Position numbers and translations under genes: made by a program | Assembly: GCA_043801745.1 (NCBI GenBank) | Contig: JAZDLR010000001.1 | Span: 24,374 to 88,373 of the forward strand | Direction of reading: 5' to 3' | DNA: 64,000 bases | From: Candidatus Komeilibacteria bacterium | GTDB taxonomy: Bacteria > Patescibacteriota > Patescibacteriia > UBA1558 > 2-01-FULL-52-15 | Shown here: positions 1 through 64,000 of the stretch, piece by piece | Layout: the number at the start of each line of letters is the position of its first letter | Numbering within the stretch: the stretch's first letter is position 1 | Notes under the pieces: model-generated | The model's input: the letters and a program-made list of their open reading frames with translations, nothing else | The model's database searches: none | Told to the model about the DNA's origin: nothing

Positions 1-274
1 GCCTGTCCTGAGCGAAGCCGAAGGAGCCGGCTAATAATTGCTCGGCCCGTGACAACATTTCCTTGGCTGCTTTATTCGTAAAGGTTAAAAGTAAAATGCG
101 GTCTTTAGTAAAACCATTATCAATTAACCAGGACAAACGGTAAATCAGGGTCCGCGTCTTGCCCGAACCGGCTCCGGCCAAAACTAAAGCCGGCCCCGGC
201 TTGCTTTCGACCACGGCCAATTGCTCAGTATTAAGTTCCTGCGCGTAATTAATCGGCTTGACGCTCATGGTCAT
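1..274 (-). CDS. uvrD: UvrD/PcrA-family DNA helicase, N-terminal fragment; the gene continues beyond the window start
   Basis: Minus-strand translation [47 protein letters not shown]... shows a Walker A motif GAGSGKT in the UvrD-type context. The start codon is the reverse complement of 272-274. Confidence 0.75.
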
Positions 275-458
275 TACCAAAAAATTTAGCTGCCAGTTCC
301 CAGAGGGCCCGGTCTAATAGCTTCGGATCATTAATAGAGCGTCGCAACTCCGCTTTTTGCCGGCGCAAAAATTTACGCACTGATTTGGGTAATTTACGGG
401 TCATAGCCTGACCATTATAGCAGGCGTACCTGTTTCAGCAACTGGCTGCAATATAGCT

Positions 459-487
459 TTGACAGCAAGAATCAATTATACTATTAT
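459..487 (+). promoter_or_regulatory. sigma70-like promoter upstream of ychF
   Basis: TTGACA at 459-464, a 17-nt spacer, and TATTAT at 482-487. Confidence 0.4.
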
Positions 488-511
488 GGCCTTTCTACTT
501 AACGTAAAACA

Positions 512-1573
512 ATGTCATTTTCACTCGGTATCGTCGGCTTACCTAACGTCGGCAAATCAACTTTATTTCAGGCCTTAACCAAAAAAAAGGTTGATGCTTC
601 GAATTATCCTTTTTGCACGATTGATCCCAATGTCGGCGTCGTGGCCGTGCCGGATGAGCGCTTAGCTAAACTGGCGGTCATGTCCAAATCAGATAAAATT
701 GTTCCCACGGCTATTGAGTTCGTGGATATTGCGGGCTTGGTCAAAGGCGCTTCCACCGGCGAGGGGTTGGGTAATAAATTCTTAACTCACATCCGCGAGG
801 TGGATGCTATTGCGCAAGTGGTCCGGGCTTTCGAAGATCCCAATGTCATCCACGTGCACGGGCAGGTTGATCCAATCGGTGACCGCGAAGTAATTAATTT
901 GGAATTAATCCTGGCTGATCTGGAGGTAGTGAATAATCGTCTGTCTCGGGCAAAACAGCAGGCCAAGGGCATCGTGGCTAAAGAAGCCGTAAAAGAAATT
1001 GAGCTGTTGGAGAAAATCAAAGCTCATCTGGAAGCCAACCGCTTAGCTACAGAACTTAGTTTGACTGAAGAAGAAGTTAAAGCCATCCGCAGTTTAAACT
1101 TACTGACATTAAAACCCATGATCTATATTTATAATGTCAGTGAAGATGAATTAGCTAAACAGCAAAATTTGCCGCCGAATACAATTGCCATCTGTGCCAA
1201 GATTGAATCTGAAGTGGCCGAACTGCCGGAAAATGAACGACAGGAATATTTACAGGCCTTGGGGATTAAAACCACCGGTTTGGATAATTTAATTTCTACC
1301 AGCTATAAGTTACTCAACTTACTCACCTTTATAACCACCGGTCCGATGGAATCTAAAGCTTGGACCATAGTAGCCGGCACTAAAGCGCCACAAGCTGCCG
1401 GTGTAATTCATACTGACTTTGAACAGGGCTTTATCCGCGCTGAAGTTGTGAACTGGCAGGAACTGCTAAATTGCGGCAGTTGGAACGGGGCACGCGAACA
1501 GGGCAAACTGCGCATGGAAGGTAAAGATTACATTATGCAGGATGGAGACGTGGTGCATTTTCATTTTAATTAA
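512..1573 (+). CDS. ychF: ribosome-binding ATPase YchF (Obg-family GTPase)
   Basis: G1 motif [14 protein letters not shown] at the N-terminus and a TGS-like C-terminus. Total length 353 aa. Confidence 0.9.
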
Positions 1574-1609
1574 TTTTTCTTCAGCTTGACACTGGGAGCA
1601 AATTAGCCT

Positions 1610-1637
1610 AAAAAGGAACTGCTAGCAGTTCCTTTTT
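1610..1637. terminator. bidirectional rho-independent terminator
   Basis: Perfect hairpin aaaaaggaactgc/gcagttccttttt with A and T runs on both flanks. Confidence 0.6.
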
Positions 1638-1659
1638 ACTTACATCAACGGAGGTCAAC

Positions 1660-2073
1660 GTGAGCTTGTCTTGTCAGCGGGCAACTGATCCAGTCAAATT
1701 GCTGAAACGCAACCGGATCAAGGTTCCGATTACAGTCGCGGCGCAAGCCAATCTGGCCGACTTTATCCAGATTGGAAACCGCAGTATGGTCATGAGCAGG
1801 AAAACCCGGATTGAAAAAATCCGACAGGCCCAAGAGCAGTGGATCGGCCAGCGGGTAAAAGATAAGGGCGGGAACCGCTTTGGACGCGTCCTGTATCTGC
1901 GGATCCGGAATTCCTGCAACGATTTTGATGCCAAAGACCGAGTCACTCCGTACCGCATTCCGTTTCTCGCCTACGTTATCTGGGATTACGGGCCGGCCAA
2001 ATCGGTCGGCCTCAGCACACTCGAACTGGTGGCCAAAAAGGGGGAGGCACCGTGTCTCAAGTTAAAACAATAG
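1660..2073 (+). CDS. hypothetical protein, first gene of a GC-rich cassette
   Basis: GTG start 5 nt after the RBS ggagg (1651-1655). The ORF is 137 aa, about 52-55% GC against about 40% for the neighbouring ychF, and has no recognisable motif. Confidence 0.5.
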   Translation: MSLSCQRATDPVKLLKRNRIKVPITVAAQANLADFIQIGNRSMVMSRKTRIEKIRQAQEQWIGQRVKDKGGNRFGRVLYLRIRNSCNDFDAKDRVTPYRIPFLAYVIWDYGPAKSVGLSTLELVAKKGEAPCLKLKQ

Positions 2074-2420
2074 TCCGCGATCGATTCACGACCAAGGATG
2101 GCGTCACCGTCACTCTTCCTTCGCCTGGAGACGTGATCAAGATCACCATGCTAGAATCCAACGATCGACGTCGCCCAGTCGGCAGAGTAATGCAACTGAT
2201 CGTGTTAACTGTCGATATGAGTGGTCCTTTCAGAAACGTAGTCATTAAGACCAACCATCCTGAGCGTCATAATGACACCGAGAGCTTTCAACTTAGTGAC
2301 GACGGTAAATGGATGACCTCTCCAGTCATTTACCTGAAGTGTAATCTGGAGATCATCGGCTCACTCATCATTCCTTTCCAGCCAGGCAGTTATCGGCCGG
2401 AAACCGATGTCGACATGTGA
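2052..2420 (+). CDS. hypothetical protein, tandem paralogue A (122 aa)
   Basis: GTG start after the RBS gggggagg. Shares the motifs ITMLESNDRRRPVG, VIKTNHPE and FQLSDDGKW with the next ORF. Confidence 0.5.
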   Translation: MSQVKTIVRDRFTTKDGVTVTLPSPGDVIKITMLESNDRRRPVGRVMQLIVLTVDMSGPFRNVVIKTNHPERHNDTESFQLSDDGKWMTSPVIYLKCNLEIIGSLIIPFQPGSYRPETDVDM

Positions 2421-2439
2421 AACCTGCAAGGAGCGAGTC

Positions 2440-2808
2440 ATGACCAGAGCCAAAACAAGAAGTCGTGCGAAGCCGAAAGACAAGAAGCTGATTCTGCCCA
2501 AGCGCCTGGATACGGTCATGATCACCATGTTAGAGTCTGACGGTCGTCGTCGTCCCGCTGGTCTGGAGATGCACCTGCTCGTATGGTGCGCCAGCAAGCG
2601 TGACCAAAAGGGTAATGCTGTGATCTGGACAAATGACCCGGATTATTTCCGCCGCGTTCTGGCCTTCCGCCTTGGAGCAGACGGTCAGTGGCGAATCGGT
2701 CGCTCCCGAAAGAAAGTCGAAATCAAGATCCAAGGATCACTCCTTGACGCAGCCAAGATGCCGCAGCGGCCAACGGGCTTTCAGGCCGGAGCCACATTCG
2801 CTCGCTGA
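2440..2808 (+). CDS. hypothetical protein, tandem paralogue B (122 aa)
   Basis: ATG at 2440 follows the RBS aaggag; the ORF-track start at 2407 has no RBS. Carries ITMLESDGRRRPAG, VIWTNDPD and FRLGADGQW, matching paralogue A. Confidence 0.5.
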   Translation: MTRAKTRSRAKPKDKKLILPKRLDTVMITMLESDGRRRPAGLEMHLLVWCASKRDQKGNAVIWTNDPDYFRRVLAFRLGADGQWRIGRSRKKVEIKIQGSLLDAAKMPQRPTGFQAGATFAR

Positions 2809-2814
2809 AACTTT

Positions 2815-2849
2815 GGGCTCTGTTCAAATCACGAACAGAGCCCTTTTCC
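2815..2849 (+). terminator. rho-independent terminator closing the GC-rich cassette
   Basis: Hairpin gggctctgttc-aaatcacg-aacagagccc followed by ttttcc. Confidence 0.6.
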
Positions 2850-2908
2850 ATTATTATTATCCTCTCCCAAAAAAGGAATTTAGCCCAAAGTCAATTCAGA
2901 TAAATTCC

Positions 2909-2948
2909 TTGACCCCGTTAGAGGCGAAGCATCTCTAACGGGGTTGAC
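2909..2948. repeat. palindromic element, copy 1 of the TTGAC-CCCGTTAGA...TCTAACGGG-GTTGAC family
   Basis: ttgaccccgttagag-gcgaagcat-ctctaacggggttgac. The same arms recur at 17137, 20391, 21337, 23957, 28396, 40661 and 48864. Confidence 0.6.
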
Positions 2949-2972
2949 TTTTAATTGAATCTGTGCTAAAAT
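2944..2972 (+). promoter_or_regulatory. sigma70-like promoter overlapping the right arm of the palindromic element
   Basis: TTGACT at 2944-2949, a 17-nt spacer, and TAAAAT at 2967-2972. No protein ORF follows; a hairpin plus U-tract lies about 100 nt downstream. Confidence 0.35.
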
Positions 2973-3013
2973 GACTTATGTAGGTTCATTCTAGCTACGG
3001 AAAATAAAAAATA

Positions 3014-3068
3014 AACATCAGGTCAATCAACTCCACGCCAACACCGATTCTGATGTTGGTATTTTTTA
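3014..3068 (+). terminator. hairpin with a T-tract, possibly the end of a short non-coding transcript
   Basis: aacatcag ... ctgatgtt forms an 8-bp stem and is followed by ggtatttttta. Confidence 0.3.
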
Positions 3069-3178
3069 TATCGTTCTTTTGGTAGATAGTTACAACCAAT
3101 GAGCCACCACCTAGTGGGGCTACCAAATAATAAGTTGTGACTAATAGACATTTATAATTCACCACGAGGGTGAGTCAG

Positions 3179-3687
3179 CTAACAAGCTGATAAGAAAAAA
3201 CAAAACCAAATCAACATGCAGGCCCTATCTTCATCCAATGGAAGACAAGGCTCTAGCCTCGGGACCCCATGCTTGTTCCGAGGTTTTTGCTTTTTCACTC
3301 CACTCATCTTGACACGATAGCTAAACAGTGGTAGATTTGGCGCTAAATGTTCCTTGGGCATGTGACAAGCAATAGATTGCTGAATGGCAAAGCGCTGTTC
3401 AGAAATCTTCTCGGGCCAGCTGTTGTGGATCAGATTTACCACTATTAACGGCCCCACCGCCTTGAGCTGCTTGTCACAGTAGTATTTGGTACCGCCGGTG
3501 CGTTTGGGAACTGGTATGTGCGGCCACTACCACTACCAACCACCGGTGGTACCGAAAATAAATTTCCGCTGTGCTGCTGGTATTCAGGCCGACGCCATCC
3601 CTGAATTTGGGCCGCGCCAAATCCTGATACCTTCAGTACGGCGGGATATATTTCGCAAAATGCCTGTCCTGTTTTCGGTGCTAGCAA
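3179..3687 (-). pseudogene. possible degraded GC-rich gene remnant (two adjacent-frame ORFs of 92 and 80 aa)
   Basis: Two abutting minus-strand ORFs in different frames with locally elevated GC. No recognisable domain and no good alternative frame. Confidence 0.2.
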
Positions 3688-3847
3688 TCACGCCTTGCGT
3701 CAGCTAAGCGGCCTGCCTGCCGCGCAAGGTTGCCTTGATTGGCTTCACCGATCTGGCCGGACCCGACAAAGAAGTGACTCAGCTGATATTAGGGTACGCA
3801 ACCCCTAATCACTGACGATCTCTGAGTTAGGTCCGGTCTCTTTAATT

Positions 3848-3885
3848 TAAAAAACTCCACGACAAAGGAGTGAAATATTTTTTTA
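3848..3885. terminator. bidirectional terminator downstream of ruvB
   Basis: actccacgacaaaggagt hairpin flanked by A and T tracts. Confidence 0.4.
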
Positions 3886-3918
3886 TCATACTACAACCTA
3901 AAGCCTAATTCCTAACGC

Positions 3919-4950
3919 CTACAATAATTTCTGCGTCACATCCTGCGGCGGCGTCAATCCCATATGTTCATAGCCTCGTTCCGTAACCACGCGTCCACGT
4001 GGTGTCCGAGCGAGAAATCCCAACTGCATTAAATAGGGCTCGTAGATTTCTTCAATCGTTCCCATATCTTCCTGCATCGAAGCCGCCAAAGTGGTGAGCC
4101 CTACCGGTCCGCCGCTAAATTTTTCAATCACAGTTAACAATAACTGCCGGTCCAATTCTTCTAAACCCGCCTGATCAATACCTAACATGTCTAGGGCCTC
4201 TTGTGTTTGCCGCAAAGTAATACGTCCGCCGTCACCTTTGACTTGCGAAAAATCGCGCACGCGTTTCAAAATACGGTTGGCGATACGCGGAGTGGCACGG
4301 CTGCGGCGGGAAATTTCTGACGCCGCGTCATCATCCAATGATAAAGCCAATAGTTGCGCCGAACGCCGGACAATCTGACCGATTTCATCTTTGCGGTAAA
4401 AATCTAAACGGTAAGTTACGCCAAAACGGTCACGCAACGGCGCTGATAATAAATTGTAACGCGTGGTCGCGCCAATAATGGTAAAGCGCGGTAAATCTAA
4501 CCGAACTGTTTGCGCACTTGGTCCCTTACCAATAATTAGATCAATAGCGCAATCTTCCATAGCCGGATAAAGAATTTCCTCAATCACTTTATTCAGACGG
4601 TGGATCTCATCAATAAACAAAATATCTCCGCCTTGCATATTAGTCAGGATCGCCGCCAGATCTCCGGCTTTAGTAATAGCCGGCCCAGAAGTTGTCTTGA
4701 TATTAGCTCCCATCTCGCGGGCAATAATATGAGCCAGTGTTGTTTTGCCTAAACCCGGAGGACCATAAATCAAAACATGCTCAATCGGTTCATTGCGCTG
4801 CTTGGCCGCCTGCAAGAAAATATCCAGATTATTCTTCACCTGTTCCTGACCAATGTACTCGGCTAAAAATCTGGGACGCAAAGTCAGGTCCAGAGTCTTA
4901 TCCTCCGGCAGTTCCTTTAAACTCAAAGATTTATGGGGGTCAACAGTCAT
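3919..4950 (-). CDS. ruvB: Holliday junction branch migration ATPase RuvB
   Basis: Walker A motif [15 protein letters not shown] and the RuvB-type AAA+ and winged-helix C-terminus. Length 343 aa. Confidence 0.95.
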
Positions 4951-4995
4951 ATTAAAGTCACCTTAGCACTAAATACAGCCAATTTCAACCATTCT

Positions 4996-5405
4996 CACGC
5001 CATTGCCATTGTCATTGCGAGACCCATCAGCCTCCGGTTGATGGAGCGAAGCAATCTGTAACTAATCATACCAATCCTTAGCCAAATCATCATATTCAGG
5101 ATTATCTTTTATTATCAGTAACTCTTTATTTTTTCGTGATCCACCCTTTATTTGTTTTTCTCTGGCGAGAGCACAAGCAATATCATCTGTCTCCTCATAA
5201 TAAACCAACTTCCTAATATTGTAGTGGGTCGTGAAACTAGTGGAATCAATTTTATTTTTGTGTTCATAAACTCTGCGTTCGAGATCATTAGTAACACCAA
5301 CGTAAATAACGCTATCAGTAAAATTAGTCATTAAATAGACAAAATAGGATTTAGACATATCTTTACAGATTGCTTCCCCCGCCAGAGGCGGGGTCGCAAT
5401 GACAA
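4996..5405. mobile_element. GIY-YIG mini-element bounded by inverted terminal repeats
   Basis: The left end cattgtcattgcgag-(hairpin)-agcgaagcaatctgtaa (about 5003-5060) is mirrored by the reverse complement of the right end, cattgtcattgcgac-(hairpin)-aagcaatctgtaa (about 5362-5400). The only ORF inside is a GIY-YIG gene. Confidence 0.5.
5062..5358 (-). CDS. GIY-YIG nuclease-domain protein (98 aa)
   Basis: N-terminal YFVYLMTNFTDSVIYVGVTNDLERRVYEHK is a canonical GIY-YIG motif. Confidence 0.8.
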   Translation of the reverse strand: MSKSYFVYLMTNFTDSVIYVGVTNDLERRVYEHKNKIDSTSFTTHYNIRKLVYYEETDDIACALAREKQIKGGSRKNKELLIIKDNPEYDDLAKDWYD

Positions 5406-5488
5406 TGTTCAGATAATAATAAAAAACAAAGACCGTCGTCCCTGTTTCATAATTCTTCCCTTACTTCTATCTTCTAACTTCTTCCTTC

Positions 5489-7987
5489 TTATATTAAAAC
5501 CAACGACGTCAGTTCATCCTCCGCTTCCTTGAAACGCATCAGACGCACACCTTGCGTGGCGCGGCCCAAGATAGAAACGGATTTGATTGGCATACGGATA
5601 ACCTGACCCATCTTAGAAATAATAATAGCGTCGCCGTCATGCTTGCTGCTGATAATTCGCACCGCTTTTATCTCACCGGTCTTAGGCGTAACATTAGCTG
5701 TCTTGACGCCTGATCCGCCACGGCCCTGAACTTTATATTCTTTCACCGGCGTACGTTTACCGTAGCCCTTACTCATAACGACTAATAACTGCTCGCCAAC
5801 CTGAATCTGTCCTTCGGGCAACAAATCCATGCCCACGATCAAATCGTTGCCTTTGAGGCGCATACCGCGCACACCGGCCGCGTTACGTCCCATTTCTCGG
5901 ATATCTTTTTCTTTGAAGCGGATAGCCTGACCTTTGGCCGAGATCAACATAATATCATCCTTACCGGTAGAAAGTTTCACCCATTGCAGGCGGTCGCCTT
6001 CTTTCAATTTCAAAGCAATCAAGCCGCTGCGGCGGATATTAGAAAACTTATCAATGCCCACGCGCTTGATCAGACCATGCTCAGTAACCATCACCATATA
6101 CTTGTAAAGTCTGAAATCAGCGCTCTGTAAAATAGAAGAAACTTTTTCTTCCGGGCCAAGCTGCAGGAAATTCACAATATTAGTGCCCTTAGCCGTACGT
6201 GAGGCCGGCGGCACATCATAAGCTTTCAATTGGAACACCCGTCCGCGCGTAGTGAAAAACATCAGATCATCATGAGTATTGGTGGCCAGGAAAAATTCCA
6301 CCTGATCCTCCTCTTTCGTGGTTAAACCGATGACTCCTTTACCGCCCCTGGCCTGACTCTTGAAAGTATCCGGCGGCAAACGTTTAATGTAACCGTCATG
6401 GGTAATGGTGACAACTGCCGGCTCATTGGGAATTAAATCTTCTGTCGTCATTTCTCCGACTCCACCCTTGACTACCCGGGTCCGGCGCTCATCACCAAAT
6501 TTTTCTTTCAAATATTTTAATTCCTCTACGATGATGCTGGTTATCTTCTTCTCGCTCTTAAGAATATCCAGCAACTCCTTTATCAAAGTCTGCTTCTCTT
6601 TTAATTCTCCCTCAATTTTCAAACGCTCCAGATTAGCCAAGCTCTGCAGACGCATTTCCAAAATGGCTGTGGCCTGACGGTCGGACAATTTAAACTTAGT
6701 AATCAGATTAACCTTAGCTACATCCTTATCTTTAGAAGCGCGGATAGTTTTAATCACCGCGTCAATCTTATCCAGGGCCATAACCAAGCCTTCCAAAATG
6801 TGCGCCCGGTCTTTAGCTTTTTCCAGATCAAATTCGGTGCGGCGGCGCACCACCACGCGGCGGTGTTTGAGATATTCTTCTAAAAAGTTCTTCAGCGTCA
6901 ACACCCGGGGCTGTAAGCCGTCAACCAAAGCTAATAAATTAGCGTGAAAAGTTTCTTGCAGCTGTGTATGCTTGTAAAGGTTATTTAATACCTTCTTGGG
7001 ATAAGCATCTTTCTTTAATTCAACTACCACGCGTACGCCGTCGCGGTCAGATTCATCGCGTAAATCTTTGATACCTTCTACTTTCTTATCACGCACCAGG
7101 TTGGCAATCGCTTCCACCAAAGTTGATTTATTAACCTGATAAGGAATGGAAGTAATAATAATACGAAATTGCCCTTCTTTGGTTTCTTCAATTTCCGCTT
7201 CGCCGCGTATGACAATACCGCCCTTACCAGTCGAATAAGTCGCCTTGATATCATTCCAATTATAAATCACGCCGCCAGTCGGAAAATCCGGACCCTTAAC
7301 AAATTCCATCAGGTCATCAACATCACAATCAGGATGGTCAGTTAAATAAATAATGGCGTCAACTAATTCCGTCATATTGTGCGGCGGAATACTAGTCGCC
7401 ATACCGACGGCAATACCGACGCTGCCATTTAATAACAAGTTAGGAGCTTTGGCCGGCAGGACCGAAGGCTCTATTTGTGAACCGTCATAATTGGGAATAA
7501 AGTTGACGGTATTCTTCTCAATATCAGTCAGCATTTCTTCGGCCAAAGGACGCAGCTTGGCTTCGGTATAACGCATGGCCGCCGCACTATCACCGTCCAT
7601 TGATCCGAAGTTGCCCTGACCGTTGACCAACTCATAACGCATGGAGAAATCCTGGGCCATGCGCACCATTGATTCATAAATAGCGCTATCACCATGAGGA
7701 TGGTATTTTCCCATCACTTCTCCGACCACAGTGGCTGACTTACGGAATTTCGCTCCCGGCTTCAAGCCGATATTCCACATGGCGTACAAGACGCGGCGGT
7801 GAACCGGCTTCAAACCATCACGCACATCCGGCAAAGCCCGCGCCACAATAACACTCATGGCATAGTCCAGATAGGATGTCTGCATTTCCTCCACCAACGG
7901 CTGCAACACTAACGTCTCACCACGAGATTGCTCGGGCTTAACAGCGCCGGATTGATTACCTTTATTCTTTTTAATTAATCTGGCCAT
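5489..7987 (-). CDS. gyrA: DNA gyrase subunit A
   Basis: [28 protein letters not shown] with the active-site Tyr region, and C-terminal beta-pinwheel repeats. Length 832 aa. Confidence 0.95.
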
Positions 7988-7999
7988 GATTATAGATAA

Positions 8000-8281
8000 C
8001 TACTGATTGGTAGACGTCGTTAAATCAGTATTAATATTGCCCGTTGCCGCCGGCACTGTAGCAGACTCCGTAGTTGAAGACGTTAAGAAATCTGCGTTCT
8101 GCTGCAACAGCTTAATAAAATCATTATTATTCTTATCCAAGGTTTTCATAATCTCTACTTGACGCTGCTGACTGGGACCAGAGAAAATTCCCAGGCGATA
8201 CAAGGCCCACCAGGTCAATAAACCCACAATAATAACCACCACTAATACAATCTGCAAAACTTTTTGGTTATTGGATTCCAT
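8000..8281 (-). CDS. hypothetical small membrane protein
   Basis: A single N-terminal transmembrane helix (VLQIVLVVVIIVGLLTWWALY) followed by a polar tail. Confidence 0.4.
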   Translation of the reverse strand: MESNNQKVLQIVLVVVIIVGLLTWWALYRLGIFSGPSQQRQVEIMKTLDKNNNDFIKLLQQNADFLTSSTTESATVPAATGNINTDLTTSTNQ

Positions 8282-8284
8282 AAT

Positions 8285-8887
8285 TTAAACTGTTAAGACC
8301 ACGACCCGGGTGTCCTCGGTCGTGACGTCTTTTTTAGTAATTTTTAACTTATCAGTAGTCTCGTGTTTGGCGCCATACTCTTTCAAGAAGGGCTCAACCG
8401 CTTCTAGTCCCTTACTGCCGCTGATTTTGGTATAAGCCGGAATAATAATGCTCGGTTCAATCTGATTAATCATAGCCGCGGCTTCCTTGGGCGTCATCAT
8501 ACCACCACCGCCAACGGGCAAAATTAGCACGTCCACACCTTCTATCTTTTCTAAAATTGGCGCTGGTAAATCTTTAGCTTTGACCGGACCAATCCAGGCT
8601 ACAGTAACACCGCCAATATCCAACCAATAAATTACCGAAGCATGATTATAACCCAGACCATTGACAAACACACCCTTAACTTCATACTCGCCCGGCGTAT
8701 CAATAATAAAAGTGCCCTCACCAATGCAAGCCAGATCATCTTTTGTCCGAGGGTGGCTCAAAAGTAGCAACTCGGCGCTGGTCTTTCTTAATTTAAAATT
8801 TGACTCCGGAACCGTCGGGTCAAATATCACAGAAACGTTGCTTTCTTGTAAGCGGAAACAGCCGTAGCCAGACCAGGAAATTTGCAT
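8285..8887 (-). CDS. MBL-fold metal-dependent hydrolase
   Basis: A 200-aa ORF with beta-lactamase-fold-like motifs (LSHPRTKDD...D, VLILPVGGGG). Confidence 0.55.
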   Translation of the reverse strand: MQISWSGYGCFRLQESNVSVIFDPTVPESNFKLRKTSAELLLLSHPRTKDDLACIGEGTFIIDTPGEYEVKGVFVNGLGYNHASVIYWLDIGGVTVAWIGPVKAKDLPAPILEKIEGVDVLILPVGGGGMMTPKEAAAMINQIEPSIIIPAYTKISGSKGLEAVEPFLKEYGAKHETTDKLKITKKDVTTEDTRVVVLTV

Positions 8888-9008
8888 GAATTTAGGGTCA
8901 AAATTAATCGATTAGAACGGAGTAATATTAGCACATTTTACCTTATGAGTAAAGCCCAAAAACAACCATTCCTTCAATTCCGAGCAGGGCCAATAATTAA
9001 ACCAAGTA

Positions 9009-9037
9009 TTGACTAATATGACTAGTTCGGGTAAACT
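9009..9037 (+). promoter_or_regulatory. sigma70-like promoter for the long rpsA leader
   Basis: TTGACT at 9009-9014, a 17-nt spacer, and TAAACT at 9032-9037. Confidence 0.35.
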
Positions 9038-9240
9038 CAGACCACTTAAATTAAAGACCTAAATTGGCGAGAAACAACGCCAATCCCTGGGCCACTTTGT
9101 CAGGTTGTAGCAAGATAGCTTGTAGGTTGTAGGAAGAATTCCTACTGCCTACAACCTAACGCCTAACGCCTGACCAGGTTAACGATCAACTCCCTCGCGA
9201 GCCATCTGGTCGTGAGGATTTTTTAGAAAGAACTACTATT

Positions 9241-10467
9241 GTGCCTACCAAGATTCCAACCAGTCATCTAGTGACCAAAGGTCACCCTATGGATGAGCTG
9301 CTCAAGCAACAAGATTTAATCAAAGTACCCAAGCCCGGCGAACTGGTCGAAGGTACTGTTCTTAGCGTCAGTAAAAACGAAGTCTACCTGGACCTGGATG
9401 GTATGACTACCGGTGTTATCCGCGGTAAAGAAATGGAAGACGAATCCGGCGAATCCGCCTCATTGCAAATTGGTGACCGCACTTCAGCCATGGTTGTTGA
9501 TTTGGAAAATGAACGCGGTGAAGTCGAGTTATCCTTCCGCATGGCCGGACATCAGAAAGCCTGGGACCGTTTAGAAAAATTAATGCGTGACGAACAGCCG
9601 GTAGAAGCCCGAGTCATTGATGCCAATAAAGGCGGTTTGATGGTGAAAGTCGGTAATGTCATTGGTTTCTTGCCGGTCTCGCAATTGACTACAGAAAATT
9701 ATCCCCGCATTGAGGGCGGTGACAAGAATAAAATTTTGGCCTACCTGAAAACCTTTGTTAATAAAGTAATGAAGACCAAAATTATTGACGTTGACGAGAA
9801 AGATGAGAAACTTATCGTTTCCGAGAAAGCTGCCTGGGATGAGAAACAGCGTAAAGCTCTGTCCGGCTACAAAGTCGGCGACACCATCAAGGGTACTATT
9901 ACCGGCGTGGTTGATTTCGGTGCTTTCATTGAATTCGGTGACGGCTTAGAAGGCCTGATTCATATTTCCGAATTGGCCTGGCAGCGTATTGACGATCCCA
10001 AAACCATTGTTAAAGTCGGCGACATTGTCGAAGCGGAAATTATTTCTCTGGATGACACCAAAGTCTCACTATCCATGAAAAAATTGAAAGATGATCCTTG
10101 GAAAGACGTAGAAAAGAAATATAAGATCGGCGACAAAGTCACTGGTAAAGTTTTGAAACTCAATCCCTTTGGCGCCTTCGTGGAATTGGATCAGGATATT
10201 CACGGTTTGGCCCACATCTCGGAATTAAGCGAAAAACCCATCAAGAGTCCCGATGAAGCGGTTCACGTCGGTGAAAGTTACGACTTCCGCGTCATTACCA
10301 TAGAAGCTAAAGATCACCGTCTGGGCCTTTCCTTGCGCCCTCCGCGCCCACCCAAGATCAAAAAAGAAATAACTCAAGAAACTGCCGGCGAAACAACTCC
10401 CCCAATTGAAACTACTCCGGTACCAGTAAGTGAAACTCCGACCAGCGATACTCCGGCCGCAGCTTAA
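9241..10467 (+). CDS. rpsA: 30S ribosomal protein S1 (four S1 domains)
   Basis: Repeated S1 folds (GELVEGTVLSV..., IGDKVTGKVLKLNPFGAFVEL). GTG at 9241; the ATG at 9289 is an alternative start. Confidence 0.85.
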   Translation: MPTKIPTSHLVTKGHPMDELLKQQDLIKVPKPGELVEGTVLSVSKNEVYLDLDGMTTGVIRGKEMEDESGESASLQIGDRTSAMVVDLENERGEVELSFRMAGHQKAWDRLEKLMRDEQPVEARVIDANKGGLMVKVGNVIGFLPVSQLTTENYPRIEGGDKNKILAYLKTFVNKVMKTKIIDVDEKDEKLIVSEKAAWDEKQRKALSGYKVGDTIKGTITGVVDFGAFIEFGDGLEGLIHISELAWQRIDDPKTIVKVGDIVEAEIISLDDTKVSLSMKKLKDDPWKDVEKKYKIGDKVTGKVLKLNPFGAFVELDQDIHGLAHISELSEKPIKSPDEAVHVGESYDFRVITIEAKDHRLGLSLRPPRPPKIKKEITQETAGETTPPIETTPVPVSETPTSDTPAAA

Positions 10468-10515
10468 CTAGACTATTAGGTTGCATCTCGGTATTATTAA
10501 GACAAGACAACTATA

Positions 10516-12324
10516 ATGAAAAAAATCGTCCGCAATATAATAATCTACGTTGGTCTTTTTGTTGTGCTGGCTATTATCTTGGCGGAATTTAGCCTTTCGC
10601 ACACTACTGTCAAAACCGTTGATATCGGCACCTTGATCAAAGAAATCAATGACCAACAGGTTGAACAAATTGTAGTCAAAGGCAGCGAAGTACAAATAAC
10701 TCTCAAGAATAAGGAAGAACAAAAAACCCAGAAAGAATCCACCGAATCACTCAGCTCTCTGCTGGCTAATCTTGGTGTAGCTCCGGAGAAATTAGCTAAT
10801 GTTAAGATTGAGGTGAAAAACGATGCCGCCGGATCTTTCCTCTGGACTACTATTGTGCCTTTTGTCCTACCCATTATCATTGTCGGGGTTATTCTCTGGT
10901 TTATGTTACGTCAGGTCCAGGGCGCCAATAACCGCGCTATGTCTTTTGGTCAGAGTCAGGTCAAACAAGCTTCAGCTGATAAAAATAAAGTCAGCTTCAA
11001 AGACGTGGCCGGTGCCATTGAAGCCAAAATTGAACTGGCTGAAGTTGTTGACTTTCTGAAAAATCCCCAAAAATTTATTAATGTGGGAGCTAAAATTCCT
11101 AAAGGTGTCCTGCTGCTGGGTTCGCCCGGAACCGGTAAAACTCTGCTCGCCCGCGCGGTGGCCGGTGAAGCTAATGTCCCCTTTTTCCATATCAGCGGTT
11201 CGGAATTCGTGGAAATGTTTGTTGGTGTCGGCGCTTCCCGTGTACGCGATTTGTTCAAACGGGCCCGTAAGGAAGCCCCCTGTATTGTCTTTATTGATGA
11301 AATTGATGCGGTCGGCCGCCAGCGCGGCTCCGGTCTCGGAGGCTCGCATGACGAGCGCGAGCAGACCTTAAATCAAATTCTGGTAGAAATGGACGGCTTT
11401 GATAACCAAACTAATGTTATTGTCATGGCTGCCACTAACCGTCCTGATGTACTGGATCCGGCATTACTACGTCCCGGCCGCTTTGACCGTCAAGTAATTA
11501 TTGACATGCCCGACCTGAAGGACCGCCAGGCAATTTTGGCCATTCACGCTACTAATAAACCCCTGGATCCGGACGTTGATCTAAAAGTAGTGGCCCAACG
11601 CACACCGGGATTTTCCGGCGCCGACCTGGCTAATGTTTTAAACGAAGCTGCTATTGCCACCGGCCGTCAGAATTTGAAAGTCATTTCTCAAGACACTATC
11701 CTCTCCTCTATTGAGAAAGTCATGCTTGGCCCGGAACGAAAAAGTAAAGTTATTACCGATAAAGAAAAAAAGATTATCGCTTATCATGAGGCCGGTCACG
11801 CTTTAGTAGCACATTTTCTGACAAACGCTGATCCGGTACACAAAATTTCTGTTATCAGCCGCGGCCGGGCCGGCGGTTATACCTTGAAACTACCCGAAGA
11901 AGACCGCACCTTACACAGCCGCGCCGAATTTGTCGATGATCTGGCAGTCATGCTTGGTGGTTACGCAGCGGAAAAAATTATCTTTAATGATATTACCACC
12001 GGCGCCTCCAGTGATTTACTGCACGCCACTCAATTAGCCCGGTCACTGGTAACTCAATACGGCATGAGCGAGAAACTCGGTCCCCGGACTTATGGTCAGA
12101 AAGAAGAAATGATTTTCCTGGGCCGCGAAATCCATGAACGCCGTGATTATTCGGAGCAAGCAGCCGAAGCCATTGACCGGGAAGTTACTTCCTTTATTGC
12201 CAGCGCTTTCCAGACTGCTGACAAGCTGATCCGCGAACAAAAAGAGAGATTAGAAAAAATCGTGGCCGCTTTGTTTGAGAAAGAGACATTAGAACGGGCA
12301 GAGTTTGAAGCTTTGATGGCTTAA
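10516..12324 (+). CDS. ftsH: ATP-dependent zinc metalloprotease FtsH
   Basis: N-terminal transmembrane helices, Walker [19 protein letters not shown], and the zinc site HEAGHAL. Confidence 0.95.
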
Positions 12325-12340
12325 AAAATTTGGTATTTGA

Positions 12341-12380
12341 AAGCCCGCTCACCGGCCAGTGGCTGGATGAGCGGGCTTTT
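12341..12380 (+). terminator. rho-independent terminator after ftsH
   Basis: aagcccgctcacc...ggatgagcgggctttt. Confidence 0.6.
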
Positions 12381-12498
12381 GTTATCATACATCCCGACTT
12401 GACAAAAAACTTATTCTGTGTTTAGATACTTTATCTGCTCATTTACATTCAGTCATTTACCCTAGTCACTCTCACTACTCTCACGAAAGGAGAATCTA

Positions 12499-13545
12499 GT
12501 GAATCGGAATGCTCGCGACATCGCTGTGGCCTGCTTTATCGGCGGGTCAGCTCTGGTGCTACTGTCACTGATCCTAATACCTACACTGTGGTGGCTAGCT
12601 TTTCCGGCCGGTGCAGCCATTGGTTACTTTGGTTGGCGTTTCAGTCAGTCTGTGGCCGGCTTCAAGCTGGCCTGGACCCGCTACTGGCGAGGACTGGATC
12701 TGCAAGAAACTCTGACCGATATCAAAGATGTTTCTACGGCCTTGAGCCGAGCGATCGTGGCAGTAATTGCTACACATCTGTTGGGCGTTCTTGGCTTGAT
12801 CTCTGGCATGGTTCTGTTATGCCTGCTTGCGATTGTCAACAACGGACAGACGCTCAAGGCAGACTTTATACCCCTGTACAAGGAAGGGCTTACTGAATTT
12901 ATCAAGCTGACCCCATTCCTCACTCATCATTGGGGCTGGCTGATTCTGTGGTTTTCCGTGATTACTTTTGTCGGATATATGTTCCTGGCAATGTCCGCCG
13001 AAAGTCTGTTCTACCAACTCGCGAAGCGGAAGCAACATCTTGTTCACGACCTGGTCAGTGAACACGGCAATTACGACCACCATCCGGAGGTTAGAATTTC
13101 CACCTCACGGTTATTCTTCTATGCCTTACGCTTTGTGCTCTATGGCTGGCTAGTCTGGTATCTCGTACCAGGAACTATTTTTCTTGTCAGACACCTTATC
13201 AGAGGCGTTGCCTGGCTAGTGCTGAAGTTGGCGATTCTCCTGATAATTAAACTGCCAATTCTCCTGTTTTGGTGCCTGATCGGCCTCCCGGGGTTCATCT
13301 GGAATATCTTCCGCTTCATCCACACGCGGGAACGGCTAGTGGTGGCGGTGGATACTTTCCTTGGTGGTGGAGCAGTTGCCTGGTGGCTACATCAGTCCCA
13401 GCTTCAGCTGCCGCTGTGGCAGAATCTGCTGGCTGTGATTTTCGGTGGGCTAGCTGCCAGCATCATAGGAGTGGTCAACTATCAGTTGGTTGGCGTCAAG
13501 TGGCTCAAAACACTTCCGTCGGCCACTGAACGTTCCGAGATTTAA
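12499..13545 (+). CDS. hypothetical polytopic membrane protein (GC about 52%)
   Basis: GTG start 6 nt after the RBS aaggag. Several predicted transmembrane helices. Confidence 0.5.
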   Translation: MNRNARDIAVACFIGGSALVLLSLILIPTLWWLAFPAGAAIGYFGWRFSQSVAGFKLAWTRYWRGLDLQETLTDIKDVSTALSRAIVAVIATHLLGVLGLISGMVLLCLLAIVNNGQTLKADFIPLYKEGLTEFIKLTPFLTHHWGWLILWFSVITFVGYMFLAMSAESLFYQLAKRKQHLVHDLVSEHGNYDHHPEVRISTSRLFFYALRFVLYGWLVWYLVPGTIFLVRHLIRGVAWLVLKLAILLIIKLPILLFWCLIGLPGFIWNIFRFIHTRERLVVAVDTFLGGGAVAWWLHQSQLQLPLWQNLLAVIFGGLAASIIGVVNYQLVGVKWLKTLPSATERSEI

Positions 13546-13549
13546 CTTC

Positions 13550-13606
13550 AACCCCCGTTCGCGACTTGAGACATTCAAGAACGCGAACGGGGGTTGTGCT
13601 ATTTTT
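13550..13606 (+). terminator. rho-independent terminator with a long stem
   Basis: aacccccgttcgcg...cgcgaacgggggtt followed by gctattttt. Confidence 0.6.
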
Positions 13607-13689
13607 GGCAAAACATTGTATAATAAACGCAATATTAAATAACTTCGCCCATCCGCCGACAGCGGAGGCGGAAAATACAAATACTAAAT

Positions 13690-14700
13690 ATGAAACCATT
13701 TTATAAACAGGTAGTGGCGAATGCTTGGTCAGCTGCCCTCAATAAACGTTGGCTCTGGCCCTTAGCTTTTTTCGCCTCCTTCCTCGGCTTATCAAGCACC
13801 TTTCAGATATTTTTCGACATCATGCCTCAAGATAACGGCCTGGTAGTCGACATCACCCGGACCACCAGTCAAGACTTTCTGACGGCCAATTTTGTCGGCT
13901 GGAGCAACGGCTTTTATCAAATCCCCTGGACCAGAGTAACTTTTTCTGACATACCGCTTCTGGCCCTAATCATAATTTTACTCTTCATTATCTTAGGCCT
14001 AACGGTTATAGTGATCAGCGCGCAAGGCGGTTTAATCCACGGCTTAGCTGCTACCTTCAGCAACCGCCGTTCAGATTTTTTTACTAGTTTCCGCGCCGGC
14101 TTAGATCGCTTCTGGGAAATTTTTGTTGTCAACTTCTGCTACCGTCTAATATATCTTTTCTTCCTCGGTGCCATTATTTTACCTCTAATGATTATTGCAT
14201 CTCATGCTTCTCGGCCCTGGACCCTTTTCTGGTCAATCATAATCTTTTTCATTGCTTTGCCGGCAATAATTATCCTGGATATCGTGGCGCGCTTTACTGT
14301 CATGCAGGTTGTTTTGGCCAAAGGCAAACTAACCAAGGCTATCCGTACGGCTTGGGATTTATTTAAAGCTAACTGGTTAATCAGCATTGAAACCTCGCTG
14401 TTAATCTTTGCCCTGCTTTTCGTGCTGGTGGTTATTATTCTGATCATCTTCTATCTACTGCTGATGCTCTTTGTCTTCTTCGTTTCCTTGATGCCCGTGG
14501 GCACCATTTTCTTCCAAATAGTTCTCTTTACTGGTCTGATCGTGGCCCTAGTAATAGTAGTCGTGGCTTTTATCCTCTTTACTACTTTCCAGCTGGGAAT
14601 CTGGACAGAAATCTTTCAGCGCATTAACCGCGAGCAGCACTTCAGTAAAGTCCACCGTGCTGTCAGTCAACTACCCCTATTCCATAAGAAACTATTCTAA
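13690..14700 (+). CDS. hypothetical polytopic membrane protein
   Basis: A 336-aa ORF that is highly hydrophobic with about 8 predicted transmembrane segments. Confidence 0.5.
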   Translation: MKPFYKQVVANAWSAALNKRWLWPLAFFASFLGLSSTFQIFFDIMPQDNGLVVDITRTTSQDFLTANFVGWSNGFYQIPWTRVTFSDIPLLALIIILLFIILGLTVIVISAQGGLIHGLAATFSNRRSDFFTSFRAGLDRFWEIFVVNFCYRLIYLFFLGAIILPLMIIASHASRPWTLFWSIIIFFIALPAIIILDIVARFTVMQVVLAKGKLTKAIRTAWDLFKANWLISIETSLLIFALLFVLVVIILIIFYLLLMLFVFFVSLMPVGTIFFQIVLFTGLIVALVIVVVAFILFTTFQLGIWTEIFQRINREQHFSKVHRAVSQLPLFHKKLF

Positions 14701-14782
14701 GGGGAATTTATTGAGTTTTCACAATCACCGCGTCAATCGTGGTGATTGTTTTGTCTTGGCTGAACAGGTATAATTCTGATAT

Positions 14783-16513
14783 ATGCCACTATTTAAAAAA
14801 CCTCAACACCTCGATACTTCTGCCCAGGACGAGCAACATCCTCACGTGATTTTGGCGACCAGTGATACAGAAAAAAAGCTGGCCAACAAATTAGAGGAAA
14901 TTGATACAGAAAATTTGGAGCACGAGGCCAAAACCAAGGCTGAGCAATTGAGTCTTAAATATATTGACTTACGAAAATTACCGATTGCCCAGGATGCCAT
15001 GCAGCTATTATCTGAAGATCAATCCTTAGCTTTGCAGGCTGTAGTTTTTTTGTTTAACGATAACATTATCCGTATTGCCTCTACTAATCCCCAGAATCCT
15101 CAACTGGGGGCCAAAATTAAGGAGTTAGAAGAGCGCTATTCGGCTCAGGTTATTGTCTATTACGTTTCCGAACAGAGCTTACAGCAATCTCTGGACAAAT
15201 ATTCCCGTATTCCCAAGATCATTGAATCTATCAGTGGTGGCGTAGAGATCAAAGAAGAAGATATTAAAAAATATGAAGCTGGTATTGCCACTTTCCAAGA
15301 TCTTAATAGTTTTATCCAAAAGGCGGCCATCAGCGATATTATCGCCATCATTCTGGCAGCAGCGCTAAAATCTGAAGCTTCCGACATTCATATTGAAGCT
15401 GAAGAAAACCAAGTTAAGTTCCGCTTCCGCATTGACGGCGCCTTGCACGATACCGCCAGTCTGCCGATAGAACATTGGGCCAAAATCATTTCCCGCGTCA
15501 AATTAGTGGCACGTTTAAAACTCAATATCACCGCTCATCCACAGGATGGCCGCTTTACCATATTCATTGACAAGAAAAAAATTGAAGTCCGCGTCTCTAC
15601 TGTACCGACCAGCTACGGCGAAAGTGTAGTCATGCGTATCTTGCGGCAGGATGATTCGGTCTTCAACTTTGATAATCTGGGTTTGCGGGGAAAATCCTAT
15701 AGTGAGTTGCAGGTACAAATTAAGAAGCCTAACGGCATGATTATCTGTACCGGTCCAACCGGTTCGGGTAAAACTACTACACTCTATGCTGTGCTCAATC
15801 TGGTCAATAGTACGGAAAAAAAAATCATCACCTTAGAAGATCCGATTGAATACAAAATACCCGGCATTAATCAAAGTCAAATCGATTCGGCTGGCAACTA
15901 TTCATTTTCCGACGGTTTGCGCTCCATCCTGCGTCAAGATCCAGACATCATCATGGTGGGTGAAATCCGCGATCTGGAAACAGCCGAAGTCGCCATTAAT
16001 GCCGCTCTGACCGGACATTTAATGCTTTCCACCATGCATACTAATAGCGCCGCCGGTGCCATCCCCCGTTTATTAGCTATGGGCGTCAAACCTTTCTTGC
16101 TAGCTCCATCCATTAATGCCATCGAGGCGCAACGTCTGGTACGTAAACTCTGTCAGTATTGTAAAAAACCCGCCGAGCTGGATAATGCCACCATGACCCT
16201 GGTTCTTAACGAACTCAATAAATTATCACCCGAATCTGGTTACAAAGTTGATAATTTAAATACTGTAACCTTCTACACCTCTCCTGGCTGTGAAAAATGT
16301 CACGGACTAGGTTATAAAGGTCGCATTGGCCTATTTGAAATCCTAACCATGTCTCCGGCAGTAGAAAAATTAATCCTATCCGGCACAGTCTCAGAATATG
16401 ATTTGGAAGATTTAGCCGTTAAAGCCGGGATGGTCACTATGATTCAGGACGGAATACTAAAGTCCCTTGAAGGGATAACTTCTATTGACGAGGTGTTGAG
16501 TAAAACTGAATAA
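14783..16513 (+). CDS. pilB: type IV pilus / type II secretion assembly ATPase (GspE/PilB family)
   Basis: Walker [18 protein letters not shown], a Cys-tetrad region (CQYC...CEKC), and the GspE_N-like N-terminus. Confidence 0.85.
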
Positions 16514-16533
16514 TCAGACTAAAAAAACAAATT

Positions 16534-16572
16534 GCCCCTCACCAGCCATTGGCTGGTGAGGGGCTTTGGTTT
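16534..16572. terminator. bidirectional terminator
   Basis: gcccctcaccagcc-attg-gctggtgaggggc followed by tttggttt. Confidence 0.6.
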
Positions 16573-16843
16573 ACACGAAGTACCGGCGGAAGACGAGCCC
16601 TCCCCAGATGCCCAGCACAACTCCGGTTAGAAGCAACATCAGCGCCAAGATGCCGTTAATCGCCATTGCCGGCCAGTGCGGTGATTTGGTCGTAGCCAGA
16701 ATAGCAGCACCCATGATCGGCACTGCCCCGCCCGAAATCAAAACAGCACCAAATAATCTGTTTCTCAATTTCGGCCTCCCAGCACCAGAGTCTCCCAATA
16801 TTGCCGCACGGCAACTGCTGCCGCCGCGGCCATCAGTTGACAC
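16571..16843 (-). CDS. hypothetical small membrane protein in a GC-rich island (about 58% GC)
   Basis: The C-terminal hydrophobic stretch INGILALMLLLTGVVLGIWGGLVF. It overlaps the next ORF in another frame, so the gene structure is uncertain. Confidence 0.25.
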   Translation of the reverse strand: MSTDGRGGSSCRAAILGDSGAGRPKLRNRLFGAVLISGGAVPIMGAAILATTKSPHWPAMAINGILALMLLLTGVVLGIWGGLVFRRYFV

Positions 16844-17112
16844 ACCCGTTCAGGACTGGACAGTCGCCCCATCTCCAGACTCTTACTGGCCGATTCGCCA
16901 CCGGCGGCGTGAGGGGGAACAGAACCCAAACCATTCACCGGGTCATCAGAAATCTCCACCTGGGAGATAACTTCAACTCCTGGCGGAGGTACAGAGCCAG
17001 ACGCACCGGTGATTTCTCCGGTGGCATCTCTTACGACGAACACGTAGTCCATGGCTGCCTCTTTCGGTTGAGGGTGTTTAAGAAAAGTACGCAAAACGGT
17101 CACTCTGACCAT
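16765..17112 (-). CDS. hypothetical protein, GC-rich island; may be one frameshifted gene together with 16571..16843
   Basis: The ORF overlaps the downstream ORF by 79 nt in a different frame. No recognisable domain. Confidence 0.25.
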   Translation of the reverse strand: MVRVTVLRTFLKHPQPKEAAMDYVFVVRDATGEITGASGSVPPPGVEVISQVEISDDPVNGLGSVPPHAAGGESASKSLEMGRLSSPERVCQLMAAAAAVAVRQYWETLVLGGRN

Positions 17113-17136
17113 TGGTCAAGAGTATGCCTCAGTTTA

Positions 17137-17175
17137 ATTTGCCAGTCAACCCCATTAGAACATTATATTTTAACG
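17137..17175. repeat. palindromic element, copy 2 (CCCCATTAGA...TTAACGGGG variant)
   Basis: tcaaccccattagaa-cattatatt-ttaacggggttaagc. Confidence 0.5.
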
Positions 17176-17186
17176 GGGTTAAGCAA

Positions 17187-17298
17187 TATTAAATACCTCA
17201 CCTGTCCTCTCCTTCAAAAGGAGAGGAACGCTATTTAAGTGGCTTGCCCCCTACTGTTCCACCATACATCACCCCTCTCCTTTTCTAAGGAGAGGGTT
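17187..17298. mobile_element. MITE-like element with terminal inverted repeats, copy 1
   Basis: cctcacctgtcctctcctt ... aaggagagggttggggtgagg, with internal hairpins ctctccttcaaaaggagag and ctctccttttctaaggagag. Copies 2 and 3 are at 35172 and 62431. Confidence 0.6.
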
Positions 17299-17325
17299 GG
17301 GGTGAGGTTGTCTAATAACATGGCG

Positions 17326-19970
17326 TTACTCTAACTTCACCCTAGCATCAGCCAACTTCTTCTTTACTTCGTCCACCACCTTTCGCGGCGCACGGGAAGT
17401 AAAATTACTATCGGCTAATTTGGCTTCTAAATCGGCAATATATTTTTTCAATTCGGTCTGGTCAACGCTTTTCTCAACTCCCTGAATATCGGTAATTAAT
17501 CTAAACCAACTACCTTTTAGTTCCAGCTTTGATTCCACCTGATCTACCAGCTTCACGCGGCCTAGTGTTTCAATAAATGGCTTCAACGAATCGATCTTTG
17601 GCTGACCAATATACTGTACCTGACTAATCGTAGCCGCTGCTACTTTATTTTCCGCGCGGGCATTACGTAATACGGTCACAATTTCCTGCAATTTCTTCAT
17701 CTCTTCCGCTGCCCCGGTTACCGAGCCCCGATTACCGGTTACTGACGCCTCCTCCGGCCACTGCTCAATCATCAACAACTTATCCTTATTCACCTGTCCC
17801 CAAATTACTTCAGTCACAAACGGAATAAACGGATGCCAGAGCTTAAGTAGATTCTGCAACAAATATAATAATAAGCCATCGCGGTCTTTTTTGGTCTCGG
17901 GTTTAATCCGATTCTCAATTTTCGCAAGCTCGAGATACCAATCCGCGAACTTAGACCAGGTAAAATCGTAAAGTTTTTCCGCGGCCAGAGAAAACATTTT
18001 TTCGTTTAATAAATTGGTTACTTCCGTCACTAACCCGGTATACTCGTACCAAATCCAATAATCTATGTCACCGGATAAAACCGGCAGTTCTTCGATTAAT
18101 TTCGGCTGTTCAACACTGGTTAAGATAAAGCGGGAAATATTCCACAGCTTATTAATAAAGTTGCGGTAGCCCTGAATCTTTTCCGTGTAAAATTTAGAGT
18201 CACTGCCAGGACTAATACCGGCAATTAAACTCAAACGCAATGAATCCGCGCCATACCGACGGACAATATCCATCGGATCAATGCCATTACCTAAGGACTT
18301 AGAAAACTTTTTGCCTTCCGTATCGCGCAACATACCGTGGAAATAAACTTCCCGAAACGGAATTTGATCCAGAGCATACGTGGACATCATAATCATGCGT
18401 GCCATCCAGAAAAACAGCAGTTCATAACCCATCTGCATCCAGGCTGTCGGATGATACTGCTTCAAATCAGGAGTTTCTTTTGGCCAGCCGAGAGTGCTGA
18501 AAGTCCAAGTGCCGGAGGAAAACCAAGTATCAAGAGTATCTTCATCTTGCTGCCAGCCATCGCCAATTGGCGGTGTTACTCCGACGTACATTTCGGAGGA
18601 GTTAGTAGAAAGAAGCAAGGAGGAAGGGTTATCTTCCCTAGCTTCTTTCTCCTTTCTCCTGTCCTATACCAAACCGGAATCCTGTGGCCCCACCAAATCT
18701 GCCGGCTAATACACCAATCATGTAAATTATCTATCCACTGTAAATAACTTTTGCTAAAGCGCTCGGGCTGAATCGCAATTATATTCTCTTTCTTGCCACC
18801 GTGCCCAGTAGTTACTGCTTCACGCATCAGATCTTTCAGACTTTTTCCTTTTTTAGGAATCTGCTTATTGACATCAACAAACCACTGCAGTTTAATCTGC
18901 GGTTCCACTGGCACGTTGCCGCGGTCACTGATGGCCACGCGGTGAAGATAATCTTTTTTCACGTCATAAACTAAACCTTTTTTCTCAAGTTTCTGAACAA
19001 TCTTAGCTCGGGCTTCGCTAATGCTTAAACCCGCGAATTCTCTGGCAATAGGCAGCATTTTTCCGTCAAAGCCAATAATCTGCACTTTATCTAATTTATG
19101 CCGTTCAGCAATATCAAAGTCAACGCTGTCATGCCACGGCGTAATGGTCATGGCGCCAGTGCCAAATTCCGGATCAATAACTTTATCCTTAATAACCGTG
19201 GCCTTCACCGGACCGTTAATCCATTCGCAGTCAAAAGTATCACCATGCTTATATTTCCAATAACGCTTATCATCCGGATGCACCACGACATATTTATCGC
19301 CCAATTTAGTTTCCGGCCGGGCCGTAGTAATGATAAACGGCCCAAAGTGAAAATAATATAAGGGAATATTTTCTTCCTGCCAAACCAGTTCATCATCAGA
19401 AACCGTGGTCGCTAGTTTCGGATCCCAGTTAACGATCCGGTGTCCACGGTAAATCAAGTTATCATTATACATCCGGATAAACATCTCATTTACTGCCGCT
19501 GATCTCTGCTCATCAAAAGTATAAGCCAACCGTGACCAATCACAGCTGGTACCCATAATTCTAATTTGCTTTAATATCGTTTCCCGTGATTTATCCGCGT
19601 AATCTTTGATTAGCTGTAATAATTTCTCGCGACCCAATTCTGTCCGTGGATCTTTATATTTACCCGAAGCAATTAATTCTTTCTCTACCCGTGCCTGCGT
19701 GGCTACGGCCGCGTGATCAGTACCGGGCAGTAACAAAGTTTTCTTGCCCAGCATGCGTTGATAGCGGATCTGTAAATCCATCAGAGCATTTTCCATCGCA
19801 TGGCCCAAATGTAAAACTCCGGTCACATTTGGCGGCGGCATCATAATGGCATAGGGCTCACCTAAACTCGTGGCTAATTTATCCGGATTAAAATATCCTG
19901 AACTTTCCCAGATATGATAAATATCTGATTCGTAATTCGCTGGGTTATATATTTTTGGTAATTCTTTCAT
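17326..19970 (-). CDS. valS: valine--tRNA ligase, split by a frameshift into two ORFs (18576..19970 and 17326..18618)
   Basis: The N-terminal ORF carries PPPNVTGVLHLGHA (HIGH) and WCISRQIWWGHRIPVWY. The C-terminal ORF carries DTLDTWFSSG and KFSKSLGN (KMSKS). The frames change within a purine-rich/pyrimidine-rich segment of about 74 nt between the IPVWY and EMYVGV codons. Confidence 0.85.
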
Positions 19971-19988
19971 AGTATTATGTTTGTCCTT

Positions 19989-20053
19989 CCCCTCCTTACT
20001 AAGGAGGGGTAAGGCCCGCCCGCCTGCGAAGCGCAGCGAGTCGGGCGGGGGTG
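19989..20053. repeat. GC-rich nested-hairpin repeat (CCCCTCCTTACTAAGGAGGGG family), copy 1
   Basis: cccctccttactaaggagggg followed by gcccgcccgcc...cgggcgggggtgg. Related copies lie at 54996-55062 and 58600-58685. Confidence 0.5.
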
Positions 20054-20390
20054 GTAAAAAAATAAAACGCCAATAATAACTATTCGCGTTAACGGCCCCG
20101 CACCAAGCGCCGCGCTGGTGCGGGGCAAGCCCCGACAGCTGACGACACTAGATACAGAGAGACACCACCTTTAACAATACTCAATTTTCGCTGTAACGGA
20201 GCGCCCCGGCACGTTCTACTACCCTTGGTAGGGATTCTTCGAGCTACTCTTCCGCACAACTAAGCGGAATTTCTAGGAGACATTACCTAGATCTAGAGTA
20301 TTTATGTTTTCAAATCGACACCCCTTTTAATTTGGCTTTTGGATAGCCATACCGAGGCGCACTTTTAATGTAGCTCTGGGCTTATAAATA

Positions 20391-20432
20391 GTCAACCCCG
20401 TTAGAAACGCATTATTTCTAACGGGGTCAAGC
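20391..20432. repeat. palindromic element, copy 3 (perfect arms)
   Basis: gtcaaccccgttagaaa-cgcatta-tttctaacggggtcaagc. Confidence 0.6.
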
Positions 20433-20506
20433 AAATTTAAAGAGCCCCGCGCATTTCTGCACAGGGCTCCACGGACGTGATGTCCGGAATGGGTTACGTT
20501 TGCTAA

Positions 20507-21127
20507 CTAGCTGGCAGGGCTGATACGGACAGCGGCGTAAAGGACCTCAAATTCCTGCAGCTTATCTACCCATATCGGCCCCACACTCAAACGTCCAGCA
20601 TCTCTATAAATATTGGCCACACGCTCCCGCTCGGCAAAGAGCCACGTAGTTCCGAGAGCAACTACGGTGGCCCTAGGATTGAAACCGGGAAGCGCTCCGA
20701 GAGCCAACAGCTCTTCGGCTCTGGCCGGCCGGTATCCAACACGCCTCATGCGGCACACTGCTTCCCGCGGACTGACGCTCCGCGAGAAGGGGAAAAGCTC
20801 TATGACAACCGGCACCTTTCCCCGGCCCCTGAGTTTGATGTCGAAGGCCGCCGTATCAAGGCAACGGTGCGTGTAACTGCCCAAATCCATCATGTGTGAC
20901 AGATCTAGGGAATAGTCCACAATTACGGAGAAAATCTGACGACCAGCGGTAAGTGATTCGGCAATTAGTTTGGCGATCTTCTTGCGAAGGTCGCCATCCG
21001 TGTGCACATTGCTCAACGCTTCGTCGGTCCTCTCACCGACCAGAGCACGAACGTCCTCGGCGATCCATTTGAACATTTCGCCCAAAACGCCTACATTGCT
21101 CACGAATCCACTCCAAGAACAAGCCAT
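20507..21127 (-). CDS. hypothetical protein in a GC-rich single-gene cassette (about 57% GC)
   Basis: A 206-aa ORF bracketed by palindromic elements at 20391-20432 and 21337-21365. No recognisable motif. Confidence 0.5.
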   Translation of the reverse strand: MACSWSGFVSNVGVLGEMFKWIAEDVRALVGERTDEALSNVHTDGDLRKKIAKLIAESLTAGRQIFSVIVDYSLDLSHMMDLGSYTHRCLDTAAFDIKLRGRGKVPVVIELFPFSRSVSPREAVCRMRRVGYRPARAEELLALGALPGFNPRATVVALGTTWLFAERERVANIYRDAGRLSVGPIWVDKLQEFEVLYAAVRISPAS

Positions 21128-21336
21128 GGTTAGCCTCCTTCGTCGGCGTACCTCGTATCCCGCGCTTTGCAGGACGTAGGCGTACCGCTCTCTGGGGTAA
21201 TCTATATGGAAGCAGTGAAAACTGCCTATTTACTAGCTATGTTGTAATGTGCGTTGAATAACATAATAATAGCATATACATCAAAATCTGTCAATGGTTC
21301 GGCAAGCTCACCACATAAAAAAATGGCTATTATTAG

Positions 21337-21365
21337 CCACGTTAGAGAGCTGGTCTCTAACGGGG
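21337..21365. repeat. palindromic element, copy 4
   Basis: ccacgttagagag-ctgg-tctctaacgggg, embedded in a larger palindrome atggcta...tagccat. Confidence 0.5.
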
Positions 21366-21396
21366 TAGCCATATACTGCTCAAAATATCCCTAATA

Positions 21397-21816
21397 TTAC
21401 CTAATCGCCCTCTCCTTCTCGCCCCTCTGCTCCACCCGCACCCTAATCGCGCCTTTGGGCAAAATCTCTTTTACCTTATCTCCCCACTCGATCAAAACAA
21501 CAGAATCCGGCTGACCCAGATAATCTCCCAGACCAATATTTAATAATTCCTCATGACCAGTCAGACGGTAAGCATCCACGTGCACCAAATTAGTAATTTT
21601 GCCGTGATGGACAGAGTATACTTTCATTAATACAAAAGTCGGACTATTTACCACCTCGGTAATACCTAAGCCCTTGGCTATGCCTTTAGCAATCACGGTT
21701 TTGCCGGCTCCCAAATTTCCTTCCAAAGAAATAACTTCCCCGCCTTTTAAACTGGCGGCGAATTTCTTGGCCCAGGATAGGGTTTGTGTTTCTGATTTAG
21801 AAATGAATTTTTTCAT
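21397..21816 (-). CDS. tsaE: tRNA threonylcarbamoyladenosine biosynthesis ATPase TsaE
   Basis: LEGNLGAGKTVIAKGIAKGLGI...SPTFVLMKVY is the YjeE/TsaE Walker-type motif. Length 139 aa. Confidence 0.8.
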   Translation of the reverse strand: MKKFISKSETQTLSWAKKFAASLKGGEVISLEGNLGAGKTVIAKGIAKGLGITEVVNSPTFVLMKVYSVHHGKITNLVHVDAYRLTGHEELLNIGLGDYLGQPDSVVLIEWGDKVKEILPKGAIRVRVEQRGEKERAIR

Positions 21817-21895
21817 GTGTTGTTGTCACACTGAGCTTGTCGAAGTGCGACAACCATTGCCTCCTTCGACAGGCTCAGGATGACAATGGTTGTCC

Positions 21896-22936
21896 CTACG
21901 TTAAACGCAATTGCGGATCAAATCTCAACTTCTTCCAATTCTCCTTCAACCCTTTATCCTTCCGATGATAATAGGCCGCGGCGGCAATCATGGCGGCGTT
22001 ATCACCGGTAAATTCCACTGCCGGAATTAGTACGGACAACCCTAGGGTTGTCCCTACAGCCCGACATCTGATGCCTAATTCCTTATTCGCACTAACGCCG
22101 CCCACAACCATTAAGGATTTAACTTTATATTGTTTGGCTGCGCGCTCCATTTTTTTAATTAATACATCACACGCAGCTAACTGAAATGACGCGCAAATAT
22201 CATTAACTGTGTTCTTCCCTAACTTCTTTCTACTTGCTTCTTGCTTCTGAACATAATAAAGCACCGCAGTTTTCAAACCAGCAAAACTAAAATTAAAATT
22301 ATCCTTGTCAATCATCGGCCGTGGGAAATCAATGGCCGCCGGGTTTCCTTCGCTGGCTAATTTAGCCACAATCGGACCGCCCGGATAACCAAGATCCAAA
22401 ATTTTGGCTACTTTATCAAAAGCTTCGCCCGCCGCGTCATCCAGTGTCTGACCAATTAATTGATATTTACCGTGCCCCTTCATTAAAACTAATTCCGTAT
22501 GCCCCCCGGAAACGATCAAAACCAGTGCCGGGAAAATCTTTTTGTCGTTCTTAAATAATTCCGGATAGGTTAGCCAGTTGGCGTAAATATGCGCTTCCAA
22601 ATGATTAATCCCAACTAAAGGTTTATTTAATGAATAAGCCAGTGACTTAGCTGTTTCCGTGCCAACCATAAGCGAAGTAATTAATCCCGGACCCCTAGTC
22701 ACGGTCAATAAGTCAGCTTCTCTGACCGCTTTTAATCCAATACTTTTATCTAATAGGGGTAGTAATACTTCCAAGTGTTTACGGGCCGCCACTTCCGGCA
22801 CCACACCACCGTATTTTTTATGAATATTGATCTGCGACGCTACAAGATGTTGCTGTAAATCAAAACCGCTCTTAGTTACTTGCAATAAGGCAAAAGAGGT
22901 CTCGTCGCAGGATGTTTCAATGGCAAAAATTCGCAT
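21896..22936 (-). CDS. tsaD: tRNA N6-adenosine threonylcarbamoyltransferase TsaD (Kae1/YgjD family)
   Basis: MRIFAIETSCDETS..., GINHLEAHIY, VSGGHTELV and GDNAAMIA are diagnostic of TsaD. Confidence 0.9.
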   Translation of the reverse strand: MRIFAIETSCDETSFALLQVTKSGFDLQQHLVASQINIHKKYGGVVPEVAARKHLEVLLPLLDKSIGLKAVREADLLTVTRGPGLITSLMVGTETAKSLAYSLNKPLVGINHLEAHIYANWLTYPELFKNDKKIFPALVLIVSGGHTELVLMKGHGKYQLIGQTLDDAAGEAFDKVAKILDLGYPGGPIVAKLASEGNPAAIDFPRPMIDKDNFNFSFAGLKTAVLYYVQKQEASRKKLGKNTVNDICASFQLAACDVLIKKMERAAKQYKVKSLMVVGGVSANKELGIRCRAVGTTLGLSVLIPAVEFTGDNAAMIAAAAYYHRKDKGLKENWKKLRFDPQLRLT

Positions 22937-23002
22937 AAAAATATACTAACATGCTCCTCTATATTTCAAAAGGGGCGAACCATGCTGGTCCGCCCCCTGT
23001 TC

Positions 23003-23365
23003 TTATCCTCCCATTTGCTGACTCTGTACCTTGATGTGTTCCACCAGCCGTCTTAGATCCGATGAAACTGTCAGTCTGGCAGCCAGTTCCATTCCCGCCC
23101 TGGTCACGATCGGCGCTGTAGCTCCTAAATGAAGCAGTCCACGTTGCCGCAAACTGGCGACCTCTATGTCCAGTTGCCTCAGCCGAAGCAGAGGATCAGT
23201 GGCAAACATTGGTCGTTGCCATAAGCCACCAGCCGTAGGATCTTGTCCTAAGAAATCACCAATCAACTGACGGACTAACCTCCACGGCGGCGAGCGTCCT
23301 TCTTGCTGGCTCAAAGCCAACACACAGAGAACCGCCTCGTCAGTTGAAATCTCCATCACCTGCAA
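23003..23365 (-). CDS. hypothetical protein (GC-rich), winged-helix-like; paralogous to the next ORF
   Basis: A 120-aa ORF with a helix-turn-wing pattern LRQRGLLHLGATAPIVTRAGMELAARL, comparable to LEQRSLIIRHRGCLGWELTEQGIELGQQL in the 23379 ORF. Confidence 0.4.
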   Translation of the reverse strand: MQVMEISTDEAVLCVLALSQQEGRSPPWRLVRQLIGDFLGQDPTAGGLWQRPMFATDPLLRLRQLDIEVASLRQRGLLHLGATAPIVTRAGMELAARLTVSSDLRRLVEHIKVQSQQMGG

Positions 23366-23378
23366 CGCATCACCTCCA

Positions 23379-23798
23379 TCAGTGAGACACTACTCCCGGA
23401 AATCCGTGGGCATCGGCTTTCGGAATGGATGAGCACATGATATCCACCAGCTCACTGATTACGCTTTCCAGAGGAAGACAATCAGCCAACTGCTGACCCA
23501 GTTCAATCCCTTGCTCGGTCAGCTCCCAGCCCAGACAGCCCCGATGACGGATGATCAAACTGCGCTGTTCCAAACTGGTCAGATCCCGCCGCAAGCTGGC
23601 AACCAGCTGCCTTTCATCCGAAGGCAAATAACCGTAGATAGCCAACTCCGTGACTTCGCGTTTGCGGGCGTCGGCAATCAGTGCACGTCCCAGTTCACAC
23701 ATAGTGGGATAAGCCGGTCTTTCCGTCCAAGCCGACAGTTGATAGAACAGGCGCAGAAGCTGCAGCTGACAATCTCCAGCCAAATCCTGAAGAGACAC
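23379..23798 (-). CDS. hypothetical protein (GC-rich), winged-helix-like
   Basis: A 139-aa ORF; see the paralogue at 23003..23365. Confidence 0.4.
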   Translation of the reverse strand: MSLQDLAGDCQLQLLRLFYQLSAWTERPAYPTMCELGRALIADARKREVTELAIYGYLPSDERQLVASLRRDLTSLEQRSLIIRHRGCLGWELTEQGIELGQQLADCLPLESVISELVDIMCSSIPKADAHGFPGVVSH

Positions 23799-23903
23799 AG
23801 CAATTCCCTCCGTTTGGTGGTTAGAGAAACGTTATGAAAAGTACGGAACAAAGGTGAATACTATTATTCTCCGGAAAAAAAGTCAATGTGATACAATTGG
23901 TCA

Positions 23904-24452
23904 ATGAGCATAATCATTAAACGCAGCCGCCGCAAAACTCTGCAATTATCCGTTCACCTTGTTAGAAATGGGACTTCTAACGGGGTTAATCCCGCGATCC
24001 AAATAATAGTCCGCGCTCCGCTGACACTGCCGCTGTCACGCATTCAATTATTTGTCCAACAAAAACAAGCCTGGATAAACCGGGCCATTCACAGGCAGAG
24101 CAATCGCCTCCCCTTACCGCATAGCCCGCAGGATTATAAAAAAAACAAATCTCTGGCTAGAAAAATTATCTTGGAACGTCTGAATCAATTAAATGACACC
24201 TATCAGTTACATTGGAAACGGTTGACGATCCGCAACTCCCGCACCCGCTGGGGTAGCTGTTCGCGGCAGGGAAACTTGAATTTCAATTATCGGATTATAT
24301 ATTTGCCACCAGAACTACAGGATTACGTCATTGTGCACGAACTTTGTCATTTGCAGGAGCTAAATCATGGAAAAAAATTCTGGCAGTTGGTGACCAGGGT
24401 CATCCCCAACTTTTCTGTAACACGAAAACAACTTCGACAATACAGTCTATAA
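23904..24452 (+). CDS. DUF45 / COG1451 (YgjP-like) zinc-dependent metallohydrolase carrying an in-frame palindromic-element insertion
   Basis: IIKRSRRKTLQLSV...IIVRAP at the N-terminus, and the zinc site VIVHELCHLQELNHGKKFW (HExxH). Codons for LVRNGTSNGVN are contributed by the palindromic element at 23957-23991. Confidence 0.7.
   Translation: MSIIIKRSRRKTLQLSVHLVRNGTSNGVNPAIQIIVRAPLTLPLSRIQLFVQQKQAWINRAIHRQSNRLPLPHSPQDYKKNKSLARKIILERLNQLNDTYQLHWKRLTIRNSRTRWGSCSRQGNLNFNYRIIYLPPELQDYVIVHELCHLQELNHGKKFWQLVTRVIPNFSVTRKQLRQYSL
23957..23991. repeat. palindromic element, copy 5, inserted in frame within the DUF45 gene
   Basis: ccttgttagaaatgggacttctaacggggttaatc has a degenerate left arm. It lengthens the SV...IIVRAP spacer by about 10-11 codons relative to the family norm. 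Confidence 0.55.
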
Positions 24453-24578
24453 TAATTGTTGTTTGTACCAATCTTGACATATTTATAAAGATATGTTATC
24501 TTTTTTTATTAAAACTTGTTCCAGACAATATCTGGACTTGTCTGGGTTCTTAAAACAGCCACACTCAAGGAGGTTCCA

Positions 24579-24815
24579 ATGACATCGCTTCGCAGTGGCA
24601 TTCCCCGTGGCAAAACCCGGGTCATCGGAGTTGATCTTTTCGAAGGCGGAGACTATCTGGTTGGCGACTACGACAACCCGCAGGATGCCTTTGACGTTGC
24701 TGACGATCACAACAAGAAGCGCACCGGTCCAATGAACGACGTCTACTATGTGTACGACGAAAAGGGTAACTACATTCACGGAAACGAAGATGTAGACCAG
24801 GAGGTCTGCCCGTAA
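24579..24815 (+). CDS. hypothetical small acidic protein (78 aa), upstream partner of the HD hydrolase
   Basis: ATG at 24579 follows the RBS aaggagg; the ORF-track start at 24516 has no RBS. GC about 52-55%. Confidence 0.45.
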   Translation: MTSLRSGIPRGKTRVIGVDLFEGGDYLVGDYDNPQDAFDVADDHNKKRTGPMNDVYYVYDEKGNYIHGNEDVDQEVCP

Positions 24816-24832
24816 CCAGGGAGGGCATAAAC

Positions 24833-25261
24833 ATGGTAACTTTGGAAGACACTATCGTCTTCGCTACGCAACTACACAATGGTCAAAAGGATAAGGCGGG
24901 AGCGCCGTACATCCTCCATGTCCTGCGTGTAATGTTGCAGATGAAAACCGAGCAAGAGCGCATCGTTGCCTTACTGCACGACGTCGCGGAAGACTGCAAC
25001 ATCACCTTAGAGCCGATGATGGGATTCGGCCAAGAGGTGATGGACGCCGTGGACTGTCTTACGAAGCGTCCGCAGGAAGAGCACAACTACGATGCTTTCA
25101 TTCAACGCATTGCCTCGGGTCCGGCACTAGCTCGTCGGGTGAAGATCGCGGATCTGCGGGATAACTCCGACCTCACCCGTTTTGCCCAGCCCACCGAAGC
25201 AGACCGCCGACGTTGTCTGAAATATCATCGAGCGCTCGCTATTCTCACCAGCCTTGAGTAA
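24833..25261 (+). CDS. HD-domain (p)ppGpp hydrolase-like protein (small alarmone hydrolase, RelA/SpoT HD family)
   Basis: GAPYILHVLRV...IVALLHDVAEDCNITLEPMMGFGQEV...LTKR...KIADLRDN matches the SpoT/Mesh1 HD motif series (H..HD..D, KxADRLhN). RBS gggaggg. GC-rich. Confidence 0.7.
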   Translation: MVTLEDTIVFATQLHNGQKDKAGAPYILHVLRVMLQMKTEQERIVALLHDVAEDCNITLEPMMGFGQEVMDAVDCLTKRPQEEHNYDAFIQRIASGPALARRVKIADLRDNSDLTRFAQPTEADRRRCLKYHRALAILTSLE

Positions 25262-25276
25262 CACGCATCTCTAACT

Positions 25277-25312
25277 ACCGAGAGGTCATCACGATCTCTC
25301 GGTTTAATTTTG
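25277..25312 (+). terminator. rho-independent terminator
   Basis: accgagag-gtcatcacgatc-tctcggt followed by ttaattttg. Confidence 0.55.
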
Positions 25313-25378
25313 TCCGACCTTGAAATGTGCTATTTAAAATAACAAAACAAGCTTCTCAGCTTGCTATAAATAATATAC

Positions 25379-25453
25379 TGGTGACCCCAGGGGGAATTGA
25401 ACCCCCATTGCCAGGATGAAAACCTGGTGTCCTAACCATTAGACGATAGGGCC
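25379..25453 (-). tRNA. tRNA-Glu (anticodon UUC)
   Basis: GGCCCTATCGTCTAATGGTTAGGACACCAGGTTTTCATCCTGGCAATGGGGGTTCAATTCCCCCTGGGGTCACCA folds as a cloverleaf with anticodon loop TTTTCAT and an encoded CCA. Confidence 0.85.
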
Positions 25454-25521
25454 GGAAAACGCCGTTTGACAATACCCTATTTTGTTGTTCTTATCAAGGG
25501 GCGAACAAATATCAAATTTTG

Positions 25522-25550
25522 TTGTCCTTACCGTTATTTTCCTCTATAAT
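25522..25550 (+). promoter_or_regulatory. sigma70-like promoter for hsp20
   Basis: TTGTCC at 25522-25527, a 17-nt spacer, and TATAAT at 25545-25550. Confidence 0.45.
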
Positions 25551-25556
25551 ACATTC

Positions 25557-26096
25557 ATGCTGGGCCGAAAAAAAGCTAAAAAAGAAATTAAAATTGATCA
25601 TTCTGAGGAAACTAATGATGAGTCTTTTTTTGCTTTACCCACGGCCCCGGCCAATGATGCTGCCCATAACTGGGCCGATGATGGGCCTGAGACTGCCGAC
25701 ACTGACGAATTTGGGGAGCCGGAAAATATTGCAGACACCGGATTAACCTCCTGGATCAACGAAGAAGATAAACTACCTATCGATGTTTACCAAGACGAAT
25801 CTTTCATTTACCTCAAATCGCCGGTACCGGGAGCCGATGTTAAAGACATTGATATTACTATTGAAAACGATCTCATAACCGTGCGTGTCCACCGCCAGGA
25901 AGAAGAAACTATCAGCCAAGAAGATTATTATTTTCAAGAATGCTTCTGGGGCTCGCTTTCACGTTCTATTATTTTGCCGACGGAAATTGATGCCAACGCT
26001 GTCCGGGCCAGCTTACGCAGCGGCATATTAACAATTACTTTGCCAAAAATTAACCGCTCAACAGGAACCAAAGTTTCTGTTGAAGCAGAAGATTAA
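25557..26096 (+). CDS. Hsp20/alpha-crystallin family small heat-shock protein
   Basis: The alpha-crystallin domain (IDVYQDESFIYLKSPVPGADVKDIDITIENDLITVRV...RSIILPTEIDANAVRASLRSGILTITLPK). Start placed at the ATG at 25557 downstream of the promoter. Confidence 0.75.
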   Translation: MLGRKKAKKEIKIDHSEETNDESFFALPTAPANDAAHNWADDGPETADTDEFGEPENIADTGLTSWINEEDKLPIDVYQDESFIYLKSPVPGADVKDIDITIENDLITVRVHRQEEETISQEDYYFQECFWGSLSRSIILPTEIDANAVRASLRSGILTITLPKINRSTGTKVSVEAED

Positions 26097-26307
26097 TCTT
26101 ATGCTACTACGCAATACCAAATTAACTGTCACCGCTGTGACTGAACAGCAAGTGACACTTCAGAGCGAGCTAAAACAAACTGTCACTATTGCCCGCGATT
26201 TTGTAGAAGCCCTCAAAGTCGGCGACGTAGTTTATCTGTCGATTGACTCGCAGCCCCTGCAAACTCCGGCGGCCAAAGATATTCTCAACGAAATTATCAA
26301 TGGCTAA
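26080..26307 (+). CDS. hypothetical small protein, translationally coupled to the next gene
   Basis: Its stop overlaps the next start in ATGGCTAA. Length 75 aa, or shorter from the ATG at 26101. Confidence 0.35.
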   Translation: MKQKINLMLLRNTKLTVTAVTEQQVTLQSELKQTVTIARDFVEALKVGDVVYLSIDSQPLQTPAAKDILNEIING

Positions 26308-28144
26308 GACTACTTTACTCTCCCATCATCGGATACTCCTCAGACTCCTAATAGCTGCGGCTGTAATTTTTATTGTTGGCTTGCTCATTTATATAGTCAT
26401 TGGCTTAATGCAATTGGGTTACCGCGACCGGCTTTGGCCGCATATCAAAATCGCCTCTATTCCCGTCGGCGGACTTACCTATGATGAGGCTTTGGGTCAG
26501 GTACAGAAACAAGTGGATCAGATGAATAACGCCGGCCTCACTTTTGTCAGCCCAGAAAAAAAGGTTACCATCAGCCCTAACATCGTTTCTACCGGTGATC
26601 CTGATGTAGCCCGTCAATTAGTCATCTGGAATCCCAACATCACTGTGGCGTCCGCTTTTCAATTAGGTAAGAGCTCAAATCCGCTTACCAATATCCGCGC
26701 TTTTGGCCAAATGATTATCGGCGTCAATAAACCGGTGGCCTATACCTGGAACCGTGATGAATTCGCAGTCATGCTCCGCCAAAATTATGCCGGAGTACTG
26801 GGTGCCAAAAAAGATGCTCAGCTTTATTTTGACGGTTCAGAAGCCAAGATTAGTAACGAGGTGACCGGTATTACTTTTAATTTCGACAAGGCCTTAAAAC
26901 AGGCCGAACGGACTCTGGGACAGCTTGATGACCGGCCGATAACATTGGAAAGCCGAGTGGAACAGCCACAACTGACAGTAGCTCTGGCCAGTCCTCTTCT
27001 GGAACGCGTTAATCAGGCTCTCAATTTTGATCATTACGTTGTGAAATATAATAAAACAGAATACGTTATCACCCCCGATTTGTTACAGCGCTGGCTTCAA
27101 TTTAAATTGGTCAATAATACCGCCCAACTTGGCGTTGACCCGCTGGCTTTGGAGTCTTGGCTAAAAAATATCCGCGCCGATGTCGAACAACAACCGCTCA
27201 ATGCTAAATTCCGTCTAGAAAATAACCGCGTAGTAGAATTTCAAGCCAGTCAGGACGGTCAAGTTATAAATACCGCCGAGCTGATTAAACGTTTAGATAA
27301 TAATCTATTAGTTAAACAGGATATTGAACTGCCAGTAGAAATTGATAAACCAGAATACACAGTCGATAAGGTTAACAATATGGGCATCAAAGAGATTCTC
27401 GGTACAGGCACTTCCAATTTTGCCGGCAGTCCGAAAAACCGCCGTCACAATATTGCCGTAGGCGCCGCGGCCTTGAACGGACTTATTGTTAAACCGGGGG
27501 AAGATTTTTCCCTGCTCAAAGCCCTGGGCACAGTTGACGGCAGCACGGGTTATTTGCAGGAATTAGTTATCAAGGGTGATAAAACCATACCCGAATACGG
27601 CGGCGGTCTCTGCCAGATCGGCACCACCACTTTCCGCGCCACACTAGCCTCGGGTCTGCCAGTAGTATTCCGCCGTAATCATTCGTACCGCGTAGTGTAT
27701 TATGAGCCGGCCGGTACTGATGCTACCATTTATGACCCTTGGCCGGATTATAAATTTAAAAACGACACAGCCAATAACCTCTTAATTCAAACCCGGATTG
27801 ACGGCGATAATATCTATTTTGATTTCTGGGGCACTAAGGATGGCCGTAAAGTCGAAGAAACAGAACCGGACATTTATAATATCGTTAAACCTGAACCGGG
27901 CAAAATCGTAGAAACCACCTCTCTGCCGGTGGGTACAAAAAAATGTACTGAATCAGCCCACAACGGCGCGGATGCCAAATTTGATTACACTATTACTTAC
28001 CCCGATGGCCGGGTGTCAGCCACCACTTTCCGCAGTCACTATATTCCCTGGCAGTCAGTTTGTTTAGTCGGTGTGGAACAACTTTCCACTCCCACTTCAA
28101 CTCCCGACACAGCAGGCGAGGTAATTCTTAATTCCTTCAATTAA
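26300..28144 (+). CDS. VanW-like (YoaR-like) cell-wall-associated protein with an N-terminal transmembrane anchor
   Basis: Transmembrane helix LLIAAAVIFIVGLLIYIVIGL and the VanW-domain signature GGGLCQIGTTTFRATLASGLPVVFRRNHSY. Confidence 0.7.
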   Translation: MAKTTLLSHHRILLRLLIAAAVIFIVGLLIYIVIGLMQLGYRDRLWPHIKIASIPVGGLTYDEALGQVQKQVDQMNNAGLTFVSPEKKVTISPNIVSTGDPDVARQLVIWNPNITVASAFQLGKSSNPLTNIRAFGQMIIGVNKPVAYTWNRDEFAVMLRQNYAGVLGAKKDAQLYFDGSEAKISNEVTGITFNFDKALKQAERTLGQLDDRPITLESRVEQPQLTVALASPLLERVNQALNFDHYVVKYNKTEYVITPDLLQRWLQFKLVNNTAQLGVDPLALESWLKNIRADVEQQPLNAKFRLENNRVVEFQASQDGQVINTAELIKRLDNNLLVKQDIELPVEIDKPEYTVDKVNNMGIKEILGTGTSNFAGSPKNRRHNIAVGAAALNGLIVKPGEDFSLLKALGTVDGSTGYLQELVIKGDKTIPEYGGGLCQIGTTTFRATLASGLPVVFRRNHSYRVVYYEPAGTDATIYDPWPDYKFKNDTANNLLIQTRIDGDNIYFDFWGTKDGRKVEETEPDIYNIVKPEPGKIVETTSLPVGTKKCTESAHNGADAKFDYTITYPDGRVSATTFRSHYIPWQSVCLVGVEQLSTPTSTPDTAGEVILNSFN

Positions 28145-28210
28145 TCCTTAACTGACCAGTAAATATTCTGCCCCCCGCTTAATCCCCGGGGGCTATTTTA
28201 TTAAATACAA

Positions 28211-28337
28211 AACACCCCCGTAAATCTGCACCCAAGAAAATTGATCTAAGAAACCTTCTAGCCGAAGCCGGAAAACTCTGGAGATCAATCCCCATGCTTG
28301 TCGTGGATGCAGATTTACGGGGGTGTTGTTTTTTATG
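28211..28337 (+). other. large perfect stem-loop (20-bp stem, about 77-nt structured loop) with a U-tract; possible structured non-coding RNA or rpmF leader element
   Basis: aacacccccgtaaatctgca (28211-28230) pairs with tgcagatttacgggggtgtt (28308-28327) and is followed by gttttttatg. The loop contains a nested ttgatc...gatcaa stem. Confidence 0.4.
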
Positions 28338-28395
28338 TGCTCCCTTTGAGGGATTAATGATGATAGCATAACCCCTGCCGTCTGTCAATAGTGGT

Positions 28396-28434
28396 GTCAA
28401 CCCCATTAGAGATAACTCTTTAATGGGGTCAAGA
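28396..28434. repeat. palindromic element, copy 6
   Basis: gtcaaccccattagag-ataact-ctttaatggggtcaagagcc. Confidence 0.5.
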
Positions 28435-28455
28435 GCCATAAAATCAGCCAAAAAC

Positions 28456-28484
28456 TTGACATAGGCGACATCTTCCAGTATGAT
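28456..28484 (+). promoter_or_regulatory. near-consensus sigma70 promoter for rpmF
   Basis: TTGACA at 28456-28461, a 17-nt spacer, and TATGAT at 28479-28484. Confidence 0.5.
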
Positions 28485-28588
28485 GTCTCAAGATTTACTA
28501 CTGCTTTCAGTAATAATTTAATACATCGGTTTTCCCAATCAACCGATCAATATTTCTTAAAACTTACAACTGTTAACTTTTAACTTCT

Positions 28589-28825
28589 ATGGGTCTACCC
28601 AGCAAGAAACGTTCGAGTTCATCTAAGCGCCGTCGAGCTGCTCATTTTGCTTTATCTAATCCGGCGCGCAGCAAATGCGCCCACTGCGGTCATGACACCA
28701 GGCCACATTTTGCCTGCAAGAACTGCGGTTTTTACCGCGGCCGTGAAATAGTCAATACTCTTAAAAAATCTAAATCTTTAACCCGGTCAGGCAAAGCAGC
28801 TAAAGCTACGACCTCCGAAAAATAG
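28589..28825 (+). CDS. rpmF: 50S ribosomal protein L32 with a C-terminal basic extension
   Basis: MGLPSKKRSSSSKRRRAAHFAL...CAHCGHDTRPHFACKNCGFYRGREIV is the L32 zinc-ribbon signature. Confidence 0.8.
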   Translation: MGLPSKKRSSSSKRRRAAHFALSNPARSKCAHCGHDTRPHFACKNCGFYRGREIVNTLKKSKSLTRSGKAAKATTSEK

Positions 28826-28871
28826 CCCGCTCTTTCGTTCTTTACTTGTTCTTTCACCTGGCCCACCATCT

Positions 28872-29783
28872 ATGGCCAACCGACATCTTGCCCGCACCTT
28901 AACGCTTCAAACTCTTTTTGAATGGGATTTCTACCTGGGTAAATTAGATGTGCCAGCAGCCATGGCTACTATTAAACACGAATTTGCACCTGATTTTGAC
29001 GATCAGGGTTTTAGTTTACGCTTAACTGAAGAAGTTATTGATAATCACTTTATCATTGATAAGCTGATCACTAAATTCGCGCCCGAATGGCCTTTGGATC
29101 AAATTACCTTAGTTGACCGCAACGTTTTGCGTATCGGCATCTATGAACTAAAATTTGATAAAACTATTCCACCCAAAGTCGCTATTAATGAAGCCATTGA
29201 ATTAGCCAAGACCTACGGTGGCACTTCCTCGGGAAAATTCGTCAATGGCGTCCTGGGCAGCATCTATAAAGAAATGATCCAACGCGGCGAGAAACAAACA
29301 TTAGAGAGCCAAGGCATCAAAGAAGAGTCCAGCGGCGGCATTATCTACCGGCAAGAAGACGAATCCTATAAATTCGCTCTCATCCTTGACTCCTATGGCA
29401 AGTGGACTTTCCCTAAGGGTCACGTTGATGGTAAAGAAAAACCCGAAGAGGCAGCCATCAGAGAAATCCAAGAGGAAATTGGCATCCAAAATTTGGTCAA
29501 CAAAGGACACCTGGATGATCTGCAATTAAAAGTTCACAAACCCGAACAGCAGCCTTTCCGTAAATTAGTCCACGTTTATCTTTTCGAAACTACTGATACC
29601 GATCTGAAGCCGCAGATATCCGAAGTCAAAGACGCCCGTTGGTATGATCCTCAAGAAGCCTTGGACATTATCGGCTATGAAGAAACTAAAAATATTTTCT
29701 GCCAAGTACTCGATCAATTAAAAATTCCTTATGAAAGATCTGCAACTGCTGGAAAGCAGCCTGAAGCTGAAATTCAAAAATAA
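28872..29783 (+). CDS. nusB: NusB antitermination factor fused to a C-terminal NUDIX hydrolase domain
   Basis: Residues 1-140 are NusB-like (ARTLTLQTLFEWDF...LVDRNVLRIGIYEL...INEAIELAKTYGG). Residues 160-300 carry a NUDIX box GHVDGKEKPEEAAIREIQEEIGI. Confidence 0.7.
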   Translation: MANRHLARTLTLQTLFEWDFYLGKLDVPAAMATIKHEFAPDFDDQGFSLRLTEEVIDNHFIIDKLITKFAPEWPLDQITLVDRNVLRIGIYELKFDKTIPPKVAINEAIELAKTYGGTSSGKFVNGVLGSIYKEMIQRGEKQTLESQGIKEESSGGIIYRQEDESYKFALILDSYGKWTFPKGHVDGKEKPEEAAIREIQEEIGIQNLVNKGHLDDLQLKVHKPEQQPFRKLVHVYLFETTDTDLKPQISEVKDARWYDPQEALDIIGYEETKNIFCQVLDQLKIPYERSATAGKQPEAEIQK

Positions 29784-30420
29784 AGAGATTATCCGTTCAG
29801 CCTTGACTCACCGCTCTTACCTGAACGAACATAAGAATCTCGGTATAGACCATAATGAACGTTTAGAGTTCCTGGGTGATGCTGTTTTGGAATTAGTTGT
29901 CACTGATTACCTCTTTAGTAATTACCCCAATCCGGAAGGCGAACTGACCAATTGGCGCTCCAGTTTAGTTAATGCCAACACTTTAGCTGATTTGGCGGAA
30001 GAAATTGAAATCAATGATTATCTTTATTTAAGCCGCGGCGAAGCCAAGGACTCCAGCAGCAAAGCCCGTCGTATTATCCTGGCCAATGCCTACGAAGCTT
30101 TGATCGGCGCCATTTATCTTGATCAGGGTTACGCCAAAGCTGATAAGTTTATCAAAGAACGGGTACTGATAAAACTAGAAGAAATATTGCGTAAACATTT
30201 ATACATCGATCCCAAGAGCAAACTACAAGAAAAGTCCCAGGAACTTTATGGTATTACTCCTCATTATAAAGTGCTGGGCGAAACCGGGCCCGACCATCAT
30301 AAAAAATTTGTCGTCGGTTTATATATAGATAAGGAACAAATCGCCCAAGGCGAAGGTTACTCCAAACAAGAAGCCCAGATCAATGCCGCGGCCGAGGGCC
30401 TGAAAAAGAAACACTGGTAG
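29731..30420 (+). CDS. rnc: ribonuclease III
   Basis: The RNase III signature ERLEFLGDAVLELVVTDYLF and the dsRBD C-terminus. It overlaps the previous gene by 53 nt. Confidence 0.85.
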   Translation: MKDLQLLESSLKLKFKNKEIIRSALTHRSYLNEHKNLGIDHNERLEFLGDAVLELVVTDYLFSNYPNPEGELTNWRSSLVNANTLADLAEEIEINDYLYLSRGEAKDSSSKARRIILANAYEALIGAIYLDQGYAKADKFIKERVLIKLEEILRKHLYIDPKSKLQEKSQELYGITPHYKVLGETGPDHHKKFVVGLYIDKEQIAQGEGYSKQEAQINAAAEGLKKKHW

Positions 30421-30505
30421 ATCAATTACATCCGCATTTTATAATTGGCTCCTGTAGGAGCGATTCGCGAATCGCCCGAAACGAGGCCACACTAATCAAA
30501 AAACA

Positions 30506-31915
30506 ATGAAACAGAAAAAACAACGCAGCACCCTACTGGCGCCTTTTATTATATTGATTATTTTAGCCGCTTCGTTAACAATGATCTTTTGGGTGTGCTT
30601 TCAGATGCGAAACCATGTACCGCTACGACGGGTAAATCATCCGATTGCTTCTGATCCGATGGCTGATTGGCAGACATACACCAATAATAACCTGGGATTC
30701 AGTTTAAAATTACCTCAACAATGGAGGACTCAAGATTACGGTAATAGTATTTATCTGGTTTCCCCAGAGAATGTTTACCCATACCCGAAATATCAATACA
30801 ACACCGCCGCAATAAATTTATCTCGCTACGCAGGGAAACCAAGAATTGCTGATTTAAAAAATGTATCAGACCTATCAATAAATGGTGTAACTGGAACGAG
30901 TGGTGTCGAATTAATTCTTCCTTATACAAAACACGTCATCCTGCATGGAACCACTAACGATATCATAGTTAGCTGGCCAGTCTTAATTCATGAAGACGGG
31001 ACGGTTGTAGATGAAAACGACATTTATAATCAAATCCTCTCCACCTTCAAATTTACTGATGACGCGGCAGATTGGAAAACTTATAACGATAAGGATGGCG
31101 GTTACACAATCAAATATCCATCGACCTGGAGGGTTTCAGATTTTGACCCACAATTTGTTAATATTATTCCACCCTCGGAAGATGTTCCTAATAAAGAAAC
31201 CTATGTTTCCTCTATTCGATTAGAATATTTTCCCAAGCCATTAGTCTCAAATAATGGCAGTATCGTTGGCAGAGATGAAGCTGTTTTCACTCTACAGGAC
31301 AGGAAGGAGATTACAGTTAATGGTACAAAAGCAACACAAGGTATAAAAAATGGCATTCCAAATTTATTTGTCACTCAGATCGCTACTGCCGACAAAACCT
31401 ACCAAATATATTGGCCGACAGTTAATGGATATTCAGAAACGTTTCAACAAATCCTCTCCACCTTCAAATTTGCGGATGATATGAGTGATTGGCAGACGTA
31501 TACGAATTCGAATTTACATTTTAGTTTCAAATATCCTGCTGATTGGCATATTAGTAACGACACACTACCAACTATATTACCAGCTGACGCCCAACGAGTG
31601 GATCAATCTCTATCTTTCTTATCAGAATCTGGAGATAAACACCTTATGTTTTTTGTTAATCCCCCCGCTTTTGGACCATTTTTTAACCAAAAAAATATTC
31701 TCATTAAACAGACCACTAAGGGTTTAAATATCTTATCTGAACAAGATAATAATGTTGAAGAAAATCTAGACAGTAAAACTTATGCGGTAGGAGTTTCCGA
31801 AGATTCTATGGATCAGCCAAGCTATTGGATGAACTTTAGCGCACCCATTGCTGAAAAGGATGAATTATTGACCACTATTAAAAATATTATTACAAGTTTT
31901 AGCTTCACAAAATAA
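30506..31915 (+). CDS. hypothetical secreted/membrane-anchored protein with three internal repeats of about 40 aa
   Basis: An N-terminal transmembrane helix. The repeats are DWQTYTNNNLGFSLKLPQQWRTQDY, ILSTFKFTDDAADWKTYNDKDGGYTIKYPSTWRVSDF and ILSTFKFADDMSDWQTYTNSNLHFSFKYPADWHISND. Confidence 0.5.
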   Translation: MKQKKQRSTLLAPFIILIILAASLTMIFWVCFQMRNHVPLRRVNHPIASDPMADWQTYTNNNLGFSLKLPQQWRTQDYGNSIYLVSPENVYPYPKYQYNTAAINLSRYAGKPRIADLKNVSDLSINGVTGTSGVELILPYTKHVILHGTTNDIIVSWPVLIHEDGTVVDENDIYNQILSTFKFTDDAADWKTYNDKDGGYTIKYPSTWRVSDFDPQFVNIIPPSEDVPNKETYVSSIRLEYFPKPLVSNNGSIVGRDEAVFTLQDRKEITVNGTKATQGIKNGIPNLFVTQIATADKTYQIYWPTVNGYSETFQQILSTFKFADDMSDWQTYTNSNLHFSFKYPADWHISNDTLPTILPADAQRVDQSLSFLSESGDKHLMFFVNPPAFGPFFNQKNILIKQTTKGLNILSEQDNNVEENLDSKTYAVGVSEDSMDQPSYWMNFSAPIAEKDELLTTIKNIITSFSFTK

Positions 31916-31941
31916 ACCGTCAATCATTTATCCCTAATGTT

Positions 31942-31973
31942 CAAGAGCCGGAACGCTAAGCGTTCCGGCTCTT
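31942..31973. terminator. bidirectional terminator
   Basis: aagagccggaacgc-taa-gcgttccggctctt. Confidence 0.6.
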
Positions 31974-31977
31974 CTTG

Positions 31978-32304
31978 TCACAGCGGCTCCCAAGGCAACC
32001 TTTCGCTCAGAAGCCTGGAGGCGATTTCCCGCAACTTACTTTCGATCGTTCCCCGAAATACTCCGAACACCAGAGGTAACTCTCCACCAATGGTCACGTT
32101 GTCTTCGGAGATCGCGGCTGTGCCGAATATCACGTATCCTTGAGCCGAGAAGGAAAAATGCAGCACCGGACCATCCCAGTGATATCTGACATCACGCAGG
32201 GTTCCTTGGTGAGTCAGCATTAGCTGCGGCAACAGCTGGTCAATCAACAGAAACACATTGGCCATGGCCTTAGAATGAGCAATGCAAACTTCAAACCCCG
32301 GCAT
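31978..32304 (-). CDS. hypothetical protein (GC-rich single-gene island, 108 aa)
   Basis: The ORF sits between a terminator and the smc upstream region. GC is elevated and there is no recognisable motif. Confidence 0.4.
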   Translation of the reverse strand: MPGFEVCIAHSKAMANVFLLIDQLLPQLMLTHQGTLRDVRYHWDGPVLHFSFSAQGYVIFGTAAISEDNVTIGGELPLVFGVFRGTIESKLREIASRLLSERLPWEPL

Positions 32305-32561
32305 ATAACCCCCTTATAGCGAAGGTATTCAGACAACTACTCAAAGGTACCGGAAAAAGACATTGAATCATTGTCCTAACTATTTGTCAAAGAGATTTAA
32401 TAATATCGAAAACCGCACGATCGGCCATTGGCCGACGATCGAGCGGCTTTTTAATTACAAATAATCCTTATTTCCTAGCCAAATCAGCCAAAAATTGCTA
32501 TAATTTTCAAGTTATTCTTTGTTCGGGCTACCTCCTAATGCCTAACGCCTAATTCCTAAAC

Positions 32562-35171
32562 ATGTATTTACAAAAACTGGAAATCCAAGGCTTCAAATCT
32601 TTTGCTCATCAAATAGAGTTGGTCTTTAACCGTGAATTAACAGCCATTGTCGGACCCAATGGCTCAGGCAAATCTAACATTGCTGATTCCGTGCGCTGGG
32701 TCTTGGGCGAACAGAGCGTTAAATTATTACGCGGAAAAAAATCTGATGACGTGATTTTTTCCGGTTCCGACAAAAAGGCCCGGCTAAGTTTCGCTCAAGT
32801 TGATCTGCATCTGGATAATAGCGATCATCAGGCGCCGGTTGATTATGATCAGATAGTCATCAGCCGCAAAATCTACCGTGACGGCGAAAGTGAATATTTA
32901 TTAAATAATACTAAGGTTCGCTTATCCGATATCCAAATCTTATTGGCCAAGTCACACTTTGGCCAGAAAACCTACAGCGTCATTGGTCAGGGCACAGTTG
33001 ATCATTTATTAACTCTGTCTTCAGCCGAACGTAAAGATTTTTTTGACGAAGCTACCGGCGTTAAACAGTATCAGATCAAAAAAGACCAATCAGTAAATAA
33101 ATTACTGGCCACGCATGAAAATTTAATCCAAGCGGAAAATATTTTAACGGAAATTACTCCCCGTCTGCGTTCCTTATCGCGGCAAGTGCGCCGGTTGGAA
33201 TTAAAAGAAGAGAATGAAAAAAAACTTCAGGATCTGCAAACGCAATATTACAGTTTCTTATCCCAAACCTTACAAACGGAGCTAAATAAAGTTCAAGGCG
33301 AAAAGAAACAACAGGAAAGCAAAGTGGCGAAAGTTAAAACCGAACTGGATAAAGTCGGCAGTCAATTAGAACAGCAATCAGTCGGGCCTTCAAGAAATCA
33401 GGAATTTGATTTACTGCAGAAAAAGTTAACTACCCTGCAGGATGAATACAATCTCTTAAGCCGCGAGAAAACCCGTCTGGAAGGCAGCCGCGATCTGGAT
33501 CTGATGAAATCCGGCAAACAGGATCTGGTCTGGCTACAGGCACGGTTAGATACCGTTAACAACAAGGTCAGCAAACTGCAAATTGAGGTTGAGGAACATA
33601 GCCGCACACTGACAACTAAGAAAAAGCTAACGCAGGATTTGGGTCAGAAAATCTCGGCTCTGGATCTGCAGATTAAACAAATAGAAAAGCAGATGCGGGA
33701 AAATCTGGAGCCGCATGCTGACTGGGATAAATTAGCGGCAGCCGCGTCTAAACTGGAATCTGATCAGGTGGAACTGGACGAACTGATTCAATTAGCCGCC
33801 GATGACTCCGGCTGGCAGCAGGTCAAGAAAACTTGGTTGAATTTTGGTCAGAGTTTAAAGACCTTTTGGCAAACTTTCCGTAAGCCCTCGCCAGCTAATC
33901 AAACTAAACTCTTAGAAGAGTTTCAGAAATTATTAGCTGAGAAAGACGTTCTCCAGCGGCAGTTACAAACGGAAAAGCTGGCCGAACAAAGTAGTGAGCA
34001 ACAGGTTGTCTCACTTAAACAGCAGTTGCAGGAATTAGAACAGGAAAAAATCAAAATCAACGAGCAAATGACTGACGCCGGTGGCCGCTCTTCGACTGTC
34101 AATGCCAGCCAGCTGCAGGAATTAGCTTCTAAGCTAACTAAACAGGCGCAAGCTATTGCCGAGATCACCAAACAAATTGGCAACTTCAACCAATTAGAAG
34201 AGGGCAAGAAGCAACAAATACTGGAGTGGCAGAAAAGCTTCAGCCGTGCGCAGTATGATTACAATTTGCTGGGTCAGGATTTGAATAAATATAATATTGA
34301 GCTAGCTAAATTAGAAACCCGCGAAGAAGATCTGCAACGGGAAATTAGAGAAGAGTTTCCGCAGTTTCAGGCGACTAAGGTTAGTAGCCTGAATTCTGAA
34401 GAAGTCCGCGATAAAATAAATGATCTAAAAAAGCAATTGGCTGTCATCGGCAGTATTGATGAAGCTACGATGTCGGAATATACCGAAGTGAAAGAACGGC
34501 ACACATTTTTAACGCAACAAACGGCTGATCTGAAACAGGCTACCGCCAGTTTACAGAAATTAATTAAAGAACTGGACGAAACAATTGCCAAACAGTTTAA
34601 TGACAATTTCGTCCATATTAATACTTACTTTAATAAATACTTTAAAAAACTCTTTAGTGGCGGTACGGCGAAATTAATCTTAGAAATGAAACAGCCGGAG
34701 GAAGAGGATCTTGGGACTGGGGACTCGGAACCCGTCGGTACATCCTCAACAACAAGCCCCAAGTCCCAAGTCCCAAGTCCCGATAAAAGTCGAGAGTTAA
34801 AGTTCCAATCCTTAGAATATGGTATTGAAATTCAAGCCACGCCTCCGGGTAAAAGATTATCCGGCATTGCCATGCTTTCCGGCGGTGAGAAAGCTTTAAC
34901 TGCTATTGCTCTGATCTCCGCCATTATTGCTAACAACCCCTCGCCCTTTGTCGTGCTGGATGAAGTTGACGCCGCTCTGGATGAAGCTAATTCCGTGCGC
35001 TTCGCCGAAATCATTGATGAGCTTTCGGATAAAACTCAATTCATTGCTATAACGCATAACCGCGCTACCATGCAACAGGCCAAAATACTTTATGGTGTGA
35101 CTATGGGTGATGATGGTATTTCACGCCTATTGTCAGTTAACTTTAGTGAGGCTGATAAGATAGCCGCCTAA
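32562..35171 (+). CDS. smc: SMC-family chromosome segregation ATPase (short form, 869 aa)
   Basis: N-terminal LEIQGFKSFA...VGPNGSGKSNIADSVRWVLGEQS, long coiled coils, and C-terminal LSGGEKALTAIALI...VLDEVDAALD. Confidence 0.85.
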   Translation: MYLQKLEIQGFKSFAHQIELVFNRELTAIVGPNGSGKSNIADSVRWVLGEQSVKLLRGKKSDDVIFSGSDKKARLSFAQVDLHLDNSDHQAPVDYDQIVISRKIYRDGESEYLLNNTKVRLSDIQILLAKSHFGQKTYSVIGQGTVDHLLTLSSAERKDFFDEATGVKQYQIKKDQSVNKLLATHENLIQAENILTEITPRLRSLSRQVRRLELKEENEKKLQDLQTQYYSFLSQTLQTELNKVQGEKKQQESKVAKVKTELDKVGSQLEQQSVGPSRNQEFDLLQKKLTTLQDEYNLLSREKTRLEGSRDLDLMKSGKQDLVWLQARLDTVNNKVSKLQIEVEEHSRTLTTKKKLTQDLGQKISALDLQIKQIEKQMRENLEPHADWDKLAAAASKLESDQVELDELIQLAADDSGWQQVKKTWLNFGQSLKTFWQTFRKPSPANQTKLLEEFQKLLAEKDVLQRQLQTEKLAEQSSEQQVVSLKQQLQELEQEKIKINEQMTDAGGRSSTVNASQLQELASKLTKQAQAIAEITKQIGNFNQLEEGKKQQILEWQKSFSRAQYDYNLLGQDLNKYNIELAKLETREEDLQREIREEFPQFQATKVSSLNSEEVRDKINDLKKQLAVIGSIDEATMSEYTEVKERHTFLTQQTADLKQATASLQKLIKELDETIAKQFNDNFVHINTYFNKYFKKLFSGGTAKLILEMKQPEEEDLGTGDSEPVGTSSTTSPKSQVPSPDKSRELKFQSLEYGIEIQATPPGKRLSGIAMLSGGEKALTAIALISAIIANNPSPFVVLDEVDAALDEANSVRFAEIIDELSDKTQFIAITHNRATMQQAKILYGVTMGDDGISRLLSVNFSEADKIAA

Positions 35172-35260
35172 CCTCACCCCAACCCTCTCCTTAGAAAAGG
35201 AGAGGGAGGATGCACAGTGGGATAGTGTTCCTCTCCTTTTGAAGGAGAGGGCAGGTGAGG
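35172..35260. mobile_element. MITE-like element, copy 2 (inverted orientation), abutting the smc stop codon
   Basis: cctcaccccaaccctctccttagaaaaggagagg...ctctccttttgaaggagagggcaggtgagg. Confidence 0.55.
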
Positions 35261-35399
35261 TATTCAAAAAAACATATGAATTGACATAATCCCTCTCCTA
35301 TAGTAATATCCTCCCATCAATATCTTCTTGATACTTGATTCCTACTCACAGCGCGAAATAGCTAATCAGTAGGACAGAACAACTAAGTACCATAAGCTT

Positions 35400-35849
35400 A
35401 TGCTTACTATCCGTCTTTCCCGGATCGGCAAAAAGAAGAAGCCCTTCTATCGCCTGATCGTATCCGAGAAAACTAAAGACCCCTGGGGAACGTTCTTAGA
35501 ACAGTTGGGTCATTTTAATCCCCACACTAAACAAACCGTGCTGAAAACTGACCGGATCAAATACTGGATCAGTGTCGGCGCGCAGATGTCTAACACCGTC
35601 AGCAACCTCTTGGTTAAAGAAGGTGTAATTAAAGATAAGAAAAAGAAATCGGTCTATATCTCGAAAAACCGTCACGCCAAAATTGAAAAAGCCAAGCCTC
35701 AGCCACAGCCAGAGGCTGTCAAAGGAAAGGCTGATGAGAAACCAGTTGAGTCTGCTCCGGTAGCTGAAGAAAAACCTGAACCAAAAAAAGAAGCCAAGGT
35801 TGAGGAAGTAAAAACCGAAGAACCAAAGGCTGAAGAAACTAAAGAATAA
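35400..35849 (+). CDS. rpsP: 30S ribosomal protein S16 with a Lys/Glu-rich C-terminal extension
   Basis: MLTIRLSRIGKKKKPFYRLIVSEKTKDPWGTFLEQLGHFNP. Confidence 0.85.
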   Translation: MLTIRLSRIGKKKKPFYRLIVSEKTKDPWGTFLEQLGHFNPHTKQTVLKTDRIKYWISVGAQMSNTVSNLLVKEGVIKDKKKKSVYISKNRHAKIEKAKPQPQPEAVKGKADEKPVESAPVAEEKPEPKKEAKVEEVKTEEPKAEETKE

Positions 35850-35858
35850 TAAATTTCC

Positions 35859-35890
35859 AAAGAAACCCTGAATCAAGGGTTTCTTTTTAT
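35859..35890 (+). terminator. rho-independent terminator
   Basis: aaagaaaccctgaatcaagggtttcttt followed by ttattg. Confidence 0.6.
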
Positions 35891-36027
35891 TGATAAAACC
35901 CGACGTCATGTTGACCGTCGGGTTGAAAGAGCGGAGCGCCCCGGGGCTGCAATCAGCTGGAACCCGGATGCCGCCCGGGTTGTCAACTAATCACAGTTGG
36001 GTCTGGGCGCTCCGCCGCATCTGTTGC

Positions 36028-36234
36028 CTATCGCCTACCCGGGAAGTCGCGCTCCATCCTGAATCTCCCCGACCGACCGGTTGGAGGAAATGCATCGCCC
36101 TCCATTTCGCGAATCATCTCCTCTTCTTCAGGGGTTAGCGAGATTGGGCGCATCCCTTTGGAAATTGGGATCGGGCCAGGAGGCAGGGTTTCAAACCCAT
36201 AAATCGTCGTTGTGAATATTCTCATCTCTCTCAT
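36028..36234 (-). CDS. hypothetical small protein in a GC-rich island (about 60% GC)
   Basis: ATG at 36234 follows the RBS gaggag. Length 68 aa, with no motif. Confidence 0.3.
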   Translation of the reverse strand: MREMRIFTTTIYGFETLPPGPIPISKGMRPISLTPEEEEMIREMEGDAFPPTGRSGRFRMERDFPGRR

Positions 36235-36339
36235 AGTTGCTCCTCTCGCAACAAGTAGGGTTGCCCCAGATAAAAACGTGTACAATATTTATTCGGTAGA
36301 ATACAACCTATACCATCAAACGTCAATAATGCCTAAAGA

Positions 36340-36367
36340 TTGACAAACTATTATTTTATGGTAATAT
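36340..36367 (+). promoter_or_regulatory. sigma70-like promoter for khpA
   Basis: TTGACA at 36340-36345, a 16-nt spacer, and TAATAT at 36362-36367. Confidence 0.45.
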
Positions 36368-36424
36368 CTATTTCATGATTGTTAAGAAGCAATCATAGAT
36401 CTTAAAAAAGTAAGTCATTAACGA

Positions 36425-36739
36425 ATGGCAGAAAAAGACCTGGAGTTTCTAGAGTACGTGGTTAAGACTCTAGTTGATAATCCGAATGACGTCCACATCG
36501 ACCGAACGGTAGATGAAATGGGAGTCCTATTAACCCTCAAGGTTAACCCCAAGGACATGGGTCAGATCATTGGCCGCGAAGGCCAGACCGCCCGTTCCTT
36601 GAGAACGCTACTGCGCGTTGTTGGCGCTAAGAATAATTCTCGCGTCAATCTGAAGATCTATGAACCGGAAGGTTCTCGCCGAATGCCAGAAGCAGCCCCT
36701 GCGGCCAGCGATACTGGTATGGAAGATCTGAAATTGTAA
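36425..36739 (+). CDS. khpA: KH-domain RNA-binding protein (KhpA/YlqC, UPF0109)
   Basis: The KH core MGQIIGREGQTARSLRTLLRVVGAKN. Its position between rpsP and trmD matches the conserved operon. Confidence 0.75.
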   Translation: MAEKDLEFLEYVVKTLVDNPNDVHIDRTVDEMGVLLTLKVNPKDMGQIIGREGQTARSLRTLLRVVGAKNNSRVNLKIYEPEGSRRMPEAAPAASDTGMEDLKL

Positions 36740-36751
36740 GTTACAAACTAC

Positions 36752-36788
36752 AAAAGCCACCAGAATATTGAGTGGCTTTTGTTATTTT
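36752..36788 (+). terminator. rho-independent terminator
   Basis: aaaagccaccagaatattgagtggctttt followed by gttatttt. Confidence 0.55.
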
Positions 36789-36954
36789 AAGGTGTTTGTC
36801 GAGCTGAGCTCGACAAAACTTTTGCCTACTTTTGGTTACAAAAGTAGGTTTACCCACCAAAGCTCCTGTGGAGCGTCGGTGGGGCCTCCCCGGCGAGGGG
36901 ATAAAAAAATCAAAAAATGGCATTTATCATTAACCGCTGCTATAATAGCCAAGT

Positions 36955-38730
36955 ATGAAATTATCTCCCCGAGCAAAATTAACTCTAGCAACAGCTGAAG
37001 AAGCCGGCCGGATTTTATTATCTGAAGCCAAAAGGATCAGACACGATAAAGTGGGTCAACAAAATATTTCTATTAAAAATGACCTGACTCCGGGCAAAAT
37101 TGATCTAGTAACTTCAGTGGATAAATTATTAGATTCATATATTACTAAACAATTAAAACAAAAGTATCCTAACGATTTTTTCTTAACTGAAGAATCATAT
37201 GTTGCAACTGCTGATCGCCTAAGACTAACTCATAAATCCGTCTGGATTATTGATCCTATTGATGGGACACGGGATTTCTCGCAATTTTTACTAGGAGAAG
37301 CTAAAAAAAGACGGCAACACAGCTTTTCTATTTGCCTTGCCTGGGCTAAAAAAGGAATCTTGCAAATAGGGGCTATATATACGCCAGTTCTTTCAGAAAT
37401 CTGGGTAGCAGAAAAGGGTCGCGGCACCTGGTATAAAAAAGGTAACTCCCAATGGCGTAAATTAATCATGCAACCAAAAAAATCAGCCCGATTAACTATT
37501 GCCCTAAACTCTCATGAACGGGTAACCCATGAAAACACCCCTCAATTGGCCGGACACAAATTCGTCTTTCCCAGCTCGCTGGCTTATCGCATCGTTGGGA
37601 CAACTACTGGTCATCATGATATGTTAATTTCCTTTAAAGGCGGCAGTAAAGAATGGGACGTAGCTGCTGCCGATATTATTCTTCAAGAGGCTGGCGGTCT
37701 TTTGCTTGATGCTGACAAAAAAATGATCCGCTATAATAAACCCGATCTAGTCAACCACTTATTGCTTATTGCCGGTCATCCCAAAAATATTGATAGGTTA
37801 TTACCTCTGATTCAGAAAAAATCTTTAGCTTTAATCGGTTCAATCAGCCACTCAACTCCGCTTTATCCTGATGGTGTCCGCGAACGCTTTGGCGGTGGTG
37901 TGATCTATGGTTCAGAAACTGCGAAAAAATTAGGCTTAGATGTGCACGTCATTACTGCCGGAGCCAATGATATTGAAGGCGGTATTAAACAATTACGGAA
38001 ACAACAAATCTGGTCCGTGAGACTAAAAAGGAAATTAAGCAATAATTTTGCTAATGATTGCACCAAACCCAAAAGAATACTGAGGATGGGGTCAATTATG
38101 GAGCGCCCTATTACCAAGCGGGAATTAACGAAACATATCCCCAATGCTGACGGCTGGATTTTAAATCCGATTTATCACGAGGTTTCGCCCGACATGGTTC
38201 CGGCTAAAAGAAATTTTGTCGTCTATATGGACATACAAGGATTGACCAGAGCCGTGACCAGAGCCAGTGACGGCTACTGGCATTTAAAAGATCATAAATG
38301 GCCGGGCTGGAAACAGTGGAAAGGTAAATTAGATATCCTGCGCCTAAGTGATGAAGACGCCGAGCATATGGCTTTTCCGGCTAAATGTAAAAATCTAAAA
38401 TCCCGTCTGCACTATCTGGTAACGCAAGGATTTCCTATAGTCGTGGCTTCGCAAGGAACCAAACCAACTTTAGTGGCTACGAAAAAAGGAATTAAAGAAA
38501 TTCCGGTTACTAAAGTTGATGCTGTAGATACCGGCGGTGCTGGTGACAGTTTTAACGCCGGATTTATGGCTGGTTATTTAACTTATAAAGATCCCATCGT
38601 AGCCGCGGCTTTTGGTAATGCCGCCGCCGGCCTGATGGTCAGTGGTAAGGGCACGACAAATTGCGGCAATTGGCAGCAAGTGGAAACTAAGGCTAAACTT
38701 ATTCTCAAGAAAATTAACTATGCGCTTTGA
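36955..38730 (+). CDS. bifunctional fusion: inositol-monophosphatase/CysQ-like phosphatase (N-terminus) with a PfkB/ribokinase-family sugar kinase (C-terminus)
   Basis: N-terminal WIIDPIDGTRDF is the IMPase motif. C-terminal DTGGAGDSFNAGFMAGYL is the PfkB signature 2. Total length 591 aa. Confidence 0.65.
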   Translation: MKLSPRAKLTLATAEEAGRILLSEAKRIRHDKVGQQNISIKNDLTPGKIDLVTSVDKLLDSYITKQLKQKYPNDFFLTEESYVATADRLRLTHKSVWIIDPIDGTRDFSQFLLGEAKKRRQHSFSICLAWAKKGILQIGAIYTPVLSEIWVAEKGRGTWYKKGNSQWRKLIMQPKKSARLTIALNSHERVTHENTPQLAGHKFVFPSSLAYRIVGTTTGHHDMLISFKGGSKEWDVAAADIILQEAGGLLLDADKKMIRYNKPDLVNHLLLIAGHPKNIDRLLPLIQKKSLALIGSISHSTPLYPDGVRERFGGGVIYGSETAKKLGLDVHVITAGANDIEGGIKQLRKQQIWSVRLKRKLSNNFANDCTKPKRILRMGSIMERPITKRELTKHIPNADGWILNPIYHEVSPDMVPAKRNFVVYMDIQGLTRAVTRASDGYWHLKDHKWPGWKQWKGKLDILRLSDEDAEHMAFPAKCKNLKSRLHYLVTQGFPIVVASQGTKPTLVATKKGIKEIPVTKVDAVDTGGAGDSFNAGFMAGYLTYKDPIVAAAFGNAAAGLMVSGKGTTNCGNWQQVETKAKLILKKINYAL

Positions 38731-39394
38731 TCTACTCACCATCTTCCCCCATTCTCTGGATTCCTATTTTAATGAATCTATTCTTAAGCGCGGACAGGCA
38801 AAAAAATTGATAACCATCAAAACACACGACATTCGTAGTGTGACTAAAGACAAACATCACACTGTGGATGATAAACCTTATGGCGGCGGGGCCGGTATGG
38901 TGATGAAGGTAGATATTGTTCACAAGGCACTGCTGAAAATATATAAGAAAACATCGAAAACGACCCGGGTTATTTTATTATCCCCGCGTGGTGATTTTTT
39001 TACGCAAAATGAGGCTAAGCGATTAGCTAAATATCAGCGGTTAATTTTAATTTCCGGACATTATGAATCAATTGACAGCCGGATTGAAGATTACGTGGAT
39101 GAAATTATTTCTATCGGTCCTTATGTGCTGACCGGCGGTGAACTGCCGGCCGCTTGTATCATTGATTCTGTCTCCCGTCTGATCACGGGCGTGGTTGGTA
39201 AAGCCGAATCCATCAAAGACGAATCCTACCAGCAAATAGCTAAGGGTCAGACTCAAACTGAATACCCCCACTATACCCGCCCCGAGGTTTACCGTGGGAA
39301 AAAGGTGCCCACCGTCTTGCTGTCCGGTAATCACCAGAAGATTGCTCACTGGCGGCAGCAGCAGAAAAAGACCAGCAAATTAGCTCATGACTGA
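38720..39394 (+). CDS. trmD: tRNA (guanine37-N1)-methyltransferase TrmD
   Basis: MRFDLLTIFPHSLDSYFNESILKRGQ...HDIRSVTKDKHHTVDDKPYGGGAGMVMK. Start at ATG 38720 rather than the ORF-track 38642. Confidence 0.85.
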   Translation: MRFDLLTIFPHSLDSYFNESILKRGQAKKLITIKTHDIRSVTKDKHHTVDDKPYGGGAGMVMKVDIVHKALLKIYKKTSKTTRVILLSPRGDFFTQNEAKRLAKYQRLILISGHYESIDSRIEDYVDEIISIGPYVLTGGELPAACIIDSVSRLITGVVGKAESIKDESYQQIAKGQTQTEYPHYTRPEVYRGKKVPTVLLSGNHQKIAHWRQQQKKTSKLAHD

Positions 39395-40625
39395 GCGAAA
39401 TTATTTTTATTACTCACTACTGACAGCAGTGGTCTTGATCTTACTGCTGCTGACTAAAATCGTTTATAGCTCTGCCAACGATTTATCCCGTTTTTTTACC
39501 ATTCGCTCTGTAGGTGTTGAACATACACTAGTAATTTTTCAAGACGCTGAAACTAAATATGCTGATACCATCTATCTTCCTGGCCGCGGCTGGTATTCTG
39601 ATAAGCCGCCGCTTCTTTCTATTACCGCTGCCGGTATTTTTTTGCTCTTACGTTCACTCGGGATTCTGTCAGATCCGGTTTTAGCATCCAGCGCTAATGC
39701 CAACTATTATATACTGACTTTGATTTTTTCCGGTCTGCCGTTGCTGATTTTTTTCTGGTTGTGGCACCGGGCGCTCAAAAAAATGACTCTAGCAAAACGC
39801 AGCCAAAATTTTTGGCTGCTCTTAGGCGCTGGTGGTACCCTGCTGCTACCCTTTGCCACAATTTTCTCCAATCATGTTATCACCGCTCTCTTAGCTTTTG
39901 TCTCGTTCTATTTAATTATTGCTAAAAAAATAACCAGCAAAACTCTCTGGGCTTTGGGATTACTAGTCGGACTGCTGCCGGCCATTGATGTGCCCTTTGG
40001 TTTTTTTTGGCTTATCATCATTACCCTACTTATTTGGCCGCAGATCAAAAAAAATTACTGGCCCTATCTGATTAGCCTTATTCCCGGAATTATCTTAACT
40101 CTATTTCTTAACTGGCTGACCAGCGGCAACATCTTACCAATGTATCTTGTTGCCAAACAATATTTATCACTGCCGCAAAATAACTGGCGAACTGATCTGA
40201 CAATTCGGCCGCCCTGGCAAATTGTAGTAGACTTCGGACAAGCGTTAGTGGGATTAAAAAAAGGACTATTTGTCTACACTCCCATTTTACTTCTGGGCTT
40301 CTGGGCACTCCTACGCAACACCCGATCATTACTCCTAGGCTATCAGCGTCAGGTCCTTTTTTGGGGTAGTCTGATCTATATCTTCAGCGTTATTGCCCTA
40401 ACCAATGATCTGGGCGGCCAATCCTATGGCCTACGCTGGGCGCTTCCTTTGGTCCCTATTTGGCTCTGGGCCGCAGCTGAATATTGGCCCCAATTAAGCA
40501 CCAAAAGTAAGTATATCTGGGCCATTATTGGTCTTTTCTCCGTCTTGATGTCTATTGGCGGTCTTATTGATCCCTGGCAGTCAACTCAAAATTTTACCTT
40601 GTGGAACCTGGTCGCCAGCCTCTAA
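39387..40625 (+). CDS. hypothetical polytopic membrane protein (GT-C-like glycosyltransferase fold possible)
   Basis: A 412-aa ORF with more than 10 predicted transmembrane helices. Its start overlaps the trmD stop in ATGA. Confidence 0.45.
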   Translation: MTERNYFYYSLLTAVVLILLLLTKIVYSSANDLSRFFTIRSVGVEHTLVIFQDAETKYADTIYLPGRGWYSDKPPLLSITAAGIFLLLRSLGILSDPVLASSANANYYILTLIFSGLPLLIFFWLWHRALKKMTLAKRSQNFWLLLGAGGTLLLPFATIFSNHVITALLAFVSFYLIIAKKITSKTLWALGLLVGLLPAIDVPFGFFWLIIITLLIWPQIKKNYWPYLISLIPGIILTLFLNWLTSGNILPMYLVAKQYLSLPQNNWRTDLTIRPPWQIVVDFGQALVGLKKGLFVYTPILLLGFWALLRNTRSLLLGYQRQVLFWGSLIYIFSVIALTNDLGGQSYGLRWALPLVPIWLWAAAEYWPQLSTKSKYIWAIIGLFSVLMSIGGLIDPWQSTQNFTLWNLVASL

Positions 40626-40660
40626 TCACCTGCCAGCACTTTTACCCTGCCATTCGGGGA

Positions 40661-40701
40661 CTTGTCCCGTTAGAAGCAACGCTTCTAACGGGACTTGACA
40701 A
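40661..40701. repeat. palindromic element, copy 7 (perfect 13-bp arms)
   Basis: ttgtcccgttagaag-caacg-cttctaacgggacttgacaag. Confidence 0.55.
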
Positions 40702-41162
40702 GAGGCCCAACCTTGTCTAAACTGATGCTACTTGCTCTTTGTAGCCCCTTTATCCATCAACATCCATTTCATTTCCTTGAGGCTTGAAACCTCATACCGG
40801 AGTAGCTGCCGGTAACAATCTAATGAGTTGAGAACAAACAGTAGTATCTGTAGCTCGGGTATTTCTGTTTTTTCTTAACGCCGAATCCGTGGCCAAAGGA
40901 TAAATGGAACCTAAATAAATTTCTGACGTTCCGATTCGAAGACCGCGAATGGCGTTAACCCGCCGTATCGAGCTCAGCTCGAGAAGGAGGGTTGTCCGAC
41001 ATTAAACGAACAAGAGAAGAGCACCTTGACAACTGAATCAACAGCAACACCATTAGATAGTGAATAACAATTGAAATGTGACGGTTAATGTCAATTCGTT
41101 GCTGCGTTCTGCGCAGTAACATAACATGAATTTTTTTCGAGCCTACAAGCTCACTCTAACAA

Positions 41163-42775
<1,613 letters not shown>

Positions 42776-42995
42776 AAGGAGATATTGTTCTCTACTTCAC
42801 GGTAGAGAATATTAGTCGAGTCTCTGCAAAGAGATAATTTCATCAGGGCGACCTGGTGGAGACAAGTCTCCCGCCATCGGCGGGAGCAGCATTAGCCGTC
42901 GCATTTTAGTTGTTATAAGTGTTGCAATAAAATAAAATCAGCCGAAAGGGCTGTTTTGTTTTATTTGAAAGGTATATACTTATGTTAGAAAAATA

Positions 42996-43694
42996 ATGAA
43001 ATCGAAAAAAATAGGAAATATATCGCCACCATCAAAACTTCGCTACTTATATTCTTTAATAATAATTGGCGGATCCTGTTTTGCTTTTCTATTTTACAAT
43101 GAATCAATAAGTCATTTCGATCTTAGTCTTGCTGGGGCAGCATTTATCTTAGGGGCTTTATACTTTCTTGGGATCATAAATATAATTTTCTTGATACTAT
43201 CCGTGATGTCCAAACAAAAAGGCAAACCTTATCACCTAGCATTTGCTATTTGCTTGGTCCTGCTTATTATTTTTTTCATGCAGTGTCTGAATCAAATCCG
43301 TGACTTTAAAAATATAGCAATTAAAAGCGACAATGATAAAGAAGAATACATAAATGCATCTATTTCTGCTGATAAGGCAAGCCTCTTATCCGATTGTAAT
43401 GGTATGCAACAATATTCGCAAGAAATCTGGCAAAGATGTATTAATAGAACCCTGAGCAACAAATCTCAACTAACTGAATGTAAAGATCAAGTGGGAAATT
43501 CCGAGGGTATGAATTACAGCAACAATCTAAATGACGCAACCAAGGGTGCGCCTCTTTACGTTTACTGCTACGGGGCCTTAGCGCTTAATCAAAACAATCC
43601 CTCTATCTGTGATCAATTATCCGTTAAAGGATCCGATAATAACCAGAATGTTCAATACTGTCGGTGGTATTATTCTAATTATCATGAGAAGTAG
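42996..43694 (+). CDS. hypothetical membrane protein, strongly AT-rich, with a Cys-rich C-terminal domain
   Basis: A 232-aa ORF with transmembrane helices near the N-terminus and GC well below the window average. Confidence 0.45.
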   Translation: MKSKKIGNISPPSKLRYLYSLIIIGGSCFAFLFYNESISHFDLSLAGAAFILGALYFLGIINIIFLILSVMSKQKGKPYHLAFAICLVLLIIFFMQCLNQIRDFKNIAIKSDNDKEEYINASISADKASLLSDCNGMQQYSQEIWQRCINRTLSNKSQLTECKDQVGNSEGMNYSNNLNDATKGAPLYVYCYGALALNQNNPSICDQLSVKGSDNNQNVQYCRWYYSNYHEK

Positions 43695-44091
43695 CCGGCA
43701 TCATTATTATATTCAAAGACAAAAAAACAGCCGCCGAGGCTGATTTTTTTGTTATTCAATATACTTGCCAAATGTGAGTTAATTTGTTATTATCACCGCC
43801 GTATCTTTAACATTTTATCGCATTTTATTTGAAATGGGCGCCCCTCTCCCTCGGCAAGCTCGGGATCGGGGCAGGCTCCGCGAATTTAGGATGTAGGCAT
43901 GTGGTGGGCGCGTAGCTTCCGCCTTCGCTGAAGCTTCGGCGGACGTAGCAGGTGATTATATCAAAAATAAAGCGCGCCTGCCCCGCACGAGCCGGGCGAG
44001 TTGCGGGGTCACTGACCCGCCTGCCAAAGTACGAACATTTCAAATAGGTCACATAATAACGGAAGTATCGTGATTATTGTCGGTCACTGGT

Positions 44092-44168
44092 GGGCGCGTA
44101 GCTCAGGTGGTTAGAGCGCGTCACTGATAATGACGAGGTCGATGGTTCGAGTCCATCCGCGCCCACCA
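44092..44168 (+). tRNA. tRNA-Ile (anticodon GAU)
   Basis: GGGCGCGTAGCTCAGGTGGTTAGAGCGCGTCACTGATAATGACGAGGTCGATGGTTCGAGTCCATCCGCGCCCACCA. Confidence 0.9.
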
Positions 44169-44295
44169 GTGGTTGATAATAGTGATACTTCGTACGGCGG
44201 TAAACGAAGGACACCGCAAGGCTCCTTCTCGGCTAGCTCGAAGTTGCCAACGGGTCAGGCTGAAAATCCAAAACATTTCTCTGGTGCCATATTGA

Positions 44296-44370
44296 GCCGA
44301 GGTAGCTCAGTGGTAGAGCGAAGGACTGAAAATCCTTGCGTCGGCAGTTCAATTCTGCCCCTCGGCACCA
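44296..44370 (+). tRNA. tRNA-Phe (anticodon GAA)
   Basis: GCCGAGGTAGCTCAGTGGTAGAGCGAAGGACTGAAAATCCTTGCGTCGGCAGTTCAATTCTGCCCCTCGGCACCA. Confidence 0.9.
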
Positions 44371-44434
44371 GAGAAATGTCGAGGATACTTGCGCTGTGCC
44401 CGGCCGAAGCCGAGTAGCAACGAGGCGAAGGCGG

Positions 44435-44470
44435 GTCGGCAGTTCAATTCTGCCCCTCGGCACCAGAGAA
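44435..44470 (+). repeat. 36-nt direct duplicate of the tRNA-Phe 3' end (T-arm, acceptor and trailer), 59 nt downstream of the gene
   Basis: gtcggcagttcaattctgcccctcggcaccagagaa at 44340-44375 is repeated exactly at 44435-44470. Confidence 0.7.
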
Positions 44471-44487
44471 GTTTTATCAATCTATTT

Positions 44488-44564
44488 CGGGGATTGGCGC
44501 AGTTGGCTAGCGCGCCTGCTTTGGGAGCAGGAGGCCACCAGTTCGAGTCTGGTATCCCCGACCA
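44488..44564 (+). tRNA. tRNA-Pro (anticodon UGG)
   Basis: CGGGGATTGGCGCAGTTGGCTAGCGCGCCTGCTTTGGGAGCAGGAGGCCACCAGTTCGAGTCTGGTATCCCCGACCA. Confidence 0.9.
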
Positions 44565-44569
44565 CCGTC

Positions 44570-44884
44570 ATGACTTTCTACGACCAGGTTTATCATCTGA
44601 CTAAAAAAATCCCCCGTGGCCGCGTGGCTTCGTATGGTCAAATCGCCAGCTTAATTTCTACGCCGCGCGCGGCACGTGTAGTCGGTTGGTGCCTACACGT
44701 TATGGATAATGATTCGGCTCTGCCCTGGCACCGAGTTATTAATAGCAAAGGATACATCTCCACCACTTGCGAAACGCATCCGGCTGATCTACAGGCAGCA
44801 CTTTTAAAAAAAGAAGGGATTAAAGTAACTCGTAAAGATAATCTTTGGTGGATAGATATGAAGCAGTATCAATGGAAACCGTAG
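44570..44884 (+). CDS. alkyltransferase-like protein (MGMT/Ogt DNA-binding domain with Trp in place of the acceptor Cys)
   Basis: YGQIASLISTPRAARVVGWCLHVMDNDSALPWHRVINSKG has PWHRV where MGMT has PCHRV, which marks the ATL subfamily. The start lies 5 nt after tRNA-Pro; the ORF-track start at 44336 runs through two tRNAs. Confidence 0.7.
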   Translation: MTFYDQVYHLTKKIPRGRVASYGQIASLISTPRAARVVGWCLHVMDNDSALPWHRVINSKGYISTTCETHPADLQAALLKKEGIKVTRKDNLWWIDMKQYQWKP

Positions 44885-44993
44885 CAGTTGACAGTTGCCC
44901 GCCACGACTCGCCGTCTTTGGCGAGGCGGGTAAGTTGAAAGTTGATAGTATATCCCTTCTGACAACTTACAACTTAAACCTAACATCTAACAG

Positions 44994-45067
44994 GCGGGTA
45001 TCGTATACTGGTATTACCTCAGCTTTCCAAGCTGATGAAAGGGGTTCGATTCCCCTTACCCGCTCCA
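44994..45067 (+). tRNA. tRNA-Gly (anticodon UCC)
   Basis: GCGGGTATCGTATACTGGTATTACCTCAGCTTTCCAAGCTGATGAAAGGGGTTCGATTCCCCTTACCCGCTCCA. Confidence 0.85.
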
Positions 45068-45167
45068 AGGTAAATGTAGGATCCTTGTAAACAGCTGGAT
45101 TAGTTAGACATCATCTCATCGCTGCGGGACAAGCTGATGACAGTTCTCAGTAACAATAAAACCAATT

Positions 45168-45569
45168 ATGAACACTATTTACAAATTACGGATAATAAAA
45201 ATTATTGCCTGGATAATGGCGATATTTTCGATCCTACCACTTATGACAATTGCCATGATTTTAGTTGGGAAAATTCCAATTATTGATCCTTGGTCAAAAT
45301 GGATTGAAATACATTCACAGGCTTGGTTGTTTTTATACTTCTTAATAGGTGGCATTGGCATTATAAAAGGTAATAAATTGGCGGTATATTTTTCCTTCTT
45401 TTTCGGTGCCTATATTTTATGTGAGGCTTTCTTATTAGCCGTCATTGCTCTTCATACCGGATTTGCACCGATCTATCCTTGGTTTCGGCTTGTTACAAAC
45501 TTTGTGTTTGGTTTGGGGAGTGTCTATATTTTTTACAATAAAAGGCTATTAGATAAAACAGTTAATTAA
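45168..45569 (+). CDS. hypothetical small membrane protein (AT-rich, 4 predicted transmembrane helices)
   Basis: A 133-aa hydrophobic ORF. Confidence 0.4.
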   Translation: MNTIYKLRIIKIIAWIMAIFSILPLMTIAMILVGKIPIIDPWSKWIEIHSQAWLFLYFLIGGIGIIKGNKLAVYFSFFFGAYILCEAFLLAVIALHTGFAPIYPWFRLVTNFVFGLGSVYIFYNKRLLDKTVN

Positions 45570-46009
45570 CTGTTTGCTTTCGACTTCGCTACTTAATTAT
45601 GGCGACCCCCAGCGGTCTTTTTTTATTTCCCTGTGGATAAACATCCCCTTTCTCCTTTCTTCTTACTTCTTTCTTCCATTCATCCGCTAACCTCAGCCGC
45701 TTGCTTATCTGAATCAATATGCTATATTAACTATGTAAGTAAGCCGTACCTTGCATCAAGAGAAATGACTGTACAACAGTCACCAACCTCGAGCTTAGCT
45801 CGAAACCAAAGCGCACCGACTATTTGCTAGTCATAAAGATATTCCCCCCGACCCCCACCTCCTCCTTCCCTCTCCATCACCCATTCTCCAACCACAATAT
45901 CTTTTCCCTAGCAAACCATCCGGCGCGCTTTTCTCTTTTATAGATGCGCAGTAAATCGGCAGCAGCCTCCATTATTGGGGCTCTTTTTTTATGTTATACT
46001 AAAAGAACT

Positions 46010-46384
46010 ATGAAAAACATCCTCATCCTCGAAGATGAGCCCTCACTGTCGAAAAGTTTAAGTCAGACATTAAAACGGGCCAAATTCGCCGTCACCGCTG
46101 TTGCCAATGGCCGCGACGGTTTAACTGCAGCCGAAGCTCATCATCCCGATCTGATTATTCTGGATATTCTCATGCCAATTATGGACGGTCTTACTGTTTT
46201 ACGGGAACTGAGACAAAAGCCCTGGGCCAAAAAAATCCCCGTCATCATTCTTTCCAACTTAACGCTTAATGAAAAACAGCTGAAAGAATTTACGCAAAGG
46301 CCGCATGCTCAATATTTGGTAAAAGCAGACACTAAATTGAAAGATATTGTTAACGCCGTCAAAAAACTGACTGCCGAAAAATAG
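46010..46384 (+). CDS. single-domain response regulator (CheY-like receiver)
   Basis: MKNILILEDEPSL...DLIILDILMPIMDGLTVLRELR...KIPVIILSN. The phospho-acceptor Asp lies in DLIILDI, and the ATG at 46010 follows an extended -10 sequence tgttatact. Confidence 0.7.
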   Translation: MKNILILEDEPSLSKSLSQTLKRAKFAVTAVANGRDGLTAAEAHHPDLIILDILMPIMDGLTVLRELRQKPWAKKIPVIILSNLTLNEKQLKEFTQRPHAQYLVKADTKLKDIVNAVKKLTAEK

Positions 46385-46536
46385 AACTCTTTCCAAAATA
46401 TTTTAGCCCGCTATACTACCTTCACAGCTGCAGGTATAGTTTCCGCCAGAGGCGGACCCGCCTCTGGCGGGCAAGGGTAAAACCTGTCTTTCCCAAAAAA
46501 ATGTCGTCTTGCCTTTGGCGGGATCGCCCAAAACAC

Positions 46537-46610
46537 GCGGGATTAGTACAATGGTAGTATGTTGGCTTCCCAAGCCAAAGACGCGAGTCCGATTCTCGTA
46601 TCCCGCTCCA
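46537..46610 (+). tRNA. tRNA-Gly (anticodon CCC), with an atypical T-loop TCCGATT
   Basis: GCGGGATTAGTACAATGGTAGTATGTTGGCTTCCCAAGCCAAAGACGCGAGTCCGATTCTCGTATCCCGCTCCA. Confidence 0.75.
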
Positions 46611-46730
46611 TCCTTCGCTTCGCAGAGCGAAGCTACGGATGGCCTTCGGCCATGCGTAGTGACGAAGTCAACGAAGGATGCCCGCCGAAGCCTTGGCGAA
46701 GGCGGGCTATCTATCATTAAACCCAATCAT

Positions 46731-47126
46731 ATGTTGTCAAAAAAAATATTAATTATTCTAGCCGTAATAGTTATACTAGCTGCTGCTGTTCTGGCCCTCC
46801 GCTTCCTGAGCGGACCGGAAGATACTTGGCTGTGCGTCAATAATGCTTGGGTCAAACATGGTAATCCCAGTCAAACCCAGCCGCCAGCAACGGGCTGTGG
46901 TGACACATCAGCCAATCAAAATACTTCCGTGCCAACCGCTGCTGATGCTAGATGTGAGTGTACGAAAGCTCTAGCCGGAAGCACCGGTTATTGGTATGAT
47001 CCTGAATCGGGCAACTGCTGGTCAGCGCAACAACAAAAATTCTGCCAACCGAATTTTACTACCCAAGCCGAATGCCTAAAGACTTGCGGTAACTTATGGA
47101 AAAAAGCCCACGGATCGAGTCAATAA
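46731..47126 (+). CDS. hypothetical small Cys-rich exported protein with a signal/anchor sequence
   Basis: MLSKKILIILAVIVILAAAVLAL followed by 10 Cys in 100 aa. The ORF-track start at 46509 crosses tRNA-Gly. Confidence 0.45.
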   Translation: MLSKKILIILAVIVILAAAVLALRFLSGPEDTWLCVNNAWVKHGNPSQTQPPATGCGDTSANQNTSVPTAADARCECTKALAGSTGYWYDPESGNCWSAQQQKFCQPNFTTQAECLKTCGNLWKKAHGSSQ

Positions 47127-47183
47127 TAGAATACCGAAACTGACAAGAAACCGCAGCCGATTCATGTTATACTAAAGGCATCT

Positions 47184-48734
47184 ATGCTAAAACAATATTT
47201 GAATAAAATCCTTACCGCTGCCTTAATCATTCCACTGGTCCAAACCTCGGCCATCAGTTTAAGCTTAAGTACGCAGATGAAGGGTAAAATTCTATTGCAG
47301 GTGGAATCCCACGGCGAAGCCTGGTATGTCTTACCTACTGATGGTAAGCGCTATTACCTCAAAGATGGTGCTACTGCCTACTCTGCCTTGCGCGCCTTTG
47401 GTCTGGGTATATCTAATGCCAACATTGCTAAAATTCCGGTTGGCTTAGAGCCACGATTCCAGGACACCGACACTGATGGTGATAGTCTGCCGGATCAACT
47501 GGAAGATGCCATTGGCACCAAAAAGGATAATGCCGACACTGATGGGGATAGTTTTAACGACGGACAAGAAATTACCAATAGCTACAATCCTTTGGGTGCA
47601 GGGAAACTCACTTTTGACAGCAAATTAATCAATCAAGTTAAAGGTAAAATTTTACTGCAAACCGAAGCGCACGGCGAAGCCTGGTATGTCCGGCCTGATG
47701 ATGGTAAACGGTATTATATGAAAAATGGCGAAGCAGCTTTCCAAATAATGCGTTTCTTAAGTCTTGGTATTACTAATGTCAATTTGAATAAGATAGCTGT
47801 CGGTACTATCGCCGGAGCTACTCCAACTTCAACCACAACACCAAATCCCACAACTCCAACACCTTTGCCTCTTTCTTCCGACGCCTACCGTAATTATGCT
47901 TTGGCTGTTTGTTATGCCCGTACTCATGCCGCCGCCCTTAACACTTTCCCCAGCGGATCACTACGTAACGACATGCAAACGGCTATCGATGACCAAAGCC
48001 AAACCTGCAACGAATTCACTACTGAGGAAATTAATGGCATTGCCGGCCTGCTAAATACTGACAGTGATTCTGATGGAGTTAATGCTTTACTGGAACAATA
48101 CTATGGAACTTCAGATACCAAAGCTGATACTGATGGAGATGGTGTCAAAGACTTACAGGAAATTCAACTTACCAGCGATCAATACACCTGGAATACAGCT
48201 GCCGATCAGGTTAAGTATGAAGGACTATTAGCTTCAACATCGTGGCAGCCACTTACGATGAAAAATCGTATTGATGGCTTAACTTTTGCCGACAGCCAAA
48301 TCAATGCACTTAGCGGAGATGGAATAAAAATAATAACGCTAGCAACACAGAGTAATGCCGGCTGCTTCACCATCAGTAAAACCTCAGGTTATCTTCGCTT
48401 TGAAGGAAAAACTGATTGCGCCACCGGCTACTGGCTACAAGCTACCGGCTCGCTAATGGATCTCAAAATTACCACTCCAACTCTTCTTAAAAGCACTTTT
48501 GCTCCGGTGAGTACTCCGTCTGAAGCCGCCGCTTTTGTAGCAGCGATTACTCCCGGGCTAGATGTTGATGCTGGTGACGCGCCCAAGGGTAAAGTCCTAA
48601 CACTTGATGACGGTTATTTAGTCCAACTTTCAGTAGTGAAAACTCTCGGTTTTAGCCACGCGCCTCAAAAGGTTATCTATAAGGTATCAACTGATGGAAC
48701 TGTCCAAAGTCTGGCTTACGAACGCGTAGATTAG
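47184..48734 (+). CDS. hypothetical secreted protein with duplicated about 55-aa modules and thrombospondin-type-3-like DxDxDG calcium-binding repeats
   Basis: A signal peptide. KGKILLQ(V/T)E(S/A)HGEAWYV.PDGKRYY occurs twice, and the repeats DTDGDSLPD, DTDGDSFNDG, DSDGVNA and DTDGDGVKD are present. Confidence 0.5.
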   Translation: MLKQYLNKILTAALIIPLVQTSAISLSLSTQMKGKILLQVESHGEAWYVLPTDGKRYYLKDGATAYSALRAFGLGISNANIAKIPVGLEPRFQDTDTDGDSLPDQLEDAIGTKKDNADTDGDSFNDGQEITNSYNPLGAGKLTFDSKLINQVKGKILLQTEAHGEAWYVRPDDGKRYYMKNGEAAFQIMRFLSLGITNVNLNKIAVGTIAGATPTSTTTPNPTTPTPLPLSSDAYRNYALAVCYARTHAAALNTFPSGSLRNDMQTAIDDQSQTCNEFTTEEINGIAGLLNTDSDSDGVNALLEQYYGTSDTKADTDGDGVKDLQEIQLTSDQYTWNTAADQVKYEGLLASTSWQPLTMKNRIDGLTFADSQINALSGDGIKIITLATQSNAGCFTISKTSGYLRFEGKTDCATGYWLQATGSLMDLKITTPTLLKSTFAPVSTPSEAAAFVAAITPGLDVDAGDAPKGKVLTLDDGYLVQLSVVKTLGFSHAPQKVIYKVSTDGTVQSLAYERVD

Positions 48735-48753
48735 CCAAAAAATTTGACTTTTG

Positions 48754-48788
48754 CCACCCGGCAGATCTTTGTCGGGTGGTTTTTTTGT
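48754..48788 (+). terminator. rho-independent terminator
   Basis: ccacccggcagatctttgtcgggtgg followed by ttttttttg. Confidence 0.6.
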
Positions 48789-48961
48789 TTAATAATAAGC
48801 CTTAACCATCTTAGATGAACTATTTTAAGGGCTTGACCCTGTTTCAAGCATCTGTAAAAAACTTCTAATGGGGTTGACATCGGTATTGACAAAATAAGCC
48901 AGATGTGATAAAAGGATTAATCGATTCGCTATATGCGAATCTTTTTTATTAGAGAAAGCCT

Positions 48962-49492
48962 ATGAAATATTTCCGTTCGACAATAAAAAGGCAGATTATT
49001 AAAAAAGCCAAATATTGGCTAGTTTTAGCTAGTTTCTCTACTATTCTATTCCCCCACGCTGCTTTAGCAGGTTATAACGGGGCTATTTTGATTGATAATG
49101 GTCCGGTGCCAATAGTCGCCCTGTCGCTCTGGCCTAATTATGCCCAACAATTTGATACCACCGAACCAATACAGACCAAAAGGGTTACCGTAACTGCTTA
49201 TAACAGTGAGGTAGGCCAGACTGACGATTCTCCTTTTATTACCGCCTTTGGTACCTATGTCCGGGACGGAATAGTGGCCACCAATGACTTGCCGCGCGGT
49301 ACCCGCGTGCGCTTTCCGGAAACATTTGGTACCAAAATTTTTACAGTAGAAGACCGCATGAACCGTCGCTATACCGGCACTGGCCGAGCTGATATTTGGA
49401 TGGCCAGCAAGAAAGATGCTATTACTTTCGGTGCCCGTAAACTCACCATGGAAGTTTTGCCGGCGACTGTGGTTCTAGCCGACAACGAATAA
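48962..49492 (+). CDS. 3D-domain (MltA/YocH-like) cell-wall-associated protein
   Basis: TAYNSEVGQTDDSPFITAFGT...GIVATNDLPRGTRVRFPE...TVEDRMNRRYTGTGRADIWM carries the three conserved Asp of the 3D domain. Confidence 0.6.
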   Translation: MKYFRSTIKRQIIKKAKYWLVLASFSTILFPHAALAGYNGAILIDNGPVPIVALSLWPNYAQQFDTTEPIQTKRVTVTAYNSEVGQTDDSPFITAFGTYVRDGIVATNDLPRGTRVRFPETFGTKIFTVEDRMNRRYTGTGRADIWMASKKDAITFGARKLTMEVLPATVVLADNE

Positions 49493-49505
49493 ATCAAATT
49501 CTAAA

Positions 49506-49553
49506 AACCGCCCGGCACTACTCGTCTGACAGAGTAAAGCTGGGCGGTTTTTT
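49506..49553. terminator. bidirectional terminator
   Basis: aaaaccgcccgg...ctgggcggtttttt. Confidence 0.55.
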
Positions 49554-49564
49554 GATTGTCCGAA

Positions 49565-50092
49565 CTACTTTAAATCTTTCCGCAAATCCTCTAATACATT
49601 CCGGAAATTCGGGAAAGCTAAATTTGGAGGAAGATTATCCAGAGGAAACCATTCTAGAGCATCAACGTCATCATCGGCTTTTATGTCTCCTTCAATTGTA
49701 CCCCGATAGGCCAAAAGTAGCACTGATGTTTTCAAACCGCCAAAATGATACCAACTATGCACCGCGGTTAATAACTTCAAAGGAGTAAATTCCACATGCA
49801 TTTCTTCCCTAATCTCCCGCTTAATGGCTGCCACCGGATCCTCGCCCCAATCGACAAATCCACCCGGCGGACCCCAAGTACCTTTATCCGGCTCCTTAGC
49901 TCGGCGCGCTAACAAAACCTGCAACTTTGTATTCACTATTAATACCCCCACGGTCGCTTTGGGGTTTTGATAAAAAGAATAGCCACACTGCCAGCAGTGT
50001 AAACAATTATCCGCAATATCTTCCGGCCGATATTTTACCCCGCACTTCGGACAATATTTAAAAAAATCTTTGGGCGTCAGCGACGAATTCAT
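49565..50092 (-). CDS. NUDIX hydrolase with an N-terminal zinc ribbon (NudC-like architecture)
   Basis: CPKCGVKY...CLHCWQCGYSF zinc ribbon plus the NUDIX box GGFVDWGEDPVAAIKREIREEMHVE. Confidence 0.7.
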   Translation of the reverse strand: MNSSLTPKDFFKYCPKCGVKYRPEDIADNCLHCWQCGYSFYQNPKATVGVLIVNTKLQVLLARRAKEPDKGTWGPPGGFVDWGEDPVAAIKREIREEMHVEFTPLKLLTAVHSWYHFGGLKTSVLLLAYRGTIEGDIKADDDVDALEWFPLDNLPPNLAFPNFRNVLEDLRKDLK

Positions 50093-50685
50093 AGTTTTTT
50101 TCTTTTATTAGCTAAGGCCGCGGGAATTGGAATAAAACGTATTTCTGACCAAGACCAGATCTCTTCATCGGTCACGTTAAAATAATGCTGGTAAGCCACT
50201 TCCACACTGCCGTGTAAAGCCCGGGACCAATCTAACTCTAATTGCGCTGCCGTCTGTTTAACTAATAATTCATCATCAGCTTCAATCTCACAAAAAGTCG
50301 GTATCCAGGGCCAGGTATCAATAGTAATTTCTACTTCATTTAATTTCCAAGTCTCCCTTTTAGTTTCTTGGACATTGTAAGAAATTAAACCAATGCTTAG
50401 CAACAAATCTTTGGCCCTATCATAATTATCAATAACGACCTCTACTTCTTTGGTTCCCTGCAACGAACGGTCATTAAGTTGCTTATAGGCCAGAGTTATC
50501 TTATCTCCCTCGTTACGGATACGAACCCAGCCGCCAATCTTTTCCAAACGCTTATCCGGAAAATCAAAGTTTTCTCTAATCATAGGGCGTTCAGCCATAA
50601 CCAAAAAAGCTCCAAGCTGCTTCAAAGTCTGACGCAACTTAGAGCTATCAATATCTAGAAACTTGGCTTCAATTTCGGTTTTCAT
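50089..50685 (-). CDS. CYTH-domain protein (triphosphate tunnel metalloenzyme / CyaB-like)
   Basis: The N-terminal EIEAKF signature of the CYTH family. The stop overlaps the NUDIX start in ATGA. Confidence 0.6.
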   Translation of the reverse strand: MKTEIEAKFLDIDSSKLRQTLKQLGAFLVMAERPMIRENFDFPDKRLEKIGGWVRIRNEGDKITLAYKQLNDRSLQGTKEVEVVIDNYDRAKDLLLSIGLISYNVQETKRETWKLNEVEITIDTWPWIPTFCEIEADDELLVKQTAAQLELDWSRALHGSVEVAYQHYFNVTDEEIWSWSEIRFIPIPAALANKRKKL

Positions 50686-50701
50686 ACTGTCAAAATTATA
50701 C

Positions 50702-50797
50702 TGGAGGCCTGAGGCGGATTCGAACCGCCGAATACTTGTCCGCCTTTGGTGGAAGGGTTTTGTCCCGATGCTGAAATCTGGATCGAGCTAAGCTCGA
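50702..50797 (-). pseudogene. degenerate partial copy of tRNA-Cys (T-arm, 3' acceptor strand and CCA retained, with an anticodon-arm remnant) and no 5' acceptor strand
   Basis: The minus strand reads ...gggacaaaaccc...ggcggttcgaatccgcctcaggcctcca, against tRNA-Cys ggggtctgcaaaacccc...ggcggttcgattccgcccgtgacctcca. No segment complementary to TCAGGCC is present. Confidence 0.35.
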
Positions 50798-50872
50798 TGG
50801 AGGTCACGGGCGGAATCGAACCGCCGAATAGGGGTTTTGCAGACCCCTGCCTTACCGCTTGGCTACGTGACC
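50798..50872 (-). tRNA. tRNA-Cys (anticodon GCA)
   Basis: GGTCACGTAGCCAAGCGGTAAGGCAGGGGTCTGCAAAACCCCTATTCGGCGGTTCGATTCCGCCCGTGACCTCCA. Confidence 0.85.
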
Positions 50873-50993
50873 AGGATATTTAATAAGCTACAGCGCTAAT
50901 CAGCTAATAAGCTAATTAGCTATTACAAAGTACCAGAATCCCCCCATATTTTCAAGCTGAAATATTGTTTCAAACATGCTATCATAACCTTCG

Positions 50994-53741
50994 ATGTCTA
51001 AGCAAAAAAAACTAGTTGTCATTGATACTTACTCCCTCTTACATAGGGCCTGGCATGCCATTCCTCCACTGACTACCAAAGACGGAACCGTGGTTAACGC
51101 CGTTTTTGGCTTTACCTCAATTTTGTTGCGTCTAATCAGAGAACTAAAACCCGACTATTTATTAGCTGCCTTTGACTTGGCAGCGCCAACTTTCCGGCAT
51201 GAAGAATTCAAGGAATACAAAGCCCAGAGAGAAAAACAGCCCGATGAATTATATAACCAGGTGGTTTTGGTGGAACAGATTCTAGATGCTTTGGAAATCC
51301 CCCGCTTATCCCAACCGGGCTATGAAGCTGATGACATTATCGGCAGTATCGTAACCCATAATTGTGCCCAACACAAAGATATTAAAAACATTATCGTTAC
51401 CGGCGACAATGACAGCTTGCAGCTGGTCAATAAACAAACTGAAGTCTATACCATGAAGCGCGGCATCAATGACACCATTACCTATGATGTTGCTGCTGTC
51501 AAAGAGCGTTATGGTCTGGAACCAAAACAACTGATAGAACTGAAGGCCATCATGGGCGATACTTCAGATAATATACCCGGAGTCAAAGGCATTGGTGAAA
51601 AAGGCGCTCAAACTTTGATTCAGGAATTTGGTTCACTGGACGGCGTCTATAAACATCTCGATTCTCCCAAAATTAAAGACCGCCTCCGAGAATTATTGCG
51701 CCAGCAGAAAGAACAAGCTTGGCAAAGCAGAAAATTAGTAACTATCGTAACTGATCTTCCGGTTAAGGTTGATCTAAAACAAGCCGCGATTCATCAATTT
51801 GACCGGCAGAAAGTTTATCAGATTTTTAAACAATTAGAATTTACCAGTTTGATAGACAAAATCCCCCGGCCAGAGGCTGGTTATGCGTCAAATCCTACTG
51901 ACAGCGAAGAAATTAAATCTTCGGTTTCCAAAATTGGCACGCACCACGAAACTTATGAGCTGATCAAAGGAGAAGCGGCCATGAAAAAAATGGCCCAGAA
52001 ATTGAGCCAACAGACAATTTTTGCCCTGGATACGGAGACCACCGGCCTGGATCCGCTACAAGACAAACTCCTGGGAGCCAGTTTTTCCTGGAAAGAAGCT
52101 GAAGCCTATTTTGTCAGCCTTCGGACTGATGCTGACAGAAAATTATTCGTCAAATTATTTGGACCAATTTTGTCCGATAAAAAAATTCATAAGGTTGGGC
52201 ATAATCTCAAATTTGATTATGAAGTTCTGAAATGCGCCGGGGTGGAAGTTGGGGGTATTATTTTTGACAGTTTAATTGCTGCCTTTCTGATCAAACCCGA
52301 CCGTGGACTGAAGCTGGAAGAATTAGCTTTTAATCATTTTGGCCTGCGGATGCAACCCTTAGCGGAGATCGCTCAAGGCAAAAAAAATAATCTGGATGTT
52401 GCCGGCGTTCCGGAAGAAACCCTAAGTTGGTATGCTGCGGAAGACGCGGACTTTGCCTGGCGTCTGTACCAAACTCTGAAAAAAGAATTAACCGATCTTA
52501 ATCTGGCAAAACTTAACTCCGTGATTGAAACTCCCCTTATACCTATTCTGGGGGACATGGAATTGGCCGGTATTAGTCTGGATGTTCCGCTGCTGAAAAA
52601 ACTGGAAAAACGCTTTGATCAGCGCCTGGCGGAAATCAGCCAGAAAATTCATACCTTGGCCGGCCGCGAATTTAACATTGCCTCGCCTTTACAGCTAAAA
52701 GAAATTCTCTTTGACGTACTGGCAGTTGATACTAAAGGACTGAAAAAAACTAAAACCGGAATATCTACCGCGGCGTCAGAATTAGATAAGCTACAAGGCC
52801 GCCACCCGATTATTCCTTGGATATCTGAATACCGTGAACTGGCTAAACTGCAGTCAACTTATATTACTGCTTTGCCGCAACTGCTGTCGCCGGTTGATAA
52901 AAGAATCCATACCAGCTTTAACCAAACCGTAGCTGTTACCGGCCGCCTGTCATCAAATAATCCTAATCTACAAAACATTCCTATCCGCACGGAAATTGGC
53001 CGCGAAATCAGGCAGGCTTTTATTGCTGACAAGGGTTATCGCCTATTATCAGCCGACTATTCGCAAATTGAGTTACGTTTGGCCGCCCATATTTCCGGCG
53101 ATCCGGTGATGATTAAAAGTTTTAATAATGGCGAGGATATTCATACTGCCACCGCAGCCAAGATTAACAAAATTCCTTTGGAGCAAGTGAGCAAGGATGA
53201 ACGCCGCAAAGCTAAAGAAGTTAACTTTGGCGTTATCTATGGTTTAGGATCGTTAGGTTTGGCCCAACGGACCGGCATCAGCCGCGACGAAGCCAAAGAA
53301 TTTATTGCCAAATATTTTCAGTTATACAAAGGGGTTAAAAAATATATTGAAGAAACCAAATTAGAAGTGCGTGACGCTGGCTATGTAGAAACTTTATTTG
53401 GCCGTAGGCGATATTTACCGGAAATAAATTCCACTATGCCCCAGCTGATAGCCCAGGCCGAACGTATGGCGGTTAATATGCCCCTACAGGGCTCGGCTGC
53501 TGATATTATCAAACAAGCCATGATTCAATTGGCCGTGGAATTACCCAAAATCTCCATCAACAGCCGGCTTCTACTGCAGGTTCATGATGAATTAGTCCTG
53601 GAAGTGCCGCAAGCTGACTTGCCAAAAGTCGGAAAACTCGTTAAGAAGATTATGGAAGGCGTGACGAGGCTCAAAGTGCCGCTGATTGTTGATCTAAAAG
53701 CCGGACACAATTGGGCGGAGATGAAAGAGGTTAGCTCGTAG
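50994..53741 (+). CDS. polA: DNA polymerase I (5'-3' exonuclease, inactive 3'-5' exonuclease-like domain, and polymerase domain)
   Basis: KLVVIDTYSLLHRAWHA (the 5' nuclease) and the polymerase motifs RRKAKEVNFGVIYG (motif B) and LQVHDELVLE (motif C). Length 915 aa. Confidence 0.95.
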   Translation: MSKQKKLVVIDTYSLLHRAWHAIPPLTTKDGTVVNAVFGFTSILLRLIRELKPDYLLAAFDLAAPTFRHEEFKEYKAQREKQPDELYNQVVLVEQILDALEIPRLSQPGYEADDIIGSIVTHNCAQHKDIKNIIVTGDNDSLQLVNKQTEVYTMKRGINDTITYDVAAVKERYGLEPKQLIELKAIMGDTSDNIPGVKGIGEKGAQTLIQEFGSLDGVYKHLDSPKIKDRLRELLRQQKEQAWQSRKLVTIVTDLPVKVDLKQAAIHQFDRQKVYQIFKQLEFTSLIDKIPRPEAGYASNPTDSEEIKSSVSKIGTHHETYELIKGEAAMKKMAQKLSQQTIFALDTETTGLDPLQDKLLGASFSWKEAEAYFVSLRTDADRKLFVKLFGPILSDKKIHKVGHNLKFDYEVLKCAGVEVGGIIFDSLIAAFLIKPDRGLKLEELAFNHFGLRMQPLAEIAQGKKNNLDVAGVPEETLSWYAAEDADFAWRLYQTLKKELTDLNLAKLNSVIETPLIPILGDMELAGISLDVPLLKKLEKRFDQRLAEISQKIHTLAGREFNIASPLQLKEILFDVLAVDTKGLKKTKTGISTAASELDKLQGRHPIIPWISEYRELAKLQSTYITALPQLLSPVDKRIHTSFNQTVAVTGRLSSNNPNLQNIPIRTEIGREIRQAFIADKGYRLLSADYSQIELRLAAHISGDPVMIKSFNNGEDIHTATAAKINKIPLEQVSKDERRKAKEVNFGVIYGLGSLGLAQRTGISRDEAKEFIAKYFQLYKGVKKYIEETKLEVRDAGYVETLFGRRRYLPEINSTMPQLIAQAERMAVNMPLQGSAADIIKQAMIQLAVELPKISINSRLLLQVHDELVLEVPQADLPKVGKLVKKIMEGVTRLKVPLIVDLKAGHNWAEMKEVSS

Positions 53742-53769
53742 CCTGTAGTTCTTTATCTAAAGGATTAGA

Positions 53770-53988
53770 ATGAAACAAGAATTTTTAAAAAGGAGAGAAG
53801 CAGTATTATATGATTTACGACTAGCTTTTGCGGTGTCGTCGATAATTCTATTTGCGGATCTGGTTAGGGATACACTTCGCGAACAATACAGTTTCAAATA
53901 TTATTATTTAGCAGCGCCAGTAATAGCATCAATAATCTTTATCTTACTCGAACTCTGGATATCACACATGAAACATCCTCCAAAATAA
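53770..53988 (+). CDS. hypothetical small membrane protein
   Basis: A 72-aa ORF with two hydrophobic segments and no support beyond ORF length and position. Confidence 0.3.
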   Translation: MKQEFLKRREAVLYDLRLAFAVSSIILFADLVRDTLREQYSFKYYYLAAPVIASIIFILLELWISHMKHPPK

Positions 53989-54042
53989 TACCAATTATTT
54001 TAACCCCAACTCCTAACTCCTTACTTCCAACTCCTATTCAAA

Positions 54043-54990
54043 ATGATTTTCTTCCTCCACGGCCCTGACCATTACCGGGCCAAAGTAACCATTGACTCCA
54101 TCAAAGAAAAATACCGCTCGGCAGTTGATCCCAGCGGTCACTCTATCTATACTTTTGATGGCGAATCTTTAGATTGGTCGCAACTGCTTAATCTGCTTAA
54201 GGGACAGGGATTTTTTAGTCACAGAAATCTTATAATTATCCGCGACATTTTATCCCATCCCGAGTGGGAAGAATTTGAGCAACCCTTTTTAGATTGGCTA
54301 GCACTACAGAAAGACACCAAAGACGAGCACTACCTAGTCCTCTGGCAGCCACAAAGCAAATTACCGACTAAACATCCTCTGATTAAGGCTCTGCAGCGCT
54401 TCAAATACGTGACGGAATTTTCCGAGCTAGCGGGCGACGCGCTGGAACGTTGGGTAGCGGCTGAAGCCAAAAAATTTAATGTCTCTTTTACCGCCGAAGC
54501 TATCAGGCTGCTAATTGAACTGGTCGGCACTGATACCTGGGAACTGCATAATGAAATCCATAAATTATGCCACTGCGGGCATAACCCAATAACACTACCG
54601 GTGGTCCAGGAATTTATCAGTGGCAAAATCACTAATCAGATTTTTCAAGCTATTGATGCCTGCGGCCAGAGAAAAAAGGCTTCGGCCCATGACCTAATTG
54701 AAACCTTGCTGCGTAGCGGAGCCGAAGGATTATATATTCTAGCCATGATTGCCCGCCAATTCAGACTGTTAGCGCAGGTTCCCACCAATATCGGTTTAAA
54801 TAATTCTTACGCCTTAGCCTCGCATCTGGGAGTTCATCCTTTTGTGGCTAAGAAATTACTGCAACAAACGCGCAACTTCAGTCCCGATCAATTAACCGGT
54901 ATTTATCAGGCTCTGATAGCTAGCGATAACCGTCTCAAACTTTCTGCCAACGAACGCGCCACCCTAGCCCTACTGATCGAAAAGATATAA
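54043..54990 (+). CDS. holA: DNA polymerase III delta subunit (HolA-like clamp-loader subunit)
   Basis: A 315-aa ORF with an N-terminal MIFFLHGPDHYRAKV...IYTFDGESL pattern and the helical C-terminal domain typical of delta. Confidence 0.6.
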   Translation: MIFFLHGPDHYRAKVTIDSIKEKYRSAVDPSGHSIYTFDGESLDWSQLLNLLKGQGFFSHRNLIIIRDILSHPEWEEFEQPFLDWLALQKDTKDEHYLVLWQPQSKLPTKHPLIKALQRFKYVTEFSELAGDALERWVAAEAKKFNVSFTAEAIRLLIELVGTDTWELHNEIHKLCHCGHNPITLPVVQEFISGKITNQIFQAIDACGQRKKASAHDLIETLLRSGAEGLYILAMIARQFRLLAQVPTNIGLNNSYALASHLGVHPFVAKKLLQQTRNFSPDQLTGIYQALIASDNRLKLSANERATLALLIEKI

Positions 54991-54995
54991 ATAGT

Positions 54996-55062
54996 AAGGA
55001 GGGTCTACCACCCCTTTCCCCTCCTTGCCAAGGAGGGGAGGTCGACAGACCGGGGTGGTATC
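54996..55062. repeat. GC-rich nested-hairpin repeat (CCACCCC...CCCCTCCTTGCCAAGGAGGGG...GGGGTGG), copy 2
   Basis: ggtctaccacccctttcccctccttgccaaggaggggaggtcgacagaccggggtggta, with outer arms gagggtctac/gtagaccctc. Confidence 0.5.
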
Positions 55063-55094
55063 AAAAAATGTAGACCCTCGAGGCCAACAAAATA

Positions 55095-55126
55095 AAAAAC
55101 TCCCATTAGACAACAGGAGTTTTTTT
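55095..55126. terminator. bidirectional terminator between holA and rpsT
   Basis: aaaaaactcc-cattagacaaca-ggagtttttt. Confidence 0.6.
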
Positions 55127-55130
55127 AAAT

Positions 55131-55400
55131 TTATTTCTTTTTGCTGGCAGTAATTTTCTTACTCAAGCGGGCTTTCTTACGATTGGCATTATTGCCTTTC
55201 AGCACTTTAGCTTTTACCGCCTTATCAACTGCCTGCTGTAACTTGCCATAGAATTCCTGAGCTTTGGCTGTATCTCCGGCGGCCAGCGCCTTCTGAGCAT
55301 CTTTGATCAGCTCTTTGATATTACGTAAAACCAGTGAATTGCGGGCAGAATTTTTCTTAATCCGCCGTACATCTTTTATGGAAGCTTTCTTTTGTGGCAT
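55131..55400 (-). CDS. rpsT: 30S ribosomal protein S20
   Basis: MPQKKASIKDVRRIKKNSARNSLVLRNIKELIK... is a basic helical protein of 89 aa. Confidence 0.85.
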   Translation of the reverse strand: MPQKKASIKDVRRIKKNSARNSLVLRNIKELIKDAQKALAAGDTAKAQEFYGKLQQAVDKAVKAKVLKGNNANRKKARLSKKITASKKK

Positions 55401-55475
55401 AAATTGAATTAATTAATACAATGGGCTGACTCTAACATATTATTTTCACCCTGACAAGTCCGCCGGTATTTTTAC

Positions 55476-56231
55476 TTAGGACAGATTAGTCACGTCAATA
55501 ACTTGTTTGGGCCAATTATCCCGAGTAATATCCCTGACGCTTACTGCTTGTGATACCTGACACGGGCCAATTGCGGTCCGCCGTAAAGCCGACAAATAAG
55601 CCCCGGCTCCCAAGGCCTGCCCCAGATCATGCGCCAGCGAACGAATATAAGTACCGGTGGAACATTTAACTCTTAATTTCAAAAGAGGATAATCATACTC
55701 AAGAATATCTATAGAATGAATAGTTACCGTCGCAGGCTGGCGCTCCACCTCTTTGCCGGCACGCGCTAATTCATATAACCGTTTCCCGCCAATACTTTTG
55801 GCCGAATACATTGGAGGTACCTGTCCAACGGTTCCTGTAAACTTCAGAAGGGCTGCAGTAATATCCCTTTCTTCTTCGGCCACAGGCCGATCGCCCTCTG
55901 GGCGAAACTCCTTACTGCTTACTTCTGAAATGACTCCTTCCCCATCATACGTCGTCGAAACCTTACCCAAGGTAATCTCCGCCTCATACTCCTTAGGAAA
56001 CTGATGCCAGTAATCTAATAGCTTCGTGGCTTTATTGATGCCGATAATTAATAAACCACTGGCCGCCGGATCTAAAGTTCCGGCAAAGCCAATTTTCTTT
56101 TGTCCGGTAATCTGCCGCAGTTGCGACACGGTTTTAAAAGACGGCTCGCCCGCGGGTTTATCGATTAATAAAAATCCGCTATCGGGCGAATTTTGAATTT
56201 CGGCAATTATATTTGGAAATTTATTATTCAT
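55476..56231 (-). CDS. truB: tRNA pseudouridine55 synthase TruB
   Basis: GFLLIDKPAGEPSF...GFAGTLDPAASGLLIIG carries the catalytic Asp motif, followed by a PUA-like C-terminus. Confidence 0.9.
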   Translation of the reverse strand: MNNKFPNIIAEIQNSPDSGFLLIDKPAGEPSFKTVSQLRQITGQKKIGFAGTLDPAASGLLIIGINKATKLLDYWHQFPKEYEAEITLGKVSTTYDGEGVISEVSSKEFRPEGDRPVAEEERDITAALLKFTGTVGQVPPMYSAKSIGGKRLYELARAGKEVERQPATVTIHSIDILEYDYPLLKLRVKCSTGTYIRSLAHDLGQALGAGAYLSALRRTAIGPCQVSQAVSVRDITRDNWPKQVIDVTNLS

Positions 56232-56272
56232 ATGATTCCGTACGGCCGATTCATGAATCGGCCCTAGCAGAT

Positions 56273-58243
56273 TTATTTTTTTCGACCCCGCAAAACCGCT
56301 ATCTGATCCCGCAGGCGAGCCGCTGTTTCAAATTCCAAATTAGCCGCGGCTAGTTGCATTTGCTGTTCCAGAGAATGTAATAAAAAATCCTTTTCTCCAA
56401 CTGATAAACCTTTAATTTCATCTTTAAATTCAGCTTTTACATCCAAACCCTTCAAAGAGGCGGCTTTAATTGCTTTAATAATTGTCTGCGGCGTTATGTG
56501 GTTCGCCTTGTTATATATTCTCTGCTTATCGCGGCGGCGGTTGGTTTCATCTATAGCCTGTTTCATTGATCTGGTTACTGTATCGGCATACATAATGACT
56601 TTACCTTCTACGTGGCGGGCCGCACGGCCAATGATCTGGATCATGGCTGTGGCACTACGTAAAAATCCTTCTTTATCCGCGTCTAAAATAATTACCAAAG
56701 ACACTTCCGGCAAATCTAATCCTTCGCGCAACAGATTAATGCCGACCAAAACATCATATTTACCTTGCCGCAGATCGCGTAAAATATCTATCCGGTCCAA
56801 AGTATCCACTTCCGAATGCAGATATTGCGCTTTGATATTTTTTTCCAGCAACATTTCGCTAATATCTTCGGCTAATACTTTAGTTATAGTTGTTACCAAA
56901 ACGCGCTGACCATGGCTGACCCTGGCGTTTATTTCTTTAATCACGTCCTCCACCTGACCGGTTGTTCCGCGTACTTCAATTTCCGGATCTAATAAACCGG
57001 TTGGACGCACAACTTGTTCTACTACTTGTTTAGACAAACCCAGCTCATACTGATCCGGCGTGGCTGACATATAAACCGTCTGTCCGGTCCTCTGCCGGAA
57101 CTCATCATAATTCAACGGCCGGTTATCCAAAGCGCTGGGCAAACGCCAGCCGTAATCTATCAACATTTTCTTTCGCGCCTGATCACCGTTATACATGCCG
57201 CGGATCTGCGGCAGAGTCATATGTGACTCATCAACGACCAGAAAAAAATCATCAGGAAAATAACCTAGTAGTGTCTCCGGCGGTTCTCCGGCCTGCCGGC
57301 CGGCCAAATGCCGCGAATAATTCTCAATGCCGTTGCAATAACCAACTGACCGGATCATTTCCAGATCATACTTGGTCCTTTCTTCAATGCGCTGAGCTTC
57401 AATCAGCTTATTGTGCTGCTTAAAATATTGAATCCGTTCTATTAGCTCGGTTTCAATATTGGGCAGGGCTTTCTTAATATTAACTTCCGGCGCTAAGAAA
57501 TGTTTAGCCGGAAAGATGCTTAGATCTTTCGGTGTTTCTAAAATATCATGAGTTAAATAATGAACTTTTTCAATTTTATCTAACTTGTCGCCATCAAAAC
57601 GCAGACGGTAGTAATGTTCATCTTCGGCGCTAGGAAATATTTCCATATTTTCACCCTTAACCGTGAAATTACCGCGCGTTAAAACCGTGTCATTGCGGTT
57701 ATATTGTAAAAAATTCAGTTGATTTAATAATTTATAGCGGGCATAAGTCTTGCCAATCTCTAATGTAATGCGCACCTGACTATAATCTTCCGGCGAACCT
57801 AATCCGTAAATACACGATACAGACGCGACAATTAAAACATCGCGCCGAGTGAGTAAGGCCTGCGTGGCTGCATGCCGCAAGCGGTCAATTTCTTCATTGA
57901 TCTGCGTTTCCTTGTCTATGTGCGTGTCAGACGCCGGTATATAAGCCTCGGGCTGATAATAATCATAGTAGGAAACAAAATAATGCACGGCATTATTGGG
58001 AAAGAAATCCTGAAACTCCGAAGCCAGCTGCGCGGCCAAAGTTTTATTATGTGAAATAACTAAAGTCGGTTTGTTAATTTTGGCCACAACATTGGCAATA
58101 GTAAAGGTCTTACCCGAACCAGTTACTCCCAAAAGAGTTTGATCGCGGTAGCCCTTTTTCAAACCAGTAGTCAATTGTAAAATCGCACTCGGCTGATCCC
58201 CAGTGGGTTTGAATTTGGCCTTAAGACTAAACTTATCTGCCAT
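56273..58243 (-). CDS. uvrB: excinuclease ABC subunit B
   Basis: GDQPSAI...GVTGSGKTFTIANV and the C-terminal UVR domain QMQLAAANLEFETAARLRDQI. Length 656 aa. Confidence 0.95.
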   Translation of the reverse strand: MADKFSLKAKFKPTGDQPSAILQLTTGLKKGYRDQTLLGVTGSGKTFTIANVVAKINKPTLVISHNKTLAAQLASEFQDFFPNNAVHYFVSYYDYYQPEAYIPASDTHIDKETQINEEIDRLRHAATQALLTRRDVLIVASVSCIYGLGSPEDYSQVRITLEIGKTYARYKLLNQLNFLQYNRNDTVLTRGNFTVKGENMEIFPSAEDEHYYRLRFDGDKLDKIEKVHYLTHDILETPKDLSIFPAKHFLAPEVNIKKALPNIETELIERIQYFKQHNKLIEAQRIEERTKYDLEMIRSVGYCNGIENYSRHLAGRQAGEPPETLLGYFPDDFFLVVDESHMTLPQIRGMYNGDQARKKMLIDYGWRLPSALDNRPLNYDEFRQRTGQTVYMSATPDQYELGLSKQVVEQVVRPTGLLDPEIEVRGTTGQVEDVIKEINARVSHGQRVLVTTITKVLAEDISEMLLEKNIKAQYLHSEVDTLDRIDILRDLRQGKYDVLVGINLLREGLDLPEVSLVIILDADKEGFLRSATAMIQIIGRAARHVEGKVIMYADTVTRSMKQAIDETNRRRDKQRIYNKANHITPQTIIKAIKAASLKGLDVKAEFKDEIKGLSVGEKDFLLHSLEQQMQLAAANLEFETAARLRDQIAVLRGRKK

Positions 58244-58598
58244 TATTTAAATGCCGTTTAATAATTTCAATCACTTCTTCCGTATTTTCATAAACTTCAC
58301 CATTACTGAAACGAATTACTTTAATGCCGTATAACTCAATATACTTTTGCCGCTCATTATCCATTTCCTCTGCTCCATCTACTAAATGACTTTCGCCGTC
58401 AATCTCAATTGCCAGCTTAACCTCTGGACAATAAAAATCCACCACATACTTTCCAATTCCATGCTGTCGTCTAAATTTATATCCGTTCAACTGACTACCC
58501 TTGAGTCGTAACCACAGCATTATCTCTGCCGGCGGCAGTGAGCTCCGTAAATCTTTACGTAAAGATTTGAATCGGTGTCGATTATATAATTTTGTCAT
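58233..58598 (-). CDS. DUF559 / Vsr-like endonuclease-domain protein
   Basis: KYVVDFYCPEVKLAIEIDGESH is the DUF559 (PD-(D/E)xK-like) signature. Length 121 aa, with the start overlapping the uvrB stop. Confidence 0.65.
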   Translation of the reverse strand: MTKLYNRHRFKSLRKDLRSSLPPAEIMLWLRLKGSQLNGYKFRRQHGIGKYVVDFYCPEVKLAIEIDGESHLVDGAEEMDNERQKYIELYGIKVIRFSNGEVYENTEEVIEIIKRHLNNGR

Positions 58599-58599
58599 A

Positions 58600-58685
58600 A
58601 CAGGGCATACAATTTTTGACCACCCCGGCCTATTGCCCCCCCTCCTTACTAAGGGGGGGGGAGGGGTGGTATGCCCTGTTATTAC
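58600..58685. repeat. GC-rich nested-hairpin repeat, copy 3
   Basis: aacagggcatac...ccaccccggcctattgccccccctccttactaagggggggggaggggtggtatgccctgtt is a three-level nested palindrome. Confidence 0.5.
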
Positions 58686-58786
58686 TTATTGTAATCACAC
58701 TATGCCAGACTTTTAATAAAATGAGAAGCCCGCAGAGAAACACAAAATACCTTGATTTTCAGGCCAAAATATACTACAGTTAGCCT

Positions 58787-59368
58787 ATGATTAGCTTTAT
58801 AAAGGGCAATATTATCATCCGTCAGGAACGCTACCTGGTAATTGATATTGGCTCGCTGGGTTACCAAGTCTACTGTACTTCGCAGACCCTGGAAAAACTC
58901 CGTGATCAGAACGAAGTTTCCCTCTTTACTCATACACACGTGCGCGAAGACGCCATGGAATTATACGGCTTCATCACCTGGGAAGAAATGGAATTTTTTG
59001 AAAAATTAATTGAAATTTCCGGCGTTGGACCAAAAAGTGCCCTAGCGGTCATGTCCGTCGCGCCTTTGGAAGATATTAAGAAAGCCGTGGTCCATGGCGA
59101 TCCGGCTATATTACAACGCGTTACCGGCATTGGTAAGAAAACTGCCGAGCGCATTATTGTAGAACTGAAAGAAAAAATTAAATTCTCCTCACCACTGGAT
59201 TCTAATGCCATCGCCTCCTTGGGTGACAGCCAATTATTTGAAGGTCTGCAATCACTGGGCTACAAAGAACGAGAGATTCGACAAATTTTACCGCAAATTC
59301 CTATTGACGTTACCGACCTCGGTGAGCGAATCAAAGAAGCTTTAAAGCTTTTAAGCAATCAAAAGTAG
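58787..59368 (+). CDS. ruvA: Holliday junction DNA helicase RuvA
   Basis: MISFIKGNI...LVIDIGSLGYQVY (OB domain) and the HhH motif ISGVGPKSALAV. Confidence 0.9.
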   Translation: MISFIKGNIIIRQERYLVIDIGSLGYQVYCTSQTLEKLRDQNEVSLFTHTHVREDAMELYGFITWEEMEFFEKLIEISGVGPKSALAVMSVAPLEDIKKAVVHGDPAILQRVTGIGKKTAERIIVELKEKIKFSSPLDSNAIASLGDSQLFEGLQSLGYKEREIRQILPQIPIDVTDLGERIKEALKLLSNQK

Positions 59369-59369
59369 C

Positions 59370-60383
59370 ATGGAAGTTTCCCTGAACATCCGGCCTAATC
59401 AGGAATTTTTGGATCGCTTTCCCATTGGCGCTTTCCTGCAGTCACGCTTCTGGGCTGAGGTTTTGAAACAGCAGGGAATAAAAAGTTGGCAACTTAATGT
59501 TTTCCAGAATCATCAAGTTATTGGCCAGTGTCTGCTCTACAGTCACAAGCTGCCTTTTGGTAAGGCTTATTTATATTCCGGCAAAGGGCCACTCATCAGC
59601 TTGGAACATGAATCAGAATTACGCGAAGCCTTTGGTTTATTCCTAACACAGATTAGAGACATCACGATTGCCACGGCCCATCGTCAGGAAATTTTTTGCC
59701 GCCTGGAACCAAGCATGGTACCACCGCAGTTAGAAATTCCTTTTGTTCCGGCTGCTCCGGTACAACCACAACTGACCTCGCTCCTTAATTTGCGGAAGAG
59801 CGAAGAAGAAATATTTCAAAAATTTAAAGAAAAAACCCGCTACAATATCCGCTTAGCCGAACGTAAAGGCGTAACCGTACACTGGGGCACCAGTGATCAA
59901 GCTTTAAAAATATTTTTGGACCTCCTGCCCCGTACCCAATTACGGCAACGTATTAGATCACACACCAACCGACACTACCGCGCCATTGTTAATGCCGGCC
60001 GGGAACACAATACTGTTAAAATTGCCTGGGCCGAATATCAGGGGCAACCGATTGCCGCCAATCTTTATATCCTATTTGGTTCAACCGTTACCTATTTGCA
60101 CGGCGCCTTTAATTATCATTACCGTGAAGTTATGGCGCCTCATTTACTGCAGTGGCAGGGAATTAAACAGGCAGCTTATCTGGGCTACAAATATTTTGAT
60201 TTCTGGGGCCTGGCTCCTAGCGACGGTTCACAGCCCAGTTGGGACGGCTTTACCCGTTTCAAACGCGGCTTTAATGGCATAGAAATTTCTCACCCCGGTG
60301 CCTTTGATTTTATCTATAACGACAGCTGGTACACCTTTTACCAGCGCGTACGTAAGGTCCGCCGGTTATTAAGACGCACCTAA
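59370..60383 (+). CDS. FemAB-family peptidyltransferase-like protein (peptidoglycan bridge formation)
   Basis: KTRYNIRLAERKGVTV is characteristic of the FemAB/GNAT-like family. Length 337 aa, immediately upstream of a Mur ligase gene. Confidence 0.55.
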   Translation: MEVSLNIRPNQEFLDRFPIGAFLQSRFWAEVLKQQGIKSWQLNVFQNHQVIGQCLLYSHKLPFGKAYLYSGKGPLISLEHESELREAFGLFLTQIRDITIATAHRQEIFCRLEPSMVPPQLEIPFVPAAPVQPQLTSLLNLRKSEEEIFQKFKEKTRYNIRLAERKGVTVHWGTSDQALKIFLDLLPRTQLRQRIRSHTNRHYRAIVNAGREHNTVKIAWAEYQGQPIAANLYILFGSTVTYLHGAFNYHYREVMAPHLLQWQGIKQAAYLGYKYFDFWGLAPSDGSQPSWDGFTRFKRGFNGIEISHPGAFDFIYNDSWYTFYQRVRKVRRLLRRT

Positions 60384-60384
60384 T

Positions 60385-61704
60385 ATGTACTGGAAAACAG
60401 TTGCGCACAAAATTATTCCCGACTCGCTGACCAAAGTCTATCATTGGTTATTAGCTCAAGCAGCAGCCCGTCAGTATCATTGGCCCAGCGAGTCAATGAT
60501 CGTTATTGCCATTACCGGTACTTCAGGTAAATCCACTACCTGCGAGATCCTCTGGCAGATTCTTCAGCATCAAGGTTACAAAGTCGGATTAGCTTCCGGT
60601 ATCCGTTTTTTCGACGGTGTTACTTCTGCGTCCAATAATACCAAAATGACTATGTTGGGCCGTTTCCGCTTACAAAAATTGCTGGCCCAAATGAAAACCA
60701 ATGGTTGTCAGTATGCCATTATAGAAACTACGTCACTGGGCTTAAGCCAATACCGTCACTTAGGAATCAACATTGATGTAGCTGCCATTACTAATTTCTG
60801 GTCCGAGCATGATGAGGCACACGGTGGTTTAGAACAATACCGCGCTGCCAAGGGTCAATTATTTCACCATCTTACTACTAAGCCGCGGAAAACTATTAAT
60901 GGCAAAACAATTGATAAAATCTCCGTACTCAACGCCGATGACGATAATTATCACTACTTTGCGCAATTTACCAGTGATAAACAATTAGCCTTTAGTTTAC
61001 AATCTCACAGACCCAATACATTAACTGCCGACAAAATCAGCTATCAGGCAGACGGCTGTAATTTTGCGATTGAAAATATCCCCTTTCATCTGCCACTGCT
61101 AGGCTCATATAACGTTACCAATGCGCTAACTGCTATAACTATTGCTTCCGGCCTGGGGGTTAGTTTAAATGATTCGGCTGCTGCGCTGCGAGGAATTGCA
61201 CCGGTGCCCGGTAGATTAGAATATATTGATGAAGGTCAGGATTTTACCGTCATTGTTGATTATGCCTTCGAACCTAAGGCCATGACCAAACTTTATGAGG
61301 TAATTATACAATTACCGCACAATAAGGTCATTCACGTACTAGGCACTACCGGCGGCGGCCGTGATGCCAAACGAGGCGGTATCTTAGGTGCTATGGCCGC
61401 TGACTTTGCTGATATTGTAATCGCCACTGACGAAGACCCCTATGATGATGATCCGCTGAAACTAATCCAGCGCGTGGCTACCGGCGCGCAAAATAAAGGT
61501 AAGGAACTGGATAAAAATTTGTTTATTAAACGAAACCGGCTGGATGGCATTACTAAAGCCGTTGATCTAGCACAGCCAGGCGATATTGTCTTAATCACCG
61601 GCAAAGGTTCCGAAGGCGCTATGGCCGTGGCTAATGGTAAGAAAATAGCGTGGGATGATCGGGAGGTAGCCCGGGCGGCGATTCAGAATAAGACAAAGCG
61701 ATAA
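60385..61704 (+). CDS. Mur ligase family protein (MurE-like)
   Basis: The ATP-binding motif IAITGTSGKSTTCEIL, plus the middle and C-terminal Mur ligase domains. Confidence 0.7.
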   Translation: MYWKTVAHKIIPDSLTKVYHWLLAQAAARQYHWPSESMIVIAITGTSGKSTTCEILWQILQHQGYKVGLASGIRFFDGVTSASNNTKMTMLGRFRLQKLLAQMKTNGCQYAIIETTSLGLSQYRHLGINIDVAAITNFWSEHDEAHGGLEQYRAAKGQLFHHLTTKPRKTINGKTIDKISVLNADDDNYHYFAQFTSDKQLAFSLQSHRPNTLTADKISYQADGCNFAIENIPFHLPLLGSYNVTNALTAITIASGLGVSLNDSAAALRGIAPVPGRLEYIDEGQDFTVIVDYAFEPKAMTKLYEVIIQLPHNKVIHVLGTTGGGRDAKRGGILGAMAADFADIVIATDEDPYDDDPLKLIQRVATGAQNKGKELDKNLFIKRNRLDGITKAVDLAQPGDIVLITGKGSEGAMAVANGKKIAWDDREVARAAIQNKTKR

Positions 61705-61718
61705 AGCAATATTGATTT

Positions 61719-62297
61719 ATGACCAAACCTATAAATTGCATCATCATCCACGGTTGTCCGTCTCCAAAAGAGAAAAATTATAACGCTGAGTCCAGAACCT
61801 ATGATAAACATTGGATGCCTTGGGTTAAGAAAGAACTACTGGCTAAGGGAATTAAAACAGAAACTCCGCTCATGCCCGAGCCGTGGGCGCCTGATTATGA
61901 AAAATTCAAAGCCGAGTTTGAGAAACTAGAAGTTAATGAAGACACGATATTAATTGGCCACAGCTGCGGTTGCAGTTTTTTAGTCCAATGGTTAGGCGAA
62001 AGTAAAAAAAATATTTCTAAACTTATTTTGGTAGCCCCGTGGAAAATTGCTACCACAGAATTTGAATTTCGGACAAAATTTTATGGCTTTCCTATTGATG
62101 AAACAATAAAAGATCGGGTCAAAGAAATAATTATGTTTACTGCTGATAATGAATGGCCCGAGGGAAAAGCCAGTTTAAAAATATTTCACGCTGCCTTAGG
62201 CGGTGAAGTGATAGAATTGAAAAACCACGGACACTATTTATTGAAACAAATGGGCACCGAGGAATTTCCGGAATTATTAAACGTCGTTTTAAAGTAA
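61719..62297 (+). CDS. alpha/beta hydrolase (RBBP9/YdeN-like serine hydrolase)
   Basis: IIIHGCPS...ILIGHSCG carries a GxSxG nucleophile elbow. Length 192 aa. Confidence 0.55.
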   Translation: MTKPINCIIIHGCPSPKEKNYNAESRTYDKHWMPWVKKELLAKGIKTETPLMPEPWAPDYEKFKAEFEKLEVNEDTILIGHSCGCSFLVQWLGESKKNISKLILVAPWKIATTEFEFRTKFYGFPIDETIKDRVKEIIMFTADNEWPEGKASLKIFHAALGGEVIELKNHGHYLLKQMGTEEFPELLNVVLK

Positions 62298-62430
62298 TAA
62301 AATGACCAAATCGGACTTAGAAAAAATCATAAACTACATAGTTGGCCAAGGACTGGCGGAAACGAAAGGTCTGGCAGCCGGGGTGAGAATATACGATTAA
62401 CTGATTATTGGAAATTGATTATTTGCATTA

Positions 62431-62542
62431 CCTCACCTGTCCTCTCCTTCAAAAGGAGAGGAACGCTATTTATAAAGCTAGTCGCTCTACTCAACCTCCG
62501 CGCATCCTCCCTCTCCTTTTCAAGGAGAGGGTTGGGGTGAGG
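62431..62542. mobile_element. MITE-like element, copy 3 (same orientation as copy 1)
   Basis: The first 45 nt and the last about 35 nt are near-identical to the copy at 17187-17298. Extended terminal inverted repeat ttacctcacctgtcctctcctt / aaggagagggttggggtgaggtaa. Confidence 0.6.
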
Positions 62543-62650
62543 TAATCTACAAATAAATTTGTCTGACTAACACCGTTGTTAGCTTTTTTTGTAAAATTAA
62601 TAACCCATCGACAAATTATTGCGGGGCTTTCAATACAATATAGTTTTAAC

Positions 62651-63076
62651 TTACTTCAAATACTTATCTTCAAAATCTTTCTCATTGCCATACTCGGCGA
62701 AATTCATCGTCCGATGATGTTCTGGTTCAATAAAACCTTTGTCAGCCTTATGTCTAATACCACACCAGTACTTTTCTGTCTGCGCCACCATTTCCCGCCA
62801 AAAAGCGATCACACCATTGCCATAACCGCAATAGACACAATACATTTTTTGCCAGAAAGTTAAATATTTCAATTTGTGACGATCGATCTTAATATATACC
62901 GACCTTCTAATGTAGGGATAACCATAAAACGGAAAACAAATCCGATGATACACTTCAGCCCAAATATCCAGGATCACCAAGGGGATGATCAAGGTAGTAA
63001 CTATAGGAATGACAATTATGTGTTTAAGCTGATAATGCTCATTACTTAGATATTTCATATATTTTGCTATTAACAA
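62651..63076 (-). CDS. hypothetical membrane protein (AT-rich)
   Basis: A 141-aa ORF with a transmembrane segment IVIPIVTTLIIPLVILDIW and a Cys-containing C-terminal half. Confidence 0.4.
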   Translation of the reverse strand: MLIAKYMKYLSNEHYQLKHIIVIPIVTTLIIPLVILDIWAEVYHRICFPFYGYPYIRRSVYIKIDRHKLKYLTFWQKMYCVYCGYGNGVIAFWREMVAQTEKYWCGIRHKADKGFIEPEHHRTMNFAEYGNEKDFEDKYLK

Positions 63077-63120
63077 TTATAGCATACTAACCCAAAAGGA
63101 ATAATTTTTTCCAAATTGAA

Positions 63121-63151
63121 GAGGCCCACCGTTGTTGAAACAGTGGGCCTC
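63121..63151. terminator. hairpin terminator
   Basis: gaggcccaccgttgttgaaacagtgggcctc. Confidence 0.5.
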
Positions 63152-63173
63152 GTTGCTACTCCCGCAGCACCAC

Positions 63174-63350
63174 CTAACCGACCTTGGTGGCGCTGGTGAT
63201 CATCCCGAAATTCTCGGTGCAGGGAATCGTTCCCTGAATCACAGCCCGTTCATGCTGTAATCTGGCCAGACGAATCGCTTCATCCTCTGACCAGGCCTTA
63301 ACCTGAAACGTCTGCTTGCACGTCTGACAGACCGCCTCCCACTCACGCAT
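63174..63350 (-). CDS. hypothetical small GC-rich protein (58 aa, CxxC-containing)
   Basis: MREWEAVCQTCKQTFQVKAWSEDEAIRLARLQHERAVIQGTIPCTENFGMITSATKVG. GC about 58%, set in AT-rich flanks, with a terminator 20 nt downstream. Confidence 0.3.
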   Translation of the reverse strand: MREWEAVCQTCKQTFQVKAWSEDEAIRLARLQHERAVIQGTIPCTENFGMITSATKVG

Positions 63351-63399
63351 GACTCATCGCCTCCTTGGATTCAAGTTAAACTAACTCTTCACTGTCACC

Positions 63400-64000
63400 G
63401 CTAATATGATGACTAGGTATTAACACGGTTACGATTTTGCTGAAAATAAGACAGAACACGAATATATCAAAATAGCATATATAATAAAATATGTCAAGTC
63501 TAAACAATATTAGCTAAATACTGGCAATATTTTAAATATTTGCACCTCATAAAATTGGCCCAATTAATTATTATCCACAGGACATTAAGTTTATTTGTCA
63601 TTATTATATATAAAGCCTTGTGGATAAAATGTTTAGTTACTAGGGAAAAAACGCTAATTAATGACGATTTTTATCAATATTTGACTTTTTTTTCTGCCCT
63701 ATTTTAGTATTTATTGGCTAATACTGGCTATTCCCATCAATAAATTACTACTTTTGTCTCTTTTTGAGCTCAAAATCCTTGACAGCGACAATGTCAACTG
63801 GTACTATAATTGCATGATTTTTTTGACGATTCCCTATCCCTCATAGGTAACGTCTGTTAAACCCTTTTCCAGTAAACCTGGGAAGGGGTTTAATAATTGC
63901 TCAATAAGGATTAATTTTGGGCCTGTAGCCCGATCACTCGATCGGATCGTCTCCTCCCTTAGTGGAAACTTCGGGAAGGGATCTAACTAACCCTCTAAAG
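63400..64000. other. AT-rich intergenic region with two perfect DnaA boxes; candidate chromosomal replication origin
   Basis: TTATCCACA at 63571-63579 and its inverse TGTGGATAA at 63619-63627, plus a degenerate box ttatcaata at 63670. The region is about 600 bp with no ORF and AT-rich tracts. Confidence 0.45.

Follow-up and report, generated by a model that had tools for sequence, protein, structure and literature searches.

A probable bicistronic accessory cassette pairing a predicted (p)ppApp hydrolase with a small conserved protein in a Komeilibacteria genome

Two adjacent genes between a DUF45 gene and tRNA-Glu in this Komeilibacteria genome are best explained, with moderate confidence, as an acquired bicistronic cassette of an Aph1-type (p)ppApp hydrolase and a small accessory partner. 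The downstream gene encodes a 142-aa protein that is, as judged by sequence and predicted fold, a member of the Aph1 family. The upstream gene encodes a 78-aa protein (hereafter small78) belonging to an undescribed conserved family. The enzyme family is thus a known one, and the gene arrangement is new. (p)ppApp itself has only lately been recognised as a toxin product and possible signal. A sequence-only reading of the same DNA had labelled the enzyme a (p)ppGpp hydrolase; given the Aph1-family match and the agreement of all six specificity residues, we change this label to (p)ppApp hydrolase. Positions below are those of the window, the whole 64-kb stretch of DNA that was analysed.

Both ORFs lie on the forward strand, small78 at 24579..24815 and the hydrolase, predicted to be an HD-domain (p)ppApp 3'-pyrophosphohydrolase, at 24833..25261, with 17 nt between the small78 stop codon and the hydrolase ATG. 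Each is preceded on that strand by a Shine-Dalgarno sequence read directly from the DNA: AAGGAGG (24567..24573), 5 nt 5' of the small78 ATG at 24579, and GGGAGGG (24819..24825), 7 nt 5' of the hydrolase ATG at 24833. A forward-strand scan placed a sigma-70-like promoter at 24474..24502 (TTGACA-17 nt-TATCTT with a TG extension; 10/12 consensus matches). Downstream, scan and sequence agree on a forward-strand intrinsic terminator at 25277..25313, consisting of an 11-bp stem with a 5-nt loop (25277-25303) and a T-run. A tRNA-Glu(UUC) gene follows on the reverse strand at 25379..25453 (ARAGORN; Rfam 64 bits), convergent with the cassette. The two ORFs with their own ribosome-binding sites, the terminator and the neighbouring tRNA-Glu are therefore all present as first described (ORF calls, sequence and scans), and the upstream protein is indeed small and acidic, with a pI of 4.4 and 16 D+E against 8 K+R. 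Because the promoter-like site falls within the 99-aa gene call of NCBI, we argue that the true start of small78 is the ATG at 24579. The interval 24474-25313 is a self-contained bicistronic unit running from promoter to terminator, and the promoter-like site, the two Shine-Dalgarno sequences, the 17-nt gap and the terminator give good grounds to predict that small78 and the hydrolase are co-transcribed. Apart from the tRNA, no riboswitch or other RNA element was found between 24400 and 25480 (Rfam, E up to 1).

The family assignment of the hydrolase rests on several concordant features. Its best PDB match by phmmer was 7SMG, annotated as '(p)ppApp hydrolase' (E 1.9e-27), with SpoT as runner-up (E 2e-9). 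Residues 4-137 aligned with Aph1 8-140, including Y86-A134 against Y90-A137. All catalytic and metal-binding HD residues are intact, H15, H29, H49-D50, E53-D54, D107 and N111 corresponding to H19, H33, H53-D54, E57-D58, D110 and N114 of Aph1. The RelA/SpoT HD motifs quoted in the sequence-only reading are real, and the loss of the HD histidine or aspartate, which it had named as fatal to its proposal, has not occurred in H49-D50 or elsewhere in the set. The Aph family, defined in 2023, was delimited by D24, R96, D116, R119, K133 and Y134 of Aph1, and also via the C-terminal 53 residues, Aph1 Y90-E143 (Ahmad et al., PNAS 2023, PMC10083569). All six residues are identical here (D20, R92, D113, R116, K130, Y131), and each is kept in 111-120 of the 120 nearest hydrolase homologues. 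The protein thus combines the catalytic residues, the six-residue signature, the C-terminal 53-residue homology and, in its model, the eight-helix domain by which the family is recognised. Further family traits are a compact eight-helix single domain without the extra helices of ppGpp hydrolases, a tetrameric assembly, hydrolysis of ppApp far faster than of ppGpp in vitro, and protection against Apk toxins (Ahmad et al., 2023).

A competing identification is that of a (p)ppGpp-hydrolysing small alarmone hydrolase (SAH) of the Mesh1, PaSAH or RelH type, which would reset the stringent response. Some matches do lean this way. The HMM search proposed for the HD domain gave an HD_4 match of 26.5 bits against a gathering cut-off of 27.2, covering the N-terminal half only; a TIGR00691 spoT_relA match (1.8e-13) likewise covers the N-terminal half; and precomputed PF13328 matches are present in many close homologues. 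The AlphaFold2 (AF2) monomer model of the hydrolase (pLDDT 94.7) resembles MESH1, PaSAH and RelH at TM 0.75-0.83, and modest ppGpp activity was found in 2 of 12 assayed Aph homologues, all 12 of which hydrolysed ppApp (Ahmad et al., 2023). However, 7SMG was again the top Foldseek match of the model (TM 0.88, rmsd 1.5 Å, 43% identity, E 1.6e-10), the next being MESH1 (E 2e-5). In E-value, 7SMG is ahead of all ppGpp hydrolases by some 18 orders of magnitude for sequence and 5 for fold. The model has eight helices in 142 aa, against nine or more in ppGpp hydrolases. Furthermore, a (p)ppGpp-type SAH would be expected to carry Arg at TtRel R43/R44 and nothing bulky at the position of Aph1 R119; instead, the guanine-contact positions TtRel R43, R44 and S45 are D20-K21-A22, as in Aph1, and R116 is the equivalent of Aph1 R119. 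In Aph1, R119 sterically excludes guanine, and a D24R/R119A double mutant acquired ppGpp activity (Ahmad et al., 2023). We therefore consider a (p)ppGpp-type SAH very improbable. Homology instead predicts with high confidence that the enzyme acts on (p)ppApp, the D-K-A triad and R116 specifying adenine. What survives of the initial description is a stand-alone, synthetase-less RelA/SpoT-type HD hydrolase, i.e., a small alarmone hydrolase, with the substrate changed.

The cassette occupies a strain-specific segment of 0.93 kb (24453..25378), from the DUF45 stop codon to the 3' end of tRNA-Glu, which forms the right edge of a variable slot. We compared this slot in the three relatives that span it (L013, L014, L016), as the sequence-only reading had proposed, and found different cargo in each. 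By blastn, homology stops inside DUF45 (~24391) and restarts exactly at tRNA-Glu (25378/9), which is 100% identical in all three, with nothing matching in between; tblastn found neither small78 nor Aph at these loci. Instead, an SDR gene fills the slot in L013, and unrelated ORFs do so in L014 and L016. Because the cargo differs in each sampled relative, we regard the cassette as a strain-specific accessory unit that was probably acquired horizontally, and the hydrolase as accessory rather than core, given its absence from the matching locus in the three relatives. The DUF45-tRNA-Glu slot is recombination-prone. Around it, relatives conserve the order tsaE-tsaD-[winged-helix-like ORFs]-DUF45-[slot]-tRNA-Glu-hsp20-VanW, with TsaD 73-79% identical.

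An island had initially been drawn at 23003-25261, described as GC-rich throughout. This stands for 24453-25378, the only part that combines presence/absence polymorphism with atypical composition, but not for DUF45, which is syntenic in five relatives, or for the tsaD-proximal winged-helix-like ORF, which has homologues at the matching site in two. By these comparisons, DUF45 and the winged-helix-like block are ancestral to the clade; in the relatives, too, the block exceeds its flanks in GC. Nor is GC-richness uniform, as DUF45 (23904-24452) has a host-like GC of 0.444. The repeat insertion reported in DUF45 is real as an 11-aa insertion relative to relatives, but TRF found no tandem repeats in 22900-25600, and the supposed winged-helix paralogues share very little similarity (BLASTP E 0.012). 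The classical island marks of an integrase and a tRNA 3'-end repeat were both missing: window ORFs of at least 80 aa gave no integrase or recombinase match in Pfam, and 22900-25600 contains no att-like direct repeat of the tRNA-Glu 3' end. Within the cassette, GC is 0.523 for small78 and 0.543 for the hydrolase, with GC3 of 0.62 in each, compared with window ORF means of 0.456 ± 0.052 for GC and 0.468 ± 0.078 for GC3 (cassette GC3 z about +2). Six to eight further window ORFs match it in GC-richness, making the rise modest and not unique. A conserved core pair with host-like GC, the outcome that was said to count against the island proposal, does not fit the absence of both genes in three relatives, while on composition the cassette is raised without standing alone.

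Small78 itself belongs to a well-conserved family (mean column identity 53%). We found 63 homologues at 55-71% identity, mostly of 76-83 aa, and a profile search extended the family to 361 clusters, none annotated, from CPR bacteria, other uncultured bacteria and, distantly, phages. Searches against Pfam, NCBIfam and PADLOC gave zero matches; the single PHROG match, phrog_7937 (function unknown), was marginal (E 0.025), and neither single-sequence nor profile searches of PDB sequences returned anything significant. The structure prediction suggested for this protein yielded a confident AF2 model of ββαββ topology (pLDDT 89.7) without a significant PDB fold match (Foldseek, best E 0.29). T4 Dmd was considered as a fold match and set aside (TM 0.5, non-significant).

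The initial reading overlooked that the family of the 78-aa protein is specifically tied to HD_4 hydrolases. We clustered the neighbours of 94 small78 loci without bias (the window, L001-L007, 80 metagenomic and 7 viral loci, a few contigs having been fetched twice), and HD_4 proteins emerged as the sole recurrent neighbour family. They lie near small78 in 7/80 loci from four lineages, compared with 0/57 control loci (804 kb in all), an enrichment of P ~0.006 when counted as four independent lineages. These partners span three HD_4 subfamilies and are downstream whenever adjacent. In L071 and L072 a co-directional HD_4 gene (231 aa) follows directly 3' of small78 after 83 bp, and in L097 after 43 bp; L079, L087, L139 (where it is a long Rel) and L143, a phage-like contig with small78 and an Aph-like HD_4, each have an HD_4 gene no more than 2 kb away. 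In P0317, a 265-aa protein known from one 2-kb metagenomic contig, the two domains are fused (small78 4-71; HD_4 83-200, 62 bits) in the domain order of the operon. A small78 unit directly upstream of, or N-terminally fused to, HD_4 is thus seen in the window (17 nt), L071, L072, L097 and P0317. P0364 and P0376 are weak fusion candidates (hhalign E 0.014-0.037), and when 119 relatives of the HD domain in P0317 were searched with the small78 HMM, no further fusions emerged.

Small78 might nevertheless sit beside the hydrolase by chance, as one of two unrelated accessory genes sharing a variable slot and a promoter. Pairing occurred in 0/6 of the first-sampled homologue loci, an early indication that the pair is not a module which larger sampling overturned. 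About 90% of sampled small78 loci lack HD_4 within 4 kb, most members being solitary amid housekeeping genes. Searched from the Aph side, small78 was absent from all 85 loci (0/5 close-homologue and 0/80 viral Aph loci), which makes the pairing exceptional from that side. Against coincidence, HD_4 is the sole recurrent neighbour in four independent lineages and three subfamilies with 0 in the 804 kb of control sequence, the P0317 fusion repeats the order of the operon, and the two genes are 17 nt apart with equal GC3. Given these results, we judge chance adjacency unlikely and infer, at slightly better than even confidence, that small78 is a physical or functional partner of the hydrolase. Since HD_4 partners outside the window carry R, the (p)ppGpp-type residue, at the Aph1-D24 position, the link of small78 is to the domain class and not to ppApp.

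The initial reading had also raised toxSAS-antitoxin and phage-defence roles, in which stand-alone SAHs are known. In a fuller version, the hydrolase would be the antitoxin or immunity part of a toxic-synthetase system (toxSAS-SAH FaRel-ATfaRel, or Apk2-Tis1-Aph1), with small78 as a structural immunity protein. Small, acidic proteins encoded upstream, as small78 is, typically act as antitoxins or in immunity. Aph1 itself comes third in its cluster, after a toxin gene and a Tis1-like immunity gene, and the order of small protein followed by Aph recalls BcTis1-Aph1. However, the toxin that such a system needs was not seen. We joined all window ORFs of at least 80 aa into polyproteins for a Pfam scan and searched six frames for synthetase motifs with regular expressions. 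Neither approach turned up a synthetase domain or motif of the RelA_SpoT type in the 64 kb, the ORFs neighbouring the cassette included, in agreement with the earlier remark that no synthetase partner is in sight. Small78 lacks the length of a synthetase and, in sequence and fold, has no significant resemblance to Tis1 or any PDB entry. PADLOC had no matches among five local proteins, the conservation of small78 is unlike that of fast-evolving immunity proteins, and its family also pairs with (p)ppGpp-type HD_4 proteins. Taken together, these observations make a toxin-immunity system improbable here. An alarmone synthetase may lie elsewhere in the genome, beyond the window.

Phages offer another possible source, with the cassette as a phage or prophage remnant, a counter-defence or host-takeover gene stranded beside a tRNA. 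The hydrolase matches phrog_990 'metal-dependent phosphohydrolase' (E 2.4e-42), and 252 phage records hold full-length homologues of up to 49% identity. Distant relatives of small78 are encoded by 7 viral contigs, the phage-like L143 has both genes, and the cassette adjoins a tRNA. However, the window shows neither integrase nor att repeat, and no transposase, phage structural or phage replication gene was found in its 64 kb; the segment amounts to just 0.93 kb. In addition, the closest homologues of both proteins (~60-70% identity) come from small genomes, where housekeeping genes surround them, and not from phages. A phage remnant is accordingly highly improbable. The toxSAS-antitoxin and phage-defence roles find no support here either, given the lack of a synthetase or phage gene in the 64 kb and of PADLOC matches among the five local proteins.

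The unit may work as follows. By homology, the hydrolase would bind a divalent metal (Mg2+ or Mn2+) via H29, H49-D50 and D107 and strip the 3'-pyrophosphate from ppApp or pppApp, releasing PPi and leaving ADP or ATP. Guanine, and hence action on (p)ppGpp, would be excluded by the D20-K21-A22 triad together with R116 (Aph1 D24 and R119). Small78 could serve as an accessory subunit, binding the hydrolase and regulating or targeting it. The cassette might then remove (p)ppApp produced by toxins that neighbouring cells, the host bacterium or phage deliver or, alternatively, clear (p)ppApp made endogenously. With no alarmone synthetase visible, orphan detoxification or immunity is the most likely role, tentatively proposed at somewhat below even confidence; the cassette would then be an orphan unit for (p)ppApp detoxification that includes a new accessory partner. 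More speculatively, and in our view doubtfully, the small78 family as a whole (~77 aa) may serve stand-alone RelA/SpoT-type HD hydrolases as a previously unrecognised partner or regulatory subunit dedicated to them, controlling the timing of alarmone breakdown. Its combination in this cassette with an Aph specific for adenine would mean that an ultra-small CPR bacterium without a visible synthetase is equipped to survive (p)ppApp attack, whether by its host, its neighbours or phage. Searching the literature on Patescibacteria for ppApp or ppGpp yielded nothing relevant.

In any case, the locus shows that a CPR genome can carry an intact Aph enzyme within a strain-specific cassette. If the partnership is true, it provides a first function for the unannotated small78 family and, in the form of two small soluble proteins, a concrete and readily testable way into the regulation or targeting of stand-alone alarmone hydrolases; if it is false, the locus is one more orphan Aph gene. 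Should both the dedicated-partner and the (p)ppApp-survival readings hold, (p)ppApp warfare and immunity would reach episymbiotic bacteria.

Comparison with known systems clarifies what is shared and what is new. Aph1 (BACCAC_01146, Bacteroides caccae, PDB 7SMG) is the protein on which the family of (p)ppApp hydrolases was founded (Ahmad et al., 2023; PMC10083569). Like it, the hydrolase described here is a single-domain HD protein of ~145 aa, modelled with eight helices, with the H...HD...D and ED catalytic residues and the whole specificity set in common. Unlike Aph1, which is part of a toxin-immunity cluster on a prophage (MuF-Apk2, Tis1-like, Aph1), it has no toxin and no Tis1-like gene beside it; its upstream gene encodes a different, undescribed small protein, and its host belongs to the CPR (Komeilibacteria), which is not among the phyla named in the main text of that study. 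The orphan Aph homologues of clusters A-L in the same work are closer in context, most lying away from toxins and beside translation, cell-wall and DNA-repair genes, and the nearest homologues of our hydrolase also occur in housekeeping contexts; a conserved small upstream partner does not appear to be described for them there.

Among ppGpp hydrolases, Mesh1, PaSAH, RelH/CgSAH and LlSAH share the HD_4 fold and catalytic machinery with the hydrolase but are ~175-200 aa long and dimeric, with nine or more helices and Arg at the base-contact position, in place of the D-K-A and R116 seen here. The toxSAS SAH antitoxins (ATfaRel; Jimmy et al., 2020, PMC7229694) are likewise stand-alone HD hydrolases, which neutralise a toxic alarmone enzymatically; they are bicistronic with a synthetase toxin, whereas the window holds no such toxin. 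Finally, the phrog_990 proteins (e.g., Salmonella phage PVPSE1 gp220 and S. pneumoniae prophage HD_4 proteins) are full-length homologues at 43-49% identity that differ in being phage-encoded and in having small78 within 4 kb at none of the 80 viral loci.

The two ORFs proposed by the sequence-only reading are present, namely the gene for a 78-aa acidic protein (small78, a name we also use for its family; 24579-24815, + strand; computed pI 4.4) and that for a 142-aa HD-domain hydrolase (Aph; 24833-25261, + strand). Each follows a strong Shine-Dalgarno sequence on the same strand (AAGGAGG at 24567-24573 and GGGAGGG at 24819-24825, respectively). Sequence scans placed a promoter-like site (TTGACA-17-TATCTT with TG; 24474-24502, +) ahead of the pair and a terminator with an 11-bp stem (25277-25303, +) behind it, and a tRNA search located a convergent tRNA-Glu(UUC) gene (25379-25453, -). 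Given that small78 homologues are mostly 76-83 aa long and that the promoter-like site falls within NCBI's 99-aa call, we consider the 78-aa ATG start the better model. The elevated GC content of this cassette is genuine but moderate: the small78 and Aph genes reach 0.523 and 0.543 (GC3 0.62 in both) against window ORF means of 0.456 +/- 0.052 (GC3 0.468 +/- 0.078), and six to eight other window ORFs are as GC-rich.

Aph scored just under the Pfam threshold for the hydrolase domain HD_4 (PF13328; 26.5 against 27.2 bits) and matched phrog_990 in PHROGs ("metal-dependent phosphohydrolase," 2.4e-42). Its best match among PDB sequences was 7SMG (E 1.9e-27, essentially full length), with SpoT, Rel, Mesh1 and PaSAH far behind (1e-9 and weaker). 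7SMG is Aph1, a (p)ppApp hydrolase from Bacteroides caccae; the published account of it reports a family-defining six-residue signature (D24, R96, D116, R119, K133, Y134), adenine specificity set by D24 and R119, ppApp hydrolysis by 12 of 12 homologues assayed, and an eight-helix structure (PMC10083569). All six signature residues are identical in the 142-aa protein (D20, R92, D113, R116, K130, Y131), as are the D-K-A triad and every catalytic residue, and the signature positions are kept in 111-120 of its 120 nearest homologues. The HD residues, whose substitution the sequence-only reading had regarded as fatal to hydrolysis, are thus intact. The AlphaFold model (pLDDT 94.7) likewise has eight helices and superimposes on 7SMG with a TM of 0.88 and an rmsd of 1.5 A, five orders of magnitude ahead of Mesh1. 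On the PDB match, the signature residues and the modelled fold, we assign the enzyme as a new member of the Aph1 family, described in 2023, with predicted (p)ppApp specificity. Its initial description as a small alarmone hydrolase therefore holds, while the "(p)ppGpp" attached to that description is probably wrong; a (p)ppGpp hydrolase is improbable, as the specificity residues contradict it.

No match to small78 was found in Pfam, NCBIfam or PADLOC, and PHROGs returned a single marginal one (phrog_7937, annotated as unknown function; E 0.025). Sequence comparison nonetheless places it in a well-conserved family: 63 close homologues show a mean column identity of 53% with R14, D30, A37, N45, R48 and Y59 invariant, and 1.84 billion representatives searched with a profile yielded 361 clusters, nearly all of them stand-alone proteins of 65-100 aa. 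Other architectures combine DUF6508 with small78 (P0321), two small78 domains in tandem (P0294), or small78 with a conserved C-terminal extension of roughly 100 aa (P0277/P0295/P0300). The AF2 model is confident (pLDDT 89.7) and shows a ββαββ topology; it does not resemble Tis1, and nothing in the PDB matches it significantly. This fold and the lack of a toxin in the 64-kb window make it unlikely that the cassette is a toxSAS or Apk immunity module.

An initial sampling of three small78 and three Aph loci did not find the pairing elsewhere. We enlarged the sample to 80 metagenomic small78 loci and clustered all neighbouring ORFs without a prior; HD_4 hydrolases emerged as the sole recurrent neighbour family. 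A 231-aa HD_4 protein begins 83 bp downstream of small78 in two loci (L071, L072), and one of roughly 197 aa begins 43 bp downstream in L097, with orthologues 1-2 kb from small78 in other arrangements (L079, L087). On an AT-rich, phage-like contig (L143), a distant small78 gene has an Aph-like gene 1.1 kb upstream, and a long Rel lies 2 kb from small78 in L139. The same HD_4 seeds matched nothing in 57 control loci (804 kb in total), giving an enrichment of P about 0.006 for four independent lineages. Furthermore, the 265-aa protein P0317, encoded by an uninterrupted ORF, fuses a small78 domain (4-71) to HD_4 (83-200, 62 bits) in the order of the operon. This one contig supplies the confident fusion; the N-terminal regions of two other HD_4 proteins (P0364, P0376) are collinear with small78, with weak alignment. 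In many relatives of the P0317 HD domain (P0335-P0350), roughly 290 aa long, the place of small78 is taken by an N-terminal HTH_24 (PF13412) winged-helix domain. From these sequences, hydrolases of the P0317 type appear to accept interchangeable N-terminal modules. Both the enrichment and the fusion speak against chance adjacency of small78 and Aph, which is less likely. The link has its limits: about 90% of small78 genes are solitary, and none lies near Aph in five close and 80 viral Aph loci. At the position of Aph1 D24, the HD_4 partners outside the window carry Arg, so small78 is linked to the hydrolase domain class and not to ppApp. We found no description of this arrangement in the accessible literature on these hydrolases or in the libraries searched.

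Both cassette proteins have 100% identical NCBI entries from a Candidatus Komeilibacteria (CPR/Patescibacteria) MAG, on a contig of 112,174 bp. Pfam annotation of all window ORFs of at least 80 aa revealed an ordinary CPR housekeeping region (YchF, RuvB, GyrA, S1, FtsH, PilB, ValRS, TsaE, TsaD, VanW, NusB, RNase III, SMC, S16, KhpA, PolA, TruB, UvrB, RuvA, FemAB and Mur ligase, among others), with one 16S rRNA gene and seven tRNAs; integrases, transposases, phage genes and RelA_SpoT synthetases are all absent. A six-frame synthetase-motif regex likewise returned nothing in any real ORF of the 64 kb, in agreement with the earlier impression that no synthetase partner was visible. Aph homologues occur in 252 phage genomes; with nothing phage-like around the window copy, a phage remnant is very improbable. 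Several other features of the region were observed. At 1617 nt, the 16S rRNA gene (41157-42773, +) exceeds its 1533-nt model by about 85 nt. Between it and tRNA-Ile (44092) lies a membrane-like, AT-rich 232-aa ORF (42996-43694; GC 0.35). The window has no 23S rRNA, and the rRNA operon is therefore either interrupted or unlinked. Valyl-tRNA synthetase comprises two overlapping ORFs, 17326-18618 (-) and 18576-19970 (-), dividing the N-terminal catalytic from the C-terminal anticodon-binding part through a frameshift, a sequencing error or a genuine split. Two ORFs encode unusual fusions: 28872-29783 (+) joins NusB to a C-terminal NUDIX domain, and 36955-38730 (+) joins an inositol-monophosphatase-family domain to a PfkB kinase C-terminal region. 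The gene at 50089-50685 (-) encodes another nucleotide-polyphosphate enzyme, with a CYTH (triphosphate tunnel metalloenzyme) domain standing alone. Several other GC-rich (0.52-0.56) ORFs without Pfam matches, at 1660-2808 (+), 20507-21127 (-) and 12499-13545 (+), are candidates for additional accessory genes; two small ones among them (2052-2420 and 2407-2808) have an ITMLES..RRRP motif in common and appear paralogous.

We compared the locus across five genomes whose TsaD is 73-79% identical to the window's. The relatives keep the order tsaE-tsaD-[2-4 small winged-helix-like ORFs]-DUF45-[slot]-tRNA-Glu-hsp20-small ORF-VanW-NusB. DNA similarity ends within DUF45 and restarts exactly at tRNA-Glu (100% identical), and 24453-25378 has no matching DNA in L013, L014 and L016, whose slots hold a 232-aa SDR gene (L013) or unrelated ORFs of 143 and 211 aa (L014, L016). 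The slot is thus prone to recombination, with the cassette as its strain-specific cargo. No att-like repeat was found at the cassette locus. The DUF45 gene has host-like GC and, with the winged-helix-like block, is ancestral, so that the 2.3-kb island proposed by the sequence-only reading (23003-25261) shrinks to 0.93 kb. Signs of repeated rearrangement include inversion of tRNA-Glu relative to tsaD in L014 (7048-7122) and L016 (7709-7783) against the window and L013, and, in L013, a second, partial copy (28 nt; 7066-7093) of the 5' end of the tRNA about 110 bp from tRNA-Glu. The tsaD-DUF45 block (window 23003-23798, -; L013 8645-9937; L014 8506-9952; L016 9245-9924) is a conserved yet diversifying array of 2-4 small, fast-evolving, Pfam-less and weakly winged-helix-like ORFs, varying in number by relative, with GC above its flanks in all genomes compared (0.48-0.58 against 0.41-0.48). 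The DUF45/YgjP-like metallopeptidase (23904-24452, +) does carry the suspected insertion (11 aa, HLVRNGTSNGV, about residues 18-28, missing in three relatives), though TRF found no tandem repeat in its DNA. Upstream of hsp20 there are two copies of an TTTTGTTGTYCTTA-like motif (25471-25493, 25508-25530), and a related copy comes after the DUF45 stop codon (24456-24471); together they flank the cassette and tRNA on both sides. The motif could serve as a promoter or operator, or have arisen by chance.

In the best-supported reading, the two genes would form one co-transcribed unit, in which metal-dependent Aph would remove the 3'-pyrophosphate from (p)ppApp and acidic small78 may be its accessory, regulatory or targeting subunit. 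Since the window holds no synthetase, the likeliest role would be orphan detoxification of (p)ppApp from incoming Tas1/Apk-type toxins, with housekeeping clearance of endogenous (p)ppApp as the alternative. The enzymology of Aph is predictable, and the small78 partner family offers a cheap, decisive experiment. CPR, the host phylum here, is absent from the phyla named in the main text of the paper on the Aph family (PMC10083569). An enzymatic immunity role has been shown for Aph1, and the orphan detoxification proposed here would be analogous to it.
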